Assembly: GCA_963838015.1 (NCBI GenBank)
Contig: CAWIPG010000007.1
Coordinates: forward strand, 114,867 to 178,866
Length of the DNA: 64,000 nt
Origin: an uncultured Acidobacteriaceae bacterium
GTDB lineage: Bacteria > Acidobacteriota > Terriglobia > Terriglobales > Acidobacteriaceae
Direction: 5' to 3'
How positions within the stretch are numbered: the first letter of the stretch is position 1; every line of letters begins with the position of its first letter. Positions 1-64,000 of this stretch are shown here, in pieces. The notes under the pieces are model-generated. The model ran no database searches. It had not been told where the DNA came from and saw only the letters and a program-made list of their open reading frames with translations. Both the position numbers and the translations under genes were made by a program.

Positions 1-396
1 ACCGAGGCAATCGCGCAGGATTCCAAACATTCTTATACGCCACAACCCAGACTCTCGCTTAATCAATGGGCGCTTAGTGGAAGTTGGAAGGTTGGTGCGG
101 AGAGCGCAGTACTGCAAACGGCGCCTGGAAAGATTATCTTCCGCTTTCATGCCCGCGATCTTCACCTTGTGCTGGGAACTACCAAGGATGGCAAGCCACT
201 TCGCTTCACCGTGAAGCTGGATGGTACCGCTCCGGGCGACGATCACGGCGTCGATTGCGACAGCAACGGTTCAGGCACCGTACAGGGACACCGGCTCTAT
301 CAGCTCATTCGGCAAAAAGGCGGAGTGGAAGATAGAACATTTGAGATTGAGTTTCTTGATCCGGGCGTGCAGGCATTCGCATTCACGTTTGGTTAA
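1..396 (+). CDS. DipZ-like thiol:disulfide protein, C-terminal fragment (5' end outside window)
   Basis: Frame 1 is open from nt 1 to TAA 394-396. The tail ...FHARDLHLVLG...GVDCDSNGSGTVQGHRLYQLIRQ...FEIEFLDPGVQAFAFTFG resembles the conserved C-terminal domain of DipZ-type proteins. Confidence 0.7.
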   Translation, partial: TEAIAQDSKHSYTPQPRLSLNQWALSGSWKVGAESAVLQTAPGKIIFRFHARDLHLVLGTTKDGKPLRFTVKLDGTAPGDDHGVDCDSNGSGTVQGHRLYQLIRQKGGVEDRTFEIEFLDPGVQAFAFTFG

Positions 397-412
397 GAAA
401 TTGAGCGGCCTG

Positions 413-823
413 CTACAGATCCACGGCCAGTCGATCTGCCAGTCTCGCGGAGGCCGCGATCGTGACCGCACGCCAATTTTGGCTTGTCGATCGAGGCGGG
501 TTACTCACTAACTCCAACTCCTCGAGCCAGTCCTCCGCGGAGAGTTTGGCCTCCTCGGGACCAAACAGTTGAGCCACAGCGCCGATGAATGCTGATAACT
601 CACGCTCCGCCATATCCATTTCGTCGGAGCAATTCGAATCGCGAAACTGTTCTTGAGAGTTCGTGGAATCCGCCCCCATTTTTTTCCTACGGTCTGCGGC
701 GACAAATCCTAACGTTGCTCGAAATGCTAACCGTTGCGGCGCTGGCATTGTGGCTGCGGCGGAAACGCCTGCCGTGGCCAATAAATAGCCACGCAATACC
801 TCGATTGATTTCATATGCTCCAT
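413..823 (-). CDS. hypothetical protein
   Basis: Internal ATG at 823 is preceded by AGGGAG. The longer ORF to 985 would run over upstream-module copy A. No recognisable domain. Confidence 0.45.
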   Translation of the reverse strand: MEHMKSIEVLRGYLLATAGVSAAATMPAPQRLAFRATLGFVAADRRKKMGADSTNSQEQFRDSNCSDEMDMAERELSAFIGAVAQLFGPEEAKLSAEDWLEELELVSNPPRSTSQNWRAVTIAASARLADRLAVDL

Positions 824-952
824 GATCGATCTCCCTTTGTTGCTGCGCTGCGGAAGCGCGAGATTCTCCGGCCAAGACGACACCTGTATAATCTTGGTCA
901 TTTTTCTTCTTCTAATTCCCTTGTGACGTTTCCGATTGAGCTCGGTCGACGC

Positions 953-1013
953 GGTGATCAGAACAGAAGCCTGGGAGATGAACAATTGGACGATAGTATC
1001 GTCGATACTATGG
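953..1013 (-). promoter_or_regulatory. bipartite upstream module, copy A (faces gene 413-823)
   Basis: Minus strand reads CCTACCATAGTATCGACGATACTATCGTCCAATTG, then 14 nt, then TTCTGTTCTGATC. Confidence 0.5.
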
Positions 1014-1158
1014 TAGGGGCGGGGTTGCGCAGGTTGGGCATCGCGACAGAAAACTTCTGACGGAGGCTGCGCAATAGGGTTCCGTTGCTTTGGAGCAGGG
1101 CAAGAGCAATACCAAAGTACAATGGACGTCCTTCGTACAATGCCGCATTATTTTTGTT

Positions 1159-1554
1159 ATGAAGTCTGTTAAGGACAGGAGCGAGAAGGAGCTTCCGCTT
1201 CTATCCATGGTCGATGATGATGAGTCGATGCGTGAATCGCTACCCGACCTGATTAGGGAGTTCGGCTTTGCCGCTCGAGCTTTTTCGTCAGCAGAGGAGT
1301 TCCTCTCCTCCGGTTCCGTCGATGAGACTAGCTGTTTGATCCTCGACGTCGCCATGCCAGGCATGAGCGGACCGGAACTTTTCCAGGAGCTAAAGCGTCG
1401 CGGAGAAGAGATCCCAACTATATTCATTACCGCTCAAAAAGATGAGGCGATTCGTGCTCGAGTGCTTGAGCAAGGCGCAGTGGGGTTTCTAATCAAACCA
1501 TTCAGTGACGCAGATCTGCTTGCGGCCATCAAGACCGCACTCAAAGCCATCTAA
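1159..1554 (+). CDS. stand-alone response regulator (CheY-like receiver)
   Basis: [15 protein letters not shown]...[15 protein letters not shown]...IFITAQ...KPF receiver motifs. ATG at 1159 chosen within ORF 1090-1554. Confidence 0.85.
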
Positions 1555-1586
1555 CAATCCACCGGCGGAATCTTAAGGGGGATACA

Positions 1587-2267
1587 ATGAATGCGACGAG
1601 CGCACTTAGTCGTGAAGTAAGGGTACTTCCAATGTCGAGCGTCATCCCCACCGTGTTCATTGTTGACGATGATGTGTCTGTGCGCGAATCGCTGGAACTA
1701 TTGGTTCGGGATGAGAACTGGAAGCCGGAGACCTTCGCGTCCGCGCAAGAATTTCTCGACTACCCGAGAAAACGCGTCCCGAGCTGTCTTGTTCTTGACC
1801 TATCGCTTCCGGGCTTGAATGGTCTTGAATTGCAGAAGCGGCTGGCGGTTGAACACATCGACATGCCAATCATTTTCATCACCGGTCATGGCGACGTGCC
1901 ACAGTCAGTTCAGGCCATGAAAGCCGGCGCTCTCGAATTTCTAACCAAGCCTATCGATACTGACGCATTGGTGAGCGCAATACGAAATGCTCTCCAACGC
2001 AACAGTCTAGCCCTCGCTCAGAACGCGGAGATGCAGGAACTTCGGAATCGTTACGCCTCGCTTACTTCCCGAGAGAAGCAGGTGATGGCGCTGGTTGTCT
2101 CTGGGTTGCTGAATAAACAAGTTGGCGGAGAGCTCGGTATCAGCGAGATCACAGTGAAGGCACACCGTGGGCAGGTGATGCAAAAAATGAAAGCCAATTC
2201 CCTCGCCGACCTGGTGAGGATGGCGTCAAAACTCCGGCCTGCGAGTCCTCCAATTCACTTGGCTTGA
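1587..2267 (+). CDS. FixJ/LuxR-family response regulator (receiver + LuxR HTH)
   Basis: VFIVDDD...[15 protein letters not shown]...IFITGHGDV...KP receiver, then [54 protein letters not shown] precedes the ATG. Confidence 0.9.
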
Positions 2268-2568
2268 CGGCAGCTCAGCCCCGGCTGAGTTCGTGGTAGA
2301 CCGTAGCTAGCTAGACTCGCGATACTTGCTGTGATCACTCCGTAGAATCCTTCCCCCGTTCTTTTGCTAATAGTACTCCCAGTTACTTCTCCGTTCTCCG
2401 ACAGTAGTGACGTGTGCGACATTCATTGCGAGATTTTATTGGCCTCGCATCCCATCCTGCCACTTAGAAGCTCCAACTAATTCGTAGTCAGCCACATTAA
2501 AAATTATCCAAGCTCTGTTCAATCATCCGCTGCCTTCTCGGGTAGGCAATCATCGGCCCGACTGATGC

Positions 2569-2628
2569 GATGGTATCGGTCGATACCATCGTCCAATGGA
2601 TTGGACTTCAAGCTTCTGGCTTAATCGC
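2569..2628 (+). promoter_or_regulatory. bipartite upstream module, copy B
   Basis: GATGGTATCGGTCGATACCATCGTCCAATGG, then 14 nt, then TTCTGGCTTAATCGC. Confidence 0.5.
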
Positions 2629-2660
2629 GTTGTTAGTCGTTGCCACAGGAAGCGATTTAT

Positions 2661-2807
2661 ATGACAGAGAAGAAAACAGCAATGGTAGCGGAAACTCGAC
2701 GCATAGCATGTGCAACTCTGCAGAACGTTCTCGCTGCCGGCGTTCTGATGTTCTATTCGAAGAGTCTACTGGGAGCTGTAATTCGGGCATGTGTAGGCGC
2801 TAGTTAA
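2661..2807 (+). CDS. possible 48-aa small protein (below the ORF-track cutoff)
   Basis: ATG 2661 lies 8 nt after AGGAAG and about 30 nt downstream of module copy B. Product MTEKKTAMVAETRRIACATLQNVLAAGVLMFYSKSLLGAVIRACVGAS has a hydrophobic C-terminal half. No homology evidence. Confidence 0.25.
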   Translation: MTEKKTAMVAETRRIACATLQNVLAAGVLMFYSKSLLGAVIRACVGAS

Positions 2808-2847
2808 TTTTCGTTCGGGATTGTTTCTATTCTTTGTGGAGGAGACT

Positions 2848-3120
2848 ATGAGCTGGGCAAAATGGGTTCTTGCATACGTATTTGACTGCGCCCATCTAAA
2901 AACGACTTGGCCGCAACGCTGCCGCGCAGGGCTCGATTATGTCTGCTGTCTCGATTGCGGGAAGGAGTTTCCTTATTCGACCCAACTGATGAGGATAGTA
3001 AGTAGAGAGGAACAACTAGAGGATCGAAGTCCGTTCAGTTGGGCGCAGCTCGAGAATGTTAGATCCGCACCCATCGCGCACTCTAATGCAAAGTTGTCGA
3101 TCGATACTTTGGCCCAATAG
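2848..3120 (+). CDS. small Cys-rich hypothetical protein
   Basis: ATG 2848 is preceded by GGAGGAG. Contains FDCAH...CCLDCGKEF, a zinc-ribbon-like pattern. Confidence 0.45.
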   Translation: MSWAKWVLAYVFDCAHLKTTWPQRCRAGLDYVCCLDCGKEFPYSTQLMRIVSREEQLEDRSPFSWAQLENVRSAPIAHSNAKLSIDTLAQ

Positions 3121-3164
3121 CTTTCGGTCTTGGTGCCTCCACGGCCCACTACGTGGCTTGTCGA

Positions 3165-6100
3165 GCGGGTGTGGCACACCGGCTCGCGATTTCTGCTACC
3201 ATTCACCCGTGCGTATGAGGAAAATCGATTGATGTGCGAGACGTTCACGCTATCGCTTATTCCTAGCGTCGCAAAGGCGGTGAAAGCTGATTCCGCTATC
3301 CATCCTGATCAAAACCCTGAGTTGTGCCATGTGCTGCGCCGATCGGCGTTGGCTCACATTTCATCGCTCTCGCTATTTAGTCATCGCGGCAATCCTGCTG
3401 TCGACGTCTCTTTTTTCCGGTTGCCATAAGCCCGCACAGCCGGTGACACTCACATATTTTGATTCTGACGGCCGAGGAGTCCCTGGCGATCATCGGATGG
3501 TCCCAGTCGCCTATTTGCAGGAATTTACGCGGGAAACCGGCATTCGCGTCAATGACCTTCCGACGCCGGAGGACAGCGGATCAAAGCTCGATCTTGCCAT
3601 GGATTTGCTGCGCAGCGGCGCCCCATCTCCGGACCTGGATGGTGTTGATACGATCTGGACTGGAGCCATGGGTGACTACCTCATCGACCTGCGACCTTAC
3701 TTTGCTTCAGAGATTTCCACGGAGGATCACGACATCATCGAAAGCTATATGTTTCAGGGGAAGGTTCTGGGAATGCCGAACCAGCCGCTGGGTGTGCAGG
3801 TTTTGATTTATCGGACGGACTTGCTCGCCAAGTACGGATACAAAACGCCACCCCGGACCTGGGTTGAGCTTGAGAAAATGGCTGCCCGGATTCAAGCTGG
3901 AGAGCGTGCAAAAGGGAAGAAAGATTTTTGGGGCTTCGTCTGGGCCGGAGCGATCGCAACCGACAGCGAACAACTTACGATGGAAGGATTGGAGTGGCAA
4001 GCGGCAGAAGGAGGCGGCCACATCATCGAGTCCGATGGAAAGGTCAGCGTAAACAACCCAAACGTTATCCGGGCTTGGGATCGCGCAGCACATTGGGTAG
4101 GGTCAATCTCTCCTCCAAGCGTGGTTTCTTATACGGCGACCGACGCAGAAAATAAATTTTGGATCTCCGGTGAGGCTGCGTTTCTGCTTAGCCACGCCAT
4201 CGTGTATGAGGTTTTTGCACAAGATAAGCCGTTCCGCGACCTAGCGGGAGTGACCAGCGTCCCTGCGGGAAAAAGCGCGCGCGTCGCTACCACAGGAGGC
4301 TACGCTCTGGGGATATCCCGCTTTTCACCTCACCGCGCCGAAGCCGTCAAGTTCATCCAATTCCTGCTTCGCAAGCACGCAGAATTCACGGCGACTCATC
4401 CGCAAAATCCAGCCCGAAAAGTGGAGTACTTTGAAGTTCCACCTTTGATGAGGGAAATCTATCCGTGGTGGTACAAACCGGGAGAATCGGGAGGGAGTGA
4501 GATAGTTGCGCGTCCGTCGGCGGTTGCCGGATCGAACTATCAAGCGGTCTCCAAAGCCTATACCCACGCACTGCATTCTGTGCTGACGCGAGAGTCCACC
4601 GCTCCTGTAGCGGCCGCGGCGCTCGAGAATGAACTCATCCGGATTATGGGTAATGGGGCTCAACCGGGAACAGGGTCGCGCTGAGATGAATCGACTGCGA
4701 CTCAAGATTGGTCCACGCCTGGTTCTACGCTTCGCGCAGGGACGTCCGCTAACGATTTCTGCTACCATTCGTCCGTGCCAACGACGGAAATCGATTGATG
4801 TGCGAGAAGTTCACGCTATCGCTTATTCCTAACGTTGCAAAGGCGGTGAAAACCGCTTCTGTTATCCTTCCGAATCAAAACCGTGAGTTATATGATGCGC
4901 TGCGCCGAACGACATTGGTCTGCATCTCATCGCATCCGAAATTTCATCATGGTGGCAATCCTGCTGTCGGGGTCTCTTTTTTCCGGTTGCCGTAAGCCCA
5001 CGCAACCCGTGACCATCTCATTTCTCGATGCTGAAGGCCAGGGAGTTCCGGGCGACCATCGGATGCTTTCGGACGTCTTACAGGAATTCACGCGGGAAAC
5101 AGGCATTCGCGTCAACGACCTTTCCACGCCAGAGGATAATGGATCGAAACTCGATCTTGCCATGAGTTTGCTGCGTAGCGGTGCTCCGTCCCCTGACGTT
5201 TATAGCGTTGACACGATCTGGGCCGGAACCATGGGCGATTACCTGATCGACCTGCAACCTTACTTTGCGTCAGAGATTCCCTCGCAGGATCGCGACTTTA
5301 TAGAGAGCTACATGGTTCATGGGAAGCTTGTGGCAATGCCCTATAACCCGAATGTGGAGGTTTTGGTTTATCGGACGGACCTGCTCGCGAAATATGGTTA
5401 CAAAACGCCGCCAAGAACCTGGGATGAGCTTGAGAAGATGGCGGCCCGGATTCAGGCTGGAGAGCGCGGAGAAGGAAAGAAAGATTTTTGGGGCTTCGTC
5501 TGGGCCGGAGCGATCGCATCGGAAAGCGAAGCGCTGATCGGCGAAGGGCTCGAATGGCAAGCAGCGGAAGGAGGCGGCCACATCATCGAGCCCGATGGCA
5601 GGATCAGCGTCAACAATCCAGATGTTGTTCGGGCCTGGGAACGAGCTGCACACTGGGTGGGTTGGATTTCGCCTCCAAGCGTGGTTTCTTACACTACTAC
5701 AGACTCAGAAAATAAATTCTGGGTTTCCGGGAATGCTGCATTTCAGCTCGAATGGGCCCTCACGTATGAGGTTGGCGTATTAGACAAGCCGTTCCGCGAC
5801 AAAGTTGGAGTGACTAGCATCCCTGCTGGAAAAAGCGCGCGAGTCGCGGACGTGGGCGCCTACTCTTTGGGAATTTCTCGTACTTCAGCTCACCGCGACG
5901 AAGCCGTACAGCTCATCCAGTTCCTCATTCGCAAACAGGCACAATCCCTGGCCTCACCTCATGTTGAAAAGTTAGGCCGAAAGGTCGAGTACTTTGAAGT
6001 CCCCTTGGTGATGGCGAAAATCTATCCCTGGTGGTGCAAGCCCGGGGAATCTGCTGGGAGTACTGTCGTTTTGCGCCCGTCGGTAGTTGCCGGATCGAAC

Positions 6101-6300
6101 TATGAGGCGGTTTCCAAAGCTTATTCGCACGCACTGCATTCCGTGCTGACGCGAGAGTCCACCGCTCCAGCAGCGGCCGCGGCTCTCGAGAAGAGATCGT
6201 TCAGATCATGGGTAGTGGCGGGACTCAACTGGGAACAGGTGCGCACTGAGATGAATCGACTGCGACTCAACATCGGTCCACGGCTGGTTCTATGCTTCGT
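3165..6300. repeat. diverged tandem duplication, two units offset by about 1566 bp
   Basis: Anchors: GATTTCTGCTACCATTC at 3188 and 4754; ATGAATCGACTGCGACTCAA at 4686 and 6251. Each unit holds upstream leader, SBP gene and the first ~15 codons of the kinase. Confidence 0.85.
3329..4684 (+). CDS. extracellular solute-binding protein (family 1 type), lipoprotein, copy 1
   Basis: Lipobox LFSGC. SBP-like sequence throughout. The TGA stop is followed 1 nt later by a remnant kinase ATG (TGAgATG). Confidence 0.85.
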   Translation: MCCADRRWLTFHRSRYLVIAAILLSTSLFSGCHKPAQPVTLTYFDSDGRGVPGDHRMVPVAYLQEFTRETGIRVNDLPTPEDSGSKLDLAMDLLRSGAPSPDLDGVDTIWTGAMGDYLIDLRPYFASEISTEDHDIIESYMFQGKVLGMPNQPLGVQVLIYRTDLLAKYGYKTPPRTWVELEKMAARIQAGERAKGKKDFWGFVWAGAIATDSEQLTMEGLEWQAAEGGGHIIESDGKVSVNNPNVIRAWDRAAHWVGSISPPSVVSYTATDAENKFWISGEAAFLLSHAIVYEVFAQDKPFRDLAGVTSVPAGKSARVATTGGYALGISRFSPHRAEAVKFIQFLLRKHAEFTATHPQNPARKVEYFEVPPLMREIYPWWYKPGESGGSEIVARPSAVAGSNYQAVSKAYTHALHSVLTRESTAPVAAAALENELIRIMGNGAQPGTGSR

Positions 6301-8176
6301 ACTCATCATCGTTTCGATGTTGGTCGGGGATGTAGTCGTTCTATGGCAATTCCATGTCGTCCAGTCACAAGCGGAACGGCTCAATGAATATGACGAGGAG
6401 TTGGTAACTGTCTTGCGTGTTCACTCCGACGTGTTGAAGTTTCGCGACACGCTTGAGTCACTCGCGAACGCAAAAAATACCGAACATCTGAAGGCAGAGA
6501 CTCAATCGATGACTGAGGCGTTTGCGGAGGACATGCGAAGTGCAGAAAGCGCCCTGTTGGCCGTGCATTCCGACAACGCCTCTGACCCAACAACCCTCCC
6601 CACGCTCGCAGTCATCCAGTCGACGCTTCGATCACAGACTGCGTCAATGATCGAGTTGGCTGAAGCGAATGATTGGAACGCTTTGCAATTGCGGCTCGCC
6701 AACCAGCTACGCCCGCTCGAACTTTCGAGCTCTACCCTGGTGGAAAGCGTCGACCGCGAGGTAAAGACGGAACATACCCAGGTTGCAGCCAATATCCGCC
6801 AGGTGCAGCACTGGATTTTTATTGTTGTGCCGGCCACGGTTGTTCTCACCTTGTTGATTGCCGGGACATTGGGATTTGTAATTACGCGCAGCATCACGCG
6901 GCCCCTTGAACAACTGGTCGAGGGTTCAAAGATGTTGGCATTAGGGGAGTTCGAACATCGAGTTCCGATCGAGGGCGAAGATGAACTTGCCCAACTCGGG
7001 CGCGTATTTAACGATACGGCGCGACAATTGCACGATCTCTATGAGAGCTTGCAAAGCAGCGAGGACCGGCTCCGCCGGGTCATCAATACGATTCCCGCCC
7101 ATGTTTGGAGCTCTCTGCCGGATGGTTCAGTCGACTTCATCAATCAACGTTTGCTCGAATCTACTGGACTATCAATCGAGGCATTGCTTGGATCCGGTTG
7201 GCAGTCGATCGTTCATCCGGATGATCGGGCTAGATACATGGCTAAGTGGGGATCGGCATTGGCCACAGGTGAACCCGTCGAGATTGAAGCTCGCATTTGG
7301 ACTGCGCGGCGCGACTATCGGTGGTTGCTTGTGCGCAATGTACCTGTGCGTGATGGTCTTGGAGGGATCGTCAAGTGGTACGGTACCGGCATCGATATAG
7401 AGGACCGGAAACGCGCCGAAGAGGCATTACTTAAAGCGCAGGCAGATCTCGCACACGCGAATCGCGTAACTACAATGGGCGAACTCAGTGCCTCGCTTGC
7501 GCACGAGATCAATCAGCCCATTAGTGGCGCCATCACAAATGCTTCTACCTGTCTGCGCCGGCTCGATCGCGAGCCGCCTGATCTCGAAGGCGCCCGGGTT
7601 GCGGCTTCAAGGATAATTCGTGATGCGAACCGGGCAGCGGAGATCATTAACCGAATCAAGCTGTTTTTCACAAAGGGTGTTGTGACAAAGGAGAGCCTGG
7701 ATGTCAACGAGCTGATTCGCGAGATGGAGATTCTTCTGCGTAACGAAGCGACCCAGCATTCGGTTTCTGTTCAGACAAAGCTCGCAGCGGATCTGCCGCT
7801 CATCGTGGCAGACCGGATCCAGTTGCAGCAGGTATTGATGAACCTGATGATCAATGGCATCGACGCGATGAAGGCCGTCGATGGCCCGCGTCAACTCACG
7901 CTCGGCACCGGGACTGATAGCAATGAACAGCTTCTGGTATCGGTCGAAGACACTGGTATCGGACTTCCACATAACCAGTCTGACCAGATATTCAACGCTT
8001 TTTTTACGACCAAGGAACACGGCACAGGAATGGGACTTCGTATCAGCCGAACGATTATTGAGGCTCACGGTGGCCGGCTCTGGGCTACGGACAACCATCC
8101 TCGCGGAGCGAGTTTTCATTTCACGCTGGCTGTCTCCTCCATTGCCGGGAGCCTTGACGCTGGGCGCAGCGCCTGA
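4883..8176 (+). CDS. sensor histidine kinase ORF with N-terminal SBP copy 2; probably two genes merged by a 1-nt indel
   Basis: The N-terminal ~440 aa are paralogous to 3329-4684. From MNRLRLNIGPRLVL (ATG 6251): TM, periplasmic helical region, TM, HAMP, PAS, HisKA (SLAHEINQP) and HATPase (DTGIGL...GTGMGL). Confidence 0.8.
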   Translation: MSYMMRCAERHWSASHRIRNFIMVAILLSGSLFSGCRKPTQPVTISFLDAEGQGVPGDHRMLSDVLQEFTRETGIRVNDLSTPEDNGSKLDLAMSLLRSGAPSPDVYSVDTIWAGTMGDYLIDLQPYFASEIPSQDRDFIESYMVHGKLVAMPYNPNVEVLVYRTDLLAKYGYKTPPRTWDELEKMAARIQAGERGEGKKDFWGFVWAGAIASESEALIGEGLEWQAAEGGGHIIEPDGRISVNNPDVVRAWERAAHWVGWISPPSVVSYTTTDSENKFWVSGNAAFQLEWALTYEVGVLDKPFRDKVGVTSIPAGKSARVADVGAYSLGISRTSAHRDEAVQLIQFLIRKQAQSLASPHVEKLGRKVEYFEVPLVMAKIYPWWCKPGESAGSTVVLRPSVVAGSNYEAVSKAYSHALHSVLTRESTAPAAAAALEKRSFRSWVVAGLNWEQVRTEMNRLRLNIGPRLVLCFVLIIVSMLVGDVVVLWQFHVVQSQAERLNEYDEELVTVLRVHSDVLKFRDTLESLANAKNTEHLKAETQSMTEAFAEDMRSAESALLAVHSDNASDPTTLPTLAVIQSTLRSQTASMIELAEANDWNALQLRLANQLRPLELSSSTLVESVDREVKTEHTQVAANIRQVQHWIFIVVPATVVLTLLIAGTLGFVITRSITRPLEQLVEGSKMLALGEFEHRVPIEGEDELAQLGRVFNDTARQLHDLYESLQSSEDRLRRVINTIPAHVWSSLPDGSVDFINQRLLESTGLSIEALLGSGWQSIVHPDDRARYMAKWGSALATGEPVEIEARIWTARRDYRWLLVRNVPVRDGLGGIVKWYGTGIDIEDRKRAEEALLKAQADLAHANRVTTMGELSASLAHEINQPISGAITNASTCLRRLDREPPDLEGARVAASRIIRDANRAAEIINRIKLFFTKGVVTKESLDVNELIREMEILLRNEATQHSVSVQTKLAADLPLIVADRIQLQQVLMNLMINGIDAMKAVDGPRQLTLGTGTDSNEQLLVSVEDTGIGLPHNQSDQIFNAFFTTKEHGTGMGLRISRTIIEAHGGRLWATDNHPRGASFHFTLAVSSIAGSLDAGRSA

Positions 8177-8205
8177 AGGCCCGGGAATTCGGCTTTGCAG
8201 CCGCT

Positions 8206-9606
8206 CTACGCAAACGGCTCCAGTTTGCCGAGGATGGTCGGCAGATATTCCGAGACTGTCGGATGAATGTGCATCGCGCGCTGGATTACCGTGTACGGCG
8301 CCTTCGCATACATCGCGTCTAGTAGAACATGAATCACTTCATCGCCTCCGACACCAAGAATCGCAGCACCCAGAATTTGTTTCGTTTCTGCATCGGCGCA
8401 GATCTTGATGAAACCTTGTGTCTCACCCTTTTCGTAGGCGCGACTTACCTTGCTCATCGGATATTTCACAGCGAGAGCCCGACGGCCCGACTTCCGTACC
8501 TCTGCGTCCGTCATGCCGCATCGTCCCAGCGGCGGATCGATATACAGCGCGTAGGCCTGGATCCGATCGGAAACACGGCGATGGTCAGCGTTAAAGAGAT
8601 TGTCCGCTACGATCTCGTAGTCGTTATAGGAAGTATGCGTGAAGGCGCCGCGGCCGTTGCAGTCGCCCAGAGCCCAGATACCGGGTACGTTGGTTTGGAG
8701 CTGATCGTCGACGATGATGTAGCCGCGTTGGTCGGTCGCAACCCCGGCCCGTTCGAGACCCAGATCGCTTGTATTGGGGATGCGCCCGACCGCTAGAAGC
8801 ACGTGCGTTCCTGACACTTCCTTCGAATCTTCGCTGCATTCCATGCGGACTACAACGCCGTTATTTCCTTTCGCCAGCGAGATACATTCCGCATTCAGCC
8901 GGATGTGTATGCCCTCAGCCTCCAGAATTTCGTGCACAGCTTGAGAGACGTCTTCGTCCTCCCGTCCAATGAGGCGCGGTCCCATTTCCACAATCGTGAC
9001 TTCGCTGCCGAAGCGGCGATAGATTTGGGCGAACTCCAGACCTACATAACTTCCGCCGCCGACGAGAAGATGTTCGGGCAAGAAATCGATGTCCATCATC
9101 GACGAGTTGTCGAGAAATGGGACGTCGTGAATCCCCGGCATATCGGGAATACGGGCCCGCCCGCCGACGTTGATATAGATCTTGTCGGCCTGCAGAACTT
9201 CATCGTTCACTACGACAGTGTTTGACGATTGAAAGCGGGCTTGGCCTTGTATGACCGTACAATTCTTCGTTGCTCGGAGCGATTCCTCCACTCCCTTGCT
9301 TGATCTCCCGGAGGCCGCATCCTTGCGGGCTTTGACTCGCTTAATATCGACGCGCACATCCCCAGTGGCAAAACCATATTCCGCACCTCGGCGGGCAACA
9401 TGGATCGCATAGGCGCTTGCCACCAGCGTCTTTGTCGGGATGCATCCCGTATTCACGCATGTGCCGCCAAATTTATGGCGTTCGATAATAGCGACAGTTT
9501 TGTCGGCGCTTGCAAACCGAGCCGCCAGGGCCGGGCCCGCCTGGCCGGTCCCGATAATGATTGCGTCAAAGTGCTTCATAGGAGAGACAATGTTTGCAGC
9601 GTTCAT
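8206..9606 (-). CDS. class I pyridine nucleotide-disulfide oxidoreductase (FAD)
   Basis: IIIGTGQAGP dinucleotide fold and GGTCVNTGCIPTK redox-active disulfide. GGAG precedes ATG 9606. Confidence 0.85.
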   Translation of the reverse strand: MNAANIVSPMKHFDAIIIGTGQAGPALAARFASADKTVAIIERHKFGGTCVNTGCIPTKTLVASAYAIHVARRGAEYGFATGDVRVDIKRVKARKDAASGRSSKGVEESLRATKNCTVIQGQARFQSSNTVVVNDEVLQADKIYINVGGRARIPDMPGIHDVPFLDNSSMMDIDFLPEHLLVGGGSYVGLEFAQIYRRFGSEVTIVEMGPRLIGREDEDVSQAVHEILEAEGIHIRLNAECISLAKGNNGVVVRMECSEDSKEVSGTHVLLAVGRIPNTSDLGLERAGVATDQRGYIIVDDQLQTNVPGIWALGDCNGRGAFTHTSYNDYEIVADNLFNADHRRVSDRIQAYALYIDPPLGRCGMTDAEVRKSGRRALAVKYPMSKVSRAYEKGETQGFIKICADAETKQILGAAILGVGGDEVIHVLLDAMYAKAPYTVIQRAMHIHPTVSEYLPTILGKLEPFA

Positions 9607-9630
9607 AATTGCTCCAATCGAGCTGACCTT

Positions 9631-9700
9631 GATTAGGCCAGAATCACGATAACGAATCTACAGGACGATCGCATCGACCACCACTAATCGGAAACGGGGC
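9631..9700 (-). promoter_or_regulatory. bipartite upstream module, copy F (degenerate box 1, faces 8206-9606)
   Basis: Minus strand reads ...GATGCGATCGTCCTGTAG, then 14 nt, then TTCTGGCCTAATC. It then runs 25 nt to ATG 9606. Confidence 0.4.
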
Positions 9701-9701
9701 C

Positions 9702-9766
9702 CGATACCAAGGTACCGCCGATACTATCGTCCAATTGATTCGCCGGAGCGCCTAGGGTGTAATCAG
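9702..9766 (+). promoter_or_regulatory. bipartite upstream module, copy C
   Basis: CGATACCAAGGTACCGCCGATACTATCGTCCAATTG, then 14 nt, then CTAGGGTGTAATCAG. It ends 10 nt before ATG 9776. Confidence 0.5.
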
Positions 9767-9775
9767 TGCCATCGC

Positions 9776-10093
9776 ATGTTCAAAGAAAGGATGGCGACCA
9801 CAATGCCGGAAGCAACCTGGAAACCTCACGAGAAACACGGACGGCTAACGATGCAGAGCGACTTGCCTGACAGCGTGTACGCGTTCCCAAAGCAGCGTAA
9901 AGAACCACTGACCGACGCACAACATGTGCGTAACGCGGTGGCGCGGTTCGATCAAGTTATCGACGTCTCCGATGGCGACCGTGCCTTGGCATTCGCGAAC
10001 ATCGAGAAAGCTGCAAGCTACTACGACGTCAACCTTGCGGAGACGTCGTGGCACGATTTGGCATCTCTCTCCAAAAGAGCAGAAAATATCTAA
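9776..10093 (+). CDS. DUF6582-like hypothetical protein
   Basis: AFPKQRKEPLTDAQHVRNAVARFDQV motif. An alternative start is ATG 9791. Confidence 0.6.
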   Translation: MFKERMATTMPEATWKPHEKHGRLTMQSDLPDSVYAFPKQRKEPLTDAQHVRNAVARFDQVIDVSDGDRALAFANIEKAASYYDVNLAETSWHDLASLSKRAENI

Positions 10094-10137
10094 AATCGTT
10101 TTGGTGACTATTTCCCCACCGTATACGGAGATGAATC

Positions 10138-11043
10138 ATGAAAGCAGTCGTTGTTCACCAATATGGCGGTCCAGAAGTACTGAAGTTCGAAGAGTATACG
10201 GACCCGGTTCCGGGTCCGGGTGAGGTGCTGGTGCGGGTCGCCGCCGCGAGCGTGAATCCGATTGACTACAAGCGGCGTGCGGGACTGACGCAGGATTTTT
10301 ATCCTATGCATTTCCCAGGTCTCATCGGAGTCGATATGGCGGGGACTGTGGTCAAGCTTGGATCGGGAGTAGAAGGATTCTCCGTCGGCGACCAGGTGTT
10401 CGCTATGGCGGATAATACTTACGCCGAACTTTGTGTCGTGAAGGCAGCGGTCCTGGCGAAGGTCCCGAAGGGGCTCGATTTGGTCCAGGCGGCTGCGCTG
10501 CCGCTGGTGACGACGACCGGCAACCAGCTTCTTCTTGCAACAGAAATCAAAGCCGGCCAGACGGTTGTGGTCGTGGGCGCGGTAGGAAACGTCGGGCGTT
10601 CGGCGATATTCACTGCGAAGGAACGTGGGGCAATTGTGATCGCGGGGGTGTTGAAGAGGCAGACGGATGAAGCAAAGACTGTGGGCGCGGATCAGGTGCT
10701 CGCAACTGACGACGACACCGCAATTGCGAATCTTCCGCCGCTCGATGCGGTCGCGGATACAGTCGGGGGAAGAACCGCCGAGAAGCTGATCCCCAAGGTG
10801 AAGCCGGGGGGAGTGTATGCATCGGTTGTCGAGGTGCCGCAGAACGCGGCGAAGTACCCAGCTGTAAGGGTGGTGCACGTATTCTCGAAATTCCACAGGA
10901 AAACGCTTGAGCATATGGCCGAAGCGGTGCGAGATGGCAAGCTGGTGATCCCGATTAGCCAGAAGCTGCCACTCAGTGAAGCGGCCGAGGCTCAGGCAGC
11001 CGCAGAAAAAGGTGGGATCGGGAAGATCTTGCTGGTGGCTTGA
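10138..11043 (+). CDS. NADPH:quinone oxidoreductase (MDR / zeta-crystallin family)
   Basis: MKAVVVHQYGGPEVL...GEVLVRVAAASVNPIDYK...VVVVGAVGNVG. Confidence 0.85.
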   Translation: MKAVVVHQYGGPEVLKFEEYTDPVPGPGEVLVRVAAASVNPIDYKRRAGLTQDFYPMHFPGLIGVDMAGTVVKLGSGVEGFSVGDQVFAMADNTYAELCVVKAAVLAKVPKGLDLVQAAALPLVTTTGNQLLLATEIKAGQTVVVVGAVGNVGRSAIFTAKERGAIVIAGVLKRQTDEAKTVGADQVLATDDDTAIANLPPLDAVADTVGGRTAEKLIPKVKPGGVYASVVEVPQNAAKYPAVRVVHVFSKFHRKTLEHMAEAVRDGKLVIPISQKLPLSEAAEAQAAAEKGGIGKILLVA

Positions 11044-11074
11044 ACTCTCCGCTGAACATAACGTTCAAGGAAAA

Positions 11075-11557
11075 TCAGATCTTGCCGGCGAGCCAGTAAT
11101 CGACGCTAAACCTTCCCGGGCCGGAGCAGAGCAGCCAGATAAAGAAGAGCACGTACAAGACTTCCGGAAGGTAGAGAAAATCGTCGAGCCAGTTTAGAGG
11201 GGAGAGTCCCTTAGGCAGGGTGGAAATTGCGTTGGTCAGGGTGGCGACAGTCATATCGATCAATAAGGCCACGCAGGCCACACTCGAAAGAAACCCGACG
11301 GTCAGCAAGGATCCGCAAACGAACTCGACACCCGCTACGAAATAAGCCGTCTGCCGGGGAAACGGGACTTTGGCCTTGACGAGCGTTTCGTAAACAGGCT
11401 TCGTACCGCCGGCGACAAATAATTTGTTTGCACCTGAGATGGCGAAGAACAGCCCGATCGAAACGCGTACCAGGAGGATGGCATACTGCTCCAAATCACC
11501 GTTACCCAACCGTGCAAACTGGACCAACCGTTTCCAATCCATCTCTAGTCCCTCCAT
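11075..11557 (-). CDS. DoxX family membrane protein
   Basis: LLVRVSIGLFFAISGANKLF and four hydrophobic segments. Confidence 0.75.
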   Translation of the reverse strand: MEGLEMDWKRLVQFARLGNGDLEQYAILLVRVSIGLFFAISGANKLFVAGGTKPVYETLVKAKVPFPRQTAYFVAGVEFVCGSLLTVGFLSSVACVALLIDMTVATLTNAISTLPKGLSPLNWLDDFLYLPEVLYVLFFIWLLCSGPGRFSVDYWLAGKI

Positions 11558-11572
11558 CGTTTCGGCGCGAGA

Positions 11573-11992
11573 TTATGTGTCCATCCGTTCGACCCATTGA
11601 GCGCGCGATGGGGAACCCACGAATGGATCCGCGAAATACTGTGTTTCCCGCGCAACCTTTTTGCCCGTGAACTCCATGATGCTCACGGTGTGAAACGGCT
11701 TGCCGTCATACGTCAGGGTGAGTTCGGTGACCCAAAGATCACCGTCGCCAATGATTCGCCGGACAGTAAACCGCTTCTTGCTCGGCTGACCGGTGCATTG
11801 GTTCTGTATATTGCTTCGACCGCGGGTTCGCTCACCGGACTGCGGGTAATCCAGCACCGCGTCTTCGTGATAGATAAGGTGCTCAGTTTCAAAATCATTG
11901 GCATCGGACGCCGCCCAATGCTGATTCAGTGCCGCACGGATCTCTTGATCTCGCGCTCCTGAGCACTGATCGTCCTTTTGTTGATCGTTCAT
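11573..11992 (-). CDS. SnoaL/NTF2-like fold protein
   Basis: Size and LNQHWAASDANDFE...DAVLDYPQSGE...DLWVTE pattern. Confidence 0.6.
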   Translation of the reverse strand: MNDQQKDDQCSGARDQEIRAALNQHWAASDANDFETEHLIYHEDAVLDYPQSGERTRGRSNIQNQCTGQPSKKRFTVRRIIGDGDLWVTELTLTYDGKPFHTVSIMEFTGKKVARETQYFADPFVGSPSRAQWVERMDT

Positions 11993-12028
11993 CTTGGGCG
12001 CTCAATTTGAAAGAAGCTAAAACTCCTC

Positions 12029-12496
12029 TTATGCGTTGTTTCGCGGATCGTCTTTCGCGCTGAGGTATTCGAGTCCGAGAGGGCCCATCGCGGTTACCTG
12101 CGTGACGTACTCGCTGGATTTCGCCCAGTGGAAATGGGGCGTGTTGCCAGGGAGAATGATCACGGCGCCGGGCGGATAGGCTTGCAACTTACTCGCATCG
12201 AACTCATCACCCAGTCCGATATAAAAGACGCCGGAAATCACGGTATAGACCCGATCCTCCGGGTGCTTGTGAGGCATCAGCTTTTCGCCGTGGGGCACTT
12301 TTACCCTCATTGTATAAGGGCTGGGCTCCGAGGGCTGGCCCACCACGACGGCCAGCCGGACGGAAGGTGGGAACGCAGGGAACGGTTTCCAATCGATATC
12401 TTCGGACAAGATGGCTTTGAAAACCTCTTGCCCGAGCTGGTGAGGCCGGACTTCGCTTTGCTGAGCGCGCTTTACGACGGCGGTTTTCTGAGACAT
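12029..12496 (-). CDS. cupin domain protein
   Basis: MPHKHPEDRVYTVISGVFYIGLGD...PGNTPHFHWA, the two cupin motifs. Confidence 0.75.
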   Translation of the reverse strand: MSQKTAVVKRAQQSEVRPHQLGQEVFKAILSEDIDWKPFPAFPPSVRLAVVVGQPSEPSPYTMRVKVPHGEKLMPHKHPEDRVYTVISGVFYIGLGDEFDASKLQAYPPGAVIILPGNTPHFHWAKSSEYVTQVTAMGPLGLEYLSAKDDPRNNA

Positions 12497-12646
12497 ACAA
12501 ACTCCTTCGTGCAGAAAATGTAGAGCTCACGACAGGCTTTCGGAACATGTCGTCCGAAGCATGTCTATCAAAACATATCTTGCCGAGATTGGCTTCGAAT
12601 ACCCTTACCCTCAACGCACCGAAAATAAGAATCGCGTCGGACGAAC

Positions 12647-13519
12647 CTAGTGCGCGATTTGGCCCAGGTAGTATCCGAGCCGATCTTCGACATCCCCTGG
12701 CTTATGAAAGCCGCGCGCCATCAGCGCCTTGATTCCCTCCTGAGCCGCAGGCCGCCCGAGCGAAGCGATGCACGCATCCCATCCGGCCCCGAGCTCGACA
12801 TCCGGCGGCAGGCTGGTGTTGACGAGGCGCTTGGTGTTGGCGATCGCCCATTTGTCGAACTTGGCGATCCGGGTCGCGAGCGCCTCTACGAACGCATCCA
12901 GCTCGGCGTCAGGTAGGGCGCGATTAATGTAGCCGTACGCCTCGGCCTGGTCTGCCAGGATGTCTTCCGAGCTCAAGAGCACCTCGAGGGCGCGGTTTCG
13001 GCCGATGAGTCGGGGCAGCCGAGCCATGGGGCCGCCGCCAGCGACCATTCCGACGCCCACCTCCCATTGCGAGATGATAGTCTTTTCGCGGCTGGCGAAA
13101 CTCATGTCGCAGGCCAGCGTAATCTCGCTGCCATTGCCGGTCGCACGACCACGGATGAGTGCGATAGAAGCGACTGGCAGGCGAGTCAGACGCGCGAGAA
13201 AGTCCGGCCAAGGCGGCAAGCCTGTGGGTCCGGCCGGCATTTCTGTAAGGTCTTCAAGCTTGGCCGTGAAATCGGAGTGATTGAGGAAATAGTCGCCGAC
13301 CGCGCTGTCGAAGACCACAACCCTGACTTGCTCATCAGCCTCAAGAGCATTTATGACTTCCTGGAACTCCCGGACCATTTCCGGGCCCATGACATTGATC
13401 GGCGGGTTGTCGATCGTGACACGCCAATAGGCGGGTGACCTCTGGGTCACGCGAATCTGCGGGGATTTCGTGGGTGCGCTCACCTCTGTGAGTTTGGCGG
13501 GTGCGTTCATAGTAGCCAT
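12647..13519 (-). CDS. enoyl-CoA hydratase/isomerase (crotonase) family protein
   Basis: WRVTIDNPPINVMG...VRVVVFDSAV...IRGRATGNGSE. ATG 13519 is preceded by AGGAAA; the ORF-track start 13549 has no RBS. Confidence 0.8.
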   Translation of the reverse strand: MATMNAPAKLTEVSAPTKSPQIRVTQRSPAYWRVTIDNPPINVMGPEMVREFQEVINALEADEQVRVVVFDSAVGDYFLNHSDFTAKLEDLTEMPAGPTGLPPWPDFLARLTRLPVASIALIRGRATGNGSEITLACDMSFASREKTIISQWEVGVGMVAGGGPMARLPRLIGRNRALEVLLSSEDILADQAEAYGYINRALPDAELDAFVEALATRIAKFDKWAIANTKRLVNTSLPPDVELGAGWDACIASLGRPAAQEGIKALMARGFHKPGDVEDRLGYYLGQIAH

Positions 13520-13598
13520 GGGATTTTCCTCGTATTTGTCAGTCTTCATTTGTCAGTCTTGGGAACCTTGTTGGCCGAATCCAACAATAAAAGCTGTA

Positions 13599-13663
13599 AT
13601 CATTCAGCCAGAACAGAATGGGCTGCGCAATTGGACGATGGTATTGCCCATACTTTCGTATCG
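13599..13663 (-). promoter_or_regulatory. bipartite upstream module, copy D (faces 12647-13519 operon)
   Basis: Minus strand reads CGATACGAAAGTATGGGCAATACCATCGTCCAATTG, then 14 nt, then TTCTGGCTGAATGAT. Confidence 0.5.
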
Positions 13664-13759
13664 ACTGCGGCGTCTTCACGCCTGAGGCATCCGGGTTGTT
13701 CTTCGTCCAGTTGGTCATTCAGTTTTGATCAAAGCGAAGGAAGCCTCCTCCCGCACACC

Positions 13760-13824
13760 CGATACGAAGGTATCCCCTATACCATCGTCCAATTGTTTAA
13801 CTCCCTCACTTCTGGCCTAATCGC
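13760..13824 (+). promoter_or_regulatory. bipartite upstream module, copy E (faces cytochrome P460 gene)
   Basis: CGATACGAAGGTATCCCCTATACCATCGTCCAATTG, then 14 nt, then TTCTGGCCTAATCGC. Confidence 0.5.
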
Positions 13825-13885
13825 AATTGCTCGACGTGCACGCTGATGGAGCTGCAGAAAACTTTTTTGTGAAAGAGAGCACACT

Positions 13886-14512
13886 ATGTTTGAGCTGGTG
13901 ACAAAATCTGTAACGCAAGAACAACGGAAGACAGGGAAACGCACCGCAGTAAAACGTATCGCCGCCTTTACCATCGGATTGGCAGCCGGAGCGGTGCTTG
14001 CCCTACTCGTCGCCCCGGGGGTTTTCGCGCAAGGCCAGAACGGAGTCCAAGATAAAGGCAAGTATTCGCTGCAATCGCCGGGCGGAATCGCCTTCTCGGA
14101 CTTTAGAGGCTATGAGGACTGGTCTGCGGTCTCCTCCGCCCGAACCGACGAAGTGCTCAAAGTAATCGTCGGCAATCCAACCATAATCACGGCGTACAAG
14201 TCCGGCATTCCGGGCAACGGGCAGCCTTTTCCGGATGGCTCAATGCTCGTGAAGCTCCAGTGGAAGCCGAAGAAGAGTACGGAGGCTCAGTTCGCCGTGG
14301 ATGTACCAGACGTCTTTACCCAGGCTTTCGTCATGGAAAAGGACAGCAAGAGATTTCCGAAGAGTGGCGGGTGGGGATACGCGGTGTTCAACTACGACGC
14401 TGCATCAGACAAGTTCACGGCCGACCCCAAAAGCCTCTCAGACTGCGGAAACGCCTGCCATACGGTCGTGAAGGCGAAGGACTATGTCTTCCACCCGTAC
14501 CAGAAGCGTTGA
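13886..14512 (+). CDS. cytochrome P460 family protein
   Basis: Signal peptide, FRGYEDW...LVKLQWK...GGWGYAVF, and the C-terminal heme motif CGNACH. Confidence 0.8.
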   Translation: MFELVTKSVTQEQRKTGKRTAVKRIAAFTIGLAAGAVLALLVAPGVFAQGQNGVQDKGKYSLQSPGGIAFSDFRGYEDWSAVSSARTDEVLKVIVGNPTIITAYKSGIPGNGQPFPDGSMLVKLQWKPKKSTEAQFAVDVPDVFTQAFVMEKDSKRFPKSGGWGYAVFNYDAASDKFTADPKSLSDCGNACHTVVKAKDYVFHPYQKR

Positions 14513-14545
14513 CCAGCCGTGCCAAACTTTTCACAAGGAGGAAAT

Positions 14546-14752
14546 ATGGATCACAATGAGGCAGTCCGGAAATTTGAACATTTGATGATCAAACAGGCCG
14601 ACCACGCGCACGAGGCGGCAATCGAGCTTGAAGCTTTGGTTCTGCTCATGCCCAGTGAGAAATCTCGCCAGCTCGCGCACCTTCAAATAAAGGCGAGTCA
14701 CAAACAATCTAAAGACTTCCGCGAACTGGCGCAGAAAGCCAAGGAAAGCTAG
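14546..14752 (+). CDS. small hypothetical protein
   Basis: ATG 14546 is preceded by AAGGAGG. Helical and charged, with no recognised domain. Confidence 0.45.
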   Translation: MDHNEAVRKFEHLMIKQADHAHEAAIELEALVLLMPSEKSRQLAHLQIKASHKQSKDFRELAQKAKES

Positions 14753-14845
14753 TCTCGGCCCCATCTGATGGTCAGCCGACATGGTTGGCGTGCTGGAGTA
14801 CTTCAAGCACAACTACAGGTTCGTCTCAATGAATGTGACGATGAT

Positions 14846-15868
14846 TTAGCGCCACCCGAGGGCTGGGGCGACCGAAGTCAGAATTGCCTCCATGACATGC
14901 GCATTGTAGGCAACGCCTAATTGATTTGGGATGGTTAGCAATAGGGTATCGGCCTCCGCGATCGCATCGTCTTTCCTAAGCTGCTCGATGAGAACATCCG
15001 GCTCAGCAGCATAGCTGCGGCCAAAGATTGCCCGTGTGTTTTCGTCAAGGAATCCGATTTTGTCTTCTTCCTGAGAGTCCCGTCCGAAATAGCGATGATC
15101 ACGGTCATCGAGCAACGGAAAAATGCTGCGACTAACGGAAACCCGCGGAGTACGCGTATGACCAGCTTCCTTCCAGGCCGCGCGAAAGGCGCGAATCTGA
15201 GCAGCTTGTTGGATGTGCAGAGGTTCGCCGGTTTCGTCGAATTTGAGGGTCGAGGTCTGCAGGTTCATTCCGTGCTTCGCGGCCCACACTGCTGTTGCAT
15301 TGGAAGCAGATCCCCACCAGATTCGATCACGCAATCCTGCAGAGTACGGCTCAAGTCGCAGAAGTCCCGGAGGATTGGGAAACATTGGACGCGGGTTCGG
15401 CTGCGCGAAGTCCTTACCGCGCAGCAATTCAAGAAATTCTTCGGCATGCCGCCGCCCCATATCTGCATCATCCTCGCCTTCAGACAGGCGATAGCCAAAA
15501 TAGCGCCAACCATCGATGACCTGCTCGGGCGAACCGCGGCTGATTCCCAACTGCAGTCGCCCGCGGGCGATTAGATCCGCAGCCCCAGCGTCTTCCGTCA
15601 TGTAGTGAGGATTCTCATACCGCATGTCGATCACGGCCGTGCCAATCTCAATCTTCCGCGTTTTTGCACCGACCGCCGCCAGCAGCGGAAGCGGTGATGC
15701 CAGTTGCTGGGCGAAATGGTGAACCCGGAAGTAGGCCCCGTCCATTCCCAGGCGCTCGGCCTCCATGGCGAGGTCAATGGACTGCAGAAGCACATCGGCC
15801 GCCGTCTGCGCTTGTGATTGGGGAGAAGGTGTCCAATGGCCGAATGAGAGAAAGCCAATTTTCTTCAT
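14846..15868 (-). CDS. LLM-class (luciferase-like) flavin-dependent oxidoreductase
   Basis: MKKIGFLSFGHW...GMDGAYFRVHHF...LQLGISRG. Confidence 0.8.
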   Translation of the reverse strand: MKKIGFLSFGHWTPSPQSQAQTAADVLLQSIDLAMEAERLGMDGAYFRVHHFAQQLASPLPLLAAVGAKTRKIEIGTAVIDMRYENPHYMTEDAGAADLIARGRLQLGISRGSPEQVIDGWRYFGYRLSEGEDDADMGRRHAEEFLELLRGKDFAQPNPRPMFPNPPGLLRLEPYSAGLRDRIWWGSASNATAVWAAKHGMNLQTSTLKFDETGEPLHIQQAAQIRAFRAAWKEAGHTRTPRVSVSRSIFPLLDDRDHRYFGRDSQEEDKIGFLDENTRAIFGRSYAAEPDVLIEQLRKDDAIAEADTLLLTIPNQLGVAYNAHVMEAILTSVAPALGWR

Positions 15869-16042
15869 GCAATACAAGTCTCCCATATTGCCGATACGGC
15901 TGTGCGCCATTTCTTCATTAACGAGGGCAAAGCGCGATGGCCTCGGCAGCTTCTTCTCTCAGTCCGGTGTGTGTGCACAATGCGGGCGGGTTTCTCGTAT
16001 TTCGGAATAGCAACAGTGGAATTTTCTGCGGTGAAGATTTGA

Positions 16043-16132
16043 TGGCGGAGGGAGAGGGATTCGAACCCCCGGTACCCTTTCAGGTACAGCGGTTTTCAAG
16101 ACCGCCTGTTTCAACCACTCACACATCCCTCC
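16043..16132 (-). tRNA. tRNA-Ser (anticodon UGA), CCA encoded
   Basis: Minus strand GGAGGGATGTGTGAGTGGTTGAAACAGGCGGTCTTGAAAACCGCTGTACCTGAAAGGGTACCGGGGGTTCGAATCCCTCTCCCTCCGCCA. It has a 7-bp acceptor stem, CTTGAAA anticodon loop, long variable arm and GTTCGAATC T-loop. Confidence 0.93.
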
Positions 16133-16256
16133 GGATTTGCGAGCGCGACTGGATAGTATTTTACACTCGGCCCGTCTGGAGGCTGCTGGCTTATTGGGAA
16201 ACCAAAGCTCAGGCATCCAGCATTCACTCATGGCTTCGTCAGCAAAGTCTAATCGC

Positions 16257-17162
16257 CTATTGGATGAGACCGAATGCTCGGGAATGAAATTCCATGACCT
16301 CGGCGAAATGGTCCATAAAATAGGAAAAACTGTGGTCGCCGGGATACGGATGATACTCGTGCTTCACTCCTTCTTTCTGCAATTGTTCATGTAACGCGGA
16401 CGCGCCTTTTTCGAAGCCGTAGTTGTCATCCTGACCGCAATTGAAATATATGGAGAGCTGTCGCAGGGCGGTCTGGTTTTTTGCTGCCAGAACGAATGGA
16501 CTATTATCTTTCCAGTGTTGCACTGCGATCGGGCTTCCGAAAACTGTTGCCAGCAATTTCCCGAGAGGCGCACCCGAGCGGGCCGCCGTGTCGAGTTCCT
16601 GCGGAGACTCGGTGATTAATGCCGCGCTTTGCGCGCTGACAGCCGAGAAAAGTTCGGGGTGGGCGAAGGCGAAACGCAGGGCGCCATAACCTCCCATGGA
16701 GATGCCACTGATGGCGCGATTAGAATGGCCCTTGCTGATGCGGTACTTCGATTCGATAAGAGGGATGAATTCCTGCAGAAAAAAATCGCTGTAACGCACC
16801 GATCCATCGGCGGAATTGACATAGAACGTGCGCCCGCCTTCGGGAGCGGCAATTAAGAATTCTCCCATCTTGTGCTGCTGGCGAAGATCGTCGAGCAGCG
16901 TCCAGCCACCGCTGTTAAACAATGAGCGCTCATTGTCGCCCAGGCCGTGGAGGTAATAAAGCACGGGATATTTTTGTGCGGGATGCTGGTGGGCTCCGGC
17001 GTCGTAGCTCGGGGGAAGATATACGCAATAGTGCACCGGATACTTCAGGATCTGGCTGTCGAGGGCGTTGCAGTCGATCCGGCTCTGAGCGTGAGTCTCA
17101 ACGGCGAGGGCTAAAGCCGCAACTACGAGGAAGCTCCGGACACAGCGTTCGATCGATTTCAC
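16257..17162 (-). CDS. secreted esterase family protein (alpha/beta hydrolase)
   Basis: Signal peptide, YPVLYYLHGLGDN and nucleophile elbow GISMGGYGA. Confidence 0.8.
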   Translation of the reverse strand: MKSIERCVRSFLVVAALALAVETHAQSRIDCNALDSQILKYPVHYCVYLPPSYDAGAHQHPAQKYPVLYYLHGLGDNERSLFNSGGWTLLDDLRQQHKMGEFLIAAPEGGRTFYVNSADGSVRYSDFFLQEFIPLIESKYRISKGHSNRAISGISMGGYGALRFAFAHPELFSAVSAQSAALITESPQELDTAARSGAPLGKLLATVFGSPIAVQHWKDNSPFVLAAKNQTALRQLSIYFNCGQDDNYGFEKGASALHEQLQKEGVKHEYHPYPGDHSFSYFMDHFAEVMEFHSRAFGLIQ

Positions 17163-17171
17163 AATTTCAGT

Positions 17172-18587
17172 TTACTCGTAGCGAAGGGCTTGCACGGGAT
17201 CAAGACGGGCGGCGCGTCCAGCGGGATAGAGGCCCGCCGCGAGGCTCACAAGGAAAGAAAACAGTACGGCAAACCCCACCAGCCACAACGGAACCGACCA
17301 CAAGTGCTCTGGTGGATAAGACTGACTTTTGAGGTAAATGTTGGTCCCAAGGTTGATCACCTGGCCGATCGCCCAGCCCAGGGCGACTCCGACAAGACCA
17401 CCGAGGATTCCCATCGCGCCTGCTTCCGCGAAAAAGAGTTTCTTCACGTCAGCGTCGCTGGCACCAATGGCTTTCATGATTCCGATCTCGCGGCGGCGCT
17501 CCAGAATTGCCATGACGAGTGTGTTCACAATTCCGATGAAAGCCACCGCCAGGGCGAGGCTGCCGAAAATTCCGAGAAACACATCGAGCACCCTGAAGAA
17601 TTGCTGGATGCTGCGGCTGGCGTCGAGAATCGAGAAGGTGTTGAAGCCCATCTTCTTGATGGCGTCTTCTACTTTCCGAACCTGGCTGGGGTCGTTCACT
17701 CGAACGCTCACGGAGGAATAAACCGGCTGATCGCTGGCGGCGCGGGAAATCTCGCGGAGGTCCGTGGGCTGCATCACATGCAAACTCTCAGCCAGCTTGA
17801 GCGGGAGAAAGACTCGTGCCCGGGTTGGTCCGCGCATGCTTTCGGGATCGAGATCGGCAACGCCGGCAATCTTCAGCTTTAGTTCACGCGAAACCACGGA
17901 GTAAGCGGCATCGGCTAGATTGTTGCTATTCGAGCTGGCTGATTGGTTCGAGGCCGTCGTCGCCGCGGCCGCGCTCTGTGCGGCTTCGCGCTGGGCATAG
18001 CGCATCGTCAATTCCTTGCCTAGCAGCGGACCGGCCACTTCCGCCACGTTGGTTTCGTCGACACCGGGCTTCGGAGTTCTTCCCAGCAGCTCTTCGGCGA
18101 ATGTCTTTTGAAGAATCGCTTCGGGTGCGGTGTCGGAGGAGAAGAAGTGTCCCTGCACGGTATCAAAAGCGTCGTTCGATTTCGCGGAAGCGGGCAGCGC
18201 AGAGATCATGGTCAGATGCGGCTTGTCGTCGTAGCGCAACTCGGTGATGAAGCGAATATCGGGATAGGCTTCGAGCACGTTCGGGAGATGTTCGATCTCC
18301 ACTCGAGTGGCTTCGTCGAGGATGCGGCTTTCCCCTGGCGCCGGGCCGTTGCGCTCTTCCTCACGACCGAAGTTGCGCAGATCGCGGCGCGAGGTCACCA
18401 CCACGGTGTCGAACAATCCTGACTTCATCAAGCGCCGCGATGCCATTTGTTGCAGACCGATGCCAAGAGAAAGCATTGCGACCAGCGACGCGACACCGAC
18501 CGAGATGCCGAGGGTGGTCAGCGAATTTCGCAGGAGAGACTCGCGCAAGTTGCGCAGGGCGAGCTCGGTGAGGTCGGGAAGTTTCAT
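17172..18587 (-). CDS. ABC transporter permease, MacB/FtsX type
   Basis: N-terminal TM, large periplasmic domain and C-terminal FtsX-like 3-TM bundle. Overlaps the ATPase gene by 4 nt. Confidence 0.85.
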   Translation of the reverse strand: MKLPDLTELALRNLRESLLRNSLTTLGISVGVASLVAMLSLGIGLQQMASRRLMKSGLFDTVVVTSRRDLRNFGREEERNGPAPGESRILDEATRVEIEHLPNVLEAYPDIRFITELRYDDKPHLTMISALPASAKSNDAFDTVQGHFFSSDTAPEAILQKTFAEELLGRTPKPGVDETNVAEVAGPLLGKELTMRYAQREAAQSAAAATTASNQSASSNSNNLADAAYSVVSRELKLKIAGVADLDPESMRGPTRARVFLPLKLAESLHVMQPTDLREISRAASDQPVYSSVSVRVNDPSQVRKVEDAIKKMGFNTFSILDASRSIQQFFRVLDVFLGIFGSLALAVAFIGIVNTLVMAILERRREIGIMKAIGASDADVKKLFFAEAGAMGILGGLVGVALGWAIGQVINLGTNIYLKSQSYPPEHLWSVPLWLVGFAVLFSFLVSLAAGLYPAGRAARLDPVQALRYE

Positions 18588-19375
18588 TGCCGTGCTCCAT
18601 CTGCTGCAACTTGCCCAGACAATACGGAACTCGATTCGTCGCCGATCAGTTTGCCATCCGCCAGAAAGATGAGGCGCTGCGCGTAACGCTCTGCTAAAGC
18701 ACGTTCGTGCGTTACCATCACCACCGTCATTCCCAGTTGCTGGTTGAATTCGCGGACCATATTCATGATTTCAGTTCCGGTGCGACTATCGAGATTTCCG
18801 GTGGGCTCGTCGGCCAGCAGAAGCTGCGGCCGGTTAATGAGAGCTCGTGCCAGAGCTGCACGCTGTTGTTCTCCGCCGGAAAGTTCGCTGGGGCGATGGT
18901 TCATACGTGCCTGCAAGCCAACTCGCGTCAGCGCCTCGCGCGCAAGAGTATCGCGCTTTGCGCGCTCGAGCTCCGCAAAGCGCATGGGCAGCTCCACGTT
19001 TTCCGCGAGCGTCATGCTGGCAATCAGATTGAACGATTGAAAAACCATGCCCACGGTATGCAGGCGGTATTTGGCGAGTTCTTCGCGCGACATTTGTGCG
19101 AGATCGCGTTCGTTCACCACCACGCTGCCCGAAGTAGGTCTATCCAGGCCAGCGATCAGATTTAGCACCGAAGATTTTCCCGAGCCCGAGCTGCCGAGAA
19201 GAGCGACGAATTCTCCGGCGTTCACTTTGAGCGTTACGCCATCGACGGCGCGAATGACGGTCTCGCCCATGCGATAGTGGCGGCAAAGCTGTTCCACCAA
19301 AATCGCCGGGGCGCCGGGCATCGCAGCATTGTTTGTCACAGCCGCGTTCTGAGGAAATGACCCCATATTACTCAT
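18584..19375 (-). CDS. ABC transporter ATP-binding protein (LolD/MacB type)
   Basis: Walker A GSSGSGKSS, signature LSGGEQQR and Walker B LLLADEPTG. Confidence 0.9.
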   Translation of the reverse strand: MSNMGSFPQNAAVTNNAAMPGAPAILVEQLCRHYRMGETVIRAVDGVTLKVNAGEFVALLGSSGSGKSSVLNLIAGLDRPTSGSVVVNERDLAQMSREELAKYRLHTVGMVFQSFNLIASMTLAENVELPMRFAELERAKRDTLAREALTRVGLQARMNHRPSELSGGEQQRAALARALINRPQLLLADEPTGNLDSRTGTEIMNMVREFNQQLGMTVVMVTHERALAERYAQRLIFLADGKLIGDESSSVLSGQVAADGARQ

Positions 19376-19378
19376 GTG

Positions 19379-21286
19379 CTAGCGAACCTCTCCTTTGAGA
19401 ACGCGCAATGCGTCCGCCGACTTTACATCGCCATTGCGCGCCGGGCCTGAGCTGCCGTTTCCATCCTTTACTTCAAGCGCGTCCCCCTCGCCGGGAGCAA
19501 GAAATAAGTTATCTTCCACGCCATGCTGACGAGTGTAGAGATCGTAGTAGCGGCCTCGCGCGGCGTAGAGTTGCTCATGGGTGCCGCGCTCCACGATTTG
19601 TCCCCGCTCCATCACCAGAATCTGGTCAGCGCGGCGGATGGTCGAAAGCCGGTGCGCAATCACAAACGTGGTCCGGCCCTGCATCAAGTAAGAAAGTCCG
19701 TGCTGGATCATCTGCTCCGATTCCGAGTCGAGACTGGAAGTCGCTTCGTCAAGAATCAGGATGCGCGGTTCGGCTAAAATCGCGCGCGCAATCGAAATCC
19801 GCTGCCGCTGGCCGCCGGAGAGCTTTACGCCGCGCTCGCCGACCACTGTGTCATATTTTTCGGCAAATGATTCGGCGAATTCATCCACGCGCGCAATCCT
19901 GCAAGCGCGCAGGATTTCTTCTTCGCTCGCGTCCGGGCGCGAAAACGCGACATTCTCGCGAATGGTTCCATCGAACAAAAATGATTCCTGCAGCACGACT
20001 CCGAGGCGCGTGCGGTAAGAGTCGAGCCGAACCGTGCTCAGGTCCGTGCCATCCACCAGAATTGTGCCTTTCGTTGGAACGTAAAAAGCGGAGATCAGGC
20101 CGATGGTTGTAGATTTTCCCGAGCCGGAGGAGCCGACCAGCGCCGTCACCGTGCCCGGTTCGGCACGGAAAGAAAGATCGTGCAGAACCAAGTGAACGCC
20201 ATCGTAGCTGAAACTCACATCGTCGAACTCGATGCGGCCAACGATATCGCGCAGAAAAACGGAGCGTCTGGGGTCCTGATCCTCCGGTCGCTCGCGCATA
20301 ATTTCCTGTGTTCGCTCGAGCCCCGCCAGCGCCTCGGTGAGCTGGGTGCCGATGGAAACGATCTGCATGATGGGCGCAACCAGAAAGCCTAGCAACAAGG
20401 TGTAGGAAACAAATCCTCCGACGGTCAGCGTTCCCGCAGCAATCTGATGCGCGCCCACATACATGGTGACCGCGCCCACACACCCGAGCAGAACGCTGGC
20501 GGAAAGGCTCATGACGGAAGTTGCGGTCAGCGTGCGCATCACGTTATCGAGCAGGCGGTGCACACCCGCGGCGAACGTCGCTTCTTCGCGCTGTTCAGCG
20601 TGGTAGCCCTTGATCACGCGCACCCCGCCCAGCGATTCGGTGAGCCGGCCGGTGACTTCGGCATTGATTTTCCCGCGCTCGCGAAAAATCGGCCGGATGG
20701 TCGCGAACGCTTTATTCAACGCAAGGCCAAAACATACCAGCGAGCCGACTGCGATCAGCGTCATCTGCACGCTGGTGCGGAGCAACAAAACCAGCGCTAT
20801 TCCTGAGGTGACCATACCTCCGACAAAGTCCACTAGCCCCGTGCCCAGCAGGTTGCGCACGCCTTCCACATCGCTCATGATGCGCGAAACGAGACTGCCG
20901 GTTTTGTTGACGTCGTAAAAAGCCACCGGCAGGCGCGAGATATGAACCTGCACCTGTTCGCGCAACTCAGTGATCAGGCGCTGCGCCGCTTTCGATAAAG
21001 ATTGCGTCAAAGAAAAAGAAGTGACGCCCTGCACCACAGTAGCTCCTAATACAAACAAAACCAGCGGCTGCAATTTATCGATGCGGTGCTTGTTGATGAC
21101 GGTGTCGATGAGAAACTTGGTGGAATATGGCAGCACCAGCGCCGCCACGCGGTTGATGATCATCAACCCGAAGCCCAGCGCCAGTATCCCGCGCCGGGGA
21201 CGCATCAGCTTCCAGACTTCCGGCAGAACGGCCTTGAGTCTTTCTACTTTCGGAGGTTTCGGGGGCTGCTTGGGATCGGTACTCAA
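19379..21286 (-). CDS. ABC exporter, fused permease/ATPase (MsbA-like type I exporter)
   Basis: Six-TM N-terminal half, GSSGSGKST, LSGGQRQR and ILILDEATS. Confidence 0.9.
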   Translation of the reverse strand: MSTDPKQPPKPPKVERLKAVLPEVWKLMRPRRGILALGFGLMIINRVAALVLPYSTKFLIDTVINKHRIDKLQPLVLFVLGATVVQGVTSFSLTQSLSKAAQRLITELREQVQVHISRLPVAFYDVNKTGSLVSRIMSDVEGVRNLLGTGLVDFVGGMVTSGIALVLLLRTSVQMTLIAVGSLVCFGLALNKAFATIRPIFRERGKINAEVTGRLTESLGGVRVIKGYHAEQREEATFAAGVHRLLDNVMRTLTATSVMSLSASVLLGCVGAVTMYVGAHQIAAGTLTVGGFVSYTLLLGFLVAPIMQIVSIGTQLTEALAGLERTQEIMRERPEDQDPRRSVFLRDIVGRIEFDDVSFSYDGVHLVLHDLSFRAEPGTVTALVGSSGSGKSTTIGLISAFYVPTKGTILVDGTDLSTVRLDSYRTRLGVVLQESFLFDGTIRENVAFSRPDASEEEILRACRIARVDEFAESFAEKYDTVVGERGVKLSGGQRQRISIARAILAEPRILILDEATSSLDSESEQMIQHGLSYLMQGRTTFVIAHRLSTIRRADQILVMERGQIVERGTHEQLYAARGRYYDLYTRQHGVEDNLFLAPGEGDALEVKDGNGSSGPARNGDVKSADALRVLKGEVR

Positions 21287-21336
21287 TCCTTAATTGGACT
21301 CCGCCGGGCCTGCATTCGCTTCATTATTACTGCATT

Positions 21337-22719
21337 GTGACACGTCCGGGCCAGCCGTTGTATCCTCGGGGCGTGCCACGTCCGCCTTCGCCGGAGCGCT
21401 CTCCAACCCTGGGCTTGTTGCTCGGCCTGATCGTTACGCTTGCGGCTGTGATAGCTTACTCCGCTTATATCACCTGGCAGATTGCCGGTTTGCGCAAGCT
21501 GCAGTCCGAATTGATCGATCGCAATCGCAAGGATTCTTTGCAGTTGCTGCGCATCCAGAATGATCTGAATCTGCTCGCCGTTGCCATGCGCGACATGATC
21601 GACAACGACGAACCGTATCCGCTCACGGCGTGGTCGGCGCAATTCCAGCGCATCCGCACCGACTTGGATGATGCTATGCGGATTGAGGCCGCTTTGGCTC
21701 CCACCAGCCGCACGCTGGAGCAGAGCGCCTCGCTCAGCAGTTCGCTCACGCAATTCTGGGATGCGGTTGATCGCGTTTTCATGCTTGCGAGTTCGGGGCA
21801 GGACAAGGATGCGAGGGCGCAGATTCAGCTTTCGTTGCAGGCGCGGCAAGCGGCTTTGAGTACGACCGTGGCTCGTTTGCTGGTGCAAAACAGCGAGAAC
21901 GAAGAGCAGGCCGCGCAGCGCATTGTGCAGATTTACGATCGCGTGCAGCGGCAAGTTTATGTGTTTCTTGCGGCGACGCTGGCTGCGATTCTGCTGACGG
22001 GATTTTCCATGATCCGGTGGAACCGGCAACTGTTTGCGCGCATGGTGGAGCTTTCGGAACGCCGCAGCGAACTGGCGCAGAAGCTGATTGCTACGCAGGA
22101 ATCGACGCTGCGTTATATTTCGCGCGAACTGCACGACGAGTTTGGGCAGATTCTCACCGCTATCGGATCGATGCTTGGACGCGCTGGAAGCCATGCTCCG
22201 GAAGGCTCGTCTCTACGCGCTGATTTGCAGGAGGTCCGGCAGATCGCGCAGGATACGCTGGATCGCGTGCGAAGTTTGTCGCAGGCGCTGCATCCCGTGA
22301 TGCTCGACGAGGCCGGCCTTGAGGCTACTCTCGACTGGTATATCCCAACCGTGGAAAGGCAGACCGGAATTGCCATATCCTATGAGAAGCAGGGCCAGCC
22401 GTTCGAGATGGACGGTAGTGCGGCGGTGCAGGTTTATCGCGTATTGCAGGAAGCGCTGAACAACACGGCGCGACACTCTGGCGCGAAGCAGGCATGGGTG
22501 CGATTGCGTTTTCTGCCTGCGATGCTGGAGTTGGAAGTGGAAGATCATGGTGTAGGTTTCAGCGGACGCCCGGTGAAGCAGGGCATTGGACTGGTTGCGA
22601 TGCGTGAGCGCGCTGAATTGATGGGAGGGAGCATCGTATTTTCTACTCCCGCTGAGGGCGGAACGCTGCTGCACTTGATGGTGCCGCGAGAAAAAGTTGA
22701 GGCTCGCGAGAAAGAATAG
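21337..22719 (+). CDS. sensor histidine kinase (HisKA_3 / NarX-DesK type)
   Basis: Two TM segments, ELHDEFGQILTAI H-box and HATPase_c (VEDHGVGF...GIGLVAMRERA). GTG start; exact start uncertain. Confidence 0.85.
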   Translation: MTRPGQPLYPRGVPRPPSPERSPTLGLLLGLIVTLAAVIAYSAYITWQIAGLRKLQSELIDRNRKDSLQLLRIQNDLNLLAVAMRDMIDNDEPYPLTAWSAQFQRIRTDLDDAMRIEAALAPTSRTLEQSASLSSSLTQFWDAVDRVFMLASSGQDKDARAQIQLSLQARQAALSTTVARLLVQNSENEEQAAQRIVQIYDRVQRQVYVFLAATLAAILLTGFSMIRWNRQLFARMVELSERRSELAQKLIATQESTLRYISRELHDEFGQILTAIGSMLGRAGSHAPEGSSLRADLQEVRQIAQDTLDRVRSLSQALHPVMLDEAGLEATLDWYIPTVERQTGIAISYEKQGQPFEMDGSAAVQVYRVLQEALNNTARHSGAKQAWVRLRFLPAMLELEVEDHGVGFSGRPVKQGIGLVAMRERAELMGGSIVFSTPAEGGTLLHLMVPREKVEAREKE

Positions 22720-22738
22720 AAGAGCTGAACACAACGAT

Positions 22739-23368
22739 ATGACAAAAAAGATCACAGTATTGTTGGTGGATGACCACAGCCTGGTGCGGCGGGGATTTCG
22801 GCGCATGTTGGAAGATGAAGCGGATATGGTCGTCGTCGGCGAAGCTGGCGATGGTGAAGAAGCCGCGAAGCTGGCGCGCGAGTTGAAGCCGCAAGTTGTG
22901 GTGATGGATTGCGCTTTACCTAAGATGAACGGGCTGGATGCTACACGGGAGATTCTCGAGGACTTGCCCGATACCGCCGTGCTCATGCTCAGCATGCATT
23001 CGGAGAGTACCTGGGTGCGGCAGGCGATCGACGCCGGCGCCAAGGGATACATTCTGAAGAACGCGATGAATCTGGAGCTGGGACCGGCCGTGCGGCGCGT
23101 GGCTGGCGGAGAAACTATTTTTGATCCGCAGGTGGAGCAGCAGTCGGCTCTCAAAGGCGAGCGCAGCAGCGGGCTTACGCCGCGCGAGCTCGAAGTCTTG
23201 CAGATGATTGTCGACGGCAAATCGAACAAAGAAATCGCAGCGGTGCTTGATCTCAGCGCCAACACGGTTGCGGTGCATCGCGCCAATATCATGAATGCGC
23301 TCGGCATTCACAAAACTGCCGAGCTTGTCGTTTACGCTATTCGCTCCGGGCTGGTGAATGTTCCGTGA
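22739..23368 (+). CDS. NarL/LuxR-family response regulator
   Basis: ITVLLVDDHSLVR...VVVMDCALPKMNG and LTPRELEVLQMIVDGKSNKEIAAVLDLSANTVAVHRANIM. Confidence 0.9.
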   Translation: MTKKITVLLVDDHSLVRRGFRRMLEDEADMVVVGEAGDGEEAAKLARELKPQVVVMDCALPKMNGLDATREILEDLPDTAVLMLSMHSESTWVRQAIDAGAKGYILKNAMNLELGPAVRRVAGGETIFDPQVEQQSALKGERSSGLTPRELEVLQMIVDGKSNKEIAAVLDLSANTVAVHRANIMNALGIHKTAELVVYAIRSGLVNVP

Positions 23369-25107
23369 ATCCATGGAATCAGGGTTTGGCGAACCCATTT
23401 TTGACGAGTAGAAGATCCTTTCTGCGCGGCATGGCTGGGCTCGTATCCTTCTCACAGTTGCCGCTGCTGCGGGCTTTGGGCGTGGGAGGCGTACCGGTGG
23501 CGTCGCCCGGCTTTCGCTTTGCCGATGTAACTTCCAGCGCCGGTATTCAGTTTCAGCACAATAGCGGAGCATTCGGTGGCAAGTTTCTGCCGGAGACTCT
23601 GGGCTCGGGCTGCGCCTTCCTCGATTACGATCGCGACGGCTGGCAGGATATTCTCCTCATCAATGGAATGGATTGGCCCGGTCACAAGCAGCGCCATTCA
23701 ACGCTGCGTCTCTATCGCAACAACCGCAACGGTACTTTCACCGACGTTACTTCGCACGCCGGGCTCGACGTTGAAATGTATGGCATGGGCGTGGCCGTGG
23801 GCGATTATGACAACGACGGGTTCCCGGACATTCTCGTAACCTGCGTGGGGCAGAATCGTCTATTCCACAACACCGGCAAGGGAGCCTTTACGGATGTGAC
23901 CAACACCAGCGGCCTGGGAAAGCGCATGGCGTTCAGCACGTCCGCACTGTGGTTTGATTACGATCGCGACGGTCTGCTTGATCTTTTTGTTTGCAACTAC
24001 GTGAAGTGGTCACCCGAGCACGATGTGTTTTGCAGCCTCGATGGCAAGCATAAATCGTATTGCACTCCGGAGGCGTATCGCGGCGAGACCTGCTGGCTCT
24101 TTCATAATCGCGGCAACGGAACATTCGAAGACGTCACCGCGTCCAGCGGAATTTTCGATAGCAGTTCGAAATCTCTTGGTGTTGCCATGCTGGATGAAGA
24201 CCAGAGCGGCTGGCCTGATCTGCTGGTGGCGAATGACACGCAACCGAACAAGCTGTACCGCAACCAGCGCAACGGAACTTTCAAAGATGCCGCGGTTGAA
24301 GCTGGGCTCGCCTTCAGTAGCGAAGGCAAGGCACGAGCAGGCATGGGCGTGGACGTAGCTGATTTCACGAACTCTGGCCACGCTGGAGTAGCGATTACAA
24401 ATTTCGACAACGAGATGACTGGTCTGTACGAGTTCGGAGGCAAGAGCTACGAAGATGTTGCGGCGCAGGCTGGGGTGGGTTTGGCGTCGAAGAACAGCTT
24501 GGGCTTCGGATGTGCTTTTCTCGATGCGAATCTCGATGGCTGGCTCGATCTTGCCGTGGCCAACGGACACATCGACGAAACGGTGCGCAACATTCGCGGC
24601 AACGTGGGCTATGCGCAGCCGCCGCTCTTGTTTCTCAACAATGGCAAAGGAAGTTTTCGCGACGTTGCAACCGAAGCGGGCAGCGGCTTCGCTCAGCCGA
24701 AAGTCGGACGTGGCCTGGCCTACGGTGATTTCGATCGCGATGGTGATCTCGATTTGTTGCTGACCACCAACAACGGTCCAGCTTATCTTTATCGAAATGA
24801 CCAGCTCGCGGGAAATCGCAGCATTCGTTTCCGGCTTGTCGGCACCAAGTCGAATCGCGATGGAATCGGCGGCACCGTGCATATTGTGTCTGGCGGCTTG
24901 AGTCAGTGGCGCATGGTGAAGAGTGGTTCCAGTTATTTATCGCAATCTGAGCTTCCGGTTACGTTCGGATTGGAGAAGCGGGATCGGGTGGAGCGCGTCG
25001 TCGTCACGTGGCCCAGCGGCCGAGTAGAAGAGTTTCAGAATCTGGCGGCGGGACGGTGCTATGAATGCACTGAGGGAAAAGGTATTTCGCCGCTGGATGG
25101 ATATTGA
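23365..25107 (+). CDS. CRTAC1-family protein (FG-GAP/VCBS repeats + ASPIC/UnbV domain), Tat-like signal
   Basis: SRRSFLRG N-terminus, repeated D-x-D-x-DG-x-D-L motifs, and C-terminal SGSSYLSQSE...VTWPSGRVEEF. The GTG start overlaps the regulator stop (GTGA). Confidence 0.8.
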   Translation: MNPWNQGLANPFLTSRRSFLRGMAGLVSFSQLPLLRALGVGGVPVASPGFRFADVTSSAGIQFQHNSGAFGGKFLPETLGSGCAFLDYDRDGWQDILLINGMDWPGHKQRHSTLRLYRNNRNGTFTDVTSHAGLDVEMYGMGVAVGDYDNDGFPDILVTCVGQNRLFHNTGKGAFTDVTNTSGLGKRMAFSTSALWFDYDRDGLLDLFVCNYVKWSPEHDVFCSLDGKHKSYCTPEAYRGETCWLFHNRGNGTFEDVTASSGIFDSSSKSLGVAMLDEDQSGWPDLLVANDTQPNKLYRNQRNGTFKDAAVEAGLAFSSEGKARAGMGVDVADFTNSGHAGVAITNFDNEMTGLYEFGGKSYEDVAAQAGVGLASKNSLGFGCAFLDANLDGWLDLAVANGHIDETVRNIRGNVGYAQPPLLFLNNGKGSFRDVATEAGSGFAQPKVGRGLAYGDFDRDGDLDLLLTTNNGPAYLYRNDQLAGNRSIRFRLVGTKSNRDGIGGTVHIVSGGLSQWRMVKSGSSYLSQSELPVTFGLEKRDRVERVVVTWPSGRVEEFQNLAAGRCYECTEGKGISPLDGY

Positions 25108-25205
25108 TTGCTAGCCGCAGCGTAGTTTGGCCCTTACGGCGGCGTGCTGCTGCACGCAATTGGCGGGCGGGGCGCCCGCCCTACAAGATTCTTTCTCGAA
25201 TATTT

Positions 25206-25820
25206 TTAAGGGCGAGTTAGGGTTCCTGATGCAACCACGTCGATATCGACCGATTCGTTCACTCGCAAAAATAATGTGCTCGGATTTTTCATCCCCCAAT
25301 TCACGTAAGGCACTGCGAAGTGAAGGGTCGCGGTCCAGTGATCGGTAGTCATCTCAACTTCGGCTGGGACTGTTATTTCATGGTCCGATCCGTGGATGTT
25401 GAAAATTCCGTGGACCTTCACGGAAGACTTCCCTTGCGGCAACATGGTTCCATCAACGCGATCGGGGCGGAATGTGATTTCTGGATAGCGATCGCTCTCC
25501 AGCACTTCGCGATGCATTTTCCGGTCGCGCATACTGGTGCCGCTATCGCCGCTCTTGGCATCCACGACAATTTCGCCCGAGAGTTTCCGTGAAGCTGGAT
25601 CAAGTTGTAGAGAGCCACGCAGCAAATGAAATGTCCCGTGAACCGTATGGAGCACGTCGCCGAGTGTGAAAGCAACGGCGGTGTGCTGAGGATCCAGCTG
25701 GAACGCCACATCCTGCGCCGCAGCGGCAATGATCGCGAGCGCGAGAAATAAAATCGCCGCCAGGGACGAACGGCGCACCCGATCTCGGAGAAATCCCTGC
25801 ATCCGTCCCATCATTATCAT
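25206..25820 (-). CDS. YceI family (lipid/polyisoprenoid-binding) periplasmic protein
   Basis: Signal peptide, HTAVAFTLG...VHGTF...DSGTSMRDRKMHREVLESDRYPEITF. Confidence 0.75.
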   Translation of the reverse strand: MIMMGRMQGFLRDRVRRSSLAAILFLALAIIAAAAQDVAFQLDPQHTAVAFTLGDVLHTVHGTFHLLRGSLQLDPASRKLSGEIVVDAKSGDSGTSMRDRKMHREVLESDRYPEITFRPDRVDGTMLPQGKSSVKVHGIFNIHGSDHEITVPAEVEMTTDHWTATLHFAVPYVNWGMKNPSTLFLRVNESVDIDVVASGTLTRP

Positions 25821-25823
25821 GAG

Positions 25824-26981
25824 TTATGCAGTCAGCAGTCCCCACCCCAGAGTGAGCCCGTCGAGAGCGAGATGGAATGGCGAAAGACTTCCCACGTGCA
25901 AGGCGAGCAGTCTACGAAAAATTTCAGGCCGCTGACGAAAAATCTGAAGAACGCGCCGCTGCAAACGGGGCCGTCCGTCAAGCAGGAGCATCAACCGCGC
26001 CATCAACAGCGGACGCCGCGCCAGACGGCGGTGCGCAGCATGATATCCAGCGAGGCTACCCGAGGCGAGGCGGGTTGCCAGTACAGTCGCCTGGCGAAAC
26101 GCCAGGCCAAGACCTTCGCCGGTAATCGCATCGACCGTGCCGGAAGCGTCGCCGATCAGCGCAATATTTTTTCGCCACACACGCTTCAGCTTGCGATTGG
26201 CAGAGAGCGCACCCCGTTCAGTTGAGACGGCCTCAGCCCCGCGAAGCCGGGCATTAAGCTCGGGCAATGCGCGCAAGGATTCTTCCAGGCGAAGTTGTGG
26301 GTTGCGCGAGGCTACCGCGATGCAGACCTGCTCATTGTTCACCGCAGTGGCATAACCCTGAGCGTGCTCGCCCCAATAGATTTCCATGCGGTCGGTCCAG
26401 GGCGGAATGCGATAGTGTCGGCGAAAAGCGTACCGGATGCCAGTTTGCGAGCAGGCGTCGAGCTTCGCCCAGCGGCGGACTCTTGAGTTGACGCCATCGG
26501 CGCCAATAATCCAGCGGGTGCGAATCGCGCGCTTTCCCAGATGGACTTCCTGACTTGAACTCGAGCTTCCCAGACTTGAAATTCCAGTGACTGCGCTCTG
26601 CCAAAGTAGATCAATCCCCAGCTCGGCGGCGCGTTCGATCATGATGCGATGCAGTACCGTTCGGCGAATTGAGAGGCCGCAGCTATTGCCAGAAAAGGGT
26701 GCTCCTGCTGACAACTCGGAACCGAGAAAGCGCACGCCGCGAAGTGGGCACGCCTCTGCCGCAGGCACGGCAATGCCCAGCTGTTCCAGCGCCGCAATCG
26801 CATCCGGCATCAGCGCTTCACCGCAGGCCTTGTCAATCGGAGGCTTGGCGCCGTCGGCGACCAGAACTCGCAACCCCTGCTGGCGGGCGGCAATTGCTGC
26901 CGCCAGTCCGGCCGGACCGCCGCCGATCACGAATACATCTGTCGAATCTGTCGAATCGGGCAAACCCCGCGCCCTCACCAT
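25824..26981 (-). CDS. FAD-dependent oxidoreductase (geranylgeranyl-reductase / aromatic hydroxylase-like)
   Basis: VFVIGGGPAGLAAAI, GADGVNSRVR and IGDASGTVDAITGEG. Overlaps the PKS gene by 7 nt. Confidence 0.8.
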   Translation of the reverse strand: MVRARGLPDSTDSTDVFVIGGGPAGLAAAIAARQQGLRVLVADGAKPPIDKACGEALMPDAIAALEQLGIAVPAAEACPLRGVRFLGSELSAGAPFSGNSCGLSIRRTVLHRIMIERAAELGIDLLWQSAVTGISSLGSSSSSQEVHLGKRAIRTRWIIGADGVNSRVRRWAKLDACSQTGIRYAFRRHYRIPPWTDRMEIYWGEHAQGYATAVNNEQVCIAVASRNPQLRLEESLRALPELNARLRGAEAVSTERGALSANRKLKRVWRKNIALIGDASGTVDAITGEGLGLAFRQATVLATRLASGSLAGYHAAHRRLARRPLLMARLMLLLDGRPRLQRRVLQIFRQRPEIFRRLLALHVGSLSPFHLALDGLTLGWGLLTA

Positions 26982-28069
26982 TCCAGAAGTATCAGCTCAG
27001 AACAAAAGCCGGGTCCCATTGCGGCAAGCAGACCCAGCGTTCCCGGTTCAGGGCGCCGGTTTTTCATCACGTCTTCCAACACGCACAACACCGATGCGGA
27101 AGAAAGATTTCCCACCTTGCGCAGGCAATCCCAAGAGGCATCGAGCTGCCCGTTGTGCAATCCGAGCGCGTCGGCCGATGCATCGAGCACCTTCGGTCCG
27201 CCGGTGTGCAGAACGAAGCTCTTCAGATCGCTTCGCTGGCGGCCGTTGTCGGCCAGAAACGCGTCCACGTCCCGCCCCAGATTTTTTCGAATCAGGGTGG
27301 GGACTTCCGTAGACAATATGATGCGGAAGCCTTTCTCAGAGATGTTCCAGCCCATCATGTCTTCTGTGCTGGGATAGAAGACCGAGCGGGTAGCGATAAT
27401 CTTAGGCCCGTGAATCTTAGCTCCGGGAATCGCGGGCTCGTGATTGTCATCGTCGACCGGTTGAAATTCTGAACCGGTCACAATCACAGCGGCAGCGCCG
27501 TCGGCGAAAAGTCCGGAGGAGATGAGGTTTGCGACCGACAAATCTTCGCGCTGCAGCGTGAGCGAGCAAAGCTCAACCGACACCAACGCCGCGGCCTGCT
27601 TGGGATAGGCGCGAACATAATCCGAGGCGCGCGCGATTCCGGCGGCGCCAGCTACGCATCCCAGGCCAAAAATTGGCGTGCGGCGAATGTTTTTGGGAAG
27701 ATTCATCCGGTTGATCAGCAGCGCGTCGATGGATGGGCTGGCGACTCCGGTGACCGTGGTGAAGAGCAACGCTCCCAAGTCCTCCGGCCTAAGTCCGGCA
27801 TTCTGCAACGCGACGCAGAGGGCCTGCTCACCCAACTCCTGCGCGACCCTGATCCAAATGTCGTTGGCCTGTCCCCAGGTTTTGATATCGACATACTGCT
27901 CGGCAGGGACCGCGAGGTAGCGGCCGTCCACGGTTACGTTGCGGTGCAGCCGCGCCAGCAGGAGAGGGTTTTTGAGTTGGTCTCCCCAATAATCCTGGAG
28001 CCGGTCGAGTAGAACCTTCTGGGTATAGTAATGCTTCGGAAAAGCGCTTGCAGCGCTTGCAATCCTCAT
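26975..28069 (-). CDS. type III polyketide synthase (chalcone/stilbene synthase family)
   Basis: Catalytic Cys in FGLGCVAGAAG, His in VLHTGGPKV and Asn in GNLSSASV. Length 364 aa. Confidence 0.9.
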   Translation of the reverse strand: MRIASAASAFPKHYYTQKVLLDRLQDYWGDQLKNPLLLARLHRNVTVDGRYLAVPAEQYVDIKTWGQANDIWIRVAQELGEQALCVALQNAGLRPEDLGALLFTTVTGVASPSIDALLINRMNLPKNIRRTPIFGLGCVAGAAGIARASDYVRAYPKQAAALVSVELCSLTLQREDLSVANLISSGLFADGAAAVIVTGSEFQPVDDDNHEPAIPGAKIHGPKIIATRSVFYPSTEDMMGWNISEKGFRIILSTEVPTLIRKNLGRDVDAFLADNGRQRSDLKSFVLHTGGPKVLDASADALGLHNGQLDASWDCLRKVGNLSSASVLCVLEDVMKNRRPEPGTLGLLAAMGPGFCSELILLEW

Positions 28070-28273
28070 TGGAGCTCAGACTCCTGAAGTCAGACTCGGC
28101 ACGAATTAGCCCCAAGCTTAACGAATCGAGAGAGCTGTCCAGATTCGACCACTTGGCTCTCCTTGGATGCGGGTAGCGGCCGGCATTTACATTGTCGCAG
28201 AGTTTAACGCTTTTATTCGTTTCCGGCTAGTAAAAGTGAACCGGTCGGCTGGACTTTGTGCCGCGCTCGCTCT

Positions 28274-29350
28274 CTAAGGCAACACTGCGAGCGAGGTAAT
28301 ACTGTTGCCGAGAGGATATGTGGCAATCGCATTCAAACTTCCACTATCGTTGCCAAAGGCCTGCAGTCCTCCTGAGGTTTGATTTCCCACATACAGGTAT
28401 TTTCCGTTCGGATCCATCGCGAGGAAACTCGGCTGCGCTTCGGAGGCAAAGGGAGAGTCCTGAACTGCCGCGGGAAATCCAGTGCCGGACGTAATCGAGT
28501 AGGTCCCGATGTTGCCGGAGCCTTGATTCGCCACGTAGAGAAATTGCCCCTTTGGATCCAGGATTAGGGCAACCGGGTGCTGGCTGGTATCAGCCAGCGG
28601 AGAGCCTGGGACTGTGGTCAAGGCGCCGTTCGATCCAACCGTGTAGATGGAGAGCGAGTTTCCAATCCCGCCGTTGGCCGCGTAGAGATAGGTTCCGGTC
28701 GGATCGATGACCATCCCGGTGGGGCTGCTATCAGCGGTAAAGGTCAGGGAAACCGCACTGGAAGAGATGACGCCGGCAGTGATGCTGAAGACTGCAATCA
28801 CTCCGCTCGGCTGGTTTGCGGCGCTAATGTAGAGGAAGTTGCCCGAGGGCGACAACACCATGTCGGTGAGCGACAAGTTGGTGCCAAATGGAGAACCGGC
28901 CACCGGCGATAGCGCGCCGCTACTGCTATCAATCGAGAACACTGAAATGTTGTTCGACAGCGCATTGGCGACATAGAGGTAAGCGCCGGCTGTGTCCACG
29001 AGCAATTGCTGAGGCCCTGTGCCCACCAGCGTTCGGGGAAATATCTCGCTCAACGTGCCGTTGCTGTTGATCGTGAACAGGGAAACATCGTTTTCATCCT
29101 GGCCGGGATTTGCCGCATATAAGAATTTTCCGGAGGGATGAAGCGCCACGGAGCGGACTCCGTCGCCCACCGTATACGGGCTTCCCGAAAGCTGCGTGAG
29201 AACGCCGGAGTAGGGATCTTCCCGGAAGGCCGCAATCTGATTAGCATCGGGAATGGCAGCATAGACGAAGTGACTCGATGTGGCGCCGCAACTCACGCAA
29301 CCCGCGATACTCGCGAGGACAAACCCTACCACCAATGCTTTTTGAAGCAT
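28274..29350 (-). CDS. 7-bladed beta-propeller lactonase family lipoprotein
   Basis: Lipobox SIAGC. Repeated ...LYVAN...ISVF/IYT...G.L blades. Confidence 0.75.
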   Translation of the reverse strand: MLQKALVVGFVLASIAGCVSCGATSSHFVYAAIPDANQIAAFREDPYSGVLTQLSGSPYTVGDGVRSVALHPSGKFLYAANPGQDENDVSLFTINSNGTLSEIFPRTLVGTGPQQLLVDTAGAYLYVANALSNNISVFSIDSSSGALSPVAGSPFGTNLSLTDMVLSPSGNFLYISAANQPSGVIAVFSITAGVISSSAVSLTFTADSSPTGMVIDPTGTYLYAANGGIGNSLSIYTVGSNGALTTVPGSPLADTSQHPVALILDPKGQFLYVANQGSGNIGTYSITSGTGFPAAVQDSPFASEAQPSFLAMDPNGKYLYVGNQTSGGLQAFGNDSGSLNAIATYPLGNSITSLAVLP

Positions 29351-29611
29351 CCGTTACTCCTGAGAGAATTTGAAAGCGAAGAACAACAATAATACCGGGA
29401 CGCCGCCAAACCGGCATTTGAACACAACATTCCTATCATACGGGCAGCACAAGAAAAAAGGGAGGTTGCACCAGGCACGATCCTGCGGCCTGACGGCTGG
29501 AAGGTTCTCAGGTGCTTAATTGAAGCGCTGGCCCCTTGCAGCCTACTGGTGCGATGCGCTGCCGCTTGACTCAGGTTGCACGCGGACGGCGGGAGGGTGA
29601 ACCGGAACGGC

Positions 29612-29893
29612 CTACTCGGCTCCGCCCGCGATTGATGGCACCAGCAGGACTTCGTCCCCATCGCTGAAGACATATCCCGGACCGCCGAGGAAGCGGATGT
29701 CTTCTTCATTCACATAAATGTTAAGGAAGCGGCGAACCTGCCCGGCCTCGTCGCGCAGGTGCGGCTTCAACTCCGGAAATTTCTCGTCGAGGGCCGAGAA
29801 AAGCTCTGACAGGTTCGTGGCTGTGCACGCAATCGAGCTTGTGCCAGCCGTGTGCCGCCGCAGTGCGGTTGGAATTTGTACGGTGATTGCCAT
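29612..29893 (-). CDS. MoaD/ThiS-family sulfur-carrier protein (MetO-like), C-terminus ...AGGAE
   Basis: 93 aa beta-grasp-size protein ending DGDEVLLVPSIAGGAE. ATG 29893 is preceded by GAGGT. Directly downstream of the ThrC-like gene. Confidence 0.75.
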   Translation of the reverse strand: MAITVQIPTALRRHTAGTSSIACTATNLSELFSALDEKFPELKPHLRDEAGQVRRFLNIYVNEEDIRFLGGPGYVFSDGDEVLLVPSIAGGAE

Positions 29894-29906
29894 AGAAAGT
29901 ACCTCA

Positions 29907-29980
29907 GCGGCTAAAGCCGTCAATCAAGATAAGCCAGTTATCGCAGCGGTGAACCGCTGCGCCACCCAAAATCAAGCGCG
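29907..29980. repeat. 74-nt hairpin-containing repeat, copy 1
   Basis: GCGGCTAAAGCCG...ATCGCAGCGGTGAACCGCTGCGCCACCCAAAATCAAGCGCG. A near-identical copy lies at 46791-46866. Confidence 0.8.
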
Positions 29981-29987
29981 AATTCTC

Positions 29988-31349
29988 TTATGCTCCTACC
30001 GAGGCTGCCGCTTCCTGGGCAACCTCAACAGTGTCCAGCTTTTCGTTCAAATACTTTTCAAATTCAGCGAGCTTGGGTGCGATCGGCCGTTCTTCCTCAT
30101 AAACACCTGAGAGCACGTCGGTCGTCTTCAAACCGTTTCCTGTGATGCATAGCACGGTCGTCTCCTCGGGAAGGATGCGGTCTTGCCGGTAGAGCTTGCC
30201 CGCCGTGCCCACGGTCACGCCGCCGGCAGTCTCGGTGAAGATGCCTTCGGTTTCCGCCAGCAGGCGGATCGAATCGATTACTTCCGGATCACTCACGTCC
30301 TCGCTCCATCCGCCGCTCTGCTTGATAGTCTTGATCGCATAATGGCCGTCGGCGGGATTGCCGATGGCGAGCGAGCGCGCAATCGTCGTCGGTTTCTGCG
30401 GCTCGATCTCGGAGCTGCCGGTCTTCACCGCAGTCGAAATCGGAGAGCATCCGGTAGCCTGCGCGCCGAAGAACTTTACGGGTTTTTCCTCGACCAAGCC
30501 CAGCTTGGCGAGTTCATCGAACGCCTTCTTGATTTTGATAATCAATGACCCGCCCGCCATCGGGCAAACTACGTTGTCCGGCAGCCGCCAGCCCAGTTGC
30601 TCAGCGATTTCGAAGCCCACGGTCTTCGACCCCTCGGAGTAGTAAGGCCGCAGGTTCACGTTGACGAAGCCCCAGCGCCGCTCTTCGGCAATCTGCGAGC
30701 ACAGCCGATTCACCTGATCGTAGTTGCCCGCGATGCGTACCACGTTCGCGCCGAAGACTTGCGTGCCAAGAATTTTTGCGGGTTCGAGATCGGAGGGAAT
30801 AAAGATCCAAGCTTTGAGACCAAGCCGCGCCGCGTGCGCGGCGACGGCATTCGCCAGGTTTCCAGTGGATGAACAAGCGACCGTATCGAAGCCGAAAGCC
30901 TTGGCCTGCGCCAGCGCGACGGCCACTACACGGTCTTTGAAACTCAGCGTGGGCAGGCAGACGGCGTCATTCTTTAAATAGAGATTCTGCGTGGACTTCG
31001 TGTCGCTCTGTGCGCCGAACAACCGCTCCGCCAGCCGAGGCGCCTGGATCAGCGGCGTGAAGCCGACCGGCAGGCGCGGCTCAAAACCCGCCGGCAGCGG
31101 CAGCAACTCGGCGTAGCGCCACATGTTCGTCGGCCGCTGCGCGATGCGCTCGTGGCTGAAAGTTCCTTGGGCAATCGCGGATCGGATTACGTCGTAGTCG
31201 TATGCAACTTCGAGAGGAGAGAAACACTCGTCGCAGATGGAGCGGGGCTGGTTTCCCCAGCTTCGGCAGCATTCCCGGCAGCGCAATTCGTAGGGGGCTT
31301 GATTGTACGAAGCTTGATTGTCCTGAGAACGACCGTCGTAATTCGACAT
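29988..31349 (-). CDS. threonine synthase-family PLP enzyme with N-terminal zinc ribbon (MetM-like candidate)
   Basis: CRECCRSW...CDECFSPLEV zinc ribbon. PLP lysine context PTLSFKDRVV. ThrC-like throughout. Confidence 0.8.
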   Translation of the reverse strand: MSNYDGRSQDNQASYNQAPYELRCRECCRSWGNQPRSICDECFSPLEVAYDYDVIRSAIAQGTFSHERIAQRPTNMWRYAELLPLPAGFEPRLPVGFTPLIQAPRLAERLFGAQSDTKSTQNLYLKNDAVCLPTLSFKDRVVAVALAQAKAFGFDTVACSSTGNLANAVAAHAARLGLKAWIFIPSDLEPAKILGTQVFGANVVRIAGNYDQVNRLCSQIAEERRWGFVNVNLRPYYSEGSKTVGFEIAEQLGWRLPDNVVCPMAGGSLIIKIKKAFDELAKLGLVEEKPVKFFGAQATGCSPISTAVKTGSSEIEPQKPTTIARSLAIGNPADGHYAIKTIKQSGGWSEDVSDPEVIDSIRLLAETEGIFTETAGGVTVGTAGKLYRQDRILPEETTVLCITGNGLKTTDVLSGVYEEERPIAPKLAEFEKYLNEKLDTVEVAQEAAASVGA

Positions 31350-31424
31350 CGGGCTACTCGCTTTCTAAGTTCAGCAGCGAATAGCTGAGGACGAGCCCGC
31401 AAAAAGCGCCCTAAAACAGAACGG

Positions 31425-31454
31425 CCTCTTTTCCCAGGAAATAGGGAAAAGAGG
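31425..31454 (-). terminator. riboswitch expression-platform terminator hairpin
   Basis: Perfect 11-bp stem CCTCTTTTCCC / GGGAAAAGAGG, followed on the minus strand by CCGTTCTGTTTT. Confidence 0.6.
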
Positions 31455-31489
31455 TCGGAATGCAAATAAAAATGAAGCTCGCATCCGAA

Positions 31490-31601
31490 TCTCATGTTCC
31501 CCGTTTCCGGGCGGGAGTTGGCACCTGGCGGTCGGGATATATGATCCCGATCCGGTTGCCGTGGCGTCACAGGGCTCGTCCCTCAGCCACTCTGCATGAA
31601 A
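31490..31601 (-). promoter_or_regulatory. SAM-I (S-box) riboswitch
   Basis: Minus strand reads TTTCATGCAGAGTGGCTGAGGGACGAGCCCTGTGACGCCACGGCAACC...CCAGGTGCCAACTCCCGCCCGGAAACGGGGAACATGAGA. This matches the conserved SAM-I core (AGAG, GAGGGA, GGCCC-like, GGCAACC, GGTGCCAA, closing P1 CATGA). Confidence 0.85.
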
Positions 31602-31916
31602 TTCTGTCTGCCCCGAAGGGCAAACTTGTCTCCACGATGCTACACGGGAGGGTGGGGTTCGTCAATAGAGTAGTGGATCGGTGGATTTTGGTAGCAGTGC
31701 AGCCTACGAAAATGCCTAAATGAGGACAGCCACCGTCGACTGCCCAAGTTCGAGCGAAGCTCGATTCCTTTCCCGGCATCACCAAATACACTAAGCTGCC
31801 CCACACTTCCCGATCTCGCAAAGTCCTGCGACTTTGCAAAGCTCCGAAGCATGAGGCAGCTTTAGTTCCCCAAGTTTTTCAAGCCCGTAAGCCGAGCTTC
31901 TTTTCCCGTTCCTTAG

Positions 31917-32504
31917 TTATTCACCTGCACAGGTCACATTATTGTTCCAGTCCACGAACGAGCCTTGTGGGTTATCGCGCCAGGCCCAGACGTGGAGTTC
32001 GAAGAATGAATGGATGTGGAAGCGGTTCGGAGCGCCGACGAAATTAAATACCTGACCGTTGAGCACCGGAGGAGTGTCGTTATTGGCGGCGAGCCAACTC
32101 GCAGAATCCAGGATGAACTCGACGCCCACAAGTGTCATCTTGCCATTGAAGGGCTCGTAGATCAGGGCCTGTGGCTGGGAGGGGTCAAGCGTGAGGTTGC
32201 CGAGCAATGTACCGTTGACATAGTGCACGCCCATCGCCCCGTGATCGTCACCTGCCACGCAGCCTAGAAATGGTCCATAGCCGGCTGCAGTGGCATTGTT
32301 AACGTCAATGTACTGCTTCGTTCCTTCGCGAACCAGCTGCACCAGGTTGGGCGAGGACGTTTCATGAGCGGCAGCATGCTGAGAAGGTTTCTGCGCGAGC
32401 AGCGGTGTGGCCATGATGAGGCTGCCGAGCAAAGTTAAAGTTAGGGTTCGTCGCAGGTTTTGTAGCATGGATTTCTGGATGAGCTGGGAGATCTGTGTCG
32501 TCAT
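31917..32504 (-). CDS. secreted hypothetical protein
   Basis: ATG 32504 is followed by a signal-like LTLTLLGSLIMATPLLA. No recognised domain. Confidence 0.55.
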   Translation of the reverse strand: MTTQISQLIQKSMLQNLRRTLTLTLLGSLIMATPLLAQKPSQHAAAHETSSPNLVQLVREGTKQYIDVNNATAAGYGPFLGCVAGDDHGAMGVHYVNGTLLGNLTLDPSQPQALIYEPFNGKMTLVGVEFILDSASWLAANNDTPPVLNGQVFNFVGAPNRFHIHSFFELHVWAWRDNPQGSFVDWNNNVTCAGE

Positions 32505-32712
32505 AAGTTTTTCCTTTTTTGTATATCGATCGTTGAGATTGTCAGCCGCGATCGTTTCTGCGGCGCACCAAGCGAGCTCATCTTGCATTGAACTGGGCAG
32601 GTGATCAATCCACGCCACCTCCTTCCTTCCCCAAAGTTTTCTCCTTCGGTTAACCATAAGAAAAAGCTGTACTTAGCGACGCTGCACATAAGCCTCAAGC
32701 CGCAAGAATAAT

Positions 32713-34647
32713 GTGGTAGCCTTAATCGCTCTTTGGGGAGTTCGTATGTTGGCAACGGTTCCAGCCGCGCGTGTCGTGAGGTTTGATAGTTTTGAGCTCG
32801 ATGTTCGGGCCGGCGAACTGCGAAAGGCAGGCGTTAAGCTCCGTCTGCAAGGCCAACCGATTCAGGTGTTGGCGACGCTGCTGAATAGCGCAGGCGAGCT
32901 AGTGACCCGCGAGGAATTTCAAGCGCAGCTCTGGCCAGCCGAAACTTTTGTCGATTTTGACCACAGCCTGCATAACGCGATTGCGCGAATTCGTGAAACG
33001 CTGGGAGACTCCGCTGGAACTCCGCGTTACATTGAAACCCTGCCTCGCAGGGGATACAGATTCATCGGCACAGTCGAAAGAGTGGGCTTTGAGGAACCGC
33101 TGCCCTCCCAGCCGATCCAACCATTCCCAGAAACTCCGATTGCGCCGGTACGAAACAGATCTCGCACCATTCTCATCGCTGCGCTATTGACGATCTTTGC
33201 GCTCGCGGCCGCCATAGTACTGATACCCGGCTTTTTGCATCGCGCAGTTGCCACACCTTCCGTGCGTTCCATCGCCGTGCTGCCGCTCGACAACTTTTCC
33301 GGAGATCCCACTCAGGAATATTTCGCTGACGGCATGACGGATGAGTTGATCACGGACCTGGCCAAGATTGGCGCCCTCCGAGTGATTTCCAGAACTTCTG
33401 TGATGCGTTACAAGGGCACGAAGAAGGCCTTGCCGGAGATTGCAAAAGAACTGAATGTGGACGGGATCATCGAAGGATCCGTAATGCGTTCGGGGCAACG
33501 AGTGCGCATTACGGCCCAGCTTCTATACGGGCCCACCGACAAACATCTTTGGGCGGAGACGTATGAGCGTGACCTGGGTGATGTTCTCAGCTTGCAAAGC
33601 GAAGTGGCGCAGGCGATCGCGCAGCAAGTTCGCGCGCAGGTAACTCCGCAGCAGCAGGCTCGGTTTGGAGCGGTCCGCCCGGTAAATCCGGAAGCCTACG
33701 ATGCTTACCTCCGGGGCCGTTATTACCTGTCGAATCAGTACACGATGGCGGAGCCTCTTAATACAGCGAAGGCATACTTCGAAGAGGCGGTTCGTAAAGA
33801 TCCAGGATTTGCGCTGGCCTATTCTGGCTTGGCGGATGCCAACGTTTATTTGGTATTTTTCGGGCACATGCCGCCAGAATCCGGTTACCGGCAAGCGGAA
33901 GAGGCGGTCCGGCATGCACTGTCTCTGGACGACAGCATCGGCGAAGCTCACGACACCCTCGCGGTATTAAGTTGGCGGTACAACTGGGATTGGGACGCCA
34001 CCGAACGAGAGTTGAATCAGGCAATCGCTTTGGCTCCGAGTTACATTTGCGCCCATGAGGATCGAGCGGCATATCTCGCCTTCAGGGGGCGGCGATCCGA
34101 GGCTGAAGCGGAGATGGCCAAAATCCTGGAGTTGGATAAGAGCATCAGCGCAACCCTTACCGAATCGGCCGTAGATTACCAGTTGCGCGATTTCGATAGG
34201 TTGCTTGAAGTAAGCCGCAGGGGAATGGCTTTGAATCCCAAGGAATGGCTTGAACATTACTATCTCGGCATCGGCTACGAGGGGACGGGAAAACGATTGG
34301 AAGCCATCTCCGAGTACCAGAAAGCAGTTGAGATGTCAGGCGGCAATGATGATGCCACACTGTCGCTGGCGCACGCGTATGCGGGCGTGGGGAGAAAATC
34401 TGAAGCTCAGAAGATGCTGCGGGAGTTAGAACAAAAATCGGCCAAAGTCGATGTTTCGCCTTACCGAATCGCAACGTTATACGCCACGCTGGGTGATAAA
34501 GACTCAGCCTTCAAGTTCCTGGAGAAAGCGTATCAGGAGAAATCGTTGGACCTCTCCTGGCACTTGAAGGCTGATTTGCGGATCGATAATCTCCGCTCCG
34601 ACCCCCGCTATCAGAACCTGCTTCGCCGGGTTGGCTTGACAGACTAA
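32713..34647 (+). CDS. membrane-anchored winged-helix (CadC/ToxR-like) regulator with periplasmic TPR region
   Basis: FDSFELDVRAGELRKAGVKLRLQGQPIQVL...LPRRGYRF OmpR/PhoB-type wHTH, one TM, then TPR-like repeats. The start may be ATG 32746. Confidence 0.8.
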   Translation: MVALIALWGVRMLATVPAARVVRFDSFELDVRAGELRKAGVKLRLQGQPIQVLATLLNSAGELVTREEFQAQLWPAETFVDFDHSLHNAIARIRETLGDSAGTPRYIETLPRRGYRFIGTVERVGFEEPLPSQPIQPFPETPIAPVRNRSRTILIAALLTIFALAAAIVLIPGFLHRAVATPSVRSIAVLPLDNFSGDPTQEYFADGMTDELITDLAKIGALRVISRTSVMRYKGTKKALPEIAKELNVDGIIEGSVMRSGQRVRITAQLLYGPTDKHLWAETYERDLGDVLSLQSEVAQAIAQQVRAQVTPQQQARFGAVRPVNPEAYDAYLRGRYYLSNQYTMAEPLNTAKAYFEEAVRKDPGFALAYSGLADANVYLVFFGHMPPESGYRQAEEAVRHALSLDDSIGEAHDTLAVLSWRYNWDWDATERELNQAIALAPSYICAHEDRAAYLAFRGRRSEAEAEMAKILELDKSISATLTESAVDYQLRDFDRLLEVSRRGMALNPKEWLEHYYLGIGYEGTGKRLEAISEYQKAVEMSGGNDDATLSLAHAYAGVGRKSEAQKMLRELEQKSAKVDVSPYRIATLYATLGDKDSAFKFLEKAYQEKSLDLSWHLKADLRIDNLRSDPRYQNLLRRVGLTD

Positions 34648-34651
34648 CGGC

Positions 34652-34698
34652 GGGGGGTGGCCCGCCTTTTGCGCCCTTCGCAAAAGGTGGGAGTCCCC
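34652..34698. repeat. REP-like hairpin element
   Basis: GGTGGCCCGCCTTTTGCGCCCTTCGCAAAAGGTGGGAGTCCCC. Same architecture as the REPs flanking the RayT gene at 57 kb. Confidence 0.65.
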
Positions 34699-34974
34699 AA
34701 CTCTCAACCGCGTGGCTTTTGACGCCGCTCCCCAACTATATGGTCCTTCGCTCTCGCCTTTTTCCACATCCGTACAGTTCACCTAACCTTGCCTAGCTTT
34801 CCGCAATACCGCATACTAATTTCATAGCTCAAAAGAAAGCGGGGCATCTCGTAGCGCGAACCCACTACGGCTCAAGACTTTGCCCCTAACTGATTGCAGC
34901 CCGGAGACTAAATCGCAAAATCTCGCTAACCCATAGATTGCACAGCCCCGAGACGTAAAGGGTAGGAGGTCATC

Positions 34975-35307
34975 ATGGTTCGTTTGCCCGTCCAATGTAT
35001 GCACATCATGGTGGATGGCGCTCAGTGCGGATCGCCCGCCATGCGCCACCACCGCTACTGCTACAACCACAAGCGCCAGCACGAACAGCTGCTCGCCCTC
35101 AATGCCGACCAGGCCCGCAACAGCCACAACCCGCCCTTCACTCTGCCCCTCCTCGAGGACGCCAGCTCCATCCAGGTCGCGCTCACCCAGGTCATGCGCC
35201 TGCTGGCCGCTGGAAAAATCGAGCGCAAAACCGCCAGCCTGATGCTCTACGCGCTGCAAATCGCCTCATCCAACCTCCACGAAACCATTTTGGAGAACTT
35301 GCCTTGA
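34975..35307 (+). CDS. hypothetical protein with Cys/His-rich N-terminus
   Basis: Strong RBS TAGGAGG 6 nt before the ATG. Contains C..M.VDGAQCGSPA..HHRYCYNH. Confidence 0.6.
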   Translation: MVRLPVQCMHIMVDGAQCGSPAMRHHRYCYNHKRQHEQLLALNADQARNSHNPPFTLPLLEDASSIQVALTQVMRLLAAGKIERKTASLMLYALQIASSNLHETILENLP

Positions 35308-35384
35308 ACTCCCCGGCGAAACCGAAACCACGTGCCAGTTGTTCCAATCGCTCCCCATCGGTACACTTCATTCGCGAGGTGAGC

Positions 35385-37385
35385 ATGGGGAAACTGGGAG
35401 TTAGTCTTGGGGTTTGGCAAAAAAGTTTGCGGTCCGCGATGTTTCACTTTCGTCCAACAGTTCTCGCCATTACTGGCGCTCTCTTATTCGCAAACCTTTG
35501 TTCCGCGCAAACCGCATCCACCAGCCTGCCCAGTGAAACTCCGTCTACATTCACGCCCGTTACCACCAGCTTCGACTATGTCAAGCGCGATGTGATGATT
35601 CCCATGCGCGACGGCGTGAAGCTGCATACCGTCATCATTCTCCCCAAAGGTGCCAAAGGTGCGCCGATCCTGCTCACGCGAACTCCCTATAGCGCGACTC
35701 AGCTGACCAGCCACGCCGAAAGCTCGCACCTTGGCCCCATCCTGAACGGCTATGACAATGCGACCGAGGTGATCGTCGAAGGCGGCTACATTCGCGTGGT
35801 GCAGGACGTGCGCGGCAAATACGGCTCCGAGGGCGATTACGTGATGACCCGCCCGCTGCACGGTCCGCTGAATCCCACGCCGGTCGACCATGCCACCGAC
35901 ACTTACGACACGATCGACTGGCTGGTAAAAAACGTTCCCGAGAGCAACGGCAAAGTCGGCATCCTCGGCATTTCTTATGATGGATTCACAGCGCTGATGG
36001 GTTTGGTGAATCCACATCCGGCGCTGAAAGTCGCGGTGCCGATGAACCCCATGGTCGATGGCTGGATGGGCGACGACTGGTTTCACTATGGCGCATTCCG
36101 CCAACAGAACATGGGCTACATTTACGATCAGGTGGCGACCCGCGCTAATGAGATCACGTGGTGGACGGACCACTTTGACGACTACGACGTTTTCATGGAA
36201 GCGGGCTCGGCGGGCGAACTGGGACGCCGCCACGGTCTCGAGCAAGTCGGCTTCTGGAGAAAGATTCTGGAACATCCCAGCTACGACGAATGGTGGCAGG
36301 ATCAGGCGATGGACCGCATCCTCGCGGCCCAGCCGCTGAAAGTGCCGACCATGCTGGTGGCCAGCCTGTGGGATCAGGAAGATATTTACGGCGCACCGGC
36401 AGTTTACAAGGCGCTGAAAGCTGCAGGCACGAACAACGGTAAATTATTTTTGGTGCTCGGACCCTGGCATCACGGGCAGGAAATCGACGATGCCAGCTCG
36501 CTTGGCCCAATTAAATTTAATAGCGATACCGGGCTATATTTCCGCGAAGAAATTCTGCGGCCGTTTCTGGATAAGTATTTGAAAGACGCCGTGCTGAAAG
36601 TTGATGTCGCGCCCGTCACGGCGTTTGAAACCGGGACCAACACATGGCATCGTCTGTCTACCTGGCCGTCCGGCTGCGCCAGCGGATGCGCCATTCACCC
36701 GACTCCGCTCTATCTTGATGCCGGTCTCAAGCTCAGCCTGAACGCGCCCAAAGCTGGCGACGCGGCGTTCGACGAATACATCTCTGACCCTGCCAAGCCT
36801 GTGCCTTTTCGCGCGCTGCCGATTCAACCCATGGGCTACACCGAAGAACTCTCATGGTCGCGATGGCTGGTTGATGACCAGCGTGAAGCATCCGGTCGTC
36901 CGGATGTTGTGGTGTTCACTTCCGATGTGCTGACTGCGCCCATGAAGATCAGCGGACAGCCTATTGCAAATCTTCTGGCCTCCACCAGCGGCACAGACTC
37001 AGATTGGGTGGTGAAGTTGATCGATGTTTATCCCGACGAAGTGGCGGGCGACCCCAAGATGGGTGGATATCAGCTAATGATCTCTGCTGACATTTTCCGC
37101 GGGCGTTATCGCGAGAGCCTGGCGACGCCGAAAGCCATCGTCCCAGATCAGCCGTTGCTTTATCGCTTCGATCTTCCGACAGCCAACCATGTTTTTCTGC
37201 CCGGCCATCGCATCATGGTGCAGGTTCAGTCCAGTTGGTTTCCGCTATACGACCGCAACCCGCAGAGTTTTGTCCCAAATATTTTCTGGGCAAAGCCGGG
37301 GGATTACCGCAAGGCTACGCAGCGCGTGTATCATGCGCCGGGGCAAGCGAGCTTCATCGAGTTGCCTCTGGTCGTGACGCCGTAA
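35385..37385 (+). CDS. CocE/NonD family hydrolase (S15 X-Pro dipeptidyl-peptidase-like), secreted
   Basis: Signal peptide after ATG 35385 (RBS GAGGTGA). LTRTPY and nucleophile motif GISYDGF. The ORF-track start 34995 overlaps 34975-35307 and is rejected. Confidence 0.85.
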   Translation: MGKLGVSLGVWQKSLRSAMFHFRPTVLAITGALLFANLCSAQTASTSLPSETPSTFTPVTTSFDYVKRDVMIPMRDGVKLHTVIILPKGAKGAPILLTRTPYSATQLTSHAESSHLGPILNGYDNATEVIVEGGYIRVVQDVRGKYGSEGDYVMTRPLHGPLNPTPVDHATDTYDTIDWLVKNVPESNGKVGILGISYDGFTALMGLVNPHPALKVAVPMNPMVDGWMGDDWFHYGAFRQQNMGYIYDQVATRANEITWWTDHFDDYDVFMEAGSAGELGRRHGLEQVGFWRKILEHPSYDEWWQDQAMDRILAAQPLKVPTMLVASLWDQEDIYGAPAVYKALKAAGTNNGKLFLVLGPWHHGQEIDDASSLGPIKFNSDTGLYFREEILRPFLDKYLKDAVLKVDVAPVTAFETGTNTWHRLSTWPSGCASGCAIHPTPLYLDAGLKLSLNAPKAGDAAFDEYISDPAKPVPFRALPIQPMGYTEELSWSRWLVDDQREASGRPDVVVFTSDVLTAPMKISGQPIANLLASTSGTDSDWVVKLIDVYPDEVAGDPKMGGYQLMISADIFRGRYRESLATPKAIVPDQPLLYRFDLPTANHVFLPGHRIMVQVQSSWFPLYDRNPQSFVPNIFWAKPGDYRKATQRVYHAPGQASFIELPLVVTP

Positions 37386-37419
37386 GGATTCGAGCAATGC
37401 AACGTTCAGGAAAGTGGTT

Positions 37420-37884
37420 CTAGCTGCGACGATCGTGGAGCGCCATTTCCCGTGCCAGTTCGCGAGAAGTATCCTTCAACCGCTGCGCCAGCATCGCTGC
37501 CAGCGATTGATAGAAGCGCGAAGCCAGCCGGGGGAAAGCTTCGAAGATTTCACGCAGTTCGTCCGCTTTGACTTCGTCCACTTCGACCTCTATATCTTTG
37601 GCAACCACCGCAGCTGAAGCGCGGCCTTTTTCGAGGAAAGCGATATCACCGCAGATGTCATCGACTCCGAGCGTCGCCACGATTGCTCGCGAATTCGTTC
37701 CCGCCAGTTCGACGGACGCTTCGCCTTTGCGAATAATAAAGATGCTTTCCGACAGAGCGCCTTGCCGGATAATTTCTTCGCCAAGCTTGAAAGTGCGGTG
37801 CACCGACTTGGCCTTGATCAAAGTCCAATCGTTGGCGCTGAGATACTGTAGGCGATTACCAGCCATGGTTATGACATTTGGCAA
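37420..37884 (-). CDS. cyclic nucleotide-binding domain protein
   Basis: FKLGEEIIRQGALSESIFIIRKGEASVEL...LGVDDICGDIAFL cNMP-binding signature. Confidence 0.75.
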   Translation of the reverse strand: MPNVITMAGNRLQYLSANDWTLIKAKSVHRTFKLGEEIIRQGALSESIFIIRKGEASVELAGTNSRAIVATLGVDDICGDIAFLEKGRASAAVVAKDIEVEVDEVKADELREIFEAFPRLASRFYQSLAAMLAQRLKDTSRELAREMALHDRRS

Positions 37885-37915
37885 AGGTGCTGTTTCATCT
37901 TACCGCGAGCACCTT

Positions 37916-39115
37916 CTACCGGCTGTACTGATTCCTCCGCTTATCGGTATGCCGCTCCAGGCCCAACTGAATCAGGCGATCGATGAGGTCAGCATAATCG
38001 AGTCCGGACGCGGCCCAAAGCTTGGGATACATGCTGATCGCTGTGAACCCCGGCATGGTGTTGATCTCGTTCAGATAAATCTTCCTCGTGCCCCCGGAAC
38101 CCGGCTCCATCAGAAAATCAACGCGCGCAAGGCCGGAGCAATCCACCGCCTGGAAAGCCGCCACAGCCAGTTCCTGCACCTTCTTCGTTTCCGCTTTCGT
38201 GAGCTTCGCGGGAATGATCAGTTCGGAACCTTCGTCGAGATACTTGGCGTTGTAGTCGTAAAATTCCTTGACCGGAACAATTTCTCCGGGGACCGAGGCA
38301 GCCGGCTCATCATTGCCCAGCACCGAACATTCGATCTCACGAGCTTTATTTTTCTTTCCGCCCACGCCCTGCTCGATCACAATCTTGCGGTCGAACTTCG
38401 CGGCTTCCTCGATGGCTGGACCGAGCTCTTTGCGATTATGTGCCTTGCTGATCCCGACCGATGACCCCAGATTTGCCGGCTTCACGAAGACGGGATATTT
38501 CAGTTTGCTCTCGACGAACTTCTGAACTTTCTTCGGATCGCTCGCCCACGTGCTGCGCAAAATCGTGACGTGCTTCACGATGGGCAGACCCGCGGCAATG
38601 AACAACGACTTCATAATGTCCTTGTCCATGCCCGCAGCCGAACCCAGCACGCCCGCGCCGACATAAGCGATGTCAGCTAGTTCGAGCAGACCCTGAATGG
38701 TGCCGTCCTCGCCGAAAGTGCCATGCAGCACCGGAAAGATTACATCCACGTTGATGGCGCGATCGCTGGCACGGCGTGTGAGCGCAGCATCTGTCTGAAA
38801 AGGTACGAGTCCGCTCCGCCGGTGTACGGGTTCCGGCGGCACCACCACGGACTCTCCGCGCGCCAGCACCGCGGCAGGCTGGGTGATGTCAGGATCGCCG
38901 GCACGCAGGTGGCGCGGCTCGATGACAAGCTTGCCTTGCAAAAGATTCTCAGCATCCGTGGCAGTCAGCCAGCGGCCGTCCTTGGTAATTCCGATGGGCA
39001 CGACTTCGTATTTGTCTTTATCGATGGCTTGCAGGACCGATGCTGCCGAGAGCAGAGACACTTCATGCTCGCCGCTGCGTCCGCCAAAAAGAATTCCGAC
39101 TCGAAGCTTTTTCAT
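37916..39115 (-). CDS. ddl: D-alanine--D-alanine ligase
   Basis: MKKLRVGILFGGRSGEHEVSLLSA..., ATP-grasp region and NEINTMPGFT. Confidence 0.9.
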   Translation of the reverse strand: MKKLRVGILFGGRSGEHEVSLLSAASVLQAIDKDKYEVVPIGITKDGRWLTATDAENLLQGKLVIEPRHLRAGDPDITQPAAVLARGESVVVPPEPVHRRSGLVPFQTDAALTRRASDRAINVDVIFPVLHGTFGEDGTIQGLLELADIAYVGAGVLGSAAGMDKDIMKSLFIAAGLPIVKHVTILRSTWASDPKKVQKFVESKLKYPVFVKPANLGSSVGISKAHNRKELGPAIEEAAKFDRKIVIEQGVGGKKNKAREIECSVLGNDEPAASVPGEIVPVKEFYDYNAKYLDEGSELIIPAKLTKAETKKVQELAVAAFQAVDCSGLARVDFLMEPGSGGTRKIYLNEINTMPGFTAISMYPKLWAASGLDYADLIDRLIQLGLERHTDKRRNQYSR

Positions 39116-39304
39116 AATCGCTTCAGTTTGGACGCGAAAGGCCAGTGTCGTCAATCATGGATGAAATTCCGCAGAGCCAGGAGTATACTTTTGGCGCTAA
39201 TGGGCCGAGTCCTTTCCTATCAGTTGGGTTCGTAATACCTCGTTGTTTCCCCCAGGTTTTCACATACCGATTTTTAACACTTGTCCACTAGGAGGGCATT
39301 AGTT

Positions 39305-40090
39305 ATGCGTATCAACACAATCCTGGGAATCGGGGCTTTCATCATGGCTGGAGCTTTTGCGTCGTCCACAGCGATTGCGCAAAATGCTGCGCCAGTTTCA
39401 CTGCAGGAGCAACTGAACGCTCAGTACAAATTGGCGAAGATTGGCGGTGCGACCGGAGGGCGCACCGTCGTTGAAACGGGAACAGTGCTGGAAGTCAAGA
39501 AAGGCGGTCTAGTCGCGGTGGCTCAGTTCCCAAAAACCTTGGGGGTATGCCCGTCCAAATATGAGGGTGGAGACCTGAAGGGCCCTAGTAGCTGCGCGGA
39601 AGGTTTTGGCGGAGTTGGAGCACAGAACATTCGCTACTTCGCTGTAGGCGAGAAGGTTTATCCGGTAATGGTTAAGGTTGATGCCAAGAAAGACAAAATT
39701 ACGGTCGTCGTCATAGAGTGTCAGTCGAGCGGTGGTGAGACTGGCCCTTCGAACTACATGTCTTCCGTAGTTTTTCAATTTGCCAAGGGACACCTTGGAA
39801 CAGCAGGCGCGGCGCAGATTGAAGACACACTCGGTCAGGTATTCACCATTAGCGGCGATCAGACTCGACCGAGCCAAAGCGAAGCGAATGCCGGCGCGCA
39901 ACCAACACAAGACGCACCGGAGGAACCGCAGCCCGAACCACAAACCATTCGCATTGGACAAACAATCGATCAGGTAGTGTCTGCGATCGGCAAGCCGGAA
40001 AAAATTGTCGACCTAGGCGCAAAACAGATTTATGTCTACAAGGATCTTAAAGTCACGTTCGCGAGCGGAAAGGTGTCAGATGTTCAATAG
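39305..40090 (+). CDS. secreted hypothetical protein
   Basis: AGGAGG RBS, signal peptide and no recognised domain. Confidence 0.55.
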   Translation: MRINTILGIGAFIMAGAFASSTAIAQNAAPVSLQEQLNAQYKLAKIGGATGGRTVVETGTVLEVKKGGLVAVAQFPKTLGVCPSKYEGGDLKGPSSCAEGFGGVGAQNIRYFAVGEKVYPVMVKVDAKKDKITVVVIECQSSGGETGPSNYMSSVVFQFAKGHLGTAGAAQIEDTLGQVFTISGDQTRPSQSEANAGAQPTQDAPEEPQPEPQTIRIGQTIDQVVSAIGKPEKIVDLGAKQIYVYKDLKVTFASGKVSDVQ

Positions 40091-40111
40091 GTAAAATTCC
40101 ACACAGGGATA

Positions 40112-41074
40112 TTACAGAATCTTCTTCCCAAACGCCGAGAGCGCCAACTCGACTGCCAAGTCGGCGGTGCGGTTGTGTTCGTCGATCACGGGATTTACTT
40201 CCACGATTTCGAAACTCAGCATGCGGCCGTGGTCGGCAATGATTTCCATGGCGAGATGAGCTTCGCGATACGTCGCGCCGCCGCGCACTGGAGTTCCCAC
40301 TCCTGGGGCGTCCTCGGGATCAATCCAATCCATGTCGAGCGAAATATGGTAGCCGGCGGTGCCGCGGCAGGCCATGCGGAGAGCTTCTTCCATCACGGTG
40401 CGCATGCCGCGTTCGTCGATGTCGCGCATAGTGAAAACGCCGATGCCAGTGCGGCGCACGTTTTCCTTCTCAATTGCGTCAATGTCGCGCACGCCCACCA
40501 ACACACAATTCTCCGGTTTTACCTTGGGAGAAAAATCGAAGATGTTCGAGAGCTCCGGCGGACCTAAACCCATAAGCGCAGCCAACGGCATGCCATGCAC
40601 ATTGCCACTCGGGGAAGTTTCGGGCGTGTTGATGTCGGTGTGCGCGTCGATCCAGATGAGGCCTATGTGCTGGTTGTGACGGCGGTAAAATTCCGCGACG
40701 CCCGACACTGTGCCCGCGGCCATCGAGTGATCTCCGCCCAGAGAGATCGGAATTTTCCCTGCCTCAAGCGTCTTGAGCACAAGCTCCGCGTGCTTGGTGC
40801 AGGTCGCCGTGATTTCCTTCAAATACTTGGCGTGGGTATCGCCTTCTTTTTTTTGCTCCGGAATGGCTACGGAAACGTTGCCACCGTCTTCTACTTCGTG
40901 CCCCAGCGCTTCGAGGCGCGCTTCGAGTCCTGCGACGCGAACCGCGGAGGGCCCCATATCGACGCCACGGCGTGACTGTCCCAGATCGAGCGGGACGCCG
41001 ATCACACGAATTTTCTTCGGGACGATGTTGGTGGTGCTGATTGCTGTCGTCATAGGTTCAGGAGAGTTGATCAC
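40112..41074 (-). CDS. rocF: arginase
   Basis: [40 protein letters not shown] and SLDMDWIDP Mn-binding motifs. GTG 41074 overlaps the asnS stop; ATG 41053 is an alternative. Confidence 0.85.
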
Positions 41075-42396
41075 GGGTACAACCGGTGCAGCATGCGCGG
41101 GAACGGAATCGTCTCCCGCACATGCTCAAGCCCGCAGATCCAGGCCACGGCGCGCTCGATTCCCATGCCGAAGCCGCTGTGCGGAACGCTGCCGTACTTG
41201 CGCAAGTCCAGATACCACTTGAACGCTTCTTCCGGTAATCCGTGCTCATGAATGCGCTGCACCAGCAAATCGTGCGAAGCCATGCGCTGCGAGCCGCCAA
41301 TGATTTCGCCATAGCCTTCCGGCGCTAGCACATCGACGCACAGTGCTAACTCTGGCCGTTGCGGATCGGGCTCCATGTAAAACGCCTTCACCTTCGCTGG
41401 GTATCGATGGACCATTACAGGCTTATCGAACTGCGCCGAGAGATAAGTTTCATCGGGAGAGCCGAGGTCGCCGCCCCACTCAAACTTGGCTTCCAGTGCG
41501 CTTTTGGCGTGGCCTTCCTGCAGATTCTTTACCGCATCGTCATAACTAATCCGCGGGAAGGGCGCCTCGATTTTTTCGAGTTTGGAAATGTCGCGACCGA
41601 TCGCCTGCAGGTCCACGCGGCGCCGTTCCAGGCAGCGCTTTACCATGAAGCTGATTAATGCTTCTGCGAGATCCATCAGATCGTCGAGTTCGGCGTAGGC
41701 AATTTCCGGTTCGACCATCCAGAATTCGGTGAGGTGACGGCGCGTCTTCGACTTCTCCGCGCGAAACGTTGGACCGAACGAATACACCTTGCCCAGCGCC
41801 ATAGCGGTCGCTTCAATGTAAAGCTGACCGGATTGCGTGAGGTATGCCTGCTCGTCGAAGTAATCGACGGGGAAAAGCGTGCTGGTGCCTTCGCAGGCCG
41901 CGGGAGTGAGAATGGGCGGATCGGTCAGCGTGAAGCCGCGCTCGTCGAAGAAATCGCGTACGGCTTTAATGATCTCGGCGCGCACCCGCAAAATCGACGC
42001 CTGCCGCTGCGAGCGCACCCAGAGATGCCGGTGCTCCATCAGAAACTCTGTGCCGTGCTCTTTCGGCGTGATGGGATAGGGATCGGACTCTGAGACGCGC
42101 TGCACCACCTGCACGTTTGCTACATCGAGTTCGTAGCCGCCGGGCGCGCGCTTATCGGCGCGGACCTTACCTTCCACGATCACGCTCGATTCCTGGGTGA
42201 GCGTCTTGATGGCCTCGAACACTTCCGGCGTGACGGCATTCTTAGGCACCACTCCCTGAATTACGCCCGAGCCGTCACGAAACTGCGGGAAAAGCAACTT
42301 CCCGCTCTCGCGCAGGTTGTAAAGCCAGCCGCGCAGCGTTACCGTCTGCCCTTCGTGCTTTCCGATTTCAGCAATGGTGGTGATAGGTGAAGACAT
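41071..42396 (-). CDS. asnS: asparagine--tRNA ligase
   Basis: OB-fold N-terminus ([26 protein letters not shown]), class II motifs and C-terminal [12 protein letters not shown]. Confidence 0.88.
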
Positions 42397-42407
42397 ATGA
42401 TGATTTT

Positions 42408-42496
42408 GCAATTGGGCGATCGAGTCATTGGGCAATTTTCAAATCCCACTGCCCGTGGGCTTTTCAAATTGCCAAATTACTGAATCGCCCAATCGC
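42408..42496. repeat. long imperfect palindromic intergenic element
   Basis: Left arm GCAATTGGGCGATCGAGTCATTGGGCAATTTTCAAATCCCAC pairs with the reverse complement of the right arm over about 42 nt, with a few mismatches. Confidence 0.7.
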
Positions 42497-42503
42497 TCAA
42501 TTC

Positions 42504-43325
42504 CTAGGCTCCCTCCAGCTTGTCGAACGTCTCCCGCAATTTTTCCAGCGGATTTACTTTTTCGTTTTCTCCGAGTTCCAGCAACAGTGGCGGAGTTTGC
42601 GGCGCCGAGCGCAGCAATTCCATGGCTTCTTTCCAATTGATTGTTCCCTGTCCGGGCCACAGGTGCGAATCCTGGATTTTGTCATTGTCGTGAACATGCG
42701 TCGAGCAGATGTGCTTGCGCACAACCTCGAAAGCCTCGGGGATCGATCCCATAATGTGGGCGTGCCCAAAGTCGAAGCAAATGGCGACGTCGTCAAAGTG
42801 CGCAGTCTGGATCATCTCCATCAATCTTTCCGGTGTGGAAAGTTCGTTGGGGATATTTTCCAGCAGGATGCGTACGCCCAGCGGCTTGGCGAAGGCGCGC
42901 AAGTGTTCGATGGAGGTCATGGCCGATTCGAACTTCTTCTCGCTAAAACTTTCGTTGGGGAGCCCAAGATGCTGTATCAGAAATCGAAATGGAATTTGCT
43001 CGGCGATCTCTAGCGCACGCTTCACTTCATCCATCGCCTCCACCAGGCCAGCGCGGTCAGTGGATGCGAGGTTCACTGGCGGTGCGCCGGCGCGGCCCCA
43101 CTCGTAATCGGCGTAGAGCGGCGAGTGCACGGAGCTCAGCGGAACTCCACTGCCGCGAAACCAGTCGGCGATTTCTTTTACGTGAGCTTTGCGGTTGGCG
43201 TAGTCGAGATGCTGCCGCGCCGCGAAAATCTCGATCGCCTGCACTCCGCTGCGAACCAGGCCATCCAGAATTCCAGGATGGAGACGCTCTTTCACGTACA
43301 AATAGGTCGATACCGCTTTCACCAT
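42504..43325 (-). CDS. sugar phosphate isomerase/epimerase (xylose-isomerase-like TIM barrel)
   Basis: Family-typical length and motifs (AICFDFGHAHI, HVHDN). Confidence 0.7.
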   Translation of the reverse strand: MVKAVSTYLYVKERLHPGILDGLVRSGVQAIEIFAARQHLDYANRKAHVKEIADWFRGSGVPLSSVHSPLYADYEWGRAGAPPVNLASTDRAGLVEAMDEVKRALEIAEQIPFRFLIQHLGLPNESFSEKKFESAMTSIEHLRAFAKPLGVRILLENIPNELSTPERLMEMIQTAHFDDVAICFDFGHAHIMGSIPEAFEVVRKHICSTHVHDNDKIQDSHLWPGQGTINWKEAMELLRSAPQTPPLLLELGENEKVNPLEKLRETFDKLEGA

Positions 43326-43347
43326 GATCGTCCTTGGGGAATTGTAG

Positions 43348-43426
43348 ATTGCTGATTGTTGACTAAGAACCTAAGACTTGATGGCTTAGGTTTTCAATCA
43401 ACAATCAGCCGTCAACAATCAGCAAT
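43348..43426. repeat. palindromic intergenic element / probable terminator after ggt
   Basis: Perfect 16-nt inverted repeat ATTGCTGATTGTTGAC ... GTCAACAATCAGCAAT encloses an inner hairpin AACCTAAG...CTTAGGTT. Confidence 0.7.
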
Positions 43427-43429
43427 GCA

Positions 43430-45187
43430 TTAGTAGCCTACTGCCTTTCCTTCGCCTCTGCCATCGCTGGCGCCCAGCCGCTCGCCGGTTTTTGAATTGA
43501 TGGCAATGCACTCCGCCTCACTCCAATAGGGAGACGCTTCGCCCTCTCCTAACCCGATCTGTATGCTGTACCCCATCTTTTGCAGTATCTGTACCGTATC
43601 CGGTGAAAACCATTTTTCAACGTTCAATACATCGGGCAGCCACTGATTGTGAAAGCGCGGTGCGTTTACCGCTTCCTGAATGTTCATTCCGTAATCGATT
43701 ACACCCATGAGAACATTCGCCACCGTCGTAATAATTTTCGAGCTTCCGGGTGAACCCAGCACCAGCACCGTCTTGCCGTCATGCACAACGATAGTCGGCG
43801 TCATCGATGAGAGCGGCCGCTTCCCCGGGCCAATGGCATTCGCTTCGCCCTGAATCAATCCGTCGGCATTCGGCACATCCGGCTTGGCTGAGAAATCGTC
43901 CATCTCGTCGTTCATCAAGAATCCCAAGCCCGTAGCCGTTACTCGCGACCCAAACCAGTCATTGATTGTGGTCGTGACTGCGACTGCGTTTCCTTCCGGG
44001 TCCACGACAGAGTAGTGCGTGGTGTGGTTCGACTCATGATTCGTCAGCGGCTGCGGATGCGTGGCAGCATATTCCTCGAGCTCGCTGAAAATCGCGGGCC
44101 GCTTCAAATCTTTACTCGGGCTGGCCTGGTTTGCGCTAATCGAATCCCGCCAGGCGGCTGCGTATTTTTTGTCAATGAGCTGAGCCACCGGAATCTTTGA
44201 AAAGTCTGGATCTCCCAGGAATTCCGCGCGATCGAAAAACGCCCGCCGGAAAGCCTCGGTCGTGAAATGAATCGACTGCGCTGAGCGATCTCCCAGTTTA
44301 GCAAGATCGTATCCTTCCAGAATATTCAGCGATTCAATCAGCACCGTGCCGCCGGAAGAGGGCGGCGGGGCGCTGATGATTTCGTCCCCGCGATATGTTC
44401 CGCGAACCGGCTCGCGTTCTTTCACTTCATAGTGGGCCAGATCGTCCGCCGTGATCAGCCCGCCGCCTTTTTGCATCGCTGCAGCCAGTGCACGCGCCAG
44501 CGCGCCATGATAAAAATCATCGGGCTTGGCGGTGATTCGTTCCAGAGTCCGCGCCAAATCGGGCTGGCGGAGGATCTCGCCCGGCTGATAGTAGTTGCCG
44601 TCGCGCTGAAAAATCCGGTGCGAGTCGGGAAATTCGCTCAAATGGCTGTCATGCAGATCGCGCGCCTCACGCCAGGTCAATGCATAACCCTCGCGGGCTA
44701 ACTTGATCGCCGGCGCCATCACCTGCTTAAGCGTCAGCTTGCCGTATTTCTGCTCGGCGTAAACCATGCCGGCAACCGAGCCCGGCACGCCGATCGCTTT
44801 ATATCCATACTCGCTGGCGCCTTCAATCACGTTGCCTTGCGCGTCCAGATACATATCGCGCGTGGCCGCCTCCGGAGCCTTTTCGCGGTAATCGAGAAAG
44901 TGCGTTTTGCCATCAGCCATGCGGATCAACATGAACCCGCCACCGCCGAGATTTCCCGCCGCCGGGTGCACCACCGCCAACGCGAACCCCGTGGCCACGG
45001 CGGCATCTACGGCGTTGCCGCCGGCGCGCATCATCTCGACCCCGGCCTGCGAAGCCAACTCGTGACTGCTTACCACGATTCCGTGCGGCGCATGCACCGG
45101 CTCGACGGCGGCGAAGGCGCCGGGCACTGCACACACCGCCGATGCCGCCAGCAGCAGCAAAATCAATGTTTTGAGCCGGAATCGCAT
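43430..45187 (-). CDS. ggt: gamma-glutamyltransferase
   Basis: Signal peptide, GGGGFMLIR, autoprocessing-site context NHTTHYSVVD and GSPGSSKIIT. Confidence 0.9.
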   Translation of the reverse strand: MRFRLKTLILLLLAASAVCAVPGAFAAVEPVHAPHGIVVSSHELASQAGVEMMRAGGNAVDAAVATGFALAVVHPAAGNLGGGGFMLIRMADGKTHFLDYREKAPEAATRDMYLDAQGNVIEGASEYGYKAIGVPGSVAGMVYAEQKYGKLTLKQVMAPAIKLAREGYALTWREARDLHDSHLSEFPDSHRIFQRDGNYYQPGEILRQPDLARTLERITAKPDDFYHGALARALAAAMQKGGGLITADDLAHYEVKEREPVRGTYRGDEIISAPPPSSGGTVLIESLNILEGYDLAKLGDRSAQSIHFTTEAFRRAFFDRAEFLGDPDFSKIPVAQLIDKKYAAAWRDSISANQASPSKDLKRPAIFSELEEYAATHPQPLTNHESNHTTHYSVVDPEGNAVAVTTTINDWFGSRVTATGLGFLMNDEMDDFSAKPDVPNADGLIQGEANAIGPGKRPLSSMTPTIVVHDGKTVLVLGSPGSSKIITTVANVLMGVIDYGMNIQEAVNAPRFHNQWLPDVLNVEKWFSPDTVQILQKMGYSIQIGLGEGEASPYWSEAECIAINSKTGERLGASDGRGEGKAVGY

Positions 45188-45310
45188 GCAGGGCCGAGGG
45201 CGTCCAGGAATGTGCGGACCCTTGAGGCTAGCCGACGGCGGCAAGGGGAGTCAAATCAGGGTTGCTTATACGGTAGCGCCTTGCCGCCGCTCTGCCTAGG
45301 ATCGGAATAT

Positions 45311-45704
45311 TTAACTGCGCTTCTTCCTGGGGCGTGCGCGCTTCGCCGCAACGCTCTTCTTTTTTTCCTTCTTCTTACCAGACTTTTTCTTTGGCGCCTT
45401 CGCCACAACCATCGCATACGATTGCTGGATCAATTCCTGCAATTCATCCCATCGCACCGCATCCAGTCGGTCGAGCATCACCCACTTGTAGCGGCCAACA
45501 TGCGGGCGCCGGACGAATATCCTCGCGCTCGATCAGTTCGGCAAAAGTCTCCGGCGTGCATTTGAAACAAAGCCGCGGATTGTCCAGACCCATGATCGCA
45601 AAAATCTTCCCGCTGACCTTGAAGCAAAGATTGTCGCCCCACTGCAGCTTCTCGGTGGCGCGCGGGAAGGAGAGGCAGTACTCGCGGATGGAGTCAACGT
45701 TCAT
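45311..45704 (-). pseudogene. MmcQ/YjbR family gene with a +1 frameshift near 45503-45510
   Basis: ORF 45444-45704 ends prematurely after ...EDIRPAP. The next frame continues HVGRYKWVMLDRLDAVRWDELQELIQQSYAMVV...KKRS to TAA 45311-45313. Confidence 0.65.
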
Positions 45705-45803
45705 ATCGATGAATCGGACAAATGGATGATCGGGGAATCAGCTAATCGAGGCACGGCGAAATGCTTAGCCATGGCTAAGGTAACTGACTCCCCGAGTATG
45801 TGG

Positions 45804-46616
45804 CTACAAATTCTTGATCACCGTCACCTTGCTGTAGGCCACGCGAAATCCCAGCCGCTCGCAGTTGTGCTGCGACGTAGTTCCACCATTGGTGACTACG
45901 ACTGCGTACTCGCATCCAGCTTCAGCCGCGGCCGCCATGCGGACACGGAGCAGCGCGGTTTGCAGTCCACGACCGCGAAAGTCCTGCAGCGTTCCGGCTC
46001 CGCCTAGCGCGAATATGCGATGCTCCGGAATGGCTAGCCCAGTGCCACAGGCCACTATCTTTCCATTGATGTTGGCTACGAAGGCGAGCGCACCTTCCAT
46101 CTGATACAAGGGCTCGAGCATTCCGCGATAGGGCTCGGGCGCTCCCTCGGGAAAGAAGGCTCGTTCCACGATCGCGCCTGACTTTGCTGCCTCTTCCGGC
46201 AAGCTGCGGCGGATTTCGCAATCCTTGGGAGGTGGGGGAAATTCTTCGTTGGGATCGAGCTTGCGGTAGAGCACATTGTTTAGCTCGGCGATACCGTAGC
46301 CTCGCTCTTTGAACATTTCGAATACGGAGGAATCGTGCAGGGGACACAAGTCTACTTGCGACGGAGCCTGGTGTGGGCGGTAGAACTCCTCCACGCGATC
46401 CAAGTCTGCCGCCGTGAAAGGGCGGTCGAGGCCCGCTCCCGTTGCCCTGCCGATGGGCGATCCCAGACCGGCAAATACCATATGACCACCGCAAATTTCT
46501 TCCTCGGCGGCTCCAATCTCGGGGCGCGTCTTCTGGAATACACGCGCGTAGAGAACCTGCGGCATTTCCTCGCACGCCTCAAAACGGCGCGCTAATGCCT
46601 TATCCACGAATTGCAT
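45804..46616 (-). CDS. GNAT family N-acetyltransferase
   Basis: C-terminal acetyl-CoA motif LQDFRGRGLQTALL. Confidence 0.75.
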   Translation of the reverse strand: MQFVDKALARRFEACEEMPQVLYARVFQKTRPEIGAAEEEICGGHMVFAGLGSPIGRATGAGLDRPFTAADLDRVEEFYRPHQAPSQVDLCPLHDSSVFEMFKERGYGIAELNNVLYRKLDPNEEFPPPPKDCEIRRSLPEEAAKSGAIVERAFFPEGAPEPYRGMLEPLYQMEGALAFVANINGKIVACGTGLAIPEHRIFALGGAGTLQDFRGRGLQTALLRVRMAAAAEAGCEYAVVVTNGGTTSQHNCERLGFRVAYSKVTVIKNL

Positions 46617-46790
46617 GGGAATTATCCTTTCTGGATTATGAAAGCTTGTTGGGAACGCTGAGACAGAACGACATGCGCACACGTCGGCGCGGCTTCGTTC
46701 AGGATTGCAGCTTGCTGGTTAGCGTACGGCAGTCATAGGCAAGGAGTACAGGGTACTTCGTTCGCGGCTGAATATCAATGAAAAGTGGCG

Positions 46791-46866
46791 GCGGCTAAAG
46801 CTGGTTCTGAAAACAAGCCACTCATCGCAGCGCCTAAAGCGCTGCGCCACCCAAAATCAAGCCGCG
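46791..46866. repeat. 74-nt hairpin-containing repeat, copy 2
   Basis: GCGGCTAAAGCTG...ATCGCAGCGCCTAAAGCGCTGCGCCACCCAAAATCAAGCCGCG, downstream of the htrA-like stop. Confidence 0.8.
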
Positions 46867-46891
46867 ACAGCTGATAGCTGGCAGCAGCCCC

Positions 46892-48043
46892 TCAAACCTG
46901 TTCCCGGGCTTCCCCCAGCGGTACACTCACATCCAGCTTTTTCTTGTTGCGGTAGATCGTTATCTTCACCGTGTCGCCGGCGCGGTGGTTGTTCATCATC
47001 TCGGCCAGATCCTGTTCGTCCCCGACTTTTTCGCCGTCGATGGCGACGATCAAGTCGCCGCCGAGCATAATCGGGATATTGCCGAGATAGGCGCGCTCAG
47101 TTCCACCGCGCAGCCCAGCTTGATCCGCAGAGCCACCGGGCGTCACTTGCACGATGAGGACACCGTAATCCACGGGCAAGCCCATGGAATCAGCCAGTTC
47201 CGGCCCGATGGGAATGGTGCGCACACCCAGAGCGGGCCGGCGCACCCGGCCCAGAGTCATTAGATCGTTGAGAACGGCCTTTGCGGTATTAATCGGGATC
47301 GCGAAGCCGATGCCCGCATTCTGCCCGACGCTCGAAAGAATCATGGTGTTGATGCCAATGACTTCGCCATGCCAGTTCATCAGCGGGCCGCCGGAGTTGC
47401 CGGGGTTGATGGCGGCATCGGTTTGAATTGCATCCTCAATGGTGGCGCCGTTGGGCTCGCGTACAGGACGGATCGAGCTGACGATGCCGCGGGTCATCGT
47501 CCCGGCGAGGCCGAATGGGTTGCCGATGGCGTAGACTTTCTGCCCCACCTGCAAGTTGCGCGAATCGCCGAGCACCGCGGGGATGAGGTCAGGTGCGCTG
47601 ATTTGGATCACCGCCAGATCGTGCGGCGGATCGGTGCCCACTACAGTCGCCTTATATTTTTTGCGGTTGTGCATGGTCACTTCCACATCCCGTGCGTCTT
47701 TTACGACGTGATAGTTGGTGAGGATGTGGCCTTCCTTGTCGATGACGAAGCCGGAGCCCTGGCCATCCTGCGGCACCATCCCGTAGAAAAAGTCGAAAGC
47801 CACGGTGCGCGAGGTGACGTTCACCACCGACGGAATATTCTTGCGATAGACGCTGATATTGTTCTGCTCTTCGCTGTCGAGCCCTTCGCCGCCCGAGGCT
47901 TCTGTGATGTCGACTCGCGTGGGATGACTCAGCCAGCTCCCGGAATTGGAGCCGCTAAATTTCGCGCTGGAACGCCAGGTGGTGAAGTAGAAGAAAGCGC
48001 CGGCGATGAGCAGCGCCAGGACTGCGGGTCGTAGGAGTCTCAT
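46892..48043 (-). CDS. HtrA/DegP-family serine protease with PDZ domain
   Basis: Catalytic His (TNYHVV), Asp and Ser (GNSGGPL), plus a C-terminal PDZ. ATG 48043 is preferred over 48094. Confidence 0.88.
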   Translation of the reverse strand: MRLLRPAVLALLIAGAFFYFTTWRSSAKFSGSNSGSWLSHPTRVDITEASGGEGLDSEEQNNISVYRKNIPSVVNVTSRTVAFDFFYGMVPQDGQGSGFVIDKEGHILTNYHVVKDARDVEVTMHNRKKYKATVVGTDPPHDLAVIQISAPDLIPAVLGDSRNLQVGQKVYAIGNPFGLAGTMTRGIVSSIRPVREPNGATIEDAIQTDAAINPGNSGGPLMNWHGEVIGINTMILSSVGQNAGIGFAIPINTAKAVLNDLMTLGRVRRPALGVRTIPIGPELADSMGLPVDYGVLIVQVTPGGSADQAGLRGGTERAYLGNIPIMLGGDLIVAIDGEKVGDEQDLAEMMNNHRAGDTVKITIYRNKKKLDVSVPLGEAREQV

Positions 48044-48172
48044 AAATGAATACCTTCGGGACAGCGAACCGAACATGGGAAGAATCCCATTCAATTGTAC
48101 GTTTGATTCTAAACAATGTTCCGGGGTGCGGCATGGGGGCGGGGTGTGGCCCAGTTGAGCCGGAGCTTAAAA

Positions 48173-48212
48173 AGCCCTACTTCTCGCAAAAAACACGAGA
48201 AATGGGGCATCC
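48173..48212. repeat. REP-like hairpin element
   Basis: AGCCCTACTTCTCGCAAAAAACACGAGAAATGGGGCATCC. Same layout as the REP at 57033-57070. Confidence 0.6.
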
Positions 48213-48242
48213 ACTTTCCTGTACTTCAAGCTGCTTTCAAGG

Positions 48243-48895
48243 CTAGGCTCGTTGCCCAAGTGCTTCGGTGTGCAGCTTTTGCCATACTTCATGCACCTGT
48301 TCCCGGGTGTGGTCGAGGGAGCCTGTGTTATCGATTACGTAGTCTGCGGCTTTGATTTTTTCGGATTCAGGCAGTTGCGCGGCCATGCGGCGCTCGACTT
48401 CTTTGCGGGCGGCGTCGAACGTCAGCTTCTGGCGGGCGGCGAAGCGGGCGATGCGCTGTTCGTCGCTGCAGGTCACGACGATCAGGCGATCAAAGCCCTT
48501 TGCCGCGCCCGCTTCGATGATGAGCGCCGCTTCCACGATAGCGACGGCGTGCGGATTCTGCCGTCCCATTTCTTCCATCCATTCTTCCTGGCTGCGCAGC
48601 ACTGCGGGATGCACGATACGGTTCAGCTCTTCGACGCGGGATGGGATTCGAGATGAGGCGGATTGGGCTGAGCCGAAGGCAGCTTCGGCCAGTTTGGCGC
48701 GGTTTACGCTGAGGTCGGGATTGAGAATGCCTCCACCAAAATGGCGCACTACTTCGTTGTAGACCGGCTGGCCGGGGAGCATGAGCTCATGGGCGATGCG
48801 GTCCGCCTGGACGAGGTGCGCGCCCAGGGCGACCAACATCTCTCCAACCGCGGACTTCCCCGAGGCGATACCGCCAGTGAGGCCGACTTTCAGCA
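48243..48895 (-). CDS. coaE: dephospho-CoA kinase
   Basis: KVGLTGGIASGKS P-loop at the N-terminus. TTG 48895 lies 4 nt after GGAGG. The ORF-track start 48941 lies inside a palindromic repeat. Confidence 0.85.
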
Positions 48896-48918
48896 ACGTG
48901 CCTCCGCTTTGAGAGCCC

Positions 48919-48998
48919 TCACCACAGAGGCACAGAGACACAGAGACAACCGAAGCACGAAAAAAGAATTTCTCTGTGCCTCTGTGCCTCTGTGGTGA
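48919..48998. repeat. CACAGAG-type palindromic element
   Basis: TCACCACAGAGGCACAGAGACACAGAGA, a 24-nt loop, then TCTCTGTGCCTCTGTGCCTCTGTGGTGA. Confidence 0.8.
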
Positions 48999-49005
48999 AC
49001 GCCTC

Positions 49006-49953
<948 letters not shown>

Positions 49954-50004
49954 TCGGGCTCCAGCAAAGGAAATCTTACACTGCCGAGGCTATCCAGAAA
50001 ATCA

Positions 50005-50099
50005 ATTCACCACGGAGACACGGAGACACAGAGAAAACCAAATATTATTTTTTTCGTTTCCGTTGTTTTTCTCCGTGTCTCCGTGTCTCCGTGGTGAAT
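50005..50099. repeat. CACGGAG-type palindromic element (related to 48919-48998)
   Basis: 33-nt arms ATTCACCACGGAGACACGGAGACACAGAGAAAA / TTTTCTCCGTGTCTCCGTGTCTCCGTGGTGAAT with a 29-nt loop. Confidence 0.8.
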
Positions 50100-50130
50100 C
50101 CGCCTTGGCTTCTGGCGTACAATGCTTCAC

Positions 50131-50301
50131 ATGATTGCCAAGGATTTGCTGGAGATTCTCGTTTGTCCCGCGTGCAAGCAGGCGCTTGATTACCGGGAAA
50201 ATCCTGAGAGCTTGAAGTGCCGGCAGTGCCACCGGGTCTACGCCGTGAAGGACGATATTCCGATCATGCTGGTGGACGAAGCCACCATCGAGAGCGCCTG
50301 A
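50131..50301 (+). CDS. Trm112/UPF0434 family small zinc-ribbon protein (below the ORF-track cutoff)
   Basis: MIAKDLLEILVCPACKQALDYRENPESLKCRQCHRVYAVKDDIPIMLVDEATIESA. An alternative start is ATG 50122. Confidence 0.75.
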   Translation: MIAKDLLEILVCPACKQALDYRENPESLKCRQCHRVYAVKDDIPIMLVDEATIESA

Positions 50302-50324
50302 CCCCGGGCGCGCGCCGGCGATCC

Positions 50325-50375
50325 GATCTTTGAATCTTTACTTCTGAATCTTTACATCTCTACATCAATCTTTAC
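50325..50375 (+). repeat. cluster of short direct repeats (AATCTTTAC)
   Basis: TGAATCTTTAC at 50331 and 50345, CAATCTTTAC at 50366, and partial GATCTTT at 50325. Confidence 0.6.
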
Positions 50376-50787
50376 ATCGATTTGACACGCCTGAAACATC
50401 TCTCCCCGTATCTTCACTATCATTCTTTGGAGACCTAAGCTTCGCAGAACTGGCTTTGCTGGTCTAGTTTTTGCGGACCGTGCTTCGCGGGACATGAACA
50501 GTTTCCAAGGCTGTGGGAAACCCGGCGGTGATTCGGGGGATTCCCGCCCGGAATGACACAATATGTCAGTTTTGAGACTTGCTGAGTACTAATGAGACCT
50601 TATCGGCGGAGGTCACCTCTGTAACGATGTTTGCAACTTCTGGTATTCAGAGGGGTTTATGAATCTAAACCGGCCTGCTATCCGTACTTAAACTTAGGTG
50701 CAGGCCACGGCAGTTAAATTGCATGCAACTTGAGTGGCTGCCGATGAGTCTAATGAACCACAATGGTAGGGAAGGTCGGAATCGGAG

Positions 50788-51066
50788 GTGATGACGGCCA
50801 TGCTGGATAAAGTGATGAACGACAGAGCTGGTAACGATAAAGACAGGTTCACGGCGACCGAACTGGCTGCCTTGCGCAGCGATCTGCTGCAAGGGGGCAT
50901 GATCGATTCCTACGAGGCCGCCGAACTGCTGCAGGTTTTCCTGATGGGCCGGGGCTACGGAGTATCGCCCAAGGCCGCTCTGGATGCGGCGGGCCGCGTC
51001 GAGATGGCAGGGTGCGCTCTGCCTGTGCTGCAGTATGAACTGGAGAACCTCGCGCTGGTGATGTAA
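50788..51066 (+). CDS. hypothetical protein (orphan ORF in accessory patch)
   Basis: Protein-like composition, unlike the overlapping Arg/Ser/Pro-rich antisense ORF 50665-51195. GGAGG lies at 50783-50787. No recognised domain. Confidence 0.4.
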   Translation: MMTAMLDKVMNDRAGNDKDRFTATELAALRSDLLQGGMIDSYEAAELLQVFLMGRGYGVSPKAALDAAGRVEMAGCALPVLQYELENLALVM

Positions 51067-51203
51067 CGGCTTCGCGGCGCGGGCCGGTGAACCCGCGTGC
51101 GGGCGTTGAGACGAAGATTTTGGGGACAAGGAAAATTTGAGATTTTGACATTCTGGCTCGGCTGATCGAAACAAGGTTGACCGAACCAGTTCCACGTAAA
51201 GAT

Positions 51204-51227
51204 AAGCCGGGCCAACCAGCCCGGCTT
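51204..51227 (-). terminator. hairpin terminator of a truncated minus-strand gene remnant
   Basis: AAGCCGGGC-N6-GCCCGGCTT lies about 30 nt after the stop at 51257-51259 of a remnant encoding ...RRRIATVIFGVALLLAGIIRLMI. Confidence 0.45.
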
Positions 51228-51358
51228 TGTGGCGTCTGGACGACGACTTTCCCAGGTCAGATCATAAGTCGGATGATTCCTGCAAGCAGAAGAGCCACGC
51301 CAAAAATCACTGTTGCGATGCGTCGTCGCGGCGTGGCTTTGTTGCGTTCCTTCTCTTC

Positions 51359-52057
51359 AGGAGGCCGCAGGGCGGAAGCGCATCGCCCTTGCTGGCGAAT
51401 ATCTACCTTCACTACGTCTTTGATCTTTGGGTCCAAGCATGGCGTAAGAAGCGTGCGCACGGCGATGTGATCGTGGTGCGCTACGCTGACGATATCGTGG
51501 TTGGATTCGAGTTCAAGACGGAAGCTGAACAGTTCTGGAAAGAACTCGCCGAACGCATGGCGAAATTCCAACTGGAACTGCACCCGGAAAAGACGCGACT
51601 CTTCGAGTTCGGACGCCATGCGGCGGCGAACCGAAAGCGCCTCGGTCTGGGCAAGCCGGAGACCTTCGATTTTCTCGGCTTCAAGCATATTTGCGGGAAG
51701 ACGAAGAAGGAGCGGTTTCTGGTGCTTCGGCAGACGGTTCGCAAACGCATGCAAGCTAAGCTGCAGCAGGTGAAGATCGAGTTGTGGCGACGCATGCATG
51801 ACCCTGTTCCTGAAGTCGGTAAGTGGTTGAAGTCCGTTGTGGGCGGGCATTTTCGTTATTTCGGAGTACCGGGTAACGGTCATGCCATGGCCCATTTTCG
51901 TTTCACCGTGAGCAACCTCTGGCATCGCACGCTGTGCAGACGAAGCCAGCATGGTCGCGTTCTGTGGGAGCGAATGAACCGGCTCATCCGCCGCTGGCTG
52001 CCTCCGGCCCATATCTGCCATCCTTATCCTTCGCGCCGTCTGCGCGTCACCACCTGA
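51359..52057 (+). pseudogene. group II intron reverse transcriptase/maturase, 5'-truncated
   Basis: Homology starts at PQGGSASPLLANIYLHYVFD (RT block 4), then YADDIVV and the maturase/X domain. RT blocks 0-3 are absent in every frame upstream. Confidence 0.8.
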
Positions 52058-52129
52058 GGCAAGAGCCGTATGCGGGAAATCCGCCCGTACGGATCTGTGC
52101 GGGGGGTACGGAGCAATCCGTATCCCTAC
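51360..52129 (+). mobile_element. group II intron 3' fragment (domain IV ORF remnant, domains V and VI)
   Basis: Domain V GAGCCGTATGCGGGAAATCCGCCCGTACGGATC at 52063-52095, followed by a domain VI-like hairpin ending ...CCCTAC at 52129. Confidence 0.75.
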
Positions 52130-52377
52130 CGCGACTCCCTTACACCCCGTGCGCAGCACGGCTAAAAACCTCAACCCCGCAAACCAGCTCACGGGAGCGC
52201 TACAACCTCACCCTCACCGTGCCGGAATCGCCACGCTTCCGGGTAGGGATCGGCGGCAGATCGAAACCGGCAAGCGCCGCTAATCGGACCCGGATCACGG
52301 CGCGGATCGGCGTGACCTGCTCCCCTCTTTCCGAACAAACCTGAGTATGATTTTGTCGAAGGAAAGGGGAAGGGAGT

Positions 52378-52653
52378 ATGTCGAAGAGCAATCACACCGA
52401 GGCGCAGATGATCGGGGCGCTGAAGCAACTGGAGGCGGGGCGCAAGGCGGAGGACGTGGCGCGTGAAGTAGGGGTGTCAAAGCACACGATCTATGCCTGG
52501 AAGGCGAAGTACGGAGGGATGGACGTGAGCGAGGCGCAAGAAGCGAAGCAGTTACGCGACGAAAACACGCGACTCAAGAAGCTGGTAGTGGACCTGAGTC
52601 TGGACAAAGAGATGCTGAAGGCGGTGATCGCAAAAAACGGATGGAGCTCGTAG
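52378..52653 (+). CDS. IS3-family transposase OrfA (HTH)
   Basis: MSKSNHTEAQMIGALKQLEAGRKAEDVAREVGVSKHTIYAWKAKY plus a leucine zipper. Slippery A-AAA-AAC at 52632-52638 for the -1 frameshift into OrfB. Confidence 0.9.
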   Translation: MSKSNHTEAQMIGALKQLEAGRKAEDVAREVGVSKHTIYAWKAKYGGMDVSEAQEAKQLRDENTRLKKLVVDLSLDKEMLKAVIAKNGWSS

Positions 52654-53528
52654 ACCAGCGGGCGGATGCGAACTGGCTGCGGAGCAAGTATGCAGCGAGC
52701 CAGCGCCGGGTTTGCGGGCTGATGGGGATAGCGGTAGCGAGTTACTACTACCGAACGACACGCAGCGATGAGCCGCTGCGCACGCGGCTGGTGGAGTTGG
52801 CGCGAGAGAAGCCGCGCTTCGGGTATCGACGGCTACATGTATTGCTGGGCCGCTCGGGAGAGCAAGTGAACCACAAGCGGGTGCATCGCGTGTACCGGGA
52901 AGCGGGGTTGATGTTGCGGCGGAAAAAGCGCAAGCATTGTGTACGCGAGGGAAGGCCGCTGGTGGCGCGGACTACGGCGAACCAGGAGTGGGCGTTGGAT
53001 TTCGTGCACGACGCGGTGGAATGCGGACGGGCAATCCGGGTGCTGAGCGTGGTGGACGCCTACACGCGAGAGTGTCTGGCTTTGGAAGTGGATACGAGCT
53101 TTGCCAGCCGCAGAGTGACGCGCGTGCTGGAGGCGATCATCGCCGAGCGTGGGATGGCGGGAGCGATTCGCTGCGACAACGGGCCGGAGTTCACCAGCCG
53201 GCATTTTCTGGCATGGGCAGTGGAGAGGCAGATCGAGGTGATCCACATTCAGCCGGGCAAGCCGACGCAGAACGGGCGGATCGAAAGTTTTCACGGACGG
53301 CTGCGGGAAGAGTGTTTGCGCGTGAGCTGGTTTCAAAATCTGTTCGATGCGCGGCGCAAGATCGCGGCGTGGCACAAAGAGTACAACGAGGAGCGACCGC
53401 ACAGCAGCCTGGGATACCGCACGCCGAAGGAATTCGCGGCGGCGCAGGCGGCAGACTTCTACACAGCTGAGCGAGAGGCAAGGGACTGCAGTCGGAAGGT
53501 GTTACGAAACCCACTGGAAAATCGATAA
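52641..53528 (+). CDS. IS3-family transposase OrfB (DDE), 3' end displaced by IS insertion
   Basis: WALDFVHD...VVDAYTRE...DNGPEFTS...YNEERPHSSLGY. The last ~10 codons are read from the inserted IS1182-like end. The native tail resumes at 54990 and stops at about 55070. Confidence 0.85.
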   Translation: MELVDQRADANWLRSKYAASQRRVCGLMGIAVASYYYRTTRSDEPLRTRLVELAREKPRFGYRRLHVLLGRSGEQVNHKRVHRVYREAGLMLRRKKRKHCVREGRPLVARTTANQEWALDFVHDAVECGRAIRVLSVVDAYTRECLALEVDTSFASRRVTRVLEAIIAERGMAGAIRCDNGPEFTSRHFLAWAVERQIEVIHIQPGKPTQNGRIESFHGRLREECLRVSWFQNLFDARRKIAAWHKEYNEERPHSSLGYRTPKEFAAAQAADFYTAEREARDCSRKVLRNPLENR

Positions 53529-54989
53529 CAAGGATGCGAAGATGCCCTGCAAGCGAGGTCATTCATGGCCTATATCGAGGGCGAGCAGCGCAGTCAACAC
53601 AGCTTGTTTCCTACCACGTTGGACGAACTGATTTCAGAGGATCATGTCTGCCGTGTGATCGAGGCGTTTGTGGGCCGGCTGGACATGGCGAAGCTGGGTT
53701 TCATTCGCTCCGAACCGGCTGAGACCGGACGTCCTGGCTACGACCCGCGCGATCTGCTGAAGCTGTATTTGTACGGGTATCTGTGGCAGATTCGGTCCTC
53801 GCGCCGGTTGGAAACCGAGTGCCAGCGCAATGTGGAAGTGATGTGGCTGCTAGGGCGACTGGTTCCCGATTACAAATCGATTGCTGAGTTCCGGCGGATG
53901 CATCGTGAGGCGGTAGCCGAAGCGGGAGCGGAACTTGTGCGTTTCGCGCGCTCTGTGGGATTGGTCCGTGGGGAGTGGGTAGCGATCGATGGTTCGAAGT
54001 TCCAGTCGGTGAGTAGTGTGGATCGGGTCCGCGAGCGGGAGGCGCTGAAGCGTTACCTGGATCAGGTGGAGCGAGCCGACGAAGAAAACGAAGTAGTGAT
54101 TGATGCGAGCGCGGTGGCCGACGCTCTGGAAAAACTAAAGAGCGACCCGGAGCCAGAGGCAGCCTTTATGAAGATTGGACGGCAACTGACGCCTGGCTAC
54201 AACGTACAAACCGCCGTCGATGCGAAACATGGGCTGATCGTGGCTCACAAAGTCACCACCGATGCGAACGATCAACGCATGCTGTTGCCCATGGCGGAAG
54301 CGGCAAAGCAGGCGGTGGGTTCACCGGCCTCTCTGAACGTGATCGCGGATGGCGGCTACTCCAACGGCGAGCAGTCGGAAACCTGCGAGTCCCAAGGTAT
54401 CGTGCCCTACGTGCCTCCCAAGCGCACGGTGAACAACCACGGTGATGGCAAACTATTCGACCGCACTGAGTTCGTCTATGACGAAGCCACAGATACCTTC
54501 CGCTGCCCGGCAGGCCAGACGCTTTGGCGTAAGCAGTTCTCTAAAAAGGATCGCACCGTGACGTATACACCCCGACGAAAAGTCTGTGGACCGTGTGCAC
54601 TCAAAGCGCGTTGCACGCTAGGCCCGCGGCGCTACGTTTCTCGACACCTTCATGAGGGAGCCCTTCAGCGGATGCAGCAACGCACCACACCGGAGGTCAT
54701 GAGGCTGCGAGCAGCGACCGTGGAGCTTCCTTTCGCCGCGCTAAAGTATCGTATCTTCGGACACCCACGCTTTTTGTTGCGCGGCCTCGCAGGAGCACAG
54801 ACGGAGATCAACTTGGCGACGTTGGTTTACAACCTGAAACGAATGCTGAATGTACTAGGTGCCTGTGAGCTCCGAGATGCTCTAACGGTCTGAGCGAGCA
54901 TCGCTCTAGACTGCCACACCTCAAAGAGAAATATTTTGGATCAACCCATCTCCCGCGACGATTTTTCTTGACGCTTTCGTAACACCTTC
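53495..54989 (+). mobile_element. IS1182-family insertion sequence nested in the IS3 element
   Basis: 15-nt terminal inverted repeats GAAGGTGTTACGAAA at both ends enclose a single transposase gene. Confidence 0.75.
53565..54893 (+). CDS. IS1182-family transposase
   Basis: MAYIEGEQRSQHSLFPTTLDELISEDHVCRVIEAFV...GRPGYDPRDLLKLYLYGYLWQIRSSRRLE...EVMWLLGRLVPDYKSIAEFRR. Confidence 0.85.
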   Translation: MAYIEGEQRSQHSLFPTTLDELISEDHVCRVIEAFVGRLDMAKLGFIRSEPAETGRPGYDPRDLLKLYLYGYLWQIRSSRRLETECQRNVEVMWLLGRLVPDYKSIAEFRRMHREAVAEAGAELVRFARSVGLVRGEWVAIDGSKFQSVSSVDRVREREALKRYLDQVERADEENEVVIDASAVADALEKLKSDPEPEAAFMKIGRQLTPGYNVQTAVDAKHGLIVAHKVTTDANDQRMLLPMAEAAKQAVGSPASLNVIADGGYSNGEQSETCESQGIVPYVPPKRTVNNHGDGKLFDRTEFVYDEATDTFRCPAGQTLWRKQFSKKDRTVTYTPRRKVCGPCALKARCTLGPRRYVSRHLHEGALQRMQQRTTPEVMRLRAATVELPFAALKYRIFGHPRFLLRGLAGAQTEINLATLVYNLKRMLNVLGACELRDALTV

Positions 54990-55215
54990 AGACGCCGTCC
55001 CTTGCCCCTCGCGCTCCCCCATCCCGGCTCAAACCGGAGAGGGAGCAACAGAAAGTTGTCGTATTCTTACGTGATCGGAAATCGGGGGCAGGTCAAACAT
55101 ATACCGTAACCGCAGCCATTGCTGGAACCTGGACGTACCTCTCCAGTTGTCTCCAAGGCGCCGAGGCACATATGGAACAGCCCTCTCCCAGAAAGATGAT
55201 TGTGCCCCGACGTGC

Positions 55216-55491
55216 TTAATGGCCCTGGGGATCGTTCCGTGGAGTCAACGGGTTTTCATTATTCATCTTGTCTGCTTCGTGCGCCCCTACCCCTTTGCGG
55301 TATATCCACGAAATACCCGTCGCGATTGAAACGAGCATTAGGGCAACCATGAAAACCCGGATCGCTTGAATCACCGGAAGCAAACTTAGCAGCAGTATGG
55401 CTGCCGCTCTAGGCGAGACCAGTGACAGGAACAAGGCACCGAAGACAGCCGACCAGCAAATGACGAGAATCCGACCGAGGGTATTTCTCAC
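55216..55491 (-). CDS. small multi-pass membrane protein (candidate immunity 2)
   Basis: The GTG start overlaps the preceding stop (GTGA at 55488-55491). Three hydrophobic segments and lower GC than the surroundings. Confidence 0.45.
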   Translation of the reverse strand: MRNTLGRILVICWSAVFGALFLSLVSPRAAAILLLSLLPVIQAIRVFMVALMLVSIATGISWIYRKGVGAHEADKMNNENPLTPRNDPQGH

Positions 55492-55856
55492 GCCTGCACC
55501 CTCCTTCGTCGAATTACCTGCGGGAGATATATGAAGTAACAGTAGACGCAGCTCCCATACCAAAACCCAAACAGGAGAACCAGGAACCATAGTCGCTTAG
55601 AAGATTTCTTCGAGTCGTCCAGCCGCACCCAATACACCCACATGCCAAACCACAAGAAGAGCAGTGCGCATGTTCCCAGTACCCCCAGAATGGTCCATGA
55701 AATTCTCATCCAGAATGCCATCTTTGTCAGGTCTATCCAACCCTGCAACACAGGAAACAGGGCAAAGACCAGAAAGGTGGATGCAAAAAACAGCTTTGCT
55801 ACCCCGGAACTCATGAGCCAATCGTCGGCCATCCCTTTCCAGTGTGGCGGTAGCAT
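55488..55856 (-). CDS. small multi-pass membrane protein (candidate immunity 1)
   Basis: ATG 55856 lies 8 nt after GGGAGG and 73 nt downstream of the RHS toxin stop. Four hydrophobic segments. Confidence 0.55.
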   Translation of the reverse strand: MLPPHWKGMADDWLMSSGVAKLFFASTFLVFALFPVLQGWIDLTKMAFWMRISWTILGVLGTCALLFLWFGMWVYWVRLDDSKKSSKRLWFLVLLFGFWYGSCVYCYFIYLPQVIRRRRVQA

Positions 55857-55929
55857 CTAAAAAACCTCCCTCGTGCCGACTTCCTCGGTACCTGTCTGGT
55901 ACATTCCGGTTCCTTTCTAGCTTGCCAGG

Positions 55930-57120
55930 TTATTCAGAACTTCCCGTATCAGAGTCGGGCGCTGTCTTACTAGCGCCGGTGTCTGCCGAAGGTGGAGCGG
56001 GAGGCAGCGGAGGCTTCGGAGGCGAAGGCAAATTGATCTCATTCTTGACGTTAGTAAAAGCATCTCCCAGTGCGCTCCATCCGTCCTTTGTGGCCCCGAT
56101 TTCCGCACCTGCGAGAGCGATCGCTCCGACCTCAACTCCTATTCCTACACGGTCGCCGTTCGGGTTAACGGTCGTATTGCCCCCAATGGAATCAGTAATT
56201 TCCTTCGTCGGTGTTTCGGCCCCGGTCACCTTGCCTGGATTAGCTGTCAGCACCGTTTGCGACACAGAGACGTTTTCACCTAGCTGCGGGCCATCTCTTG
56301 GCCCGACTTTAACGCCAGCTTCCACCGATTTGGATACCTGGATAGCTGCGTCCTTCGATGTTTCAAGGGTGCCCTTGAAGGCAATGCCGGCCTTAGCCTC
56401 AACAGACCCCCTCGTTAGGCTTATCTCTCCCCCCACCCCTATACTCGCGCTGGCATAGAAAGATGCGGCAAAAGTCTTAATGTCACTCCAAGCCGTCGCC
56501 CAATCTCGTCCATCCGGGTCAATGTACCGTAACGGATTATTGATAGTGTACGAGTATGAGTTGAGGTCCTGCGGATTCCTGAGGTGTTTAGCGGGTTTTG
56601 GATCGGCACTCATGAACCTACCTAAACTCGAAGCATCAAACCTCGCCCCAAAGTTGTCCAGACCACTCTCCGAATCCCGTTCTTTGCCGGTGAACTTGTA
56701 GTTCTGCGCAACATTCGGGCAGTAGTCATCCTGTACGCCGCCGTAGGGATAGTAATCAATATCCTGCTCGCAGGCGCTGCCTGTCGCATTCTCCACTACG
56801 CCGTGCGATCCCAGATGATCGGAGAAATAATAATGGACCGCCCCCGCACTATCGACACGCGCCACCCGCTGCCCGTTGAAAAAGATGTAGTTGTTCTGCA
56901 CGTTTCCCGATAAATCCGTCTCCGTCAGCGCATCGCTTACGAAATTGCCCCTCCAATAAAGAGTTCCCGTGGCACCGCTGGCGGACGGGTGGCCCAGCCT
57001 TCCGTCCTTTTTTCTTCCCGTTCCGGAACTCTGGGTGCCCCGTCCTTGCGTTTTTTGCAAGGGCGGGTACGATGCTGCCTGTAGCATGTTGCTTGTCATG
57101 CCCAGCGGCCTGCATCGCAC
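55930..57120 (-). pseudogene. RHS repeat-associated core protein, 5'-truncated orphan C-terminal fragment with unassigned toxin tip
   Basis: YD/RHS motifs YYFSDHLGS, DYYPYGG, FTGKERDSESGLDNFGARFDASSLGRFMSADP and boundary RYIDPDGRDW, then about 190 aa of unmatched Gly/Ala/Val/Thr-rich sequence with a Pro-rich tail. Codons upstream of about 56975 are read from a REP element. Confidence 0.75.
57033..57070. repeat. REP element, left flank of RayT gene
   Basis: GGGTGCCCCGTCCTTGCGTTTTTTGCAAGGGCGGGTAC. Confidence 0.75.
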
Positions 57121-57646
57121 TTACGGCGCTCATCACCTGCACTTTATCACCTGCTCCTGCTACCGGCGACTGCCTTTTCTGAGCACCGCGCGCAGCCGTG
57201 ACCGCTTCCTCTCGATTCTGGAACGGACGCGCGAGCGCTATCGCTTCGTAGTCGTCGGCTACGTGGTCATGCCCGAGCACATCCACCTTCTGCTGACCGA
57301 GCCCGAGGTGGCGAATCCTTCCACCGCGATGCAAGTGTTGAAACAGCGCACGGCACGGGCGTTACTACCGAAGAGCAAGCGGAAGGACCCGCGCCAGCGT
57401 AGTCTGTTCGTCGGGGAGTCGCAGCGCCGGGCGTTCTGGCAGGCGCGCTTTTACGACTTCAACGTGTGGACGACGAAGAAGCGCGTGGAGAAGCTGAGGT
57501 ATATGCATCGCAATCCGGTGAAACGAGGACTGGTGGAATCGCCGGAACAATGGCGCTGGAGCAGTTATCGTTTCTATCTTCTGAATGAGGCGGGGCCGGT
57601 GGCCGTGAATGAGGGCTGGGCCAAGATTTCATTTCGGGCGGCATAA
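57098..57646 (+). CDS. REP-associated tyrosine transposase (RayT, IS200/IS605-like Y1 HUH)
   Basis: HLHFITCSCYRR, HUH motif MPEHIHLLL and catalytic Tyr context RYMHRNPV. Confidence 0.85.
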   Translation: MPSGLHRTYGAHHLHFITCSCYRRLPFLSTARSRDRFLSILERTRERYRFVVVGYVVMPEHIHLLLTEPEVANPSTAMQVLKQRTARALLPKSKRKDPRQRSLFVGESQRRAFWQARFYDFNVWTTKKRVEKLRYMHRNPVKRGLVESPEQWRWSSYRFYLLNEAGPVAVNEGWAKISFRAA

Positions 57647-57669
57647 AACCGTGAGTGCATGCGTCCGTG

Positions 57670-57709
57670 GTACCCGCCCTTCGCAAAGTGCGCGAAGGAC
57701 GGGGCACCC
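57670..57709. repeat. REP element, right flank of RayT gene (inverted relative to left)
   Basis: GTACCCGCCCTTCGCAAAGTGCGCGAAGGACGGGGCACCC. Confidence 0.75.
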
Positions 57710-57759
57710 GCTGTGTTGCTGATACCAGCAAGATCAAAAGCCTCGATTGCCTAGGTTCA

Positions 57760-58998
57760 CTACTCGTACCTCAAACTTTCCACCGGATCCAACTGCGCCG
57801 CCCGGGCGGCGGGGACGGTGCCGAAGATTACTCCTACCAGCGACGACACCAAGATGGCGATGATCGCCGAGAGTCCGGAGACGGGGACGCGGTATTCGGT
57901 GAGGTAACGGACCGACCACGGGATGGCCAGGCCGATCACGATGCCGACTGAGCCTCCAATGAGCGAGATCAGGATGGCTTCGGCCAGGAACTGAAAGCGG
58001 ATTTCTCGGTTGGTGGCGCCAACGGCCTTGCGGATACCGATTTCGCGGATGCGGGAATTTACCGTGGCCAGCATGATGTTCATGATGCCGATGCCGCTAA
58101 CGAGCAGCACGACCATGGCGATGCCCAGCAGCATCCAGGTGAGACCGGTGAAGATGCGATCGGTCATGACTAACAGCGCGGTAAGGTTCGAGACGTTGTA
58201 GACCGATTCGCCGCGGTGGCGCGATTGCAGCACGCGTTTAATTTGCGCCGTCGCGGCGTTCACCATCGACGGGTCTTCCATGGAGAAATACAGAAGTTTG
58301 ACGCTGGGCGTCTCCATGAAATAGCGGCTCACGGAGTAGGGGATGAGCAATGTGTTGTCGACGATCTCGGACTGGCCGAAGGTTTCCACGCGCTCTTTGA
58401 AGGTGCCGATGATGGTGAAGGGCAGTCCGGTGAGCTTGATTACTTTGCCTACCGCTGCCTGTGGCGAGCCATAGACGTCGATGGCCATCTTCTCGGTGAT
58501 TACGCCGACTTTGTTGTGGGCCTGCGCATCTTCCTGATCGAAGAATCTTCCGGATGGGATGACCAGGTTGCGCACCTGCCGGTATTCGGGATTGACGCCG
58601 AGGATGGAAACGTCTTTTTCTTTGCCGTTGCCGACGGGGACGCGGTCAGAGAGCGTGGTGACGGGAGACGACGCGACGATGCCGGGGACGACTTGCTGGA
58701 CGGCCTGGAGGTCGTCGATGGTGAGCGGGTCGGGGTTGGAGTTGCTGATGTGCGGCGCGCCGCCGAGGTATTCGGCCCAGATTTCGTTGGTGCCGATGGC
58801 CTGGATTTGATTAAGCACGAATTGCCGACCGGTCATTCCGATGGTGACCACGAGGATGAGAGACGCGGTGCCGATCACCATCCCCAGCGCGGTGAGGATG
58901 AAGCGAATTTTGTTGCTGCAAAAAGTGTCGTAGGAAAAGGCGATGATTTCGCCGAAGGCCATTTGTGGACGAAGGCGGGTTGTGATGGCTGCGGCCAT
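57760..58998 (-). CDS. ABC transporter permease, MacB/FtsX type
   Basis: Same architecture as 17172-18587, ending ...AARAAQLDPVESLRYE. Confidence 0.85.
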   Translation of the reverse strand: MAAAITTRLRPQMAFGEIIAFSYDTFCSNKIRFILTALGMVIGTASLILVVTIGMTGRQFVLNQIQAIGTNEIWAEYLGGAPHISNSNPDPLTIDDLQAVQQVVPGIVASSPVTTLSDRVPVGNGKEKDVSILGVNPEYRQVRNLVIPSGRFFDQEDAQAHNKVGVITEKMAIDVYGSPQAAVGKVIKLTGLPFTIIGTFKERVETFGQSEIVDNTLLIPYSVSRYFMETPSVKLLYFSMEDPSMVNAATAQIKRVLQSRHRGESVYNVSNLTALLVMTDRIFTGLTWMLLGIAMVVLLVSGIGIMNIMLATVNSRIREIGIRKAVGATNREIRFQFLAEAILISLIGGSVGIVIGLAIPWSVRYLTEYRVPVSGLSAIIAILVSSLVGVIFGTVPAARAAQLDPVESLRYE

Positions 58999-59190
58999 TG
59001 GGCTCTGTTAACTGATGCTACGGCTTGGCGTTGGGACGCGCAAACTTGCAAAATTCTAAAATCTTAAACACAGGGGTACACAGAGGAAGTTCTGGGCTCG
59101 TTTTCCAACTGAGGCCTGCCAACCGTTTGTCCTCAGAATGGTCTTTCATACCTAATCCCTTATAGAATTGCCCGGGAGGTATCGTGGAGA

Positions 59191-59961
59191 GTGCAGGTTC
59201 CTCGAGCGATTCCGCAGGCTAGGCTTGCTCTGGTTTTGCCGACGCTGCATGAGGCGGGCAACATTCAGGCGGTCTTGCAGCGAGTTCGTGGCAGCCTTGA
59301 TCCCCTTGGAATTCCTTACGAAGTGATCGTCGTGGATGATGACAGCCGGGACGGGACCGCGGAGATTGTGCGTGCAATCAGCGAGTCCGATCCTCGGGTG
59401 CGCTTTCTGGTGCGCAGCGGTGCGCGTGGCCTGGGTGGGGCGGTGGTGCATGGATGGGAGCGAACGGAGGCGGAGATTGTTGGCGTCATGGATGCGGACT
59501 TGCAGCATCCTCCCGAGTTGCTGCCACAGTTATGGAAGGCGATAGAGGTAGGAGCCGATCTCGCCCTGGCCAGCCGCTACGCGGCGCAGGGCGGCCTGCA
59601 AGATTGGAACGTGGTACGACGCGGACTTTCACGGTTGGCGATTTGGCTAACTCAGCCCTTGCAGAAACCGGAGATTCGTGTGCAGGATCCGATGACCGGA
59701 TTTTTTCTGGTACGGCGGACTTGTATTCGAAACATCGCTCTCGAAACCAAGGGGTTCAAGATTCTGCTGGAAATACTGGTGCGGGGCGAAGTGAGATCGG
59801 CGGTAGAGATTCCGTTTTGCTTTGGCGTACGGAAGGCGGGCGCCAGCAAGGCGGGGATTAAGGAAGGTCTGAACTATATTTTTCTGCTGGGACGGCTGTG
59901 GCGGGACACTTGTGCTCCGTGGCGAGCGGCTCAAACTGCCAGGAACCATATCAATCATTGA
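59191..59961 (+). CDS. polyprenol-phosphate mannosyl/glycosyl transferase (GT2, Dpm1-like)
   Basis: LVLPTLHEAGNI...EVIVVDDDSRDGT...MDADLQHPPE. Confidence 0.8.
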   Translation: MQVPRAIPQARLALVLPTLHEAGNIQAVLQRVRGSLDPLGIPYEVIVVDDDSRDGTAEIVRAISESDPRVRFLVRSGARGLGGAVVHGWERTEAEIVGVMDADLQHPPELLPQLWKAIEVGADLALASRYAAQGGLQDWNVVRRGLSRLAIWLTQPLQKPEIRVQDPMTGFFLVRRTCIRNIALETKGFKILLEILVRGEVRSAVEIPFCFGVRKAGASKAGIKEGLNYIFLLGRLWRDTCAPWRAAQTARNHINH

Positions 59962-60005
59962 GCTAACTGAAAGTTGTGTTCTCACCGATCCTTAACCCGT
60001 AACCC

Positions 60006-61511
60006 GTGATGCCCAACCCCGACATACGAGTGAATAACCTCTCATCTAGCAAGCTCAAGACGCTGGCGATCCTATTGTTGCTGACGCTGGGAGCGCTGCT
60101 CGTTGCCGGTTACCATCCTTACGCGGAAGATGCGGAAATCTACTTGCCGGGAGTGGAGAAGATTTTGCATCCGGAGCTGTTTCCATATGGGCAGGAATTT
60201 TTTAAGTCGCACGCCAGCCTCACACTTTTCCCCAATCTGGTGGCGCTTTCTCTACGCGCGCCTCACTTGCCTATGGCGACTGGCTTGTTCGTATGGCACG
60301 TGGCGTCTATCCTTTTTCTGCTTCTCGCCTGCTGGGAGTTGAGCGGGATCCTCTTTTCGAATGCACCGGCGCGATGGGGCGGTGTGTGCCTGGTGGCCGC
60401 GCTGCTGACGATTCCTGTGGCAGGGACGGCGCTCTACATCATGGACCAGTATTTGAATCCGCGAAATCTGGCGGCGTTCGCAGGCGTATTCATGGTGACG
60501 CGGACCTTGCAGAAAAAATATGTGAACGCGGTATTGTGGCTGGTGTTCGCGGCTTGTATGCATCCGCTTATGTGGGTGTTTCCATTTTCGTTTTGCGCGT
60601 TGCTTGTGGTGATGGAGGTGCTCCAACGCCGATGGAAAAATATCCCTGCGGCAGCTTTTGCGGGACTGGTGTGGTTGAGCATACCTCTGGCGCCCGGAAC
60701 TAGCTTGGCCTATCACGAAGCGGCGAAACGGCATGCGTACCATTACATCCAGCATTGGGCCTGGTATGAGTTGTTGGGAATTGTTGCTCCGCTGGCTTTG
60801 TTCTGGTGGTTTGCGCGGATCGCGCGGAAGCGGCAGTGGGCCGCGGTTGAGCGCGTCAGTCGTGCGAGCGTTGTTTACGGACTGTGCTTTCTTGTTGGGG
60901 CGCTCGTCGTGGACCTGCCGGCGCGCTTTGAAACTCTCGCGCGGCTGCAGCCGCTGCGCAGTCTGCATCTTCTTTATATCTTGATGTTTGTTTTAATCGG
61001 CGGTTTTCTTGGCGAATATGTACTGAAGAATCGTGTGTGGCGCTGGCTGTTGTTATTCGTGCCTTTGAGCGTGGGAATGTACATGGGGCAGCGGTCGCTT
61101 TTTCCAGCGAGTGCGCAGGTGGAATGGCCGGGCGTCACATCCAGAAATCCCTGGGCGCAGGCGTTCGTGTGGGCTCGGCAGAACACACCAGCGGATGCAG
61201 TGTTCGCTCTCGATCCGGAATATATGCACATTGCAGGCGAGGATGAGATCGGGTTCCGCTGCCTGGCGCAGCGCAGCCGCCTGGCCGACGCGGTGAAGGA
61301 CAACGGTGTGGTGAGCATGTTTCCGCCGCTAGCCGAGGAGTGGTGGGCGCAGGTCCAGGCGCAGACTCCGTGGCAGAGTTTTCACACTAAAGATTTTCTG
61401 CGATTGAAAAACAAGTACGGTGTGGGCTGGGTCGTTATTCAGCAGCCTGCGGTTGCCGGGCTCGAGTGTGCCTATTCGCACGGTGGAATCAGTGTTTGCC
61501 GGATTCTCTGA
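60006..61511 (+). CDS. polytopic membrane protein, putative GT-C type glycosyltransferase
   Basis: More than 10 hydrophobic segments, an acidic first loop YAEDAEIY and a soluble C-terminal domain. Assignment is by architecture and neighbourhood only. Confidence 0.5.
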   Translation: MMPNPDIRVNNLSSSKLKTLAILLLLTLGALLVAGYHPYAEDAEIYLPGVEKILHPELFPYGQEFFKSHASLTLFPNLVALSLRAPHLPMATGLFVWHVASILFLLLACWELSGILFSNAPARWGGVCLVAALLTIPVAGTALYIMDQYLNPRNLAAFAGVFMVTRTLQKKYVNAVLWLVFAACMHPLMWVFPFSFCALLVVMEVLQRRWKNIPAAAFAGLVWLSIPLAPGTSLAYHEAAKRHAYHYIQHWAWYELLGIVAPLALFWWFARIARKRQWAAVERVSRASVVYGLCFLVGALVVDLPARFETLARLQPLRSLHLLYILMFVLIGGFLGEYVLKNRVWRWLLLFVPLSVGMYMGQRSLFPASAQVEWPGVTSRNPWAQAFVWARQNTPADAVFALDPEYMHIAGEDEIGFRCLAQRSRLADAVKDNGVVSMFPPLAEEWWAQVQAQTPWQSFHTKDFLRLKNKYGVGWVVIQQPAVAGLECAYSHGGISVCRIL

Positions 61512-61600
61512 AGGCAATAGCGGCGCGGATTTCGCTCGCAAAATCTCCCAGCTGTGCCTGCCGATTCGATACAATCCCTAGAATAAGGAGATTTTCTCTT

Positions 61601-62467
61601 ATGTCTACTGCGCGGGCTGTGCAGGATCCCGTCCGGCTGTTTCCCTACGAAAGGTGGGAGTCGCCACTGCCTGCGCTCACCCGGCGATACCGTGACAACA
61701 AGCCTTGTCCGCACATTCTGCTGGAAGATTTTCTCGATCCTAATGTGGCTGCGGACATGGCGGCGCAGTTTCCGCAGCCTACCAGCGACGCATGGACGCA
61801 GTACAAGCACGCCAACGAAAACAAACTCGGCATGCCCAAGCGCGAAATGTTTCCGGCGACGATTCGCGCCGTTACCGACGAGTTGAACTCGCCGGAGTTT
61901 GTGGCATGGGTTTCGGAGTTGACTGGAATCCCTGGTCTGATGGCGGACCCAATGCTCGAAGGTGGAGGGCTGCATCAATCCGGGCCGGGTGGATATCTGA
62001 ACGTGCACACGGACTTTTCCATGCACCACTTCCACACCGATTGGCACCGGCGCGTGAATCTGATTCTTTATCTGAATCCGGGATGGCAGGCGGAGTGGGG
62101 TGGTGCGCTCGAGTTGTGGGAGGCGAAGATGGCGCGTTGTGGGGCGAAGTATTTGCCGCTGCTGAATCATGCGCTCATTTTCACGACCGATGAGAGATCG
62201 CTGCACGGCTTTCCCGATCCGCTGTCGTGCCCCGAAGGACAGTCGCGCAAGAGCCTGGCTTTGTATTACTACACGCTTGAGCCGGGGAAAAAGGTCAGCG
62301 GGCACTCCACCGATTATTTTGCGCGGCCGCAGGATGGGTGGGGGAAATCGGCGATGATCTGGTTGGATAAGAAAGCCGTCGATCTGTATTCGCGGGCCAA
62401 GGCGCGGTTTGGCTTCTCGGATGAATTTGCCAGCAGGGTGTTGGGATTTTTATCGAAGAAGAAGTAG
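61601..62467 (+). CDS. 2OG-Fe(II) oxygenase family protein
   Basis: HTD...H facial-triad context LNVHTDFS...SLHGF and WGGALELW. ATG 61601 is preceded by AAGGAG. Confidence 0.75.
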   Translation: MSTARAVQDPVRLFPYERWESPLPALTRRYRDNKPCPHILLEDFLDPNVAADMAAQFPQPTSDAWTQYKHANENKLGMPKREMFPATIRAVTDELNSPEFVAWVSELTGIPGLMADPMLEGGGLHQSGPGGYLNVHTDFSMHHFHTDWHRRVNLILYLNPGWQAEWGGALELWEAKMARCGAKYLPLLNHALIFTTDERSLHGFPDPLSCPEGQSRKSLALYYYTLEPGKKVSGHSTDYFARPQDGWGKSAMIWLDKKAVDLYSRAKARFGFSDEFASRVLGFLSKKK

Positions 62468-62481
62468 GACAGGTTTTGTTT

Positions 62482-63285
62482 CTACGCGGGGCGTGCGGTT
62501 CTGCGGGCGTAATAAGTGGTCGGAAGGCTCGCTTCCAGCTTACGGCCTTTGTCGCTGAAGCGCGGCAAGTGCATCAGTCCCGCACGCTGCAAGGCGAATT
62601 GCAGCGCAGTCGCAACCACTCCGAAACCATATTTAACGCTGCGTCGGAAGTTGATCGACGAAGCCTCTTCGAAGTACTTCGTGGGGCACGACACTTCTCC
62701 AATACGAAAGCCAAAGTGAACGCACTGGGCGACGACCTGATTGTCGAAAACAAAGTCGTCGGAATTTTCCAGCAGCGGCAGTTCGGTGAGCACCTGGCTG
62801 CTGAAAGCGCGGTAGCCCGTATGGTATTCCGAGAGCTTCGCGCGCAGAAAAAGGTTTTCAAACGCCGTGAGCGCGCGGTTGGAAATGTATTTGTAGAGCG
62901 GCATGCCGCCGCGCAGCGCTCCTCCGCCGATGATACGCGACCCCAGCACAACGTCGTAAACGCCATAGGCCACCATGCTTGCCATGGCCGTAACCAATAG
63001 CGGAGTGTACTGATAGTCCGGGTGCAGCATGATGACGACGTCGGCCCCGGCGGCCAGGGCTTCGCGGTAGCAGGTTTGCTGATTGCGGCCGTAACCGTAG
63101 TTGCGGTCGTGCTGGAAGACTTGCAGGCCGAGGCGGCGCGCGAGGTCAACGGTGTGATCGGAGCTGTGGTCATCCACCAGGATGCGGATATCCACCAACT
63201 CTGGGATCTCAGCGACGGTGGCCTCGAGGGTTTTCTCCGCGTTGTAGGCCGGCATTACCACCGCGATTCGCTTTCCTTGGATCAT
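62482..63285 (-). CDS. glycosyltransferase family 2
   Basis: [14 protein letters not shown]...[11 protein letters not shown]...MLHPDYQY. Confidence 0.85.
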
Positions 63286-63472
63286 TGTTATTGGGCTCGG
63301 TTAATCCATGATACCCGAGAGTGGCCGTAGGGTAATGCGCTGATCTTTTATATCACCGCCCCTGCATGGCACTTGGCTTTGGCCGGTTTCCGATCCGCAT
63401 CGAAGGCAACATAACTGTTAAAATTAACCTGACGCTGGCTCCTTAGTTCCATGGAGTTCGGCCTCAGGGATC

Positions 63473-64000
63473 AATGTCCGCACCGCGAACACTCTTCGAG
63501 AAAATCTGGGATGCCCACTTGGTAGCGCAGCCGGGCGGCCGCTCGCCGATTATTTACATTGATCTGCATCTGGTGCATGAAGTCACTTCGCCGCAGGCTT
63601 TTGACGGGTTGCGCGCTGCCGGAAGAAAAGTTCGTCAGCCTGCGCGCACCGTGGCTACCGTCGATCACAATATTCCCACCGAGCCGCGGGGCACTCCCAT
63701 CACCGATTTGATTGCCGCTGCGCAGATTGCGGCGTTGCAGGCGAACTGCAAAGAATTCGGCGTCCACCTGTTCGATATGGATTCGCCGGAGCAGGGGATT
63801 GTGCACGTGATTGGGCCGGAGTTGGGGCTGACGCAGCCGGGCATGACGATCGTCTGCGGCGATAGCCACACTAGCACGCACGGAGCTTTTGGTTCATTGG
63901 CTTTCGGCATTGGAACGTCGGAAGTGGAACACGTGCTGGCGACGCAGTGTCTGGCCCAGCAGAAGCCGAAGACGATGAAGATCGATGTGCGCGGTAGGCT
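63473..64000 (+). CDS. leuC: 3-isopropylmalate dehydratase large subunit (3' end outside window)
   Basis: [17 protein letters not shown]...[17 protein letters not shown]...[10 protein letters not shown]...[15 protein letters not shown]. Open to the window end, so absent from the ORF track. Confidence 0.9.

Follow-up and report, generated by a model that had tools for sequence, protein, structure and literature searches.

A conserved two-part promoter module associated with a FixJ-like two-component system in soil Acidobacteria and some Proteobacteria

The closest described counterparts of the locus studied here, which lies in a 64-kb stretch of DNA (the window), are the StyS/StyR (PstyA) and TodS/TodT (PtodX) systems of Pseudomonas, whose FixJ/NarL-family regulators consist of a REC domain and a LuxR/GerE HTH, and whose partner is a PAS-containing kinase. 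StyR/TodT-type regulators bind ATAAAC-N4-GTTTAT (PMC5874301), activation by StyR-P proceeds from a high-affinity site near -40 (PMC2442086), and there are several adjacent or cooperative sites, including half-palindromes (PMC5874301, PMC2442086). The window shares the regulator type, the PAS kinase, the multiple sites, the predicted placing of the essential site at about -40 and the 6-N4-6 inverted repeat, which here reads CGATAC-N4-GTATCG, and so differs in the sequence of the half-site. It also differs in that its two sites are directly adjacent (1-2 nt gap) and fused at an invariant distance to a conserved, putative -10 element, in that no IHF site is evident, and in its hosts, which are Acidobacteriota, rhizobia and Burkholderiales. 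Moreover, the predicted regulon is large, with six or more promoters per locus ahead of detoxification and redox genes, as opposed to one catabolic operon.

A second comparison is with FixL-FixJ(-FixT) of rhizobial oxygen sensing, since in NCBIfam the regulator of the window matches FixJ best (209 bits) and its kinase FixL, though far under the cut-off, and a single-domain receiver protein, which we take to recall FixT, is encoded in the operon as well. As both scores fall below the equivalog cut-offs (255 for FixJ, 850 for FixL), the regulator and kinase are not FixJ and FixL; the sensor domains differ as well, being a periplasmic solute-binding domain in the window and GAF/PAS with an accompanying MEDS protein in relatives, and the targets are not fixK or nifA. 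RpoE-type ECF promoters can be co-activated by response regulators, as at degP of E. coli (sigmaE with CpxR) and algD of P. aeruginosa (AlgU with AlgR). Like these, the module is bipartite with a strict spacer, has TCTG 16-17 nt past an AA-containing upstream box and a putative response-regulator site upstream, and in relatives the ECF gene itself lies behind the motif; unlike them, its upstream box lacks AAC and is part of the regulator site, its conservation reaches TRAT, 3 nt beyond TCTG, and the window has no ECF gene. Two-component control of ECF transcription is documented (PMC7826278), and the ECF gene of the relatives, with no obvious anti-sigma partner and behind a putative response-regulator site, resembles CseBC-sigmaE of Streptomyces (ECF39 type). 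However, the same putatively regulator-dependent module also stands ahead of dozens of non-sigma genes, so that the ECF gene would be one target among many and not the sole output.

The window contains six bipartite sites with a 14-nt spacer between box 1 and box 2. Module 1 (956-1018, minus strand; site I CCCTAC-cata-GTATCG, site II CGATAC-tatc-GTCCAATTG, box 2 TTCTGTTCTGATC) faces the ORF at 413-901 (minus strand), which encodes a 162-aa protein without a Pfam or NCBIfam match whose homologues recur near modules in 23 genome tiles. Module 2 (2563-2626, plus strand), a near-perfect palindrome GATGGTATCG-GT-CGATACCATC followed by box 1 GTCCAATGG, the spacer and box 2 TTCTGGCTTAATC, precedes the kinase operon (2661-8176, plus strand), with genes for a 48-aa membrane peptide (2661-2807), a 90-aa Cys-rich protein (2848-3120), a solute-binding protein (3329-4684) and an SBP-HAMP-PAS histidine kinase (4883-8176). 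Module 3 (9631-9676, minus strand; site II CGATGC-gatc-GTCCTGTAG, box 2 TTCTGGCCTAATC) is degenerate in box 1 (CGTCCTGTAG) and lacks the upstream dyad; the ATG of a pyridine-nucleotide-disulfide oxidoreductase gene (8206-9606) follows 25 nt downstream. Module 4 (9702-9764, plus strand), ahead of DUF6582 (9791-10093) and a Zn-dependent quinone oxidoreductase (10138-11043), combines standard sites I and II with a degenerate box 2, CTAGGGTGTAATC, a variant that is conserved in the DUF6582 promoter class of other genomes. Behind module 5 (13601-13663, minus strand; box 2 TTCTGGCTGAATG) are DoxX (11075-11557), SnoaL (11573-11992), cupin (12029-12496) and crotonase (12647-13519) genes, and behind module 6 (13760-13822, plus strand), the nearest to consensus of all copies, is cytochrome P460 (13886-14512).

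The preliminary description had proposed exactly this set of six shared sites, with an invariant spacer, each copy aimed at a gene start and two divergent back-to-back pairs, and every one of these points holds for the window. The bipartite pattern with at most 3 mismatches is found at 5 sites against 0.00 expected (100 shuffles), and a 44-nt PWM scores the six copies at 51-64 bits (19-52 bits in leave-one-out) and the next best window position at -1.7. By the same PWM, the claim that the other 50 kb hold no copy stands for the standard module. A variant seventh module lies at 1107-1151 (plus strand), with the same proximal site (site II CAATAC-caaa-GTACAATGG), the 14-nt spacer and a different -10 region, in which TCTG is absent and the hexamer is CATTAT (1146-1151). 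The ATG of the 131-aa single-domain receiver protein (1159-1554, plus strand) lies 7 nt past this hexamer, suggesting a leaderless mRNA, and downstream lies the gene for a FixJ-like response regulator (1587-2267, plus strand) with REC and GerE/LuxR HTH domains, which is our candidate for binding sites I and II.

Scans with the exact and a relaxed pattern brought up about 230 copies, spread over 119 tiles from more than 100 genomes; nearly all of the tiles are from Terriglobia, and a few are from Burkholderiales. The spacer is 14 nt in 188 of these modules, 15 in 27 and 13 in 2. A downstream ORF is present at 131 of 134 sites, 101 of these ORFs belonging to recurrent families, and an ORF of at least 100 aa starts within 250 nt downstream of 187 of 208 modules. 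The genes recurring behind the copies encode cytochrome P460, crotonase, epoxide and alpha/beta hydrolases, DoxX, SnoaL, cupin, quinone reductase, glyoxalase, DJ-1 and an ECF sigma.

Comparison of the copies shows that box 1 makes up the 3' portion of a 6-N4-6 site II, CGATAC-N4-GTCCAAT(T/G/A)G, in which N4 varies freely (CATC, CAAG, GTTC, CATG and others) while CGATAC and GTCCAAT stay fixed. Site I, the palindrome CGATAC-N4-GTATCG, adjoins it and is present (at most 3 mismatches) in 156 of 233 modules, against 1 of 233 control positions. Among 128 exact matches from other genomes, positions left unconstrained by the search are also conserved, namely C-4 (120), A-2 (125), T-1 (123), A39 (125) and T40 (124), position 0 being the A of ACYATCG, as is GATAC..AA.GTAT upstream. 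The earlier reading of the GATAC/GTATC dyads as the site of a dimeric regulator is supported by this anatomy. Its companion, that CCAATT of box 1 is an RpoE-like -35, finds no support in that form: box 1 is half of a 6-N4-6 site with a free N4, neither box was ever found without the CGATAC half-site in the module scans, and alpha- and beta-proteobacteria keep box 1 beside their regulator orthologues but mostly have another -10-like hexamer instead of box 2. GTCCAAT itself is not the palindromic half-site of the regulator, and another protein may read it. Downstream of box 2, a TTC-N5-GAA palindrome (gctCAATCGGaaa, 929-941, minus strand, 18 nt past box 2 of module 1) recurs at equal distance in about 25 modules, which belong to several gene classes; it may represent either a second operator or an element of the 5'UTR.

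The regulator travels with the sites. Orthologues with at least 65% identity occur in 26 motif-bearing 8-kb tiles, and an operon of REC-GerE regulator, in some cases a MEDS protein, PAS kinase and single-REC protein stands beside modules in many Terriglobia tiles. Cupriavidus, Sinorhizobium, Mesorhizobium and Rhizobium replicons have operons of the same type, with regulators of 56-64% identity, next to epoxide and alpha/beta hydrolase, cupin and SDR genes and with sites I and II nearby, most copies on the rhizobial and Cupriavidus replicons having a different box 2. Reciprocally, a DNA-only search of 72,556 plasmid records with the module consensus returned 15 records, 12 of which are among the 25 best replicons with a regulator orthologue, the site lying 5-18 kb from the regulator gene. 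Regulator orthologues co-localise with sites across three phyla/classes, and the 1587-2267 protein, already singled out in the preliminary description, is the best candidate binder.

It can be hypothesized from the sequence that the phosphorylated regulator binds as dimers to the two adjacent 6-N4-6 sites, of which the distal palindrome, site I, would serve about two thirds of the copies, while the half-palindrome of site II would be the obligatory proximal one, taking the place of the -35 with its centre some 43-44 bp upstream of the start. From site II the regulator would recruit RNA polymerase to box 2 (consensus TTCTGnYnTRAT), the predicted -10 region, at a fixed distance. Its geometry appears sigma70-like and would fit a sigma70 extended -10 promoter, with TG at -15/-14, the hexamer 17 bp past the TTG that closes site II, and transcription starting about 7 nt past the final T. 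The SBP-HAMP-PAS kinase would be the cognate kinase, with module 2 on its operon providing positive feedback, and the receiver and regulator genes, behind the variant module, would use an ordinary nAnnnT hexamer and a leaderless start. Eleven receiver orthologues calibrate this geometry: the distance from position 0 of site II to the ATG is exactly 47 nt in all of them and 48 nt in the window, which puts the ATG 6-7 nt past an nAnnnT hexamer at positions 35-40; leaderless receiver genes thus point to a hexamer at 35-40 and a predicted transcription start near 47. In rhizobia the same positions read GAATTT, GATCCT, GAAGCT and CAATCT.

Which holoenzyme would read the module is less clear-cut, and here we lean slightly towards the housekeeping sigma. 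Only 2 of 188 TCTG-type modules have an A at the would-be -11 of box 2, and canonical promoters of the window do have this A (TTGACG-N17-TAGCAT ahead of a SAM riboswitch, TAAAAT ahead of tRNA-Ser), which makes a standard housekeeping-sigma reading uncomfortable; box 2 is also far more conserved among non-orthologous promoters than ordinary -10 hexamers. The alternative, possible though we doubt it, is that box 2, possibly with the CCAAT of box 1, is recognised by a dedicated ECF sigma, and that the FixJ-like regulator upstream is a co-activator. The near-absence of -11A, atypical for sigma70, would suit it, as would the spacing of CCAATT-N16-TCTG, which is RpoE-like when set against the RpoE consensus. 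Two ECF subfamilies in relatives have every examined copy behind a standard module or in a module-driven operon (tiles L015, L023, L049, L063, L092, L103, L107, L129 and L132); one of them is highly conserved (2422 homologues, 72-100% identity in the best 120 clusters listed), and no conserved anti-sigma gene was seen beside the ECF gene in L129 and L132, which would agree with transcriptional control. Nevertheless, neither the window nor the 8.4 kb preceding it has an ECF homologue, and the window lacks the gene both at 2807-2848, the position matching that in L049, and in the region partly syntenic with L129. Box 1, without an AAC core and never apart from CGATAC, belongs to the regulator-type site and is kept on proteobacterial replicons, yet the plasmid collection has no ECF orthologue above about 41% identity, none of the conserved ECF being detected there even though M. 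ciceri has TTCTGGCGTTAT. Finally, the DUF6582 class lacks TCTG and retains TGTAAT, and TTCTG is also seen together with hexamers that contain A (CAATCT and CAATTT in Terriglobia, AACCAT in one Burkholderiales tile).

Repression could likewise be exerted from a site that overlaps the -35 region, and this counts against activation. It is improbable, however, that the regulator or another dimeric protein on sites I and II blocks a constitutive promoter. Site II does abut and overlap the TTG at -35, and the TTC-N5-GAA palindromes of about 25 modules would mean that extra operators exist; on the other hand, judged by consensus the core promoter is a weak one, with neither ACA in the -35 nor -11A, as is typical of activator dependence, the modules on kinase and regulator operons suggest positive autoregulation, and the closest characterised relatives, StyR and TodT, activate (PMC2442086, PMC5874301). 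That the module is a mobile or selfish REP/MITE-like repeat merely sitting in intergenic regions, as several near-identical copies within 14 kb, some paired back to back, might suggest, is already effectively refuted, in agreement with the original proposal of a gene-directed promoter/operator module, by copies across genomes that face the same gene families with short fixed leaders, by position-specific conservation with free spacers, by the remaining 50 kb of the window without a copy and by co-occurrence with the regulator gene across phyla.

We return to activation, and consider it probable that the copies are composite promoters which depend on an activator and belong to a single two-component regulon. 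The module is kept in soil Acidobacteria and some Proteobacteria, and the predicted targets of the regulon are detoxification and redox/stress enzymes. If a dedicated ECF sigma did read box 2, the regulon would be an AND gate or a feed-forward loop of the two-component system and the ECF, with the ECF gene autoregulated from the same module.

The six upstream modules of the window are most probably copies of one composite promoter that depends on a regulator and serves a conserved regulon common to several phyla; the module belongs to the known operator-promoters of the FixJ/NarL type. All six sites exist where the preliminary description had placed them (modules 1-6: 956-1018 (-), 2563-2626 (+), 9631-9676 (-), 9702-9764 (+), 13601-13663 (-) and 13760-13822 (+)), and, as it had also stated, the spacer between box 1 and box 2 measures 14 nt at each of them and each faces a gene start. 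With up to three mismatches, the bipartite pattern matched five of the six sites, against 0.00 in 100 dinucleotide shuffles; a position weight matrix (PWM) built from the six copies scored them at 51-64 bits, against -1.7 for the highest-scoring position elsewhere in the 64 kb, and their leave-one-out scores were 19-52 bits. The six-module finding is real and non-random, and includes degenerate elements in module 3 (box 1) and module 4 (box 2). The statement that the other 50 kb of the window has no copy held in the PWM scan for the standard module; a variant seventh copy lies at 1107-1151. No further copy was found in the 8.4 kb upstream of the window, read from the 99.8%-identical contig L001.

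Behind module 1 lies the gene for a 162-aa unknown protein (413-901), and behind module 2 a series of genes (2661-8176) for a small membrane peptide, a Cys-rich protein, a solute-binding protein and an SBP-HAMP-PAS histidine kinase. Module 3 is followed by a pyridine-nucleotide-disulfide oxidoreductase gene, module 4 by genes for a DUF6582 protein and a Zn-dependent quinone oxidoreductase, module 5 by crotonase, cupin, SnoaL and DoxX genes, and module 6 by a cytochrome P460 gene. The interval between modules 1 and 2 holds genes for a single-domain receiver and a REC-GerE regulator (1159-2267). The solute-binding protein gene (3329-4684) and the segment for the kinase periplasmic domain (4883-6300) are paralogues with 79.5% nucleotide identity, suggestive of a recent tandem duplication. 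Behind module 5 the crotonase leader (13520-13600 (-)) exceeds those of orthologous promoters by about 80 nt and holds two copies of the direct repeat aagactgacaaat. The window derives from a metagenome contig, and several gene-splitting indels set the L001 and window assemblies apart; a 55-bp insertion in L001 (18198-18252, relative to window 9784/9785), placed after module 4 and ahead of the DUF6582 start, points to 9791 or 9803 as the position where that gene truly begins. A TTC-N5-GAA palindrome (ATTCAATCGGAAT) at 929-941 (-), 18-19 nt past box 2, recurs at about 25 modules of differing gene classes in genome tiles from other organisms (e.g. L003, L017, L053 and L078), and could represent either a second operator or an element of the 5'UTR. 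The window also carries a group II intron fragment at 52061-52135 (+).

The conservation of the module was assessed with an exact-pattern scan (ACYATCGTCCAATKG-N14-TTCTG) of 185,579 species genomes, which returned at least 119 tiles with the pattern, where by our own estimate about 4 would be expected by chance. Nearly all the tiles listed are Terriglobia MAGs (Acidobacteriaceae, Sulfotelmatobacter, Terracidiphilus, Korobacteraceae), and four are high-GC Burkholderiales, including Variovorax sp. WDL1. Counting from position 0, the A of ACYATCG in the proximal site, the 128 matches listed were strongly conserved at the unconstrained upstream CGATAC-N4-GTATCG and at C-4, A-2 and T-1. Relaxed scans raised the number to about 230 modules among the tiles listed and the window; in this set TCTG is present in 188/235 modules and the spacer is 14 nt, with one additional nucleotide in 12%. 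A megablast of window 900-14600 against plasmids matched the oxidoreductase gene alone, and that distantly. Since 120/208 modules fall in spurious frames, location inside a long open frame is uninformative as an intergenic test at 56% GC. The copies point at recurrent gene families with short leaders, which upholds the view of a promoter/operator module over a mobile one; a dispersed repeat of the REP/MITE type can be set aside, as the placement is not orientation-blind.

The comparison also recasts box 1. The N4 between CGATAC and GTCCAAT varies freely (CATC, CAAG, GTTC, CATG, CTTG, TAAG and others) while both flanks are fixed, which makes box 1 the 3' portion of a larger 6-N4-6 site, CGATAC-N4-GTCCAAT(T/G/A)G, here called site II. 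Site I, a palindromic 6-N4-6 element (CGATAC-N4-GTATCG), lies 1-2 nt from it and, at up to three mismatches, was recovered in 156/233 modules, compared with 1/233 at control positions. GTCCAAT stands invariably 4 nt past CGATAC, no case of box 1 and box 2 without the CGATAC half-site was seen in the relaxed scans of the tiles, and GTCCAAT is kept on proteobacterial replicons, where box 2 differs in most copies. Regulators of the StyR/TodT type within the FixJ/NarL group bind the operator ATAAAC-N4-GTTTAT (PMC5874301), which has the same 6-N4-6 architecture as sites I and II, and the site from which StyR-P exerts activation lies around -40 (PMC2442086).

A candidate for the protein that binds these sites is encoded at 1587-2267, with Response_reg (2.8e-27) and GerE (1.9e-21) domains. 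By NCBIfam it is FixJ-like and the kinase (4883-8176) FixL-like; FixJ proper (the NF006900 equivalog) was rejected, the regulator reaching 209 bits where the cut-off is 255, and the kinase 200 bits where that for FixL is 850. Orthologues of the regulator (at least 65% identity) occur in 26 of the motif tiles listed, usually in an operon of regulator, in some cases a MEDS protein, PAS kinase and single receiver that is divergent from or adjoins modules. In a tblastn search of 72,556 plasmid records, Cupriavidus, Sinorhizobium, Mesorhizobium, Rhizobium and Paraburkholderia yielded orthologues (56-64% identity), and the loci inspected in the first four of these genera have the same kinase/receiver/regulator operon, with epoxide hydrolase, alpha/beta hydrolase, cupin, SDR and FMN reductase genes beside it and both sites, I and II, between the genes. 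Conversely, blastn of the 65-nt module consensus matched 15 plasmid records, 12 of which are among the best 25 regulator-orthologue replicons, with the match 5-18 kb from the regulator gene in the 12 shared records. The proposed link of the 1587-2267 regulator to the dyads is supported by the co-occurrence of orthologues and sites and by the agreement of the reciprocal plasmid searches, which are the strongest evidence that regulator and operator probably belong together. The regulator/kinase/receiver operon and operator lie beside epoxide hydrolase clusters on S. fredii pSF45436e (L122), an M. ciceri plasmid (L123), R. leguminosarum pR132502 (L124) and Cupriavidus sp. KK10 p1 (L121), all four being symbiotic or accessory replicons; M. 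ciceri R30 and R. leguminosarum WSM1325 are among the strains with modules. The rhizobial and Cupriavidus replicons indicate a circuit that has spread horizontally, between phyla.

The variant modules, which precede the single-receiver gene, offer a means of placing the transcription start. They consist of site II and a 14- or 15-nt spacer followed by GCGCATTCTT or GCCGCATTATT, without TCTG; the window copy at 1107-1151 (+) has site II and a CATTAT hexamer, with the receiver ATG 7 nt on. The receiver ORF of 11 genomes (60-85% identity; 131 aa long in ten, 129 aa in the eleventh) has its ATG exactly 47 nt past position 0, against 48 in the window, and this ATG stands 6-7 nt past an nAnnnT hexamer at positions 35-40. 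To judge from the sequences, this looks like a conserved leaderless arrangement, and it would calibrate the geometry of the module, with the hexamer at 35-40, the start near 47 and the midpoint of site II close to -43.5. Standard modules have YnTRAT at 35-40, TG at -15/-14 (T32, G33) and, 17 bp upstream, the TTG that closes site II (12-14); in the 128 matches listed, the unconstrained Y35, T37 and R38 are conserved, as are A39 (125/128) and T40 (124/128). On these sequence features the standard module has the geometry of the sigma70 extended -10 promoter type. Alternative -10 registers (36-41, 37-42 and 38-43) were rejected, their -7 positions not being conserved. Rhizobial copies read GAATTT (preceded by CTG), GATCCT, GAAGCT or CAATCT at 35-40, and one M. 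ciceri copy reads TTCTGGCGTTAT.

Which sigma factor reads box 2 is a separate matter, and here we lean, with modest confidence, toward the housekeeping sigma. The -11A is missing from all 128 exact matches listed and present in 2/188 TCTG-type modules, so that a sigma70 consensus scan requiring it recovers none of the modules; two canonical promoters in the window do have -11A, and box 2 is far more uniform among non-orthologous genes than an ordinary -10 hexamer. These three observations count against a plain housekeeping reading. Under the housekeeping reading, a near-consensus extended -10 that fired without the activator might be selected against, and the absence of -11A could be the outcome. 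The two canonical promoters are TTGACG-N17-TAGCAT, upstream of a SAM riboswitch (31489-31602 (-)), and TAAAAT, upstream of tRNA-Ser (16043-16132 (-)).

An ECF sigma as the reader of box 2 is a possible but, on balance, less likely alternative. Relatives encode two ECF subfamilies, with every copy seen behind a standard module or in a module-driven operon (9/9 of their ECF genes are behind modules; e.g. L049 5501-6118 (-), L129 6001-6654 and L132 6001-6726), and one subfamily is highly conserved in Terriglobia (2422 homologues, the best 120 of the listed clusters at 72-100% identity) without an obvious anti-sigma neighbour; NCBIfam and PDB sequence searches assigned the relatives' proteins to the general ECF family only. 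The 64-kb window, however, has no ECF homologue: the gene is missing at the L049-equivalent position (2807-2848) and was likewise not detected where the window shares partial synteny with L129. Its downstream neighbour in L049, the Cys-rich 90-aa gene, is kept in the window. Box 1, which had been read as an RpoE-like -35 element, does not sustain that reading, being GTCCAAT without an AAC core and part of a regulator-type site. Box 2 gives a mixed picture when set beside the short -10 element of ECF promoters (TCTGA or CGTC type, at a strict spacing of 16-17 nt): most modules have TCTG, and conservation runs past it into TRAT. Against an ECF reading, the DUF6582 class lacks TCTG and keeps TGTAAT, and TTCTG occurs alongside A-containing hexamers. 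A form of activator-substituted -35, in which the FixJ-like regulator sits in the -35 place and an ECF-sigma holoenzyme reads the standard modules, strikes us as rather doubtful. If true, it would make a hard-wired AND gate or feed-forward loop of a two-component system and an autoregulated ECF without an anti-sigma partner, and the near-total exclusion of -11A would bar the housekeeping sigma from these promoters. The small probability that is left goes to something that is neither housekeeping nor ECF sigma; sigma54, FixK-box, NarL-heptamer, sigma28 and sigma32 readings, made by eye against consensus sequences, failed on spacing or sequence. A -10 region conserved without -11A poses a clean mechanistic question as to which sigma reads it.

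The recurrent targets of the module are cytochrome P460, crotonase, epoxide and alpha/beta hydrolases, DoxX, SnoaL, cupin, quinone oxidoreductase, glyoxalase/VOC, DJ-1, the metallo-beta-lactamase fold, MOSC, SDR, RidA and ECF sigma, a set whose gene content suggests a putative detoxification or redox-stress regulon. The sensor domains vary by lineage, with a periplasmic SBP here and GAF/PAS with a MEDS protein elsewhere. The literature searched contained no mapped transcription starts for Acidobacteria and no description of the motif or of a P460/epoxide hydrolase/DoxX regulon, and box 1 strings returned only unrelated primers and viral sequences. As the module is a cis-element with sharp limits, some 60 nt long, and as names can be put to a putative regulator, a kinase and a large, conserved set of targets, the regulon is predictable genome-wide in hundreds of MAGs. 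The module could also serve as an inducible promoter part for organisms without genetic tools, and the response it points to, a widespread one to electrophile stress or for detoxification, is directly testable.

Follow-up and report, generated by a model that had tools for sequence, protein, structure and literature searches.

What does a protein that resembles threonine synthase (ThrC) make when its gene lies behind an S-adenosylmethionine (SAM) riboswitch and in front of a gene for a small sulfur carrier? The question is raised by a gene pair on the minus strand of a 64-kb stretch of DNA from a soil bacterium of the Terriglobales (this whole stretch is referred to as the window; features in Table 1). 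We think it probable that the pair is a SAM-I-repressed metM-like/metO-like operon, in which homocysteine would be made via the thiocarboxylate of the carrier. Thiocarboxylate-dependent homocysteine synthesis from O-phospho-L-homoserine by MetM/MetO with Mec and MoeZ has been described for Streptomyces albulus (Hasebe et al., 2024, Appl Environ Microbiol 90:e01247-24, as cited in PMC13759103 and PMC12172450), and the Streptomyces precedent that the original prediction had named therefore exists. A SAM riboswitch lies upstream of S. albulus metM (PMC12172450), and the GapMind work of 2026 warns that annotations often wrongly call MetM threonine synthase/ThrC (PMC13759103; bioRxiv 10.1101/2024.10.14.618325). 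Our locus fits this published system, and the pathway itself is not new.

Table 1. Coordinates of the metM-like/metO-like locus and its leader in the window.
Feature	Position	Strand	Basis or remark
metO-like gene, CysO-type ThiS/MoaD sulfur carrier, 93 aa	29612..29893	-	Pfam ThiS
REP-like repeat, ~75 nt, hairpin GCAGCG-N6-CGCUGC, fills the metM-metO spacer	29905..29980		repeat comparison
metM-like gene, ThrC-family fold-type II PLP enzyme, 453 aa	29988..31349	-	Pfam PALP, NCBIfam thrC
arm E, AGCGAGUAGC (31362-31353), then CCG and AUG start (31349-31347)	31347..31362	-	pairs with D
switch segment D, GGGCUCGUCCUCAGCUAUUCGCU	31376..31398	-	5' part pairs with aptamer, 3' part with arm E
terminator-like hairpin, CCUCUUUUCCC...GGGAAAAGAGG (hairpin proper 31454-31425, 11 pairs), with U-rich tail (31424-31399)	31399..31454	-	terminator scan
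hairpin H1, between aptamer and terminator-like hairpin	31455..31488	-	predicted here and in most close relatives
SAM-I (S-box) riboswitch aptamer	31489..31602	-	RF00162 covariance model match
aptamer segment AGAGUGGCUGAGGGACGAGCCC (J1/2 and 5' side of P2)	31571..31593	-	able to pair with switch segment D
candidate sigma-70-like promoter, TTGACG-17-TAGCAT	31637..31665	-	consensus scan, 9/12 matches

The enzyme matches Pfam PALP with an E-value of 8.7e-65 and scores 253.9 bits against NCBIfam TIGR00260 (thrC). The cut-off of that model is 167.1, so annotation pipelines will label the protein threonine synthase, a name given to all homologues that carry a source name in our protein searches. The score against the closest equivalog model, NF006050, is 264.6 and lies below the cut-off of 303. 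An N-terminal Cys4 zinc ribbon (CRECC-x11-CDEC) is present, of which C24, C39 and C42 are invariant among 19 diverse homologues; the lysine expected to form the Schiff base with PLP (K138, within SFKDR) is invariant in the homologue alignment. The best match among solved ThrC structures has an E-value of 2.8e-45. Fold and PLP-lysine motif are shared with canonical ThrC from Thermus thermophilus (PDB 1UIM) and Aquifex (2ZSJ), as probably is the substrate, O-phosphohomoserine, whereas canonical ThrC has neither the N-terminal Cys4 ribbon nor the carrier linkage nor the SAM riboswitch.

Phylogenetic analysis separates the two enzymes. The canonical clade (SH-aLRT 97) holds 1UIM, 2ZSJ and the second copies found in two loci, L061 and L073, both of which are Nitrospirota loci; the window enzyme belongs to another clade, which has 50 rows and an SH-aLRT of 99, together with the cyanobacterial homologues and a Micromonospora homologue that has a SAM riboswitch of its own. 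In L061 and L073, canonical ThrC (363–366 aa, 320–328 bits against TIGR00260) is encoded a few hundred bases 3' of the look-alike and its carrier, so that the two enzymes coexist. The window enzyme shares ∼ 50% identity with the closest homologue that we obtained from actinobacteria and 53–57% with cyanobacterial homologues, and a Microcystis homologue is reported to be 51.6% identical to MetM (PMC12172450). Orthology to S. albulus MetM itself (UniProt A0A059WBP2) is putative and reached indirectly, via the actinobacterial and cyanobacterial homologues; the tree rows for the latter do not include the Microcystis protein. The best 120 matches of a search seeded with an actinobacterial representative (P0129) came from Micromonosporaceae only, and no Streptomyces entry was among the cluster names of the homologues.

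The carrier matches Pfam ThiS (PF02597) with 45 bits. Its best solved relative is Mycobacterium tuberculosis CysO (3DWG_C, E = 1e-19), aligned over the full length to the final Gly-Gly, and 4N6E_B also matches over the full length (E = 1.5e-17). Thus, the ThrC-family enzyme with a zinc ribbon and the MoaD/ThiS-like protein of 93 residues, both named in the original prediction, are confirmed by family matches and the Cys4 motif. The phylogeny that it had proposed finds no clustering with canonical ThrC, and this placement outside the 1UIM/2ZSJ clade supports its suspicion that a thrC-type annotation, and with it the name threonine synthase, probably does not suit this gene. A point absent from it is the C-terminus of the carrier, which reads PSIAGG-AE and extends two residues beyond the Gly-Gly, so that the gene product is a pro-form. 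The PSIAGG end is strongly conserved among the carriers of related loci, and their tails past the Gly-Gly vary from absent to long, in keeping with a peptidase that cuts them off. In relatives a Cys-rich tail, CCSYCGQEECxCG, is conserved where the window carrier has Ala-Glu, a tentative hint that tails might serve some purpose once they have been cut off.

The carrier gene starts 94 nt 3' of the enzyme gene on the same strand. A second copy of the REP-like repeat that fills this spacer (Table 1) lies at 46790-46866 after an htrA-like gene; the two copies are ∼ 80% identical and in the same orientation. In the nearest relative (L001) the spacer measures only ∼ 15 nt, and in a metatranscriptome contig from a relative only 20 letters, different ones, separate the positions that match 29893 and 29992.

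Enzyme and carrier are neighbours well beyond this organism. Among 80 related loci, 70 have the carrier directly 3' of the enzyme; the other ten, which include a close relative (L008) and a truncated locus (L014), show no carrier there, and none was found within 5 kb in the Micromonospora locus L081. Homoserine dehydrogenase (hom) directly follows the carrier in four loci (L009, L012, L032 and L057), and aspartate kinase (ask), asd, MoeB/MoeZ-like E1 and CysK/CysM genes occur as further neighbours. In one locus (L041) ThiS is joined to a GHMP kinase (ThrB-like) in a single ORF, and Prok-JAB (JAMM) peptidases follow ThiS-NIL fusions in others; E1 and JAMM genes adjoin the pair in other phyla. 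These neighbours point to a route from aspartate to O-phosphohomoserine and to carrier activation. The 64-kb window has no JAMM peptidase, E1 (MoeZ), thrB, hom or other met gene, and a scan of all six frames for the JAMM motif gave no credible gene. Nor does it hold a biosynthetic cluster linked to the pair: a type III PKS gene lies downstream, but this synteny is not kept across phyla. The DNA of the window was present only in soil and peat metagenomes, and the exact sequence of the window protein had no entry in the assemblies index searched. Two metatranscriptomes contain relatives only, with much higher depth over the aptamer, a figure that is confounded because the aptamer is conserved across organisms and genes.

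The aptamer scores 74.0 bits against RF00162 (gathering score 44.4, E = 1.8e-15) at model positions 1-108 of 108, and thus exceeds the gathering threshold over a complete four-helix aptamer. The S-box of the original prediction therefore stands; it lies on the minus strand, at the place that had been indicated, although the end coordinate given was one base out. The gap to the gene, put at about 140 nt, measures 139 nt from the aptamer end to the ATG of the metM-like gene, and the terminator hairpin said to accompany the aptamer is found as a terminator-like hairpin with a U-rich stretch. A candidate promoter (consensus match only) lies ∼ 35 nt 5' of the aptamer. The aptamer occupies a leader position, 5' of a gene with a putative methionine/SAM role and with a platform capable of alternative pairings, and it would bind SAM and lower expression, such that high SAM turns the operon off. 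A clade-specific covariance model places a SAM-I riboswitch directly 5' of the homologue in 51 of the 80 loci, with riboswitch-controlled copies in Acidobacteriota, Chloroflexota, Planctomycetota, Sumerlaeota, deltaproteobacterial lineages and Actinomycetota. The locus is indeed a putatively SAM-controlled example from outside the actinobacteria, as had been proposed, but with copies in several phyla it is not an unusual one.

The expression platform contains a segment with two possible partners. In the unconstrained minimum-free-energy fold of the leader, aptamer segment AGAGUGGCUGAGGGACGAGCCC forms an anti-aptamer helix with switch segment D; RNAduplex puts this pairing at −39.3 kcal/mol here and, for 22 of 25 relatives, between −33 and −40 kcal/mol. 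When the aptamer is enforced, D is predicted to form a 10-bp hairpin with arm E, and the share of unpaired bases predicted for positions −13 to +3 drops from 0.55 to 0.18. The same trend is predicted in 17 of 23 relatives and is absent from the folds of the other six, which belong to one sub-clade. The core of D, GGCUCGUCC, is nearly invariant among relatives, and the D:E stem covaries (GCUAUUC/GAGUAGC here versus GCCGCUC/GAGUGGC in L010). In SAM-free RNA, D would pair with the 5' half of the aptamer; once the aptamer is folded, D would instead close a hairpin over the region just 5' of the start codon. Because D alternates between the aptamer and the start-codon hairpin in these thermodynamic predictions, we favour a SAM read-out at the level of translation initiation.

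The terminator-like hairpin is part of the predicted fold whether or not the aptamer is enforced, and it may cause pausing, terminate weakly or add a second layer of control at transcription. Its stem is kept in 21 close relatives and is almost invariant (double change in one of nine pairs), so that the covariation test is uninformative either way. Simple transcription attenuation would make use of a classical antiterminator formed by the 3' side of P1 and the 5' side of the terminator; some relatives have this pairing in their minimum-free-energy folds, the window does not, and attenuation was therefore not adopted as the main mechanism. Neither the leader nor the region 29350-29612 contains an ORF that would fit a leader peptide or a third partner.

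From homology with S. albulus MetM/MetO and M. tuberculosis CysM/CysO we infer the following pathway. The carrier would first be made as a GG-AE pro-form, which a JAMM (Mec-type) peptidase encoded elsewhere would trim to the C-terminal Gly-Gly; an E1 of the MoeZ/MoeB type would then adenylate it and convert it to the thiocarboxylate. The ThrC-like PLP enzyme would eliminate phosphate from O-phospho-L-homoserine, and the carrier thiocarboxylate would attack the intermediate left by the loss of phosphate. Homocysteine would be released, probably by an acyl shift and subsequent hydrolysis by the same JAMM peptidase. The enzyme thus most likely makes homocysteine from O-phosphohomoserine with the carrier thiocarboxylate as sulfur donor, and tree position, carrier linkage and SAM control across phyla all support this reading, which the original prediction had put forward.

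The S. albulus system is the closest in kind. Both combine a ThrC-like PLP enzyme with a small ThiS/MoaD-type carrier that is made as a pro-form requiring, in the window by prediction, a peptidase, and in both a SAM riboswitch lies 5' of a metM gene that pipelines call threonine synthase. The window enzyme is acidobacterial, with only about half of its residues identical to the nearest actinobacterial homologue obtained; its carrier ends in Ala-Glu, the Mec and MoeZ genes are unlinked and the expression platform is its own. MetM has been characterized, whereas the acidobacterial member is known from sequence. In M. tuberculosis, CysM, CysO, Mec+ and MoeZ carry out thiocarboxylate-dependent synthesis of cysteine from O-phosphoserine (PDB 3DWG). 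There, too, a PLP enzyme of fold type II acts on a phosphorylated hydroxy-amino acid and a carrier thiocarboxylate, the carrier being a close relative of ours over its full length, but the partner in the window is of the ThrC family rather than CysM, lies behind a SAM riboswitch and has a predicted substrate that is one carbon longer, which would yield homocysteine. Krishnamoorthy and Begley reportedly described, in 2011, a protein-thiocarboxylate-dependent homocysteine synthesis by HcyS, HcyD, HcyF and MetY of Wolinella succinogenes. That system likewise feeds homocysteine from a sulfur carrier, with an extra residue after the Gly-Gly that is cut off by a JAMM metalloprotease; its enzyme is an O-acetylhomoserine sulfhydrylase of fold type I (MetY), in contrast to the ThrC-like enzyme proposed here to act on O-phosphohomoserine.

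We regard it as quite unlikely that the enzyme is a true threonine synthase, or one with a second activity, with SAM controlling the threonine branch and the carrier serving some other role. In plants SAM activates threonine synthase, and repression at high SAM would be the wrong direction for balancing the branch point. The passed thrC cut-off, the match to a solved ThrC and the conserved PLP lysine agree with threonine synthesis, yet the enzyme stands apart from canonical ThrC in the tree, canonical ThrC accompanies the look-alike at L061 and L073, and carrier linkage in most of the loci would be left unexplained. A parallel is the 'moonlighting ThrC' of Microcystis aeruginosa, a presumed member of the clade with an adjacent metO-like gene, to which threonine synthase and threonine deaminase activities have been assigned (PMC12172450). 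The O-phosphohomoserine-dependent activity read as threonine synthesis was slow in vitro, and the authors question whether the protein fully serves as a MetM (PMC12172450); however, thiocarboxylated carrier was not supplied there, the rate is very low and cyanobacteria also retain a canonical thrC2. The cyanobacterial loci share the two-gene arrangement of the window but lack the SAM riboswitch, as computed here and in agreement with PMC12172450.

A different sulfur product made via the thiocarboxylate, either cysteine from O-phosphoserine as in CysM/CysO or a thio-amino acid destined for some cofactor or natural product, is likewise quite unlikely in our judgement. The closest solved relatives of the carrier, CysO of cysteine synthesis and the carrier in 4N6E, which we take to be a thiosugar-pathway complex, would suit such a product. 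So would the CysK/CysM genes in some related loci and the fact that some S-box regulons take in cysteine and sulfur-assimilation genes. But the enzyme belongs to the ThrC and not the CysK/CysM family, its recurrent neighbours (hom, ask, asd and the ThrB-like kinase) make O-phosphohomoserine, the characterized member of the family makes homocysteine, and no biosynthetic cluster in the window is tied to the pair, the type III PKS gene having no synteny with it across phyla. We consider it very improbable that the enzyme is an O-phosphohomoserine sulfhydrylase that works on free sulfide in vivo, the carrier being dispensable or of help only at low sulfide. Such an enzyme would account for the loci without a carrier (L008 and the truncated L014 among them, and L081 within 5 kb) and for a window without carrier-activating genes, but not for the prevailing carrier linkage with its strongly conserved PSIAGG end, nor for the dedicated E1 and JAMM genes of more complete loci; moreover, the published pathway counts MetO, MoeZ and Mec as steps.

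Homocysteine synthesis by the metM-like/metO-like pair can be extended to a bolder proposal that we hold to be doubtful. MetM/MetO would then be the sole homocysteine route of this Terriglobales lineage, O-phosphohomoserine the branch point between threonine and methionine, as in plants, and a two-layer SAM riboswitch the gate of this branch, with the carrier gated by obligatory removal of the Ala-Glu. The layers would be a terminator-like pause hairpin and a long-range anti-aptamer helix of ∼ 20 bp, release of which closes the start-codon hairpin.

The locus adds a clean, minimal two-gene form, which dispenses with the NIL, E1 and JAMM genes of other phyla, and a testable design of an expression platform, but no new type of biology comes with it. 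It indicates that the Streptomyces pathway of 2024 and its SAM control are widespread, as the literature already hints. Its value lies chiefly in annotation, since homologues labelled threonine synthase most likely make homocysteine. The wrong label would distort metabolic reconstructions of the abundant soil Acidobacteriota, for example with regard to methionine auxotrophy and sulfur flow.

The Rfam scan found a single riboswitch in the whole window, a SAM-I element (RF00162) that covers the full model (74.0 bits, gathering score 44.4, E 1.8e-15). As originally predicted, the next minus-strand ORF after this S-box encodes a ThrC-family PLP enzyme (metM-like), and the carrier ORF (metO-like), a ThiS/MoaD family member by Pfam as had also been proposed, begins 94 bases beyond it. 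Downstream on the same strand are genes for a lactonase-type beta-propeller lipoprotein, a type III polyketide synthase (PKS), an FAD monooxygenase and a YceI protein; a protein of unknown family is encoded upstream. Pfam searches of ∼ 45 of the ∼ 55 longer window ORFs gave no other methionine, threonine or sulfur-carrier gene, and a JAMM motif scan of all six frames of the window added none. Given these neighbours and search results, the pair is a stand-alone two-gene operon. No NIL-domain ORF, JAMM gene or leader mini-ORF was found at the operon. Named homologues place the host near Candidatus Sulfotelmatobacter (Terriglobales, Acidobacteriota), and the metagenomes holding the window sequence are from soil and peat only. 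The type III PKS neighbourhood is unrelated to the operon; 14 related loci also have a gene family of type III PKS size downstream, accompanied by TetR and ABC-transporter genes. The window also holds a tRNA-Ser and a small mobile-element patch, in which a group II intron match adjoins two transposase genes.

Coordinates of features in the window and in loci of related genomes (L numbers); leader elements are in 5' to 3' order on the minus strand
Locus	Feature	Position	Strand	Remark
Window	SAM-I aptamer	31602-31489	-	
Window	hairpin H1	31488-31455	-	conserved
Window	terminator-like hairpin	31454-31425	-	CCUCUUUUCCC/GGGAAAAGAGG
Window	U-rich tail	31424-31399	-	after terminator-like hairpin
Window	segment D	31398-31376	-	GGGCUCGUCCUCAGCUAUUCGCU
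Window	purine-rich loop	31375-31363	-	contains GAAAG
Window	arm E	31362-31353	-	AGCGAGUAGC
Window	start codon AUG	31349-31347	-	
Window	metM-like gene	29988-31349	-	453 aa
Window	spacer repeat	29905-29980		
Window	metO-like gene	29612-29893	-	93 aa
Window	type III PKS, FAD monooxygenase, YceI	25206-28069	-	downstream of operon
Window	second repeat copy	46790-46866		after htrA-like gene
Window	tRNA-Ser	16043-16132	-	anticodon UGA, long variable arm
Window	mobile-element patch	52061-52135 and 52641-54893		
Window	group II intron match	52061-52135	+	RF00029, 49.5 bits
Window	transposase genes	52641-54893	+	one with rve-type integrase core domains, one with DUF772/DDE_Tnp_1
L061	canonical ThrC	2168-3268		
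L073	canonical ThrC	6838-7929		
L041	carrier-kinase ORF	6267-7580		437 aa
L059	ThiS-NIL carrier and Prok-JAB	6647-7653		
L065	ThiS-NIL carrier and Prok-JAB	6257-6772, 8769-9191		
L077	ThiS-NIL carrier and Prok-JAB	6270-6785, 8335-8736		
L024	Cys-rich-tail carrier	6223-6627		
L030	Cys-rich-tail carrier	3560-4051		
L035	Cys-rich-tail carrier	6142-6627		
L039	Cys-rich-tail carrier	6250-6573		
L040	Cys-rich-tail carrier	6256-6582		
L042	Cys-rich-tail carrier	1219-1746		

The metM-like enzyme belongs to Pfam family PALP (E 8.7e-65). It passes the cut-off of the NCBIfam model TIGR00260 thrC (253.9 bits, cut-off 167.1) and stays under that of the closest equivalog model, NF006050 (264.6 versus 303); all its named homologues carry the label 'threonine synthase'. 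The N-terminus reads CRECC-x11-CDEC, and in an alignment of 19 diverse homologues C24, C39 and C42 are invariant, in agreement with the zinc ribbon expected there, as is the PLP lysine K138 (in SFKDR). A maximum-likelihood tree (61 rows, quick IQ-TREE search, LG+C20, rooted on CysK/CysM) places the enzyme apart from bona fide ThrC, in keeping with the original prediction. ThrC of Thermus and Aquifex (both with crystal structures) and two canonical Nitrospirota copies form one clade (SH-aLRT 97). The window enzyme lies in a separate 50-row clade (SH-aLRT 99), together with acidobacterial, cyanobacterial, Chloroflexota and Nitrospirota look-alikes and two actinobacterial homologues. Of these two, the Micromonospora coriariae homologue is immediately preceded by a SAM riboswitch (57 bits with our own model) and has no carrier within 5 kb.

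At E < 1e-30, a library-wide search with HMMER yielded 1,513 representatives, and from the alignment of the full-length ones (A1) 80 loci were retrieved from species-representative genomes. About 58 are from Acidobacteriota, the remainder from Sumerlaeota, Marinimicrobia, Nitrospirota, Chloroflexota, two deltaproteobacterial lineages, Cyanobacteria, Planctomycetota and Methylomirabilota. Of 13 loci sampled with Rfam, 8 have a SAM riboswitch immediately upstream of the gene. These matches were used to build a covariance model, which, run on all 80 loci, found the element in 51, in every case just 5' of the gene; it was missing from the loci of Cyanobacteria, from two of the three of Nitrospirota and from some of Acidobacteriota. 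Direct SAM control of a non-actinobacterial copy had been predicted, and the riboswitch position fits this in the acidobacterial window and in the 51 loci. A homologous carrier lies immediately downstream of the enzyme in 70 of the 80 loci. NCBIfam and Pfam scans of recurrent neighbours identified homoserine dehydrogenase right behind the carrier in four close relatives (L009, L012, L032 and L057), aspartate kinase near the pair in seven loci, asd in three, a MoeB/MoeZ-like E1 in L059, L060, L064 and L077, and CysK/CysM in L065, L077 and L025. At L041, one ORF combines a MetO-like carrier (ThiS, residues 5-91) and a GHMP kinase that bears a ThrB-like PASSANLGCAFD motif; aspartate kinase and asd come next. 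Whether true fusion or assembly read-through, the arrangement links the carrier to O-phosphohomoserine supply. L008, a close relative with an 82% identical enzyme and the riboswitch, has no carrier gene recognisable by tblastn within 5 kb; loss or relocation of the carrier, or an assembly error, could explain this.

Among solved structures, CysO, a sulfur carrier of M. tuberculosis, is the closest relative of the window carrier (3DWG_C, E 1e-19, end-to-end alignment). The C-terminus of the window carrier reads ...PSIAGG-AE, and the residues after Gly-Gly vary freely among related carriers: L001 and L047, the two nearest relatives, have none, many loci have one or two (AE, RR, SA, AQ and others), several have Cys-containing ends (C, CC, CCR, SC) and three have whole NIL domains. 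Adenylation requires a free Gly carboxylate, as established for ThiS, MoaD and CysO, so the Ala-Glu tail implies, by analogy, trimming by a JAMM peptidase encoded elsewhere. Wolinella HcyS-Ala/HcyD is a precedent for such trimming. ThiS-NIL carriers must be cut after Gly-Gly, and Prok-JAB peptidases occur in exactly the three loci with this fusion (L059, L065 and L077). In S. albulus, too, a passage of GapMind 2026 states that MetO maturation needs the JAMM peptidase Mec (PMC13759103), a published precedent for the trimming predicted here. MetO-like carriers of several Acidobacteriaceae have, after a variable linker past Gly-Gly, a conserved Cys-rich tail (consensus CCSYCGQEECxCG[D]); shorter Cys endings (GGC, GGCC, GGCCR, GGSC) occur in other loci. 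ThiS is the only domain Pfam recognises in the Cys-tailed carriers. One possibility is that the Cys-rich tail is a metal-binding or sulfur-relay peptide freed by a JAMM peptidase.

Taken together, we regard the locus with good confidence as a putative SAM-repressed homocysteine synthase operon of the MetM/MetO type. The methionine-pathway role of the original prediction is supported by the clade separate from ThrC, the linked carrier and the riboswitch, and the Streptomyces precedent that it named is published: according to a passage of GapMind 2026 (PMC13759103; bioRxiv 10.1101/2024.10.14.618325), citing Hasebe et al. 2024, the conversion of O-phosphohomoserine to homocysteine through MetO, Mec, MoeZ and MetM has experimental support in Streptomyces albulus. 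A SAM riboswitch lies upstream of S. albulus metM, and in Microcystis a metO-like gene lies next to a homologue that shares 51.6% identity with MetM (PMC12172450). The window enzyme is 53–57% identical to cyanobacterial members and 50% to an actinobacterial representative; its orthology to the characterised S. albulus MetM is indirect, as the comparison runs through these homologues. The Microcystis enzyme has a slow O-phosphohomoserine-dependent activity, read by its authors as threonine synthesis, and threonine deaminase activity, and they doubt a full MetM role there; the assays were run without thiocarboxylated carrier, and a canonical thrC2 is also present (PMC12172450).

In the leader RNA, segment D is proposed to pair alternatively with the aptamer or arm E. 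Its 5' part is complementary to aptamer positions 31593-31571, with a duplex energy of -39.3 kcal/mol in the window and -33 to -40 kcal/mol in 22 of 25 relatives; the helix is present in the unconstrained minimum-free-energy fold, and the GGCUCGUCC core of D hardly varies among relatives. When the aptamer is enforced, D is predicted to switch to a 10-bp hairpin with E, which covaries between sub-clades; positions -13 to +3 then become less accessible, with a predicted unpaired fraction of 0.18 instead of 0.55. Accessibility follows the same trend in 17 of 23 relatives (median 0.51 to 0.35), with one sub-clade showing no change. On this folding model we consider it most likely, if by a modest measure, that SAM would block translation initiation. 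Regulated termination alone is less likely. The terminator-like hairpin is conserved yet almost invariant, which makes covariation uninformative, and it forms in both modelled states. The small remaining probability falls to translation block and termination combined. A classical short antiterminator (P1 3' strand with terminator 5' arm) appeared in the folds of only some relatives and was rejected. In the soil and wetland metatranscriptome runs X21 and X22, contig depth over the aptamer region (31494-31637) was ∼ 10-fold or more that of the coding region; leader RNAs that are stable or terminated in relatives may account for this excess, which is confounded by aptamer conservation across organisms and genes.

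Between the two genes, the 94-nt spacer is taken up by a ∼ 75-nt REP-like repeat with a GC hairpin (GCAGCG-N6/7-CGCTGC). A second copy, ∼ 80% identical and in the same orientation, occurs elsewhere in the window, and both stand just past the stop codon of a minus-strand gene (metM-like and htrA-like). The spacer copy is absent from the nearest relatives, the closest of which has a spacer of ∼ 15 nt. In a relative, one soil metatranscriptome contig spans the junction of the enzyme and carrier genes, which shows that the two are co-transcribed there. Because this contig has 20 letters in place of the repeat, a recent insertion in the window lineage is suggested; the repeat could affect relative carrier expression.

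The operon type is already known from S. albulus MetM/MetO, and the window locus adds one more member. Two Nitrospirota genomes (L061 and L073) encode a canonical ThrC (363-366 aa, 320-328 bits on TIGR00260, without zinc ribbon), followed by aspartate kinase, just downstream of the look-alike and carrier. Since canonical ThrC adjoins the look-alike pair in both, the two enzymes coexist there, and these genomes let the two paralogues be compared side by side in a natural setting.

Follow-up and report, generated by a model that had tools for sequence, protein, structure and literature searches.

An orphan RHS cassette of Acidobacteriota with a probably beta-rich and non-enzymatic toxin tip and two small membrane-protein partners

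What is encoded by the fragment of an RHS gene at positions 55216-57120, whose C-terminal tip is followed at once by two genes for small membrane proteins, and how could such a tip and its neighbours work together? RHS toxins are among the main weapons with which bacteria fight one another and, to our knowledge, the characterised RHS tips are almost all enzymes from Proteobacteria. The region lies in an Acidobacteriota chromosome, within a stretch of 64,000 nucleotides (64 kb) that was analysed as a whole and is called the window here. Its identification as an orphan C-terminal cassette of an RHS polymorphic toxin system is well supported. The element is of an ordinary type; the families of the toxin and of the immunity candidates are new, within a known kind of system. 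The features are collected in Table 1.

Table 1. Features of the cassette and its borders, in window coordinates
Feature	Coordinates	Strand	Basis
IS5/IS1182-type DDE transposase gene	53565..54893	+	Pfam; comparison with L010
imm2, 91-aa hairpin of two transmembrane (TM) helices, GTG start	55216..55491	-	HMM, hydropathy
imm1, 122-aa membrane protein with three TM helices, candidate member of an immunity complex	55488..55856	-	AF2, hydropathy
Mechanical ORF of 396 aa: REP-derived read-through (first ~45 codons), RHS shell/core remnant, tip and stop	55930..57120	-	
Poly-proline tail of the tip (PSPPKPPLPPAPP…), predicted disordered	55933..56028	-	
Toxin-tip core, tip residues 1-157: predicted N-terminal helix, ~9 amphipathic beta strands, Gly-rich 118-136, C-terminal helix (GWSALGDAFTNVKNEI)	56029..56499	-	profile, AF2
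RHS C-terminal shell/core remnant, ~160 aa (…GTLYWRG…HYYFSDHLGSHG…GRFMSADP…RYIDPDGRDW)	56500..56985	-	TIGR03696, tblastn
RayT ORF (REP-associated tyrosine transposase); real start probably near 57086	56969..57646	+	NCBIfam, Pfam
Left REP copy, inside the 5' end of the 396-aa ORF, translated as PPLQKTQGRGTQ	57033..57063	.	
Right REP arm, 100% complementary to 57033-57047	57695..57709	.	

The RHS portion was recognised by the NCBIfam model TIGR03696 (RHS repeat-associated core domain), which matches aa 123-204 of the 396-aa ORF with an E-value of 9.1e-18 and 64.6 bits against a cutoff of 32.5. This match ends at the final RYIDPDGRDW, the boundary reads …NNPLRYIDPDGRDW and the variable tip follows at once, so that the end of the RHS gene and its core boundary are retained where the preliminary description had placed them. 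The RHS homology of the ORF begins only at about 56973-56985, and the codons upstream are read-through of a REP sequence and not RHS. Two full-length carriers of the tip (P0031 and P0038) align in the window by tblastn only to 56035-56973/57090. Since the RHS similarity is confined to this interval and the 5' end of the ORF is REP read-through, the window copy is an orphan; it does not combine in one ORF the N-terminal trafficking region and the YD-repeat shell of a complete RHS delivery gene. Neither a full-length rhs gene sharing the core nor other RHS-like sequence was found in the 64-kb window, consistent with an orphan.

The upstream border is formed by a REP–RayT–REP unit abutting the remnant. 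RayT was identified with NCBIfam REP_Tyr_transpos (E 4.1e-31 and 107.8 bits, where the cutoff is 80) and Pfam Y1_Tnp (E 1e-12), and a 15-nt inverted REP pair without mismatches encloses it; no further copies of this REP turned up when the window was scanned with as many as 3 mismatches allowed. Two other contigs (L010 and L054) carry the cassette in identical or nearly identical form. The copy in L010 shares 98.6% DNA identity with the window and is cut 57 nt away without REP/RayT, and its similarity to the cassette ends at 55172 on the side of the IS5/IS1182-type transposase. REP/RayT therefore need not have caused the truncation. Of what had been proposed for this border, the displaced orphan cassette adjoining REP/RayT stands and so does the loss of the 5' RHS body, though the body need not have been lost through REP/RayT. 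Between the window and L010 there are 21 differences in the core, none in the tip, none in imm2 and one in imm1, and the flanks differ. Related copies form arrays behind main rhs genes, with three orphans following the main gene in L001, five cores in L011 and six in L023. The neighbours of the window cassette include an IS5-like element, an IS3-like element and a broken group II intron.

The tip comprises 189 aa after DPDGRDW, close to the 190 first estimated, and contains IGVGGEISL, VGAIALAGAEIGA and the tail PSPPKPPLPPAPP. No match to it was identified in Pfam, either with the window ORF or with 30 family members, nor in NCBIfam past the RHS core. Among PDB sequences the single sequence gave nothing at E<=10 (phmmer) and the best hit of a 30-sequence profile, at E 0.18, was spurious; tblastn against plasmids was blank as well. 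Direct assignment to a family was abandoned on these results, and the early statement that the tip matches no toxin family still holds. The tip is nonetheless no singleton: a profile search gathered 87 representative clusters at 50% identity, 64 of them at E<1e-10, and the window tip fits the family profile at E 3.6e-68 over positions 1-182 of 186, its reading frame being free of frameshifts and stops. In every family member the domain follows DPxGxD[W/F/L] directly and reaches the C-terminus. Full-length RHS carriers of the tip (P0031 with 1376 aa, P0038, P0044, P0056, P0074 and an ORF of 1648 aa in L028) span 1376–2013 aa and contain Pfam RHS_repeat; their N-termini are signal-peptide-like, with no trafficking domain recognised by Pfam. 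The poly-proline tail is near-universal in the family and a Cys–Cys loop is frequent, present in half of the members and absent in the window copy. Judged by these alignments, the tip is a conserved family in toxin position, not a one-off, and centred on Acidobacteriota on present evidence.

Selection on the cassette was estimated against homologues in other contigs. The dN/dS was 0.09-0.15 for the tip, which denotes strong purifying selection, 0.19-0.24 for imm1 and 0.37-0.49 for imm2; because of these values the three are more than chance ORFs. In the 30-sequence alignment of the tip (mean identity ~35%) the only invariant or near-invariant residues are G21, G23, G74, G131, G140, W4, P161, P166 and P169. 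None of the residues that could mark an active site (Asp, Glu, His, Ser, Cys, Lys and Arg) is invariant in it, and the broad alignments A2 and A1 contain no conserved stretch of 7-10 columns. That only Gly, Pro and Trp are invariant, and that Pfam, NCBIfam and the PDB offer no match, makes it probable that the tip is not an enzyme.

The AF2 model of the tip, of moderate confidence (pLDDT 71, pTM 0.50), comprises a helix, about nine long strands and a helix, with the strands over residues 15-137 and helices only at 2-12 and 138-155. The beta-like character noticed at the outset agrees with this model; the "glycine-zipper-like" label is less apt, long amphipathic beta-hairpins with conserved turn glycines being the better description according to AF2 and hydropathy. 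Column-averaged hydropathy of the 30 sequences alternates between hydrophobic and charged with period 2 in the strands at 15-67 and 117-137, where mu(180) is 2.2, 2.3, 1.6, 2.3 and 1.4 for strands 15-30, 33-47, 53-67, 117-124 and 128-137, respectively; amphipathic strands of this kind occur in soluble beta-sandwiches too. The Gly-rich segment 118-136 is the most hydrophobic, with the highest 19-aa KD window (1.57) just under the TM threshold, and the KD scan found no segment of the tip above that standard threshold. Aromatic residues are few and the net charge is negative. The only neighbours from Foldseek against the PDB were TM beta-barrels (such as OmpA, NspA, OmpX, Ail and autotransporter beta-domains), all weak with E-values of 3e-3 to 0.1 (E >= 1e-3 overall) and TM-scores of 0.2-0.3, and BFVD behaved alike. 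Because of the low TM-scores and the moderate confidence of the model, the likeness to barrels may merely reflect long beta-hairpins; these matches are suggestive only and yield no structural assignment.

Downstream of the tip are the two coupled small membrane-protein genes of the preliminary description. A ribosome-binding site, GGGAGG, lies 8 nt upstream of the ATG of imm1, and the GTG start of imm2, preceded by AGGAGG, overlaps the imm1 stop (GTGA). The lower GC content ascribed to this block is a real but mild drop, the block having 0.518 where the window averages 0.566 (sd 0.026), which places it in the 3rd percentile of 640-nt windows. Both proteins are strongly hydrophobic; AF2 of imm1 alone gives three long helices. 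The imm2 protein has basic N- and C-termini, a periplasmic loop of 5-10 residues and almost no extramembrane sequence, so recognition by it must occur in or at the membrane. No family annotation was found for either protein in Pfam or NCBIfam. A reading of imm1 as PLDc_N was discarded, since it reached 17 bits against a threshold of 23.3, and in only 4 of 20 members.

The association of these genes with the tip was followed through other loci, the genomic ones coming from a search with the imm1 alignment and the metagenomic ones from a narrower tip alignment. An imm2-domain protein was identified downstream in all 10 of the non-redundant tip loci that have downstream DNA, either adjoining the tip or separated from it by imm1. 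Four partner architectures were found: imm1 with imm2, imm2 alone, tandem imm2 and a 211-aa protein with an imm2-like N-terminus. Among 11,851 six-frame pieces, the genes at those positions were the only ones that the imm2 HMM matched. At other loci imm2 is 55-79 aa long against 91 aa here. The pair is joined by 4-nt gene overlaps, and natural in-frame fusions of imm1 and imm2 occur in L025, L033 and L021. The imm2 domain is common to the partners of all tip subfamilies, whereas imm1 is limited to one subclade. Both membrane proteins therefore keep the standing of immunity candidates that they had been given, but not as equivalents: on this synteny imm2 is the most likely cognate immunity protein.

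Loci of imm1 were identified in 29 of 185,579 species representatives, and in 22 of these 29 no RHS core lies within 8 kb of the imm1–imm2 pair. In L013 and L014 the pair adjoins lutABC, and in L012 two different tip-partner types stand side by side without a toxin, resembling an immunity island. The usual occurrence of the pair without RHS fits orphan immunity. An imm2 profile run against a set of 5.8 billion proteins gave 4 matches, swamped by candidates sharing hydrophobic words, and is uninformative on distribution.

The lack of invariant residues of a catalytic type, together with the obligate synteny with tiny membrane proteins, suggests that the tip targets the membrane. The locus as a whole would best be explained as an orphan cassette whose RHS toxin inserts into membranes without enzymatic action and is countered by immunity inside the membrane; this reading is moderately likely. 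In a full-length carrier the tip would be encapsulated in the RHS shell and freed by core autoproteolysis at DPxGxD; the freed tip would then insert non-catalytically into the cytoplasmic membrane of the target. Insertion through the amphipathic beta-hairpins and the Gly-rich segment 118-136 would open a pore or ion leak, and the membrane potential would be lost. The chances that the tip acts by a pore, as its predicted fold may suggest, are about even. The producer and its kin would be shielded in the membrane by the imm2 hairpin, which in the subfamily of the window may act as a complex with imm1. The last ~160 aa of the RHS shell/core, kept in the cassette, are the recombination handle. A bolder version makes the tip the first beta-hairpin pore or ionophore of RHS proteins, Sec-dependent and T6SS-independent, neutralised by an imm1+imm2 membrane complex, with the poly-Pro/Cys–Cys tail as a periplasm-spanning or receptor-binding delivery device; we know of no RHS-delivered beta pore-former, and this version is rather doubtful.

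The tip might instead make no pore and block a target in the envelope (lipid II or peptidoglycan synthesis, a transporter, or Sec, Bam or Lpt), or be a cryptic enzyme of the periplasmic face, with the imm proteins shielding the target or sequestering the toxin. Such a tip would need no TM-grade hydrophobic segment, and none was found; the weak barrel similarity is on the same side. Membrane-anchored immunity would also be compatible with periplasm-acting toxins, and the conserved C-terminal helix (GWSALGDA..NVKNE) could form a binding module with the poly-Pro/Cys-loop tail. However, a cryptic enzyme is hard to reconcile with the missing invariant polar and charged residues, the short loop and basic ends of imm2 offer little surface to bind a soluble domain, and a conserved period-2 pattern over more than 60 residues fits a sheet that lies in a membrane or lines a pore better than it fits a binding domain. 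A tip of this sort is considered unlikely, and membrane insertion is kept as the preferred mode of action.

Two other explanations concern the cassette and not the mode of action. That the window copy is a decaying pseudogene, debris in a graveyard of mobile elements with its tip and small genes out of use, would accord with the missing 5' body, with the REP inserted in the reading frame, with the insertion elements and broken intron nearby and with a promoter/terminator scan whose counts were at the level of shuffled sequence, giving no convincing promoter. Yet the tip fits its family profile end to end, the ribosome-binding sites and coupled start of imm1 and imm2 are intact, the same cassette persists in L010 and L054, and the low dN/dS of the tip holds among orphan copies; moreover, orphan RHS tips are generally taken as functional reserves (PMC3482391). 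Decay is thus quite unlikely. The most likely role of the window copy is that of a silent reserve, from which the tip can be transferred to a main rhs gene by recombination, while its immunity genes may still be expressed and guard against neighbours. It is very improbable that imm1 and imm2 are an independent small-membrane-protein module of Acidobacteriota beside which RHS cassettes landed by chance. Most genomic imm1 loci are indeed without a nearby RHS core, as beside lutABC, and neither protein belongs to an annotated family. Against this, chance insertion would not put an imm2 domain at all 10 tip loci with downstream DNA, in four architectures and across diverged tip subfamilies. The pair also travels with the tip, the window and L010 being near-identical there with different flanks; its patchy distribution among species resembles that of an accessory or orphan immunity gene, and the toxin-less pair of partner types in L012 looks like an immunity island.

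The window copy is an ordinary orphan cassette, and its value is in the definition of the family and of a testable toxin/immunity pair: an apparently beta-rich and non-enzymatic tip family, a strictly co-occurring partner with a two-TM hairpin and an accessory partner with three TM helices. If the tip inserts in membranes, it would represent a second class of RHS pore-former, structurally unrelated to Tse5, and imm2, with only 55-79 aa at other loci, would offer a compact system in which to study immunity inside the membrane. The stand-alone imm1–imm2 pairs suggest selection for orphan immunity in soil communities.

With beta pore-forming toxins and barrels of the OmpA/OmpX/NspA class the tip shares, in its predicted fold, long antiparallel hairpins, hydrophobic/polar alternation and glycine-rich turns. 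It differs from these barrels in lacking aromatic girdles; the TM-scores are not significant, and more than one tip chain may be needed to close a barrel. The 2012 survey of polymorphic toxins by Zhang et al. described a two-TM immunity family, Imm-CdiI, paired with a CdiA C-terminal toxin, and Tox-WTIP, with two TM helices and the motifs RxxR and Wx[ST]IP (PMC3482391). Here as there the tips are presumed to act on membranes, and two TM helices are found in the CdiI immunity protein or in the WTIP toxin itself. Both motifs are absent from the present tip, no Pfam model derived from the survey matches it, and its ~160 aa are predicted to be beta-rich with no two-helix hairpin.

As a genetic element the cassette is closest to the orphan rhs modules of Enterobacteria. 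It shares with them a core fragment ending at the DPxG motif followed by a tip and immunity genes (candidates here), relatives in tandem arrays behind main rhs genes and the mosaic divergence seen against L010, where the core has changed and the tip has not. It differs in its isolation, with no main rhs gene found in the 64-kb window, in its REP/RayT and IS borders and in its Acidobacteriota host.

The nearest functional parallel is Tse5 (RhsP1, PA2684) with Tsi5 of Pseudomonas aeruginosa, where the Rhs C-terminal fragment forms membrane pores (PMC9637101, PMC10684867). This pore-forming Tse5-CT is neutralised by Tsi5, an inner-membrane protein with two TM helices (PMC9637101). In both cases the toxin occupies the C-terminal tip of an RHS protein and has no enzymatic signature, and a downstream gene encodes a very small two-TM integral membrane protein, the candidate immunity protein imm2 in the window; by analogy, membrane depolarisation would be the expected outcome. 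There is no sequence similarity between the two tips, and no PDB chain (Tse5 included, if deposited) falls below E 0.18 to the tip profile. For Tse5-CT an alpha-helical structure with TM helices is predicted (PMC9637101), whereas the prediction for the present tip is mostly beta strands and contains no helix of TM grade. Tse5 is delivered through PAAR/VgrG and the T6SS, while the full-length carriers of the present tip have signal-peptide-like N-termini. Finally, in place of the single Tsi5, the candidate immunity is either the two-component imm1+imm2 or a tandem hairpin.

The cassette comprises the remnant of an RHS gene, whose last 189 residues are the candidate toxin domain (the tip), and two small downstream genes of candidate immunity, imm1 and imm2. 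The NCBIfam model TIGR03696 (RHS repeat-associated core domain) matches residues 123-204 of the ORF (E 9.1e-18, 64.6 bits, cutoff 32.5), ending at …NNPLRYIDPDGRDW, and beyond the core boundary lies the tip, in which Gly, Ala, Val and Thr are abundant and whose terminal sequence is PSPPKPPLPPAPP…. Both imm1 and imm2 proteins are strongly hydrophobic, the former being modelled by AF2 as three long helices (pLDDT 75), and the imm2 GTG start overlaps the imm1 stop as GTGA. The GC content of the imm1-imm2 block is 0.518 vs 0.566 in the window (3rd percentile). The preliminary description had reported the orphan RHS tip, the two coupled membrane proteins with a GGGAGG ribosome-binding site and their lower GC; every element of that observation was confirmed, the finding is real and its interpretation was right in essentials.

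Coordinates of the cassette and of the adjoining elements
Feature	Position	Strand	Remarks
RHS remnant and tip ORF	57120..55930	minus	396 aa
imm1	55856..55488	minus	122 aa; GGGAGG 8 nt upstream of ATG
imm2	55491..55216	minus	91 aa; GTG start preceded by AGGAGG
Left REP	57033-57063		Inside 5' end of the 396-aa ORF
Right REP arm	57695-57709		Perfect inverted partner of left REP
IS5/IS1182-type transposase	53565-54893		Cassette side opposite RayT
IS3-type element	52378-53528		Cassette side opposite RayT
Broken group II intron	51227-52057 (RT fragment)		Rfam Intron_gpII match 52061-52135

With two full-length RHS relatives as tblastn queries, alignment was confined to 56035-56973/57090 and no other RHS sequence was identified in the 64 kb, so the 5' part of the gene is absent as had been claimed. 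The initial ~45 codons of the ORF are read-through of the left REP, and the gene for RayT, a REP-associated tyrosine transposase (NCBIfam REP_Tyr_transpos, E 4e-31), is bracketed by the inverted REP pair. Past RayT the gene content is that of an ordinary chromosome, with genes for a MacB/FtsX permease and a GT2 glycosyltransferase. The segment 51227-54893 is nested mobile-element debris, and the same arrangement is present in the short contig L054. A SAM riboswitch (RF00162, 74 bits; 31489-31602, minus strand) and a tRNA gene (16046-16132, minus strand) have no relation to the cassette. As an element type this is already well known, an orphan RHS cassette within a mobile-element hotspot.

REP/RayT had also been proposed to replace the RHS 5' part. 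It does abut the remnant, but contig L010 (1661-3417) shares only the cassette with the window (55172-56928, 98.6% identity), with different flanks on both sides and REP/RayT absent, so the truncation may have arisen without RayT. The two copies have no differences in the tip (189 codons) or imm2, one in imm1 and 21 over 143 core codons (dS 0.21). This mosaic would fit the expectation for tip-cassette exchange via recombination within the conserved core, and points to a recent recombination event where core and tip meet.

The tip was described as of unassigned family, and searches of Pfam, NCBIfam, PDB sequences and plasmids indeed gave no match. When 5.8 billion proteins were searched by word index, only five relatives were identified; a profile search run exhaustively on 1.84 billion representatives gave 87 clusters at E<1e-3, with 64 below 1e-10 and 18 below 1e-30. 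The domain directly follows DPxGxD[W/F/L] wherever upstream sequence is kept, with few weak or divergent exceptions, and extends to the C-terminus in nearly all members. Some carriers are full-length, at 1376-2013 aa, with RHS repeats and an N-terminus that resembles a signal peptide; Pfam scans of three of them (P0044, P0056 and the L028 ORF) recognised neither PAAR nor VgrG nor any other trafficking domain. Related orphans stand in classic arrays downstream of main rhs genes, as in L001 (a main gene and three orphans), L011 (five RHS cores in 16 kb) and L023 (six cores). The tip is thus a genuine, conserved family.

A poly-proline run closes 47 of the 48 full tips, and 24 of the 48 also have a Cys-x5-10-Cys loop, absent from the window tip (survey of window 55933-56028, P0002-P0106, and L001 96-1439 and 4674-5309). 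Two L001 tips unmatched by the profile likewise end in poly-Pro, …APPAPPRPPVPGPPPTQ and …PTPAPKPPPPPPQQKPQQ, so the tail is possibly lineage-wide; it may be a delivery or processing feature and not part of the toxin proper.

The AF2 model of the tip, built with a 30-sequence alignment (mean identity 35%; pLDDT 71, pTM 0.50), has helices at 2-12 and 138-155 and a disordered tail; residues 15-137 form about nine strands, of which four span 15-16 residues. When hydropathy is averaged by alignment column, hydrophobic positions alternate strictly with charged or polar ones at period 2 in strands 15-30, 33-47, 53-67, 117-124 and 128-137, a pattern conserved family-wide. The most hydrophobic window, 118-136 (VGIGVEVGAIALAGAEIGA; KD 1.57), is slightly under the TM threshold and has several GxxxG spacings. 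Foldseek gave no significant neighbour, the viral library giving a like picture; its best hits are weak (E 3e-3 to 0.1, TM 0.2-0.3) and come almost exclusively from transmembrane beta-barrels: OmpA, NspA, OmpX, Ail, autotransporter beta-domains and designed TM barrels.

An imm2-type hairpin gene was identified in all ten non-redundant tip loci with downstream DNA. The imm1+imm2 architecture is present in the window, L011a, L023, L028 and L037; imm2 alone in L045; a tandem double hairpin of 158 aa in L011b (domain E-values 3e-15 and 6e-9); and a 211-aa protein whose N-terminus resembles imm2 in L049, L051 and L052 (E about 3e-9). The imm2 HMM was also run on 11,851 six-frame pieces drawn from every locus and matched only genes in tip-partner positions. 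The imm2 protein has basic termini and two TM segments, its short loop includes an invariant Pro, and it is 91 aa long in the window vs 55-79 aa elsewhere. The complete system was identified in L028, where a 1648-aa RHS ORF with the tip is followed by imm1 and imm2.

Relatives of imm1 number 25 in a large protein set, and scanning one genome per species gave 29 loci, nearly all from Acidobacteriota (Terriglobales, Acidobacteriaceae, Bryobacterales and Acidiferrales). The others are two Verrucomicrobiia MAGs (L024, with an RHS core 2.8 kb upstream, and L041) and one Baltobacteraceae MAG (L043), occurrences that could stem from horizontal spread or from mis-binning of contigs. In nearly all 29, imm1 precedes imm2, often with a 4-nt overlap. 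In-frame fusions (L025 7977-8531; L033 7944-8570; L021 ~7950-8774, in the order imm1-imm2-imm2) are of Rosetta-stone type and indicate that both proteins function jointly. A full tip is directly upstream in three loci (L023, L028, L037) and tip remnants are in two (L016, L019).

Several loci present other arrangements. In L012 (6926-8572) a 152-aa tandem imm2-type protein is upstream of the imm1+imm2 pair, with no toxin and no RHS core within 8 kb, thus resembling an immunity island; a REP of the window's type (…CCCTTGCAAAAAGCGCAAGGATGGGGCAGCC…) is just downstream. L016 (6930-8569) keeps tip profile positions 132-180; next come a gene whose product begins like imm2 (7273-7911, E 5e-5), imm1 and imm2, as if a toxin had decayed and its stacked immunity genes had stayed behind. 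In P0002-type loci (L001-L008, L044) the imm1 gene downstream of the tip is retained for only ~34 codons at its start and diverges beyond them (e.g. L001 6745-6960), and every contig stops within ~250 nt of that point, which suggests a repeat or IS breaking the assemblies; the same may have disrupted the immunity gene.

The analysis establishes that the window carries an orphan C-terminal RHS cassette, that its tip belongs to a conserved family occupying the toxin position, that this family is strictly syntenic with imm2-domain membrane proteins and that imm1 is coupled to imm2. With two TM segments, a short loop and basic ends in imm2, its target must lie in or at the membrane. By a narrow balance of judgement, the tip is probably a non-catalytic toxin that would insert into the membrane through amphipathic hairpins and the Gly-rich segment, causing a pore or ion leak, and that imm2 would block within the cytoplasmic membrane, joined by imm1 in the window's clade. 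A binder of a specific envelope target or a cryptic enzyme is an unlikely candidate; the invariant or near-invariant positions of the 30-sequence alignment are G21, G23, G74, G131, G140, W4, P161, P166 and P169, and there is no conserved Asp, Glu, His, Ser, Cys, Lys or Arg, which disfavours the enzyme.

That the window copy is dead debris with no present function, a reading for this copy and not for the family, we consider quite unlikely; tip dN/dS is 0.09-0.15 in three orphan copies. Stand-alone copies of the imm1-imm2 pair are frequent and part of the new content, RHS core being absent within 8 kb in 22 of the 29 imm1 loci. That the downstream partners are anything other than immunity proteins is very improbable. 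For the membrane-inserting toxin, a demonstrated beta-type pore with immunity within the membrane would make the system of considerably greater interest.

What is new concerns the family: a beta-rich tip of Acidobacteriota, not described before and apparently non-enzymatic, its universal 2-TM hairpin partner and a second, 3-TM partner in the window's clade. The 2012 polymorphic-toxin survey lists a single pore-forming domain, the two-helix Tox-WTIP, whose motifs are absent from the window tip, and includes a 2-TM immunity family, Imm-CdiI (PMC3482391). The nearest precedent is Tse5-CT/Tsi5, in which an Rhs tip depolarises cells and a 2-TM inner-membrane protein neutralises it (PMC9637101). Both systems combine an Rhs tip with a 2-TM membrane protein, here a candidate for immunity, whereas Tse5-CT has a predicted helical structure, is T6SS-delivered and is unrelated in sequence to the window tip.
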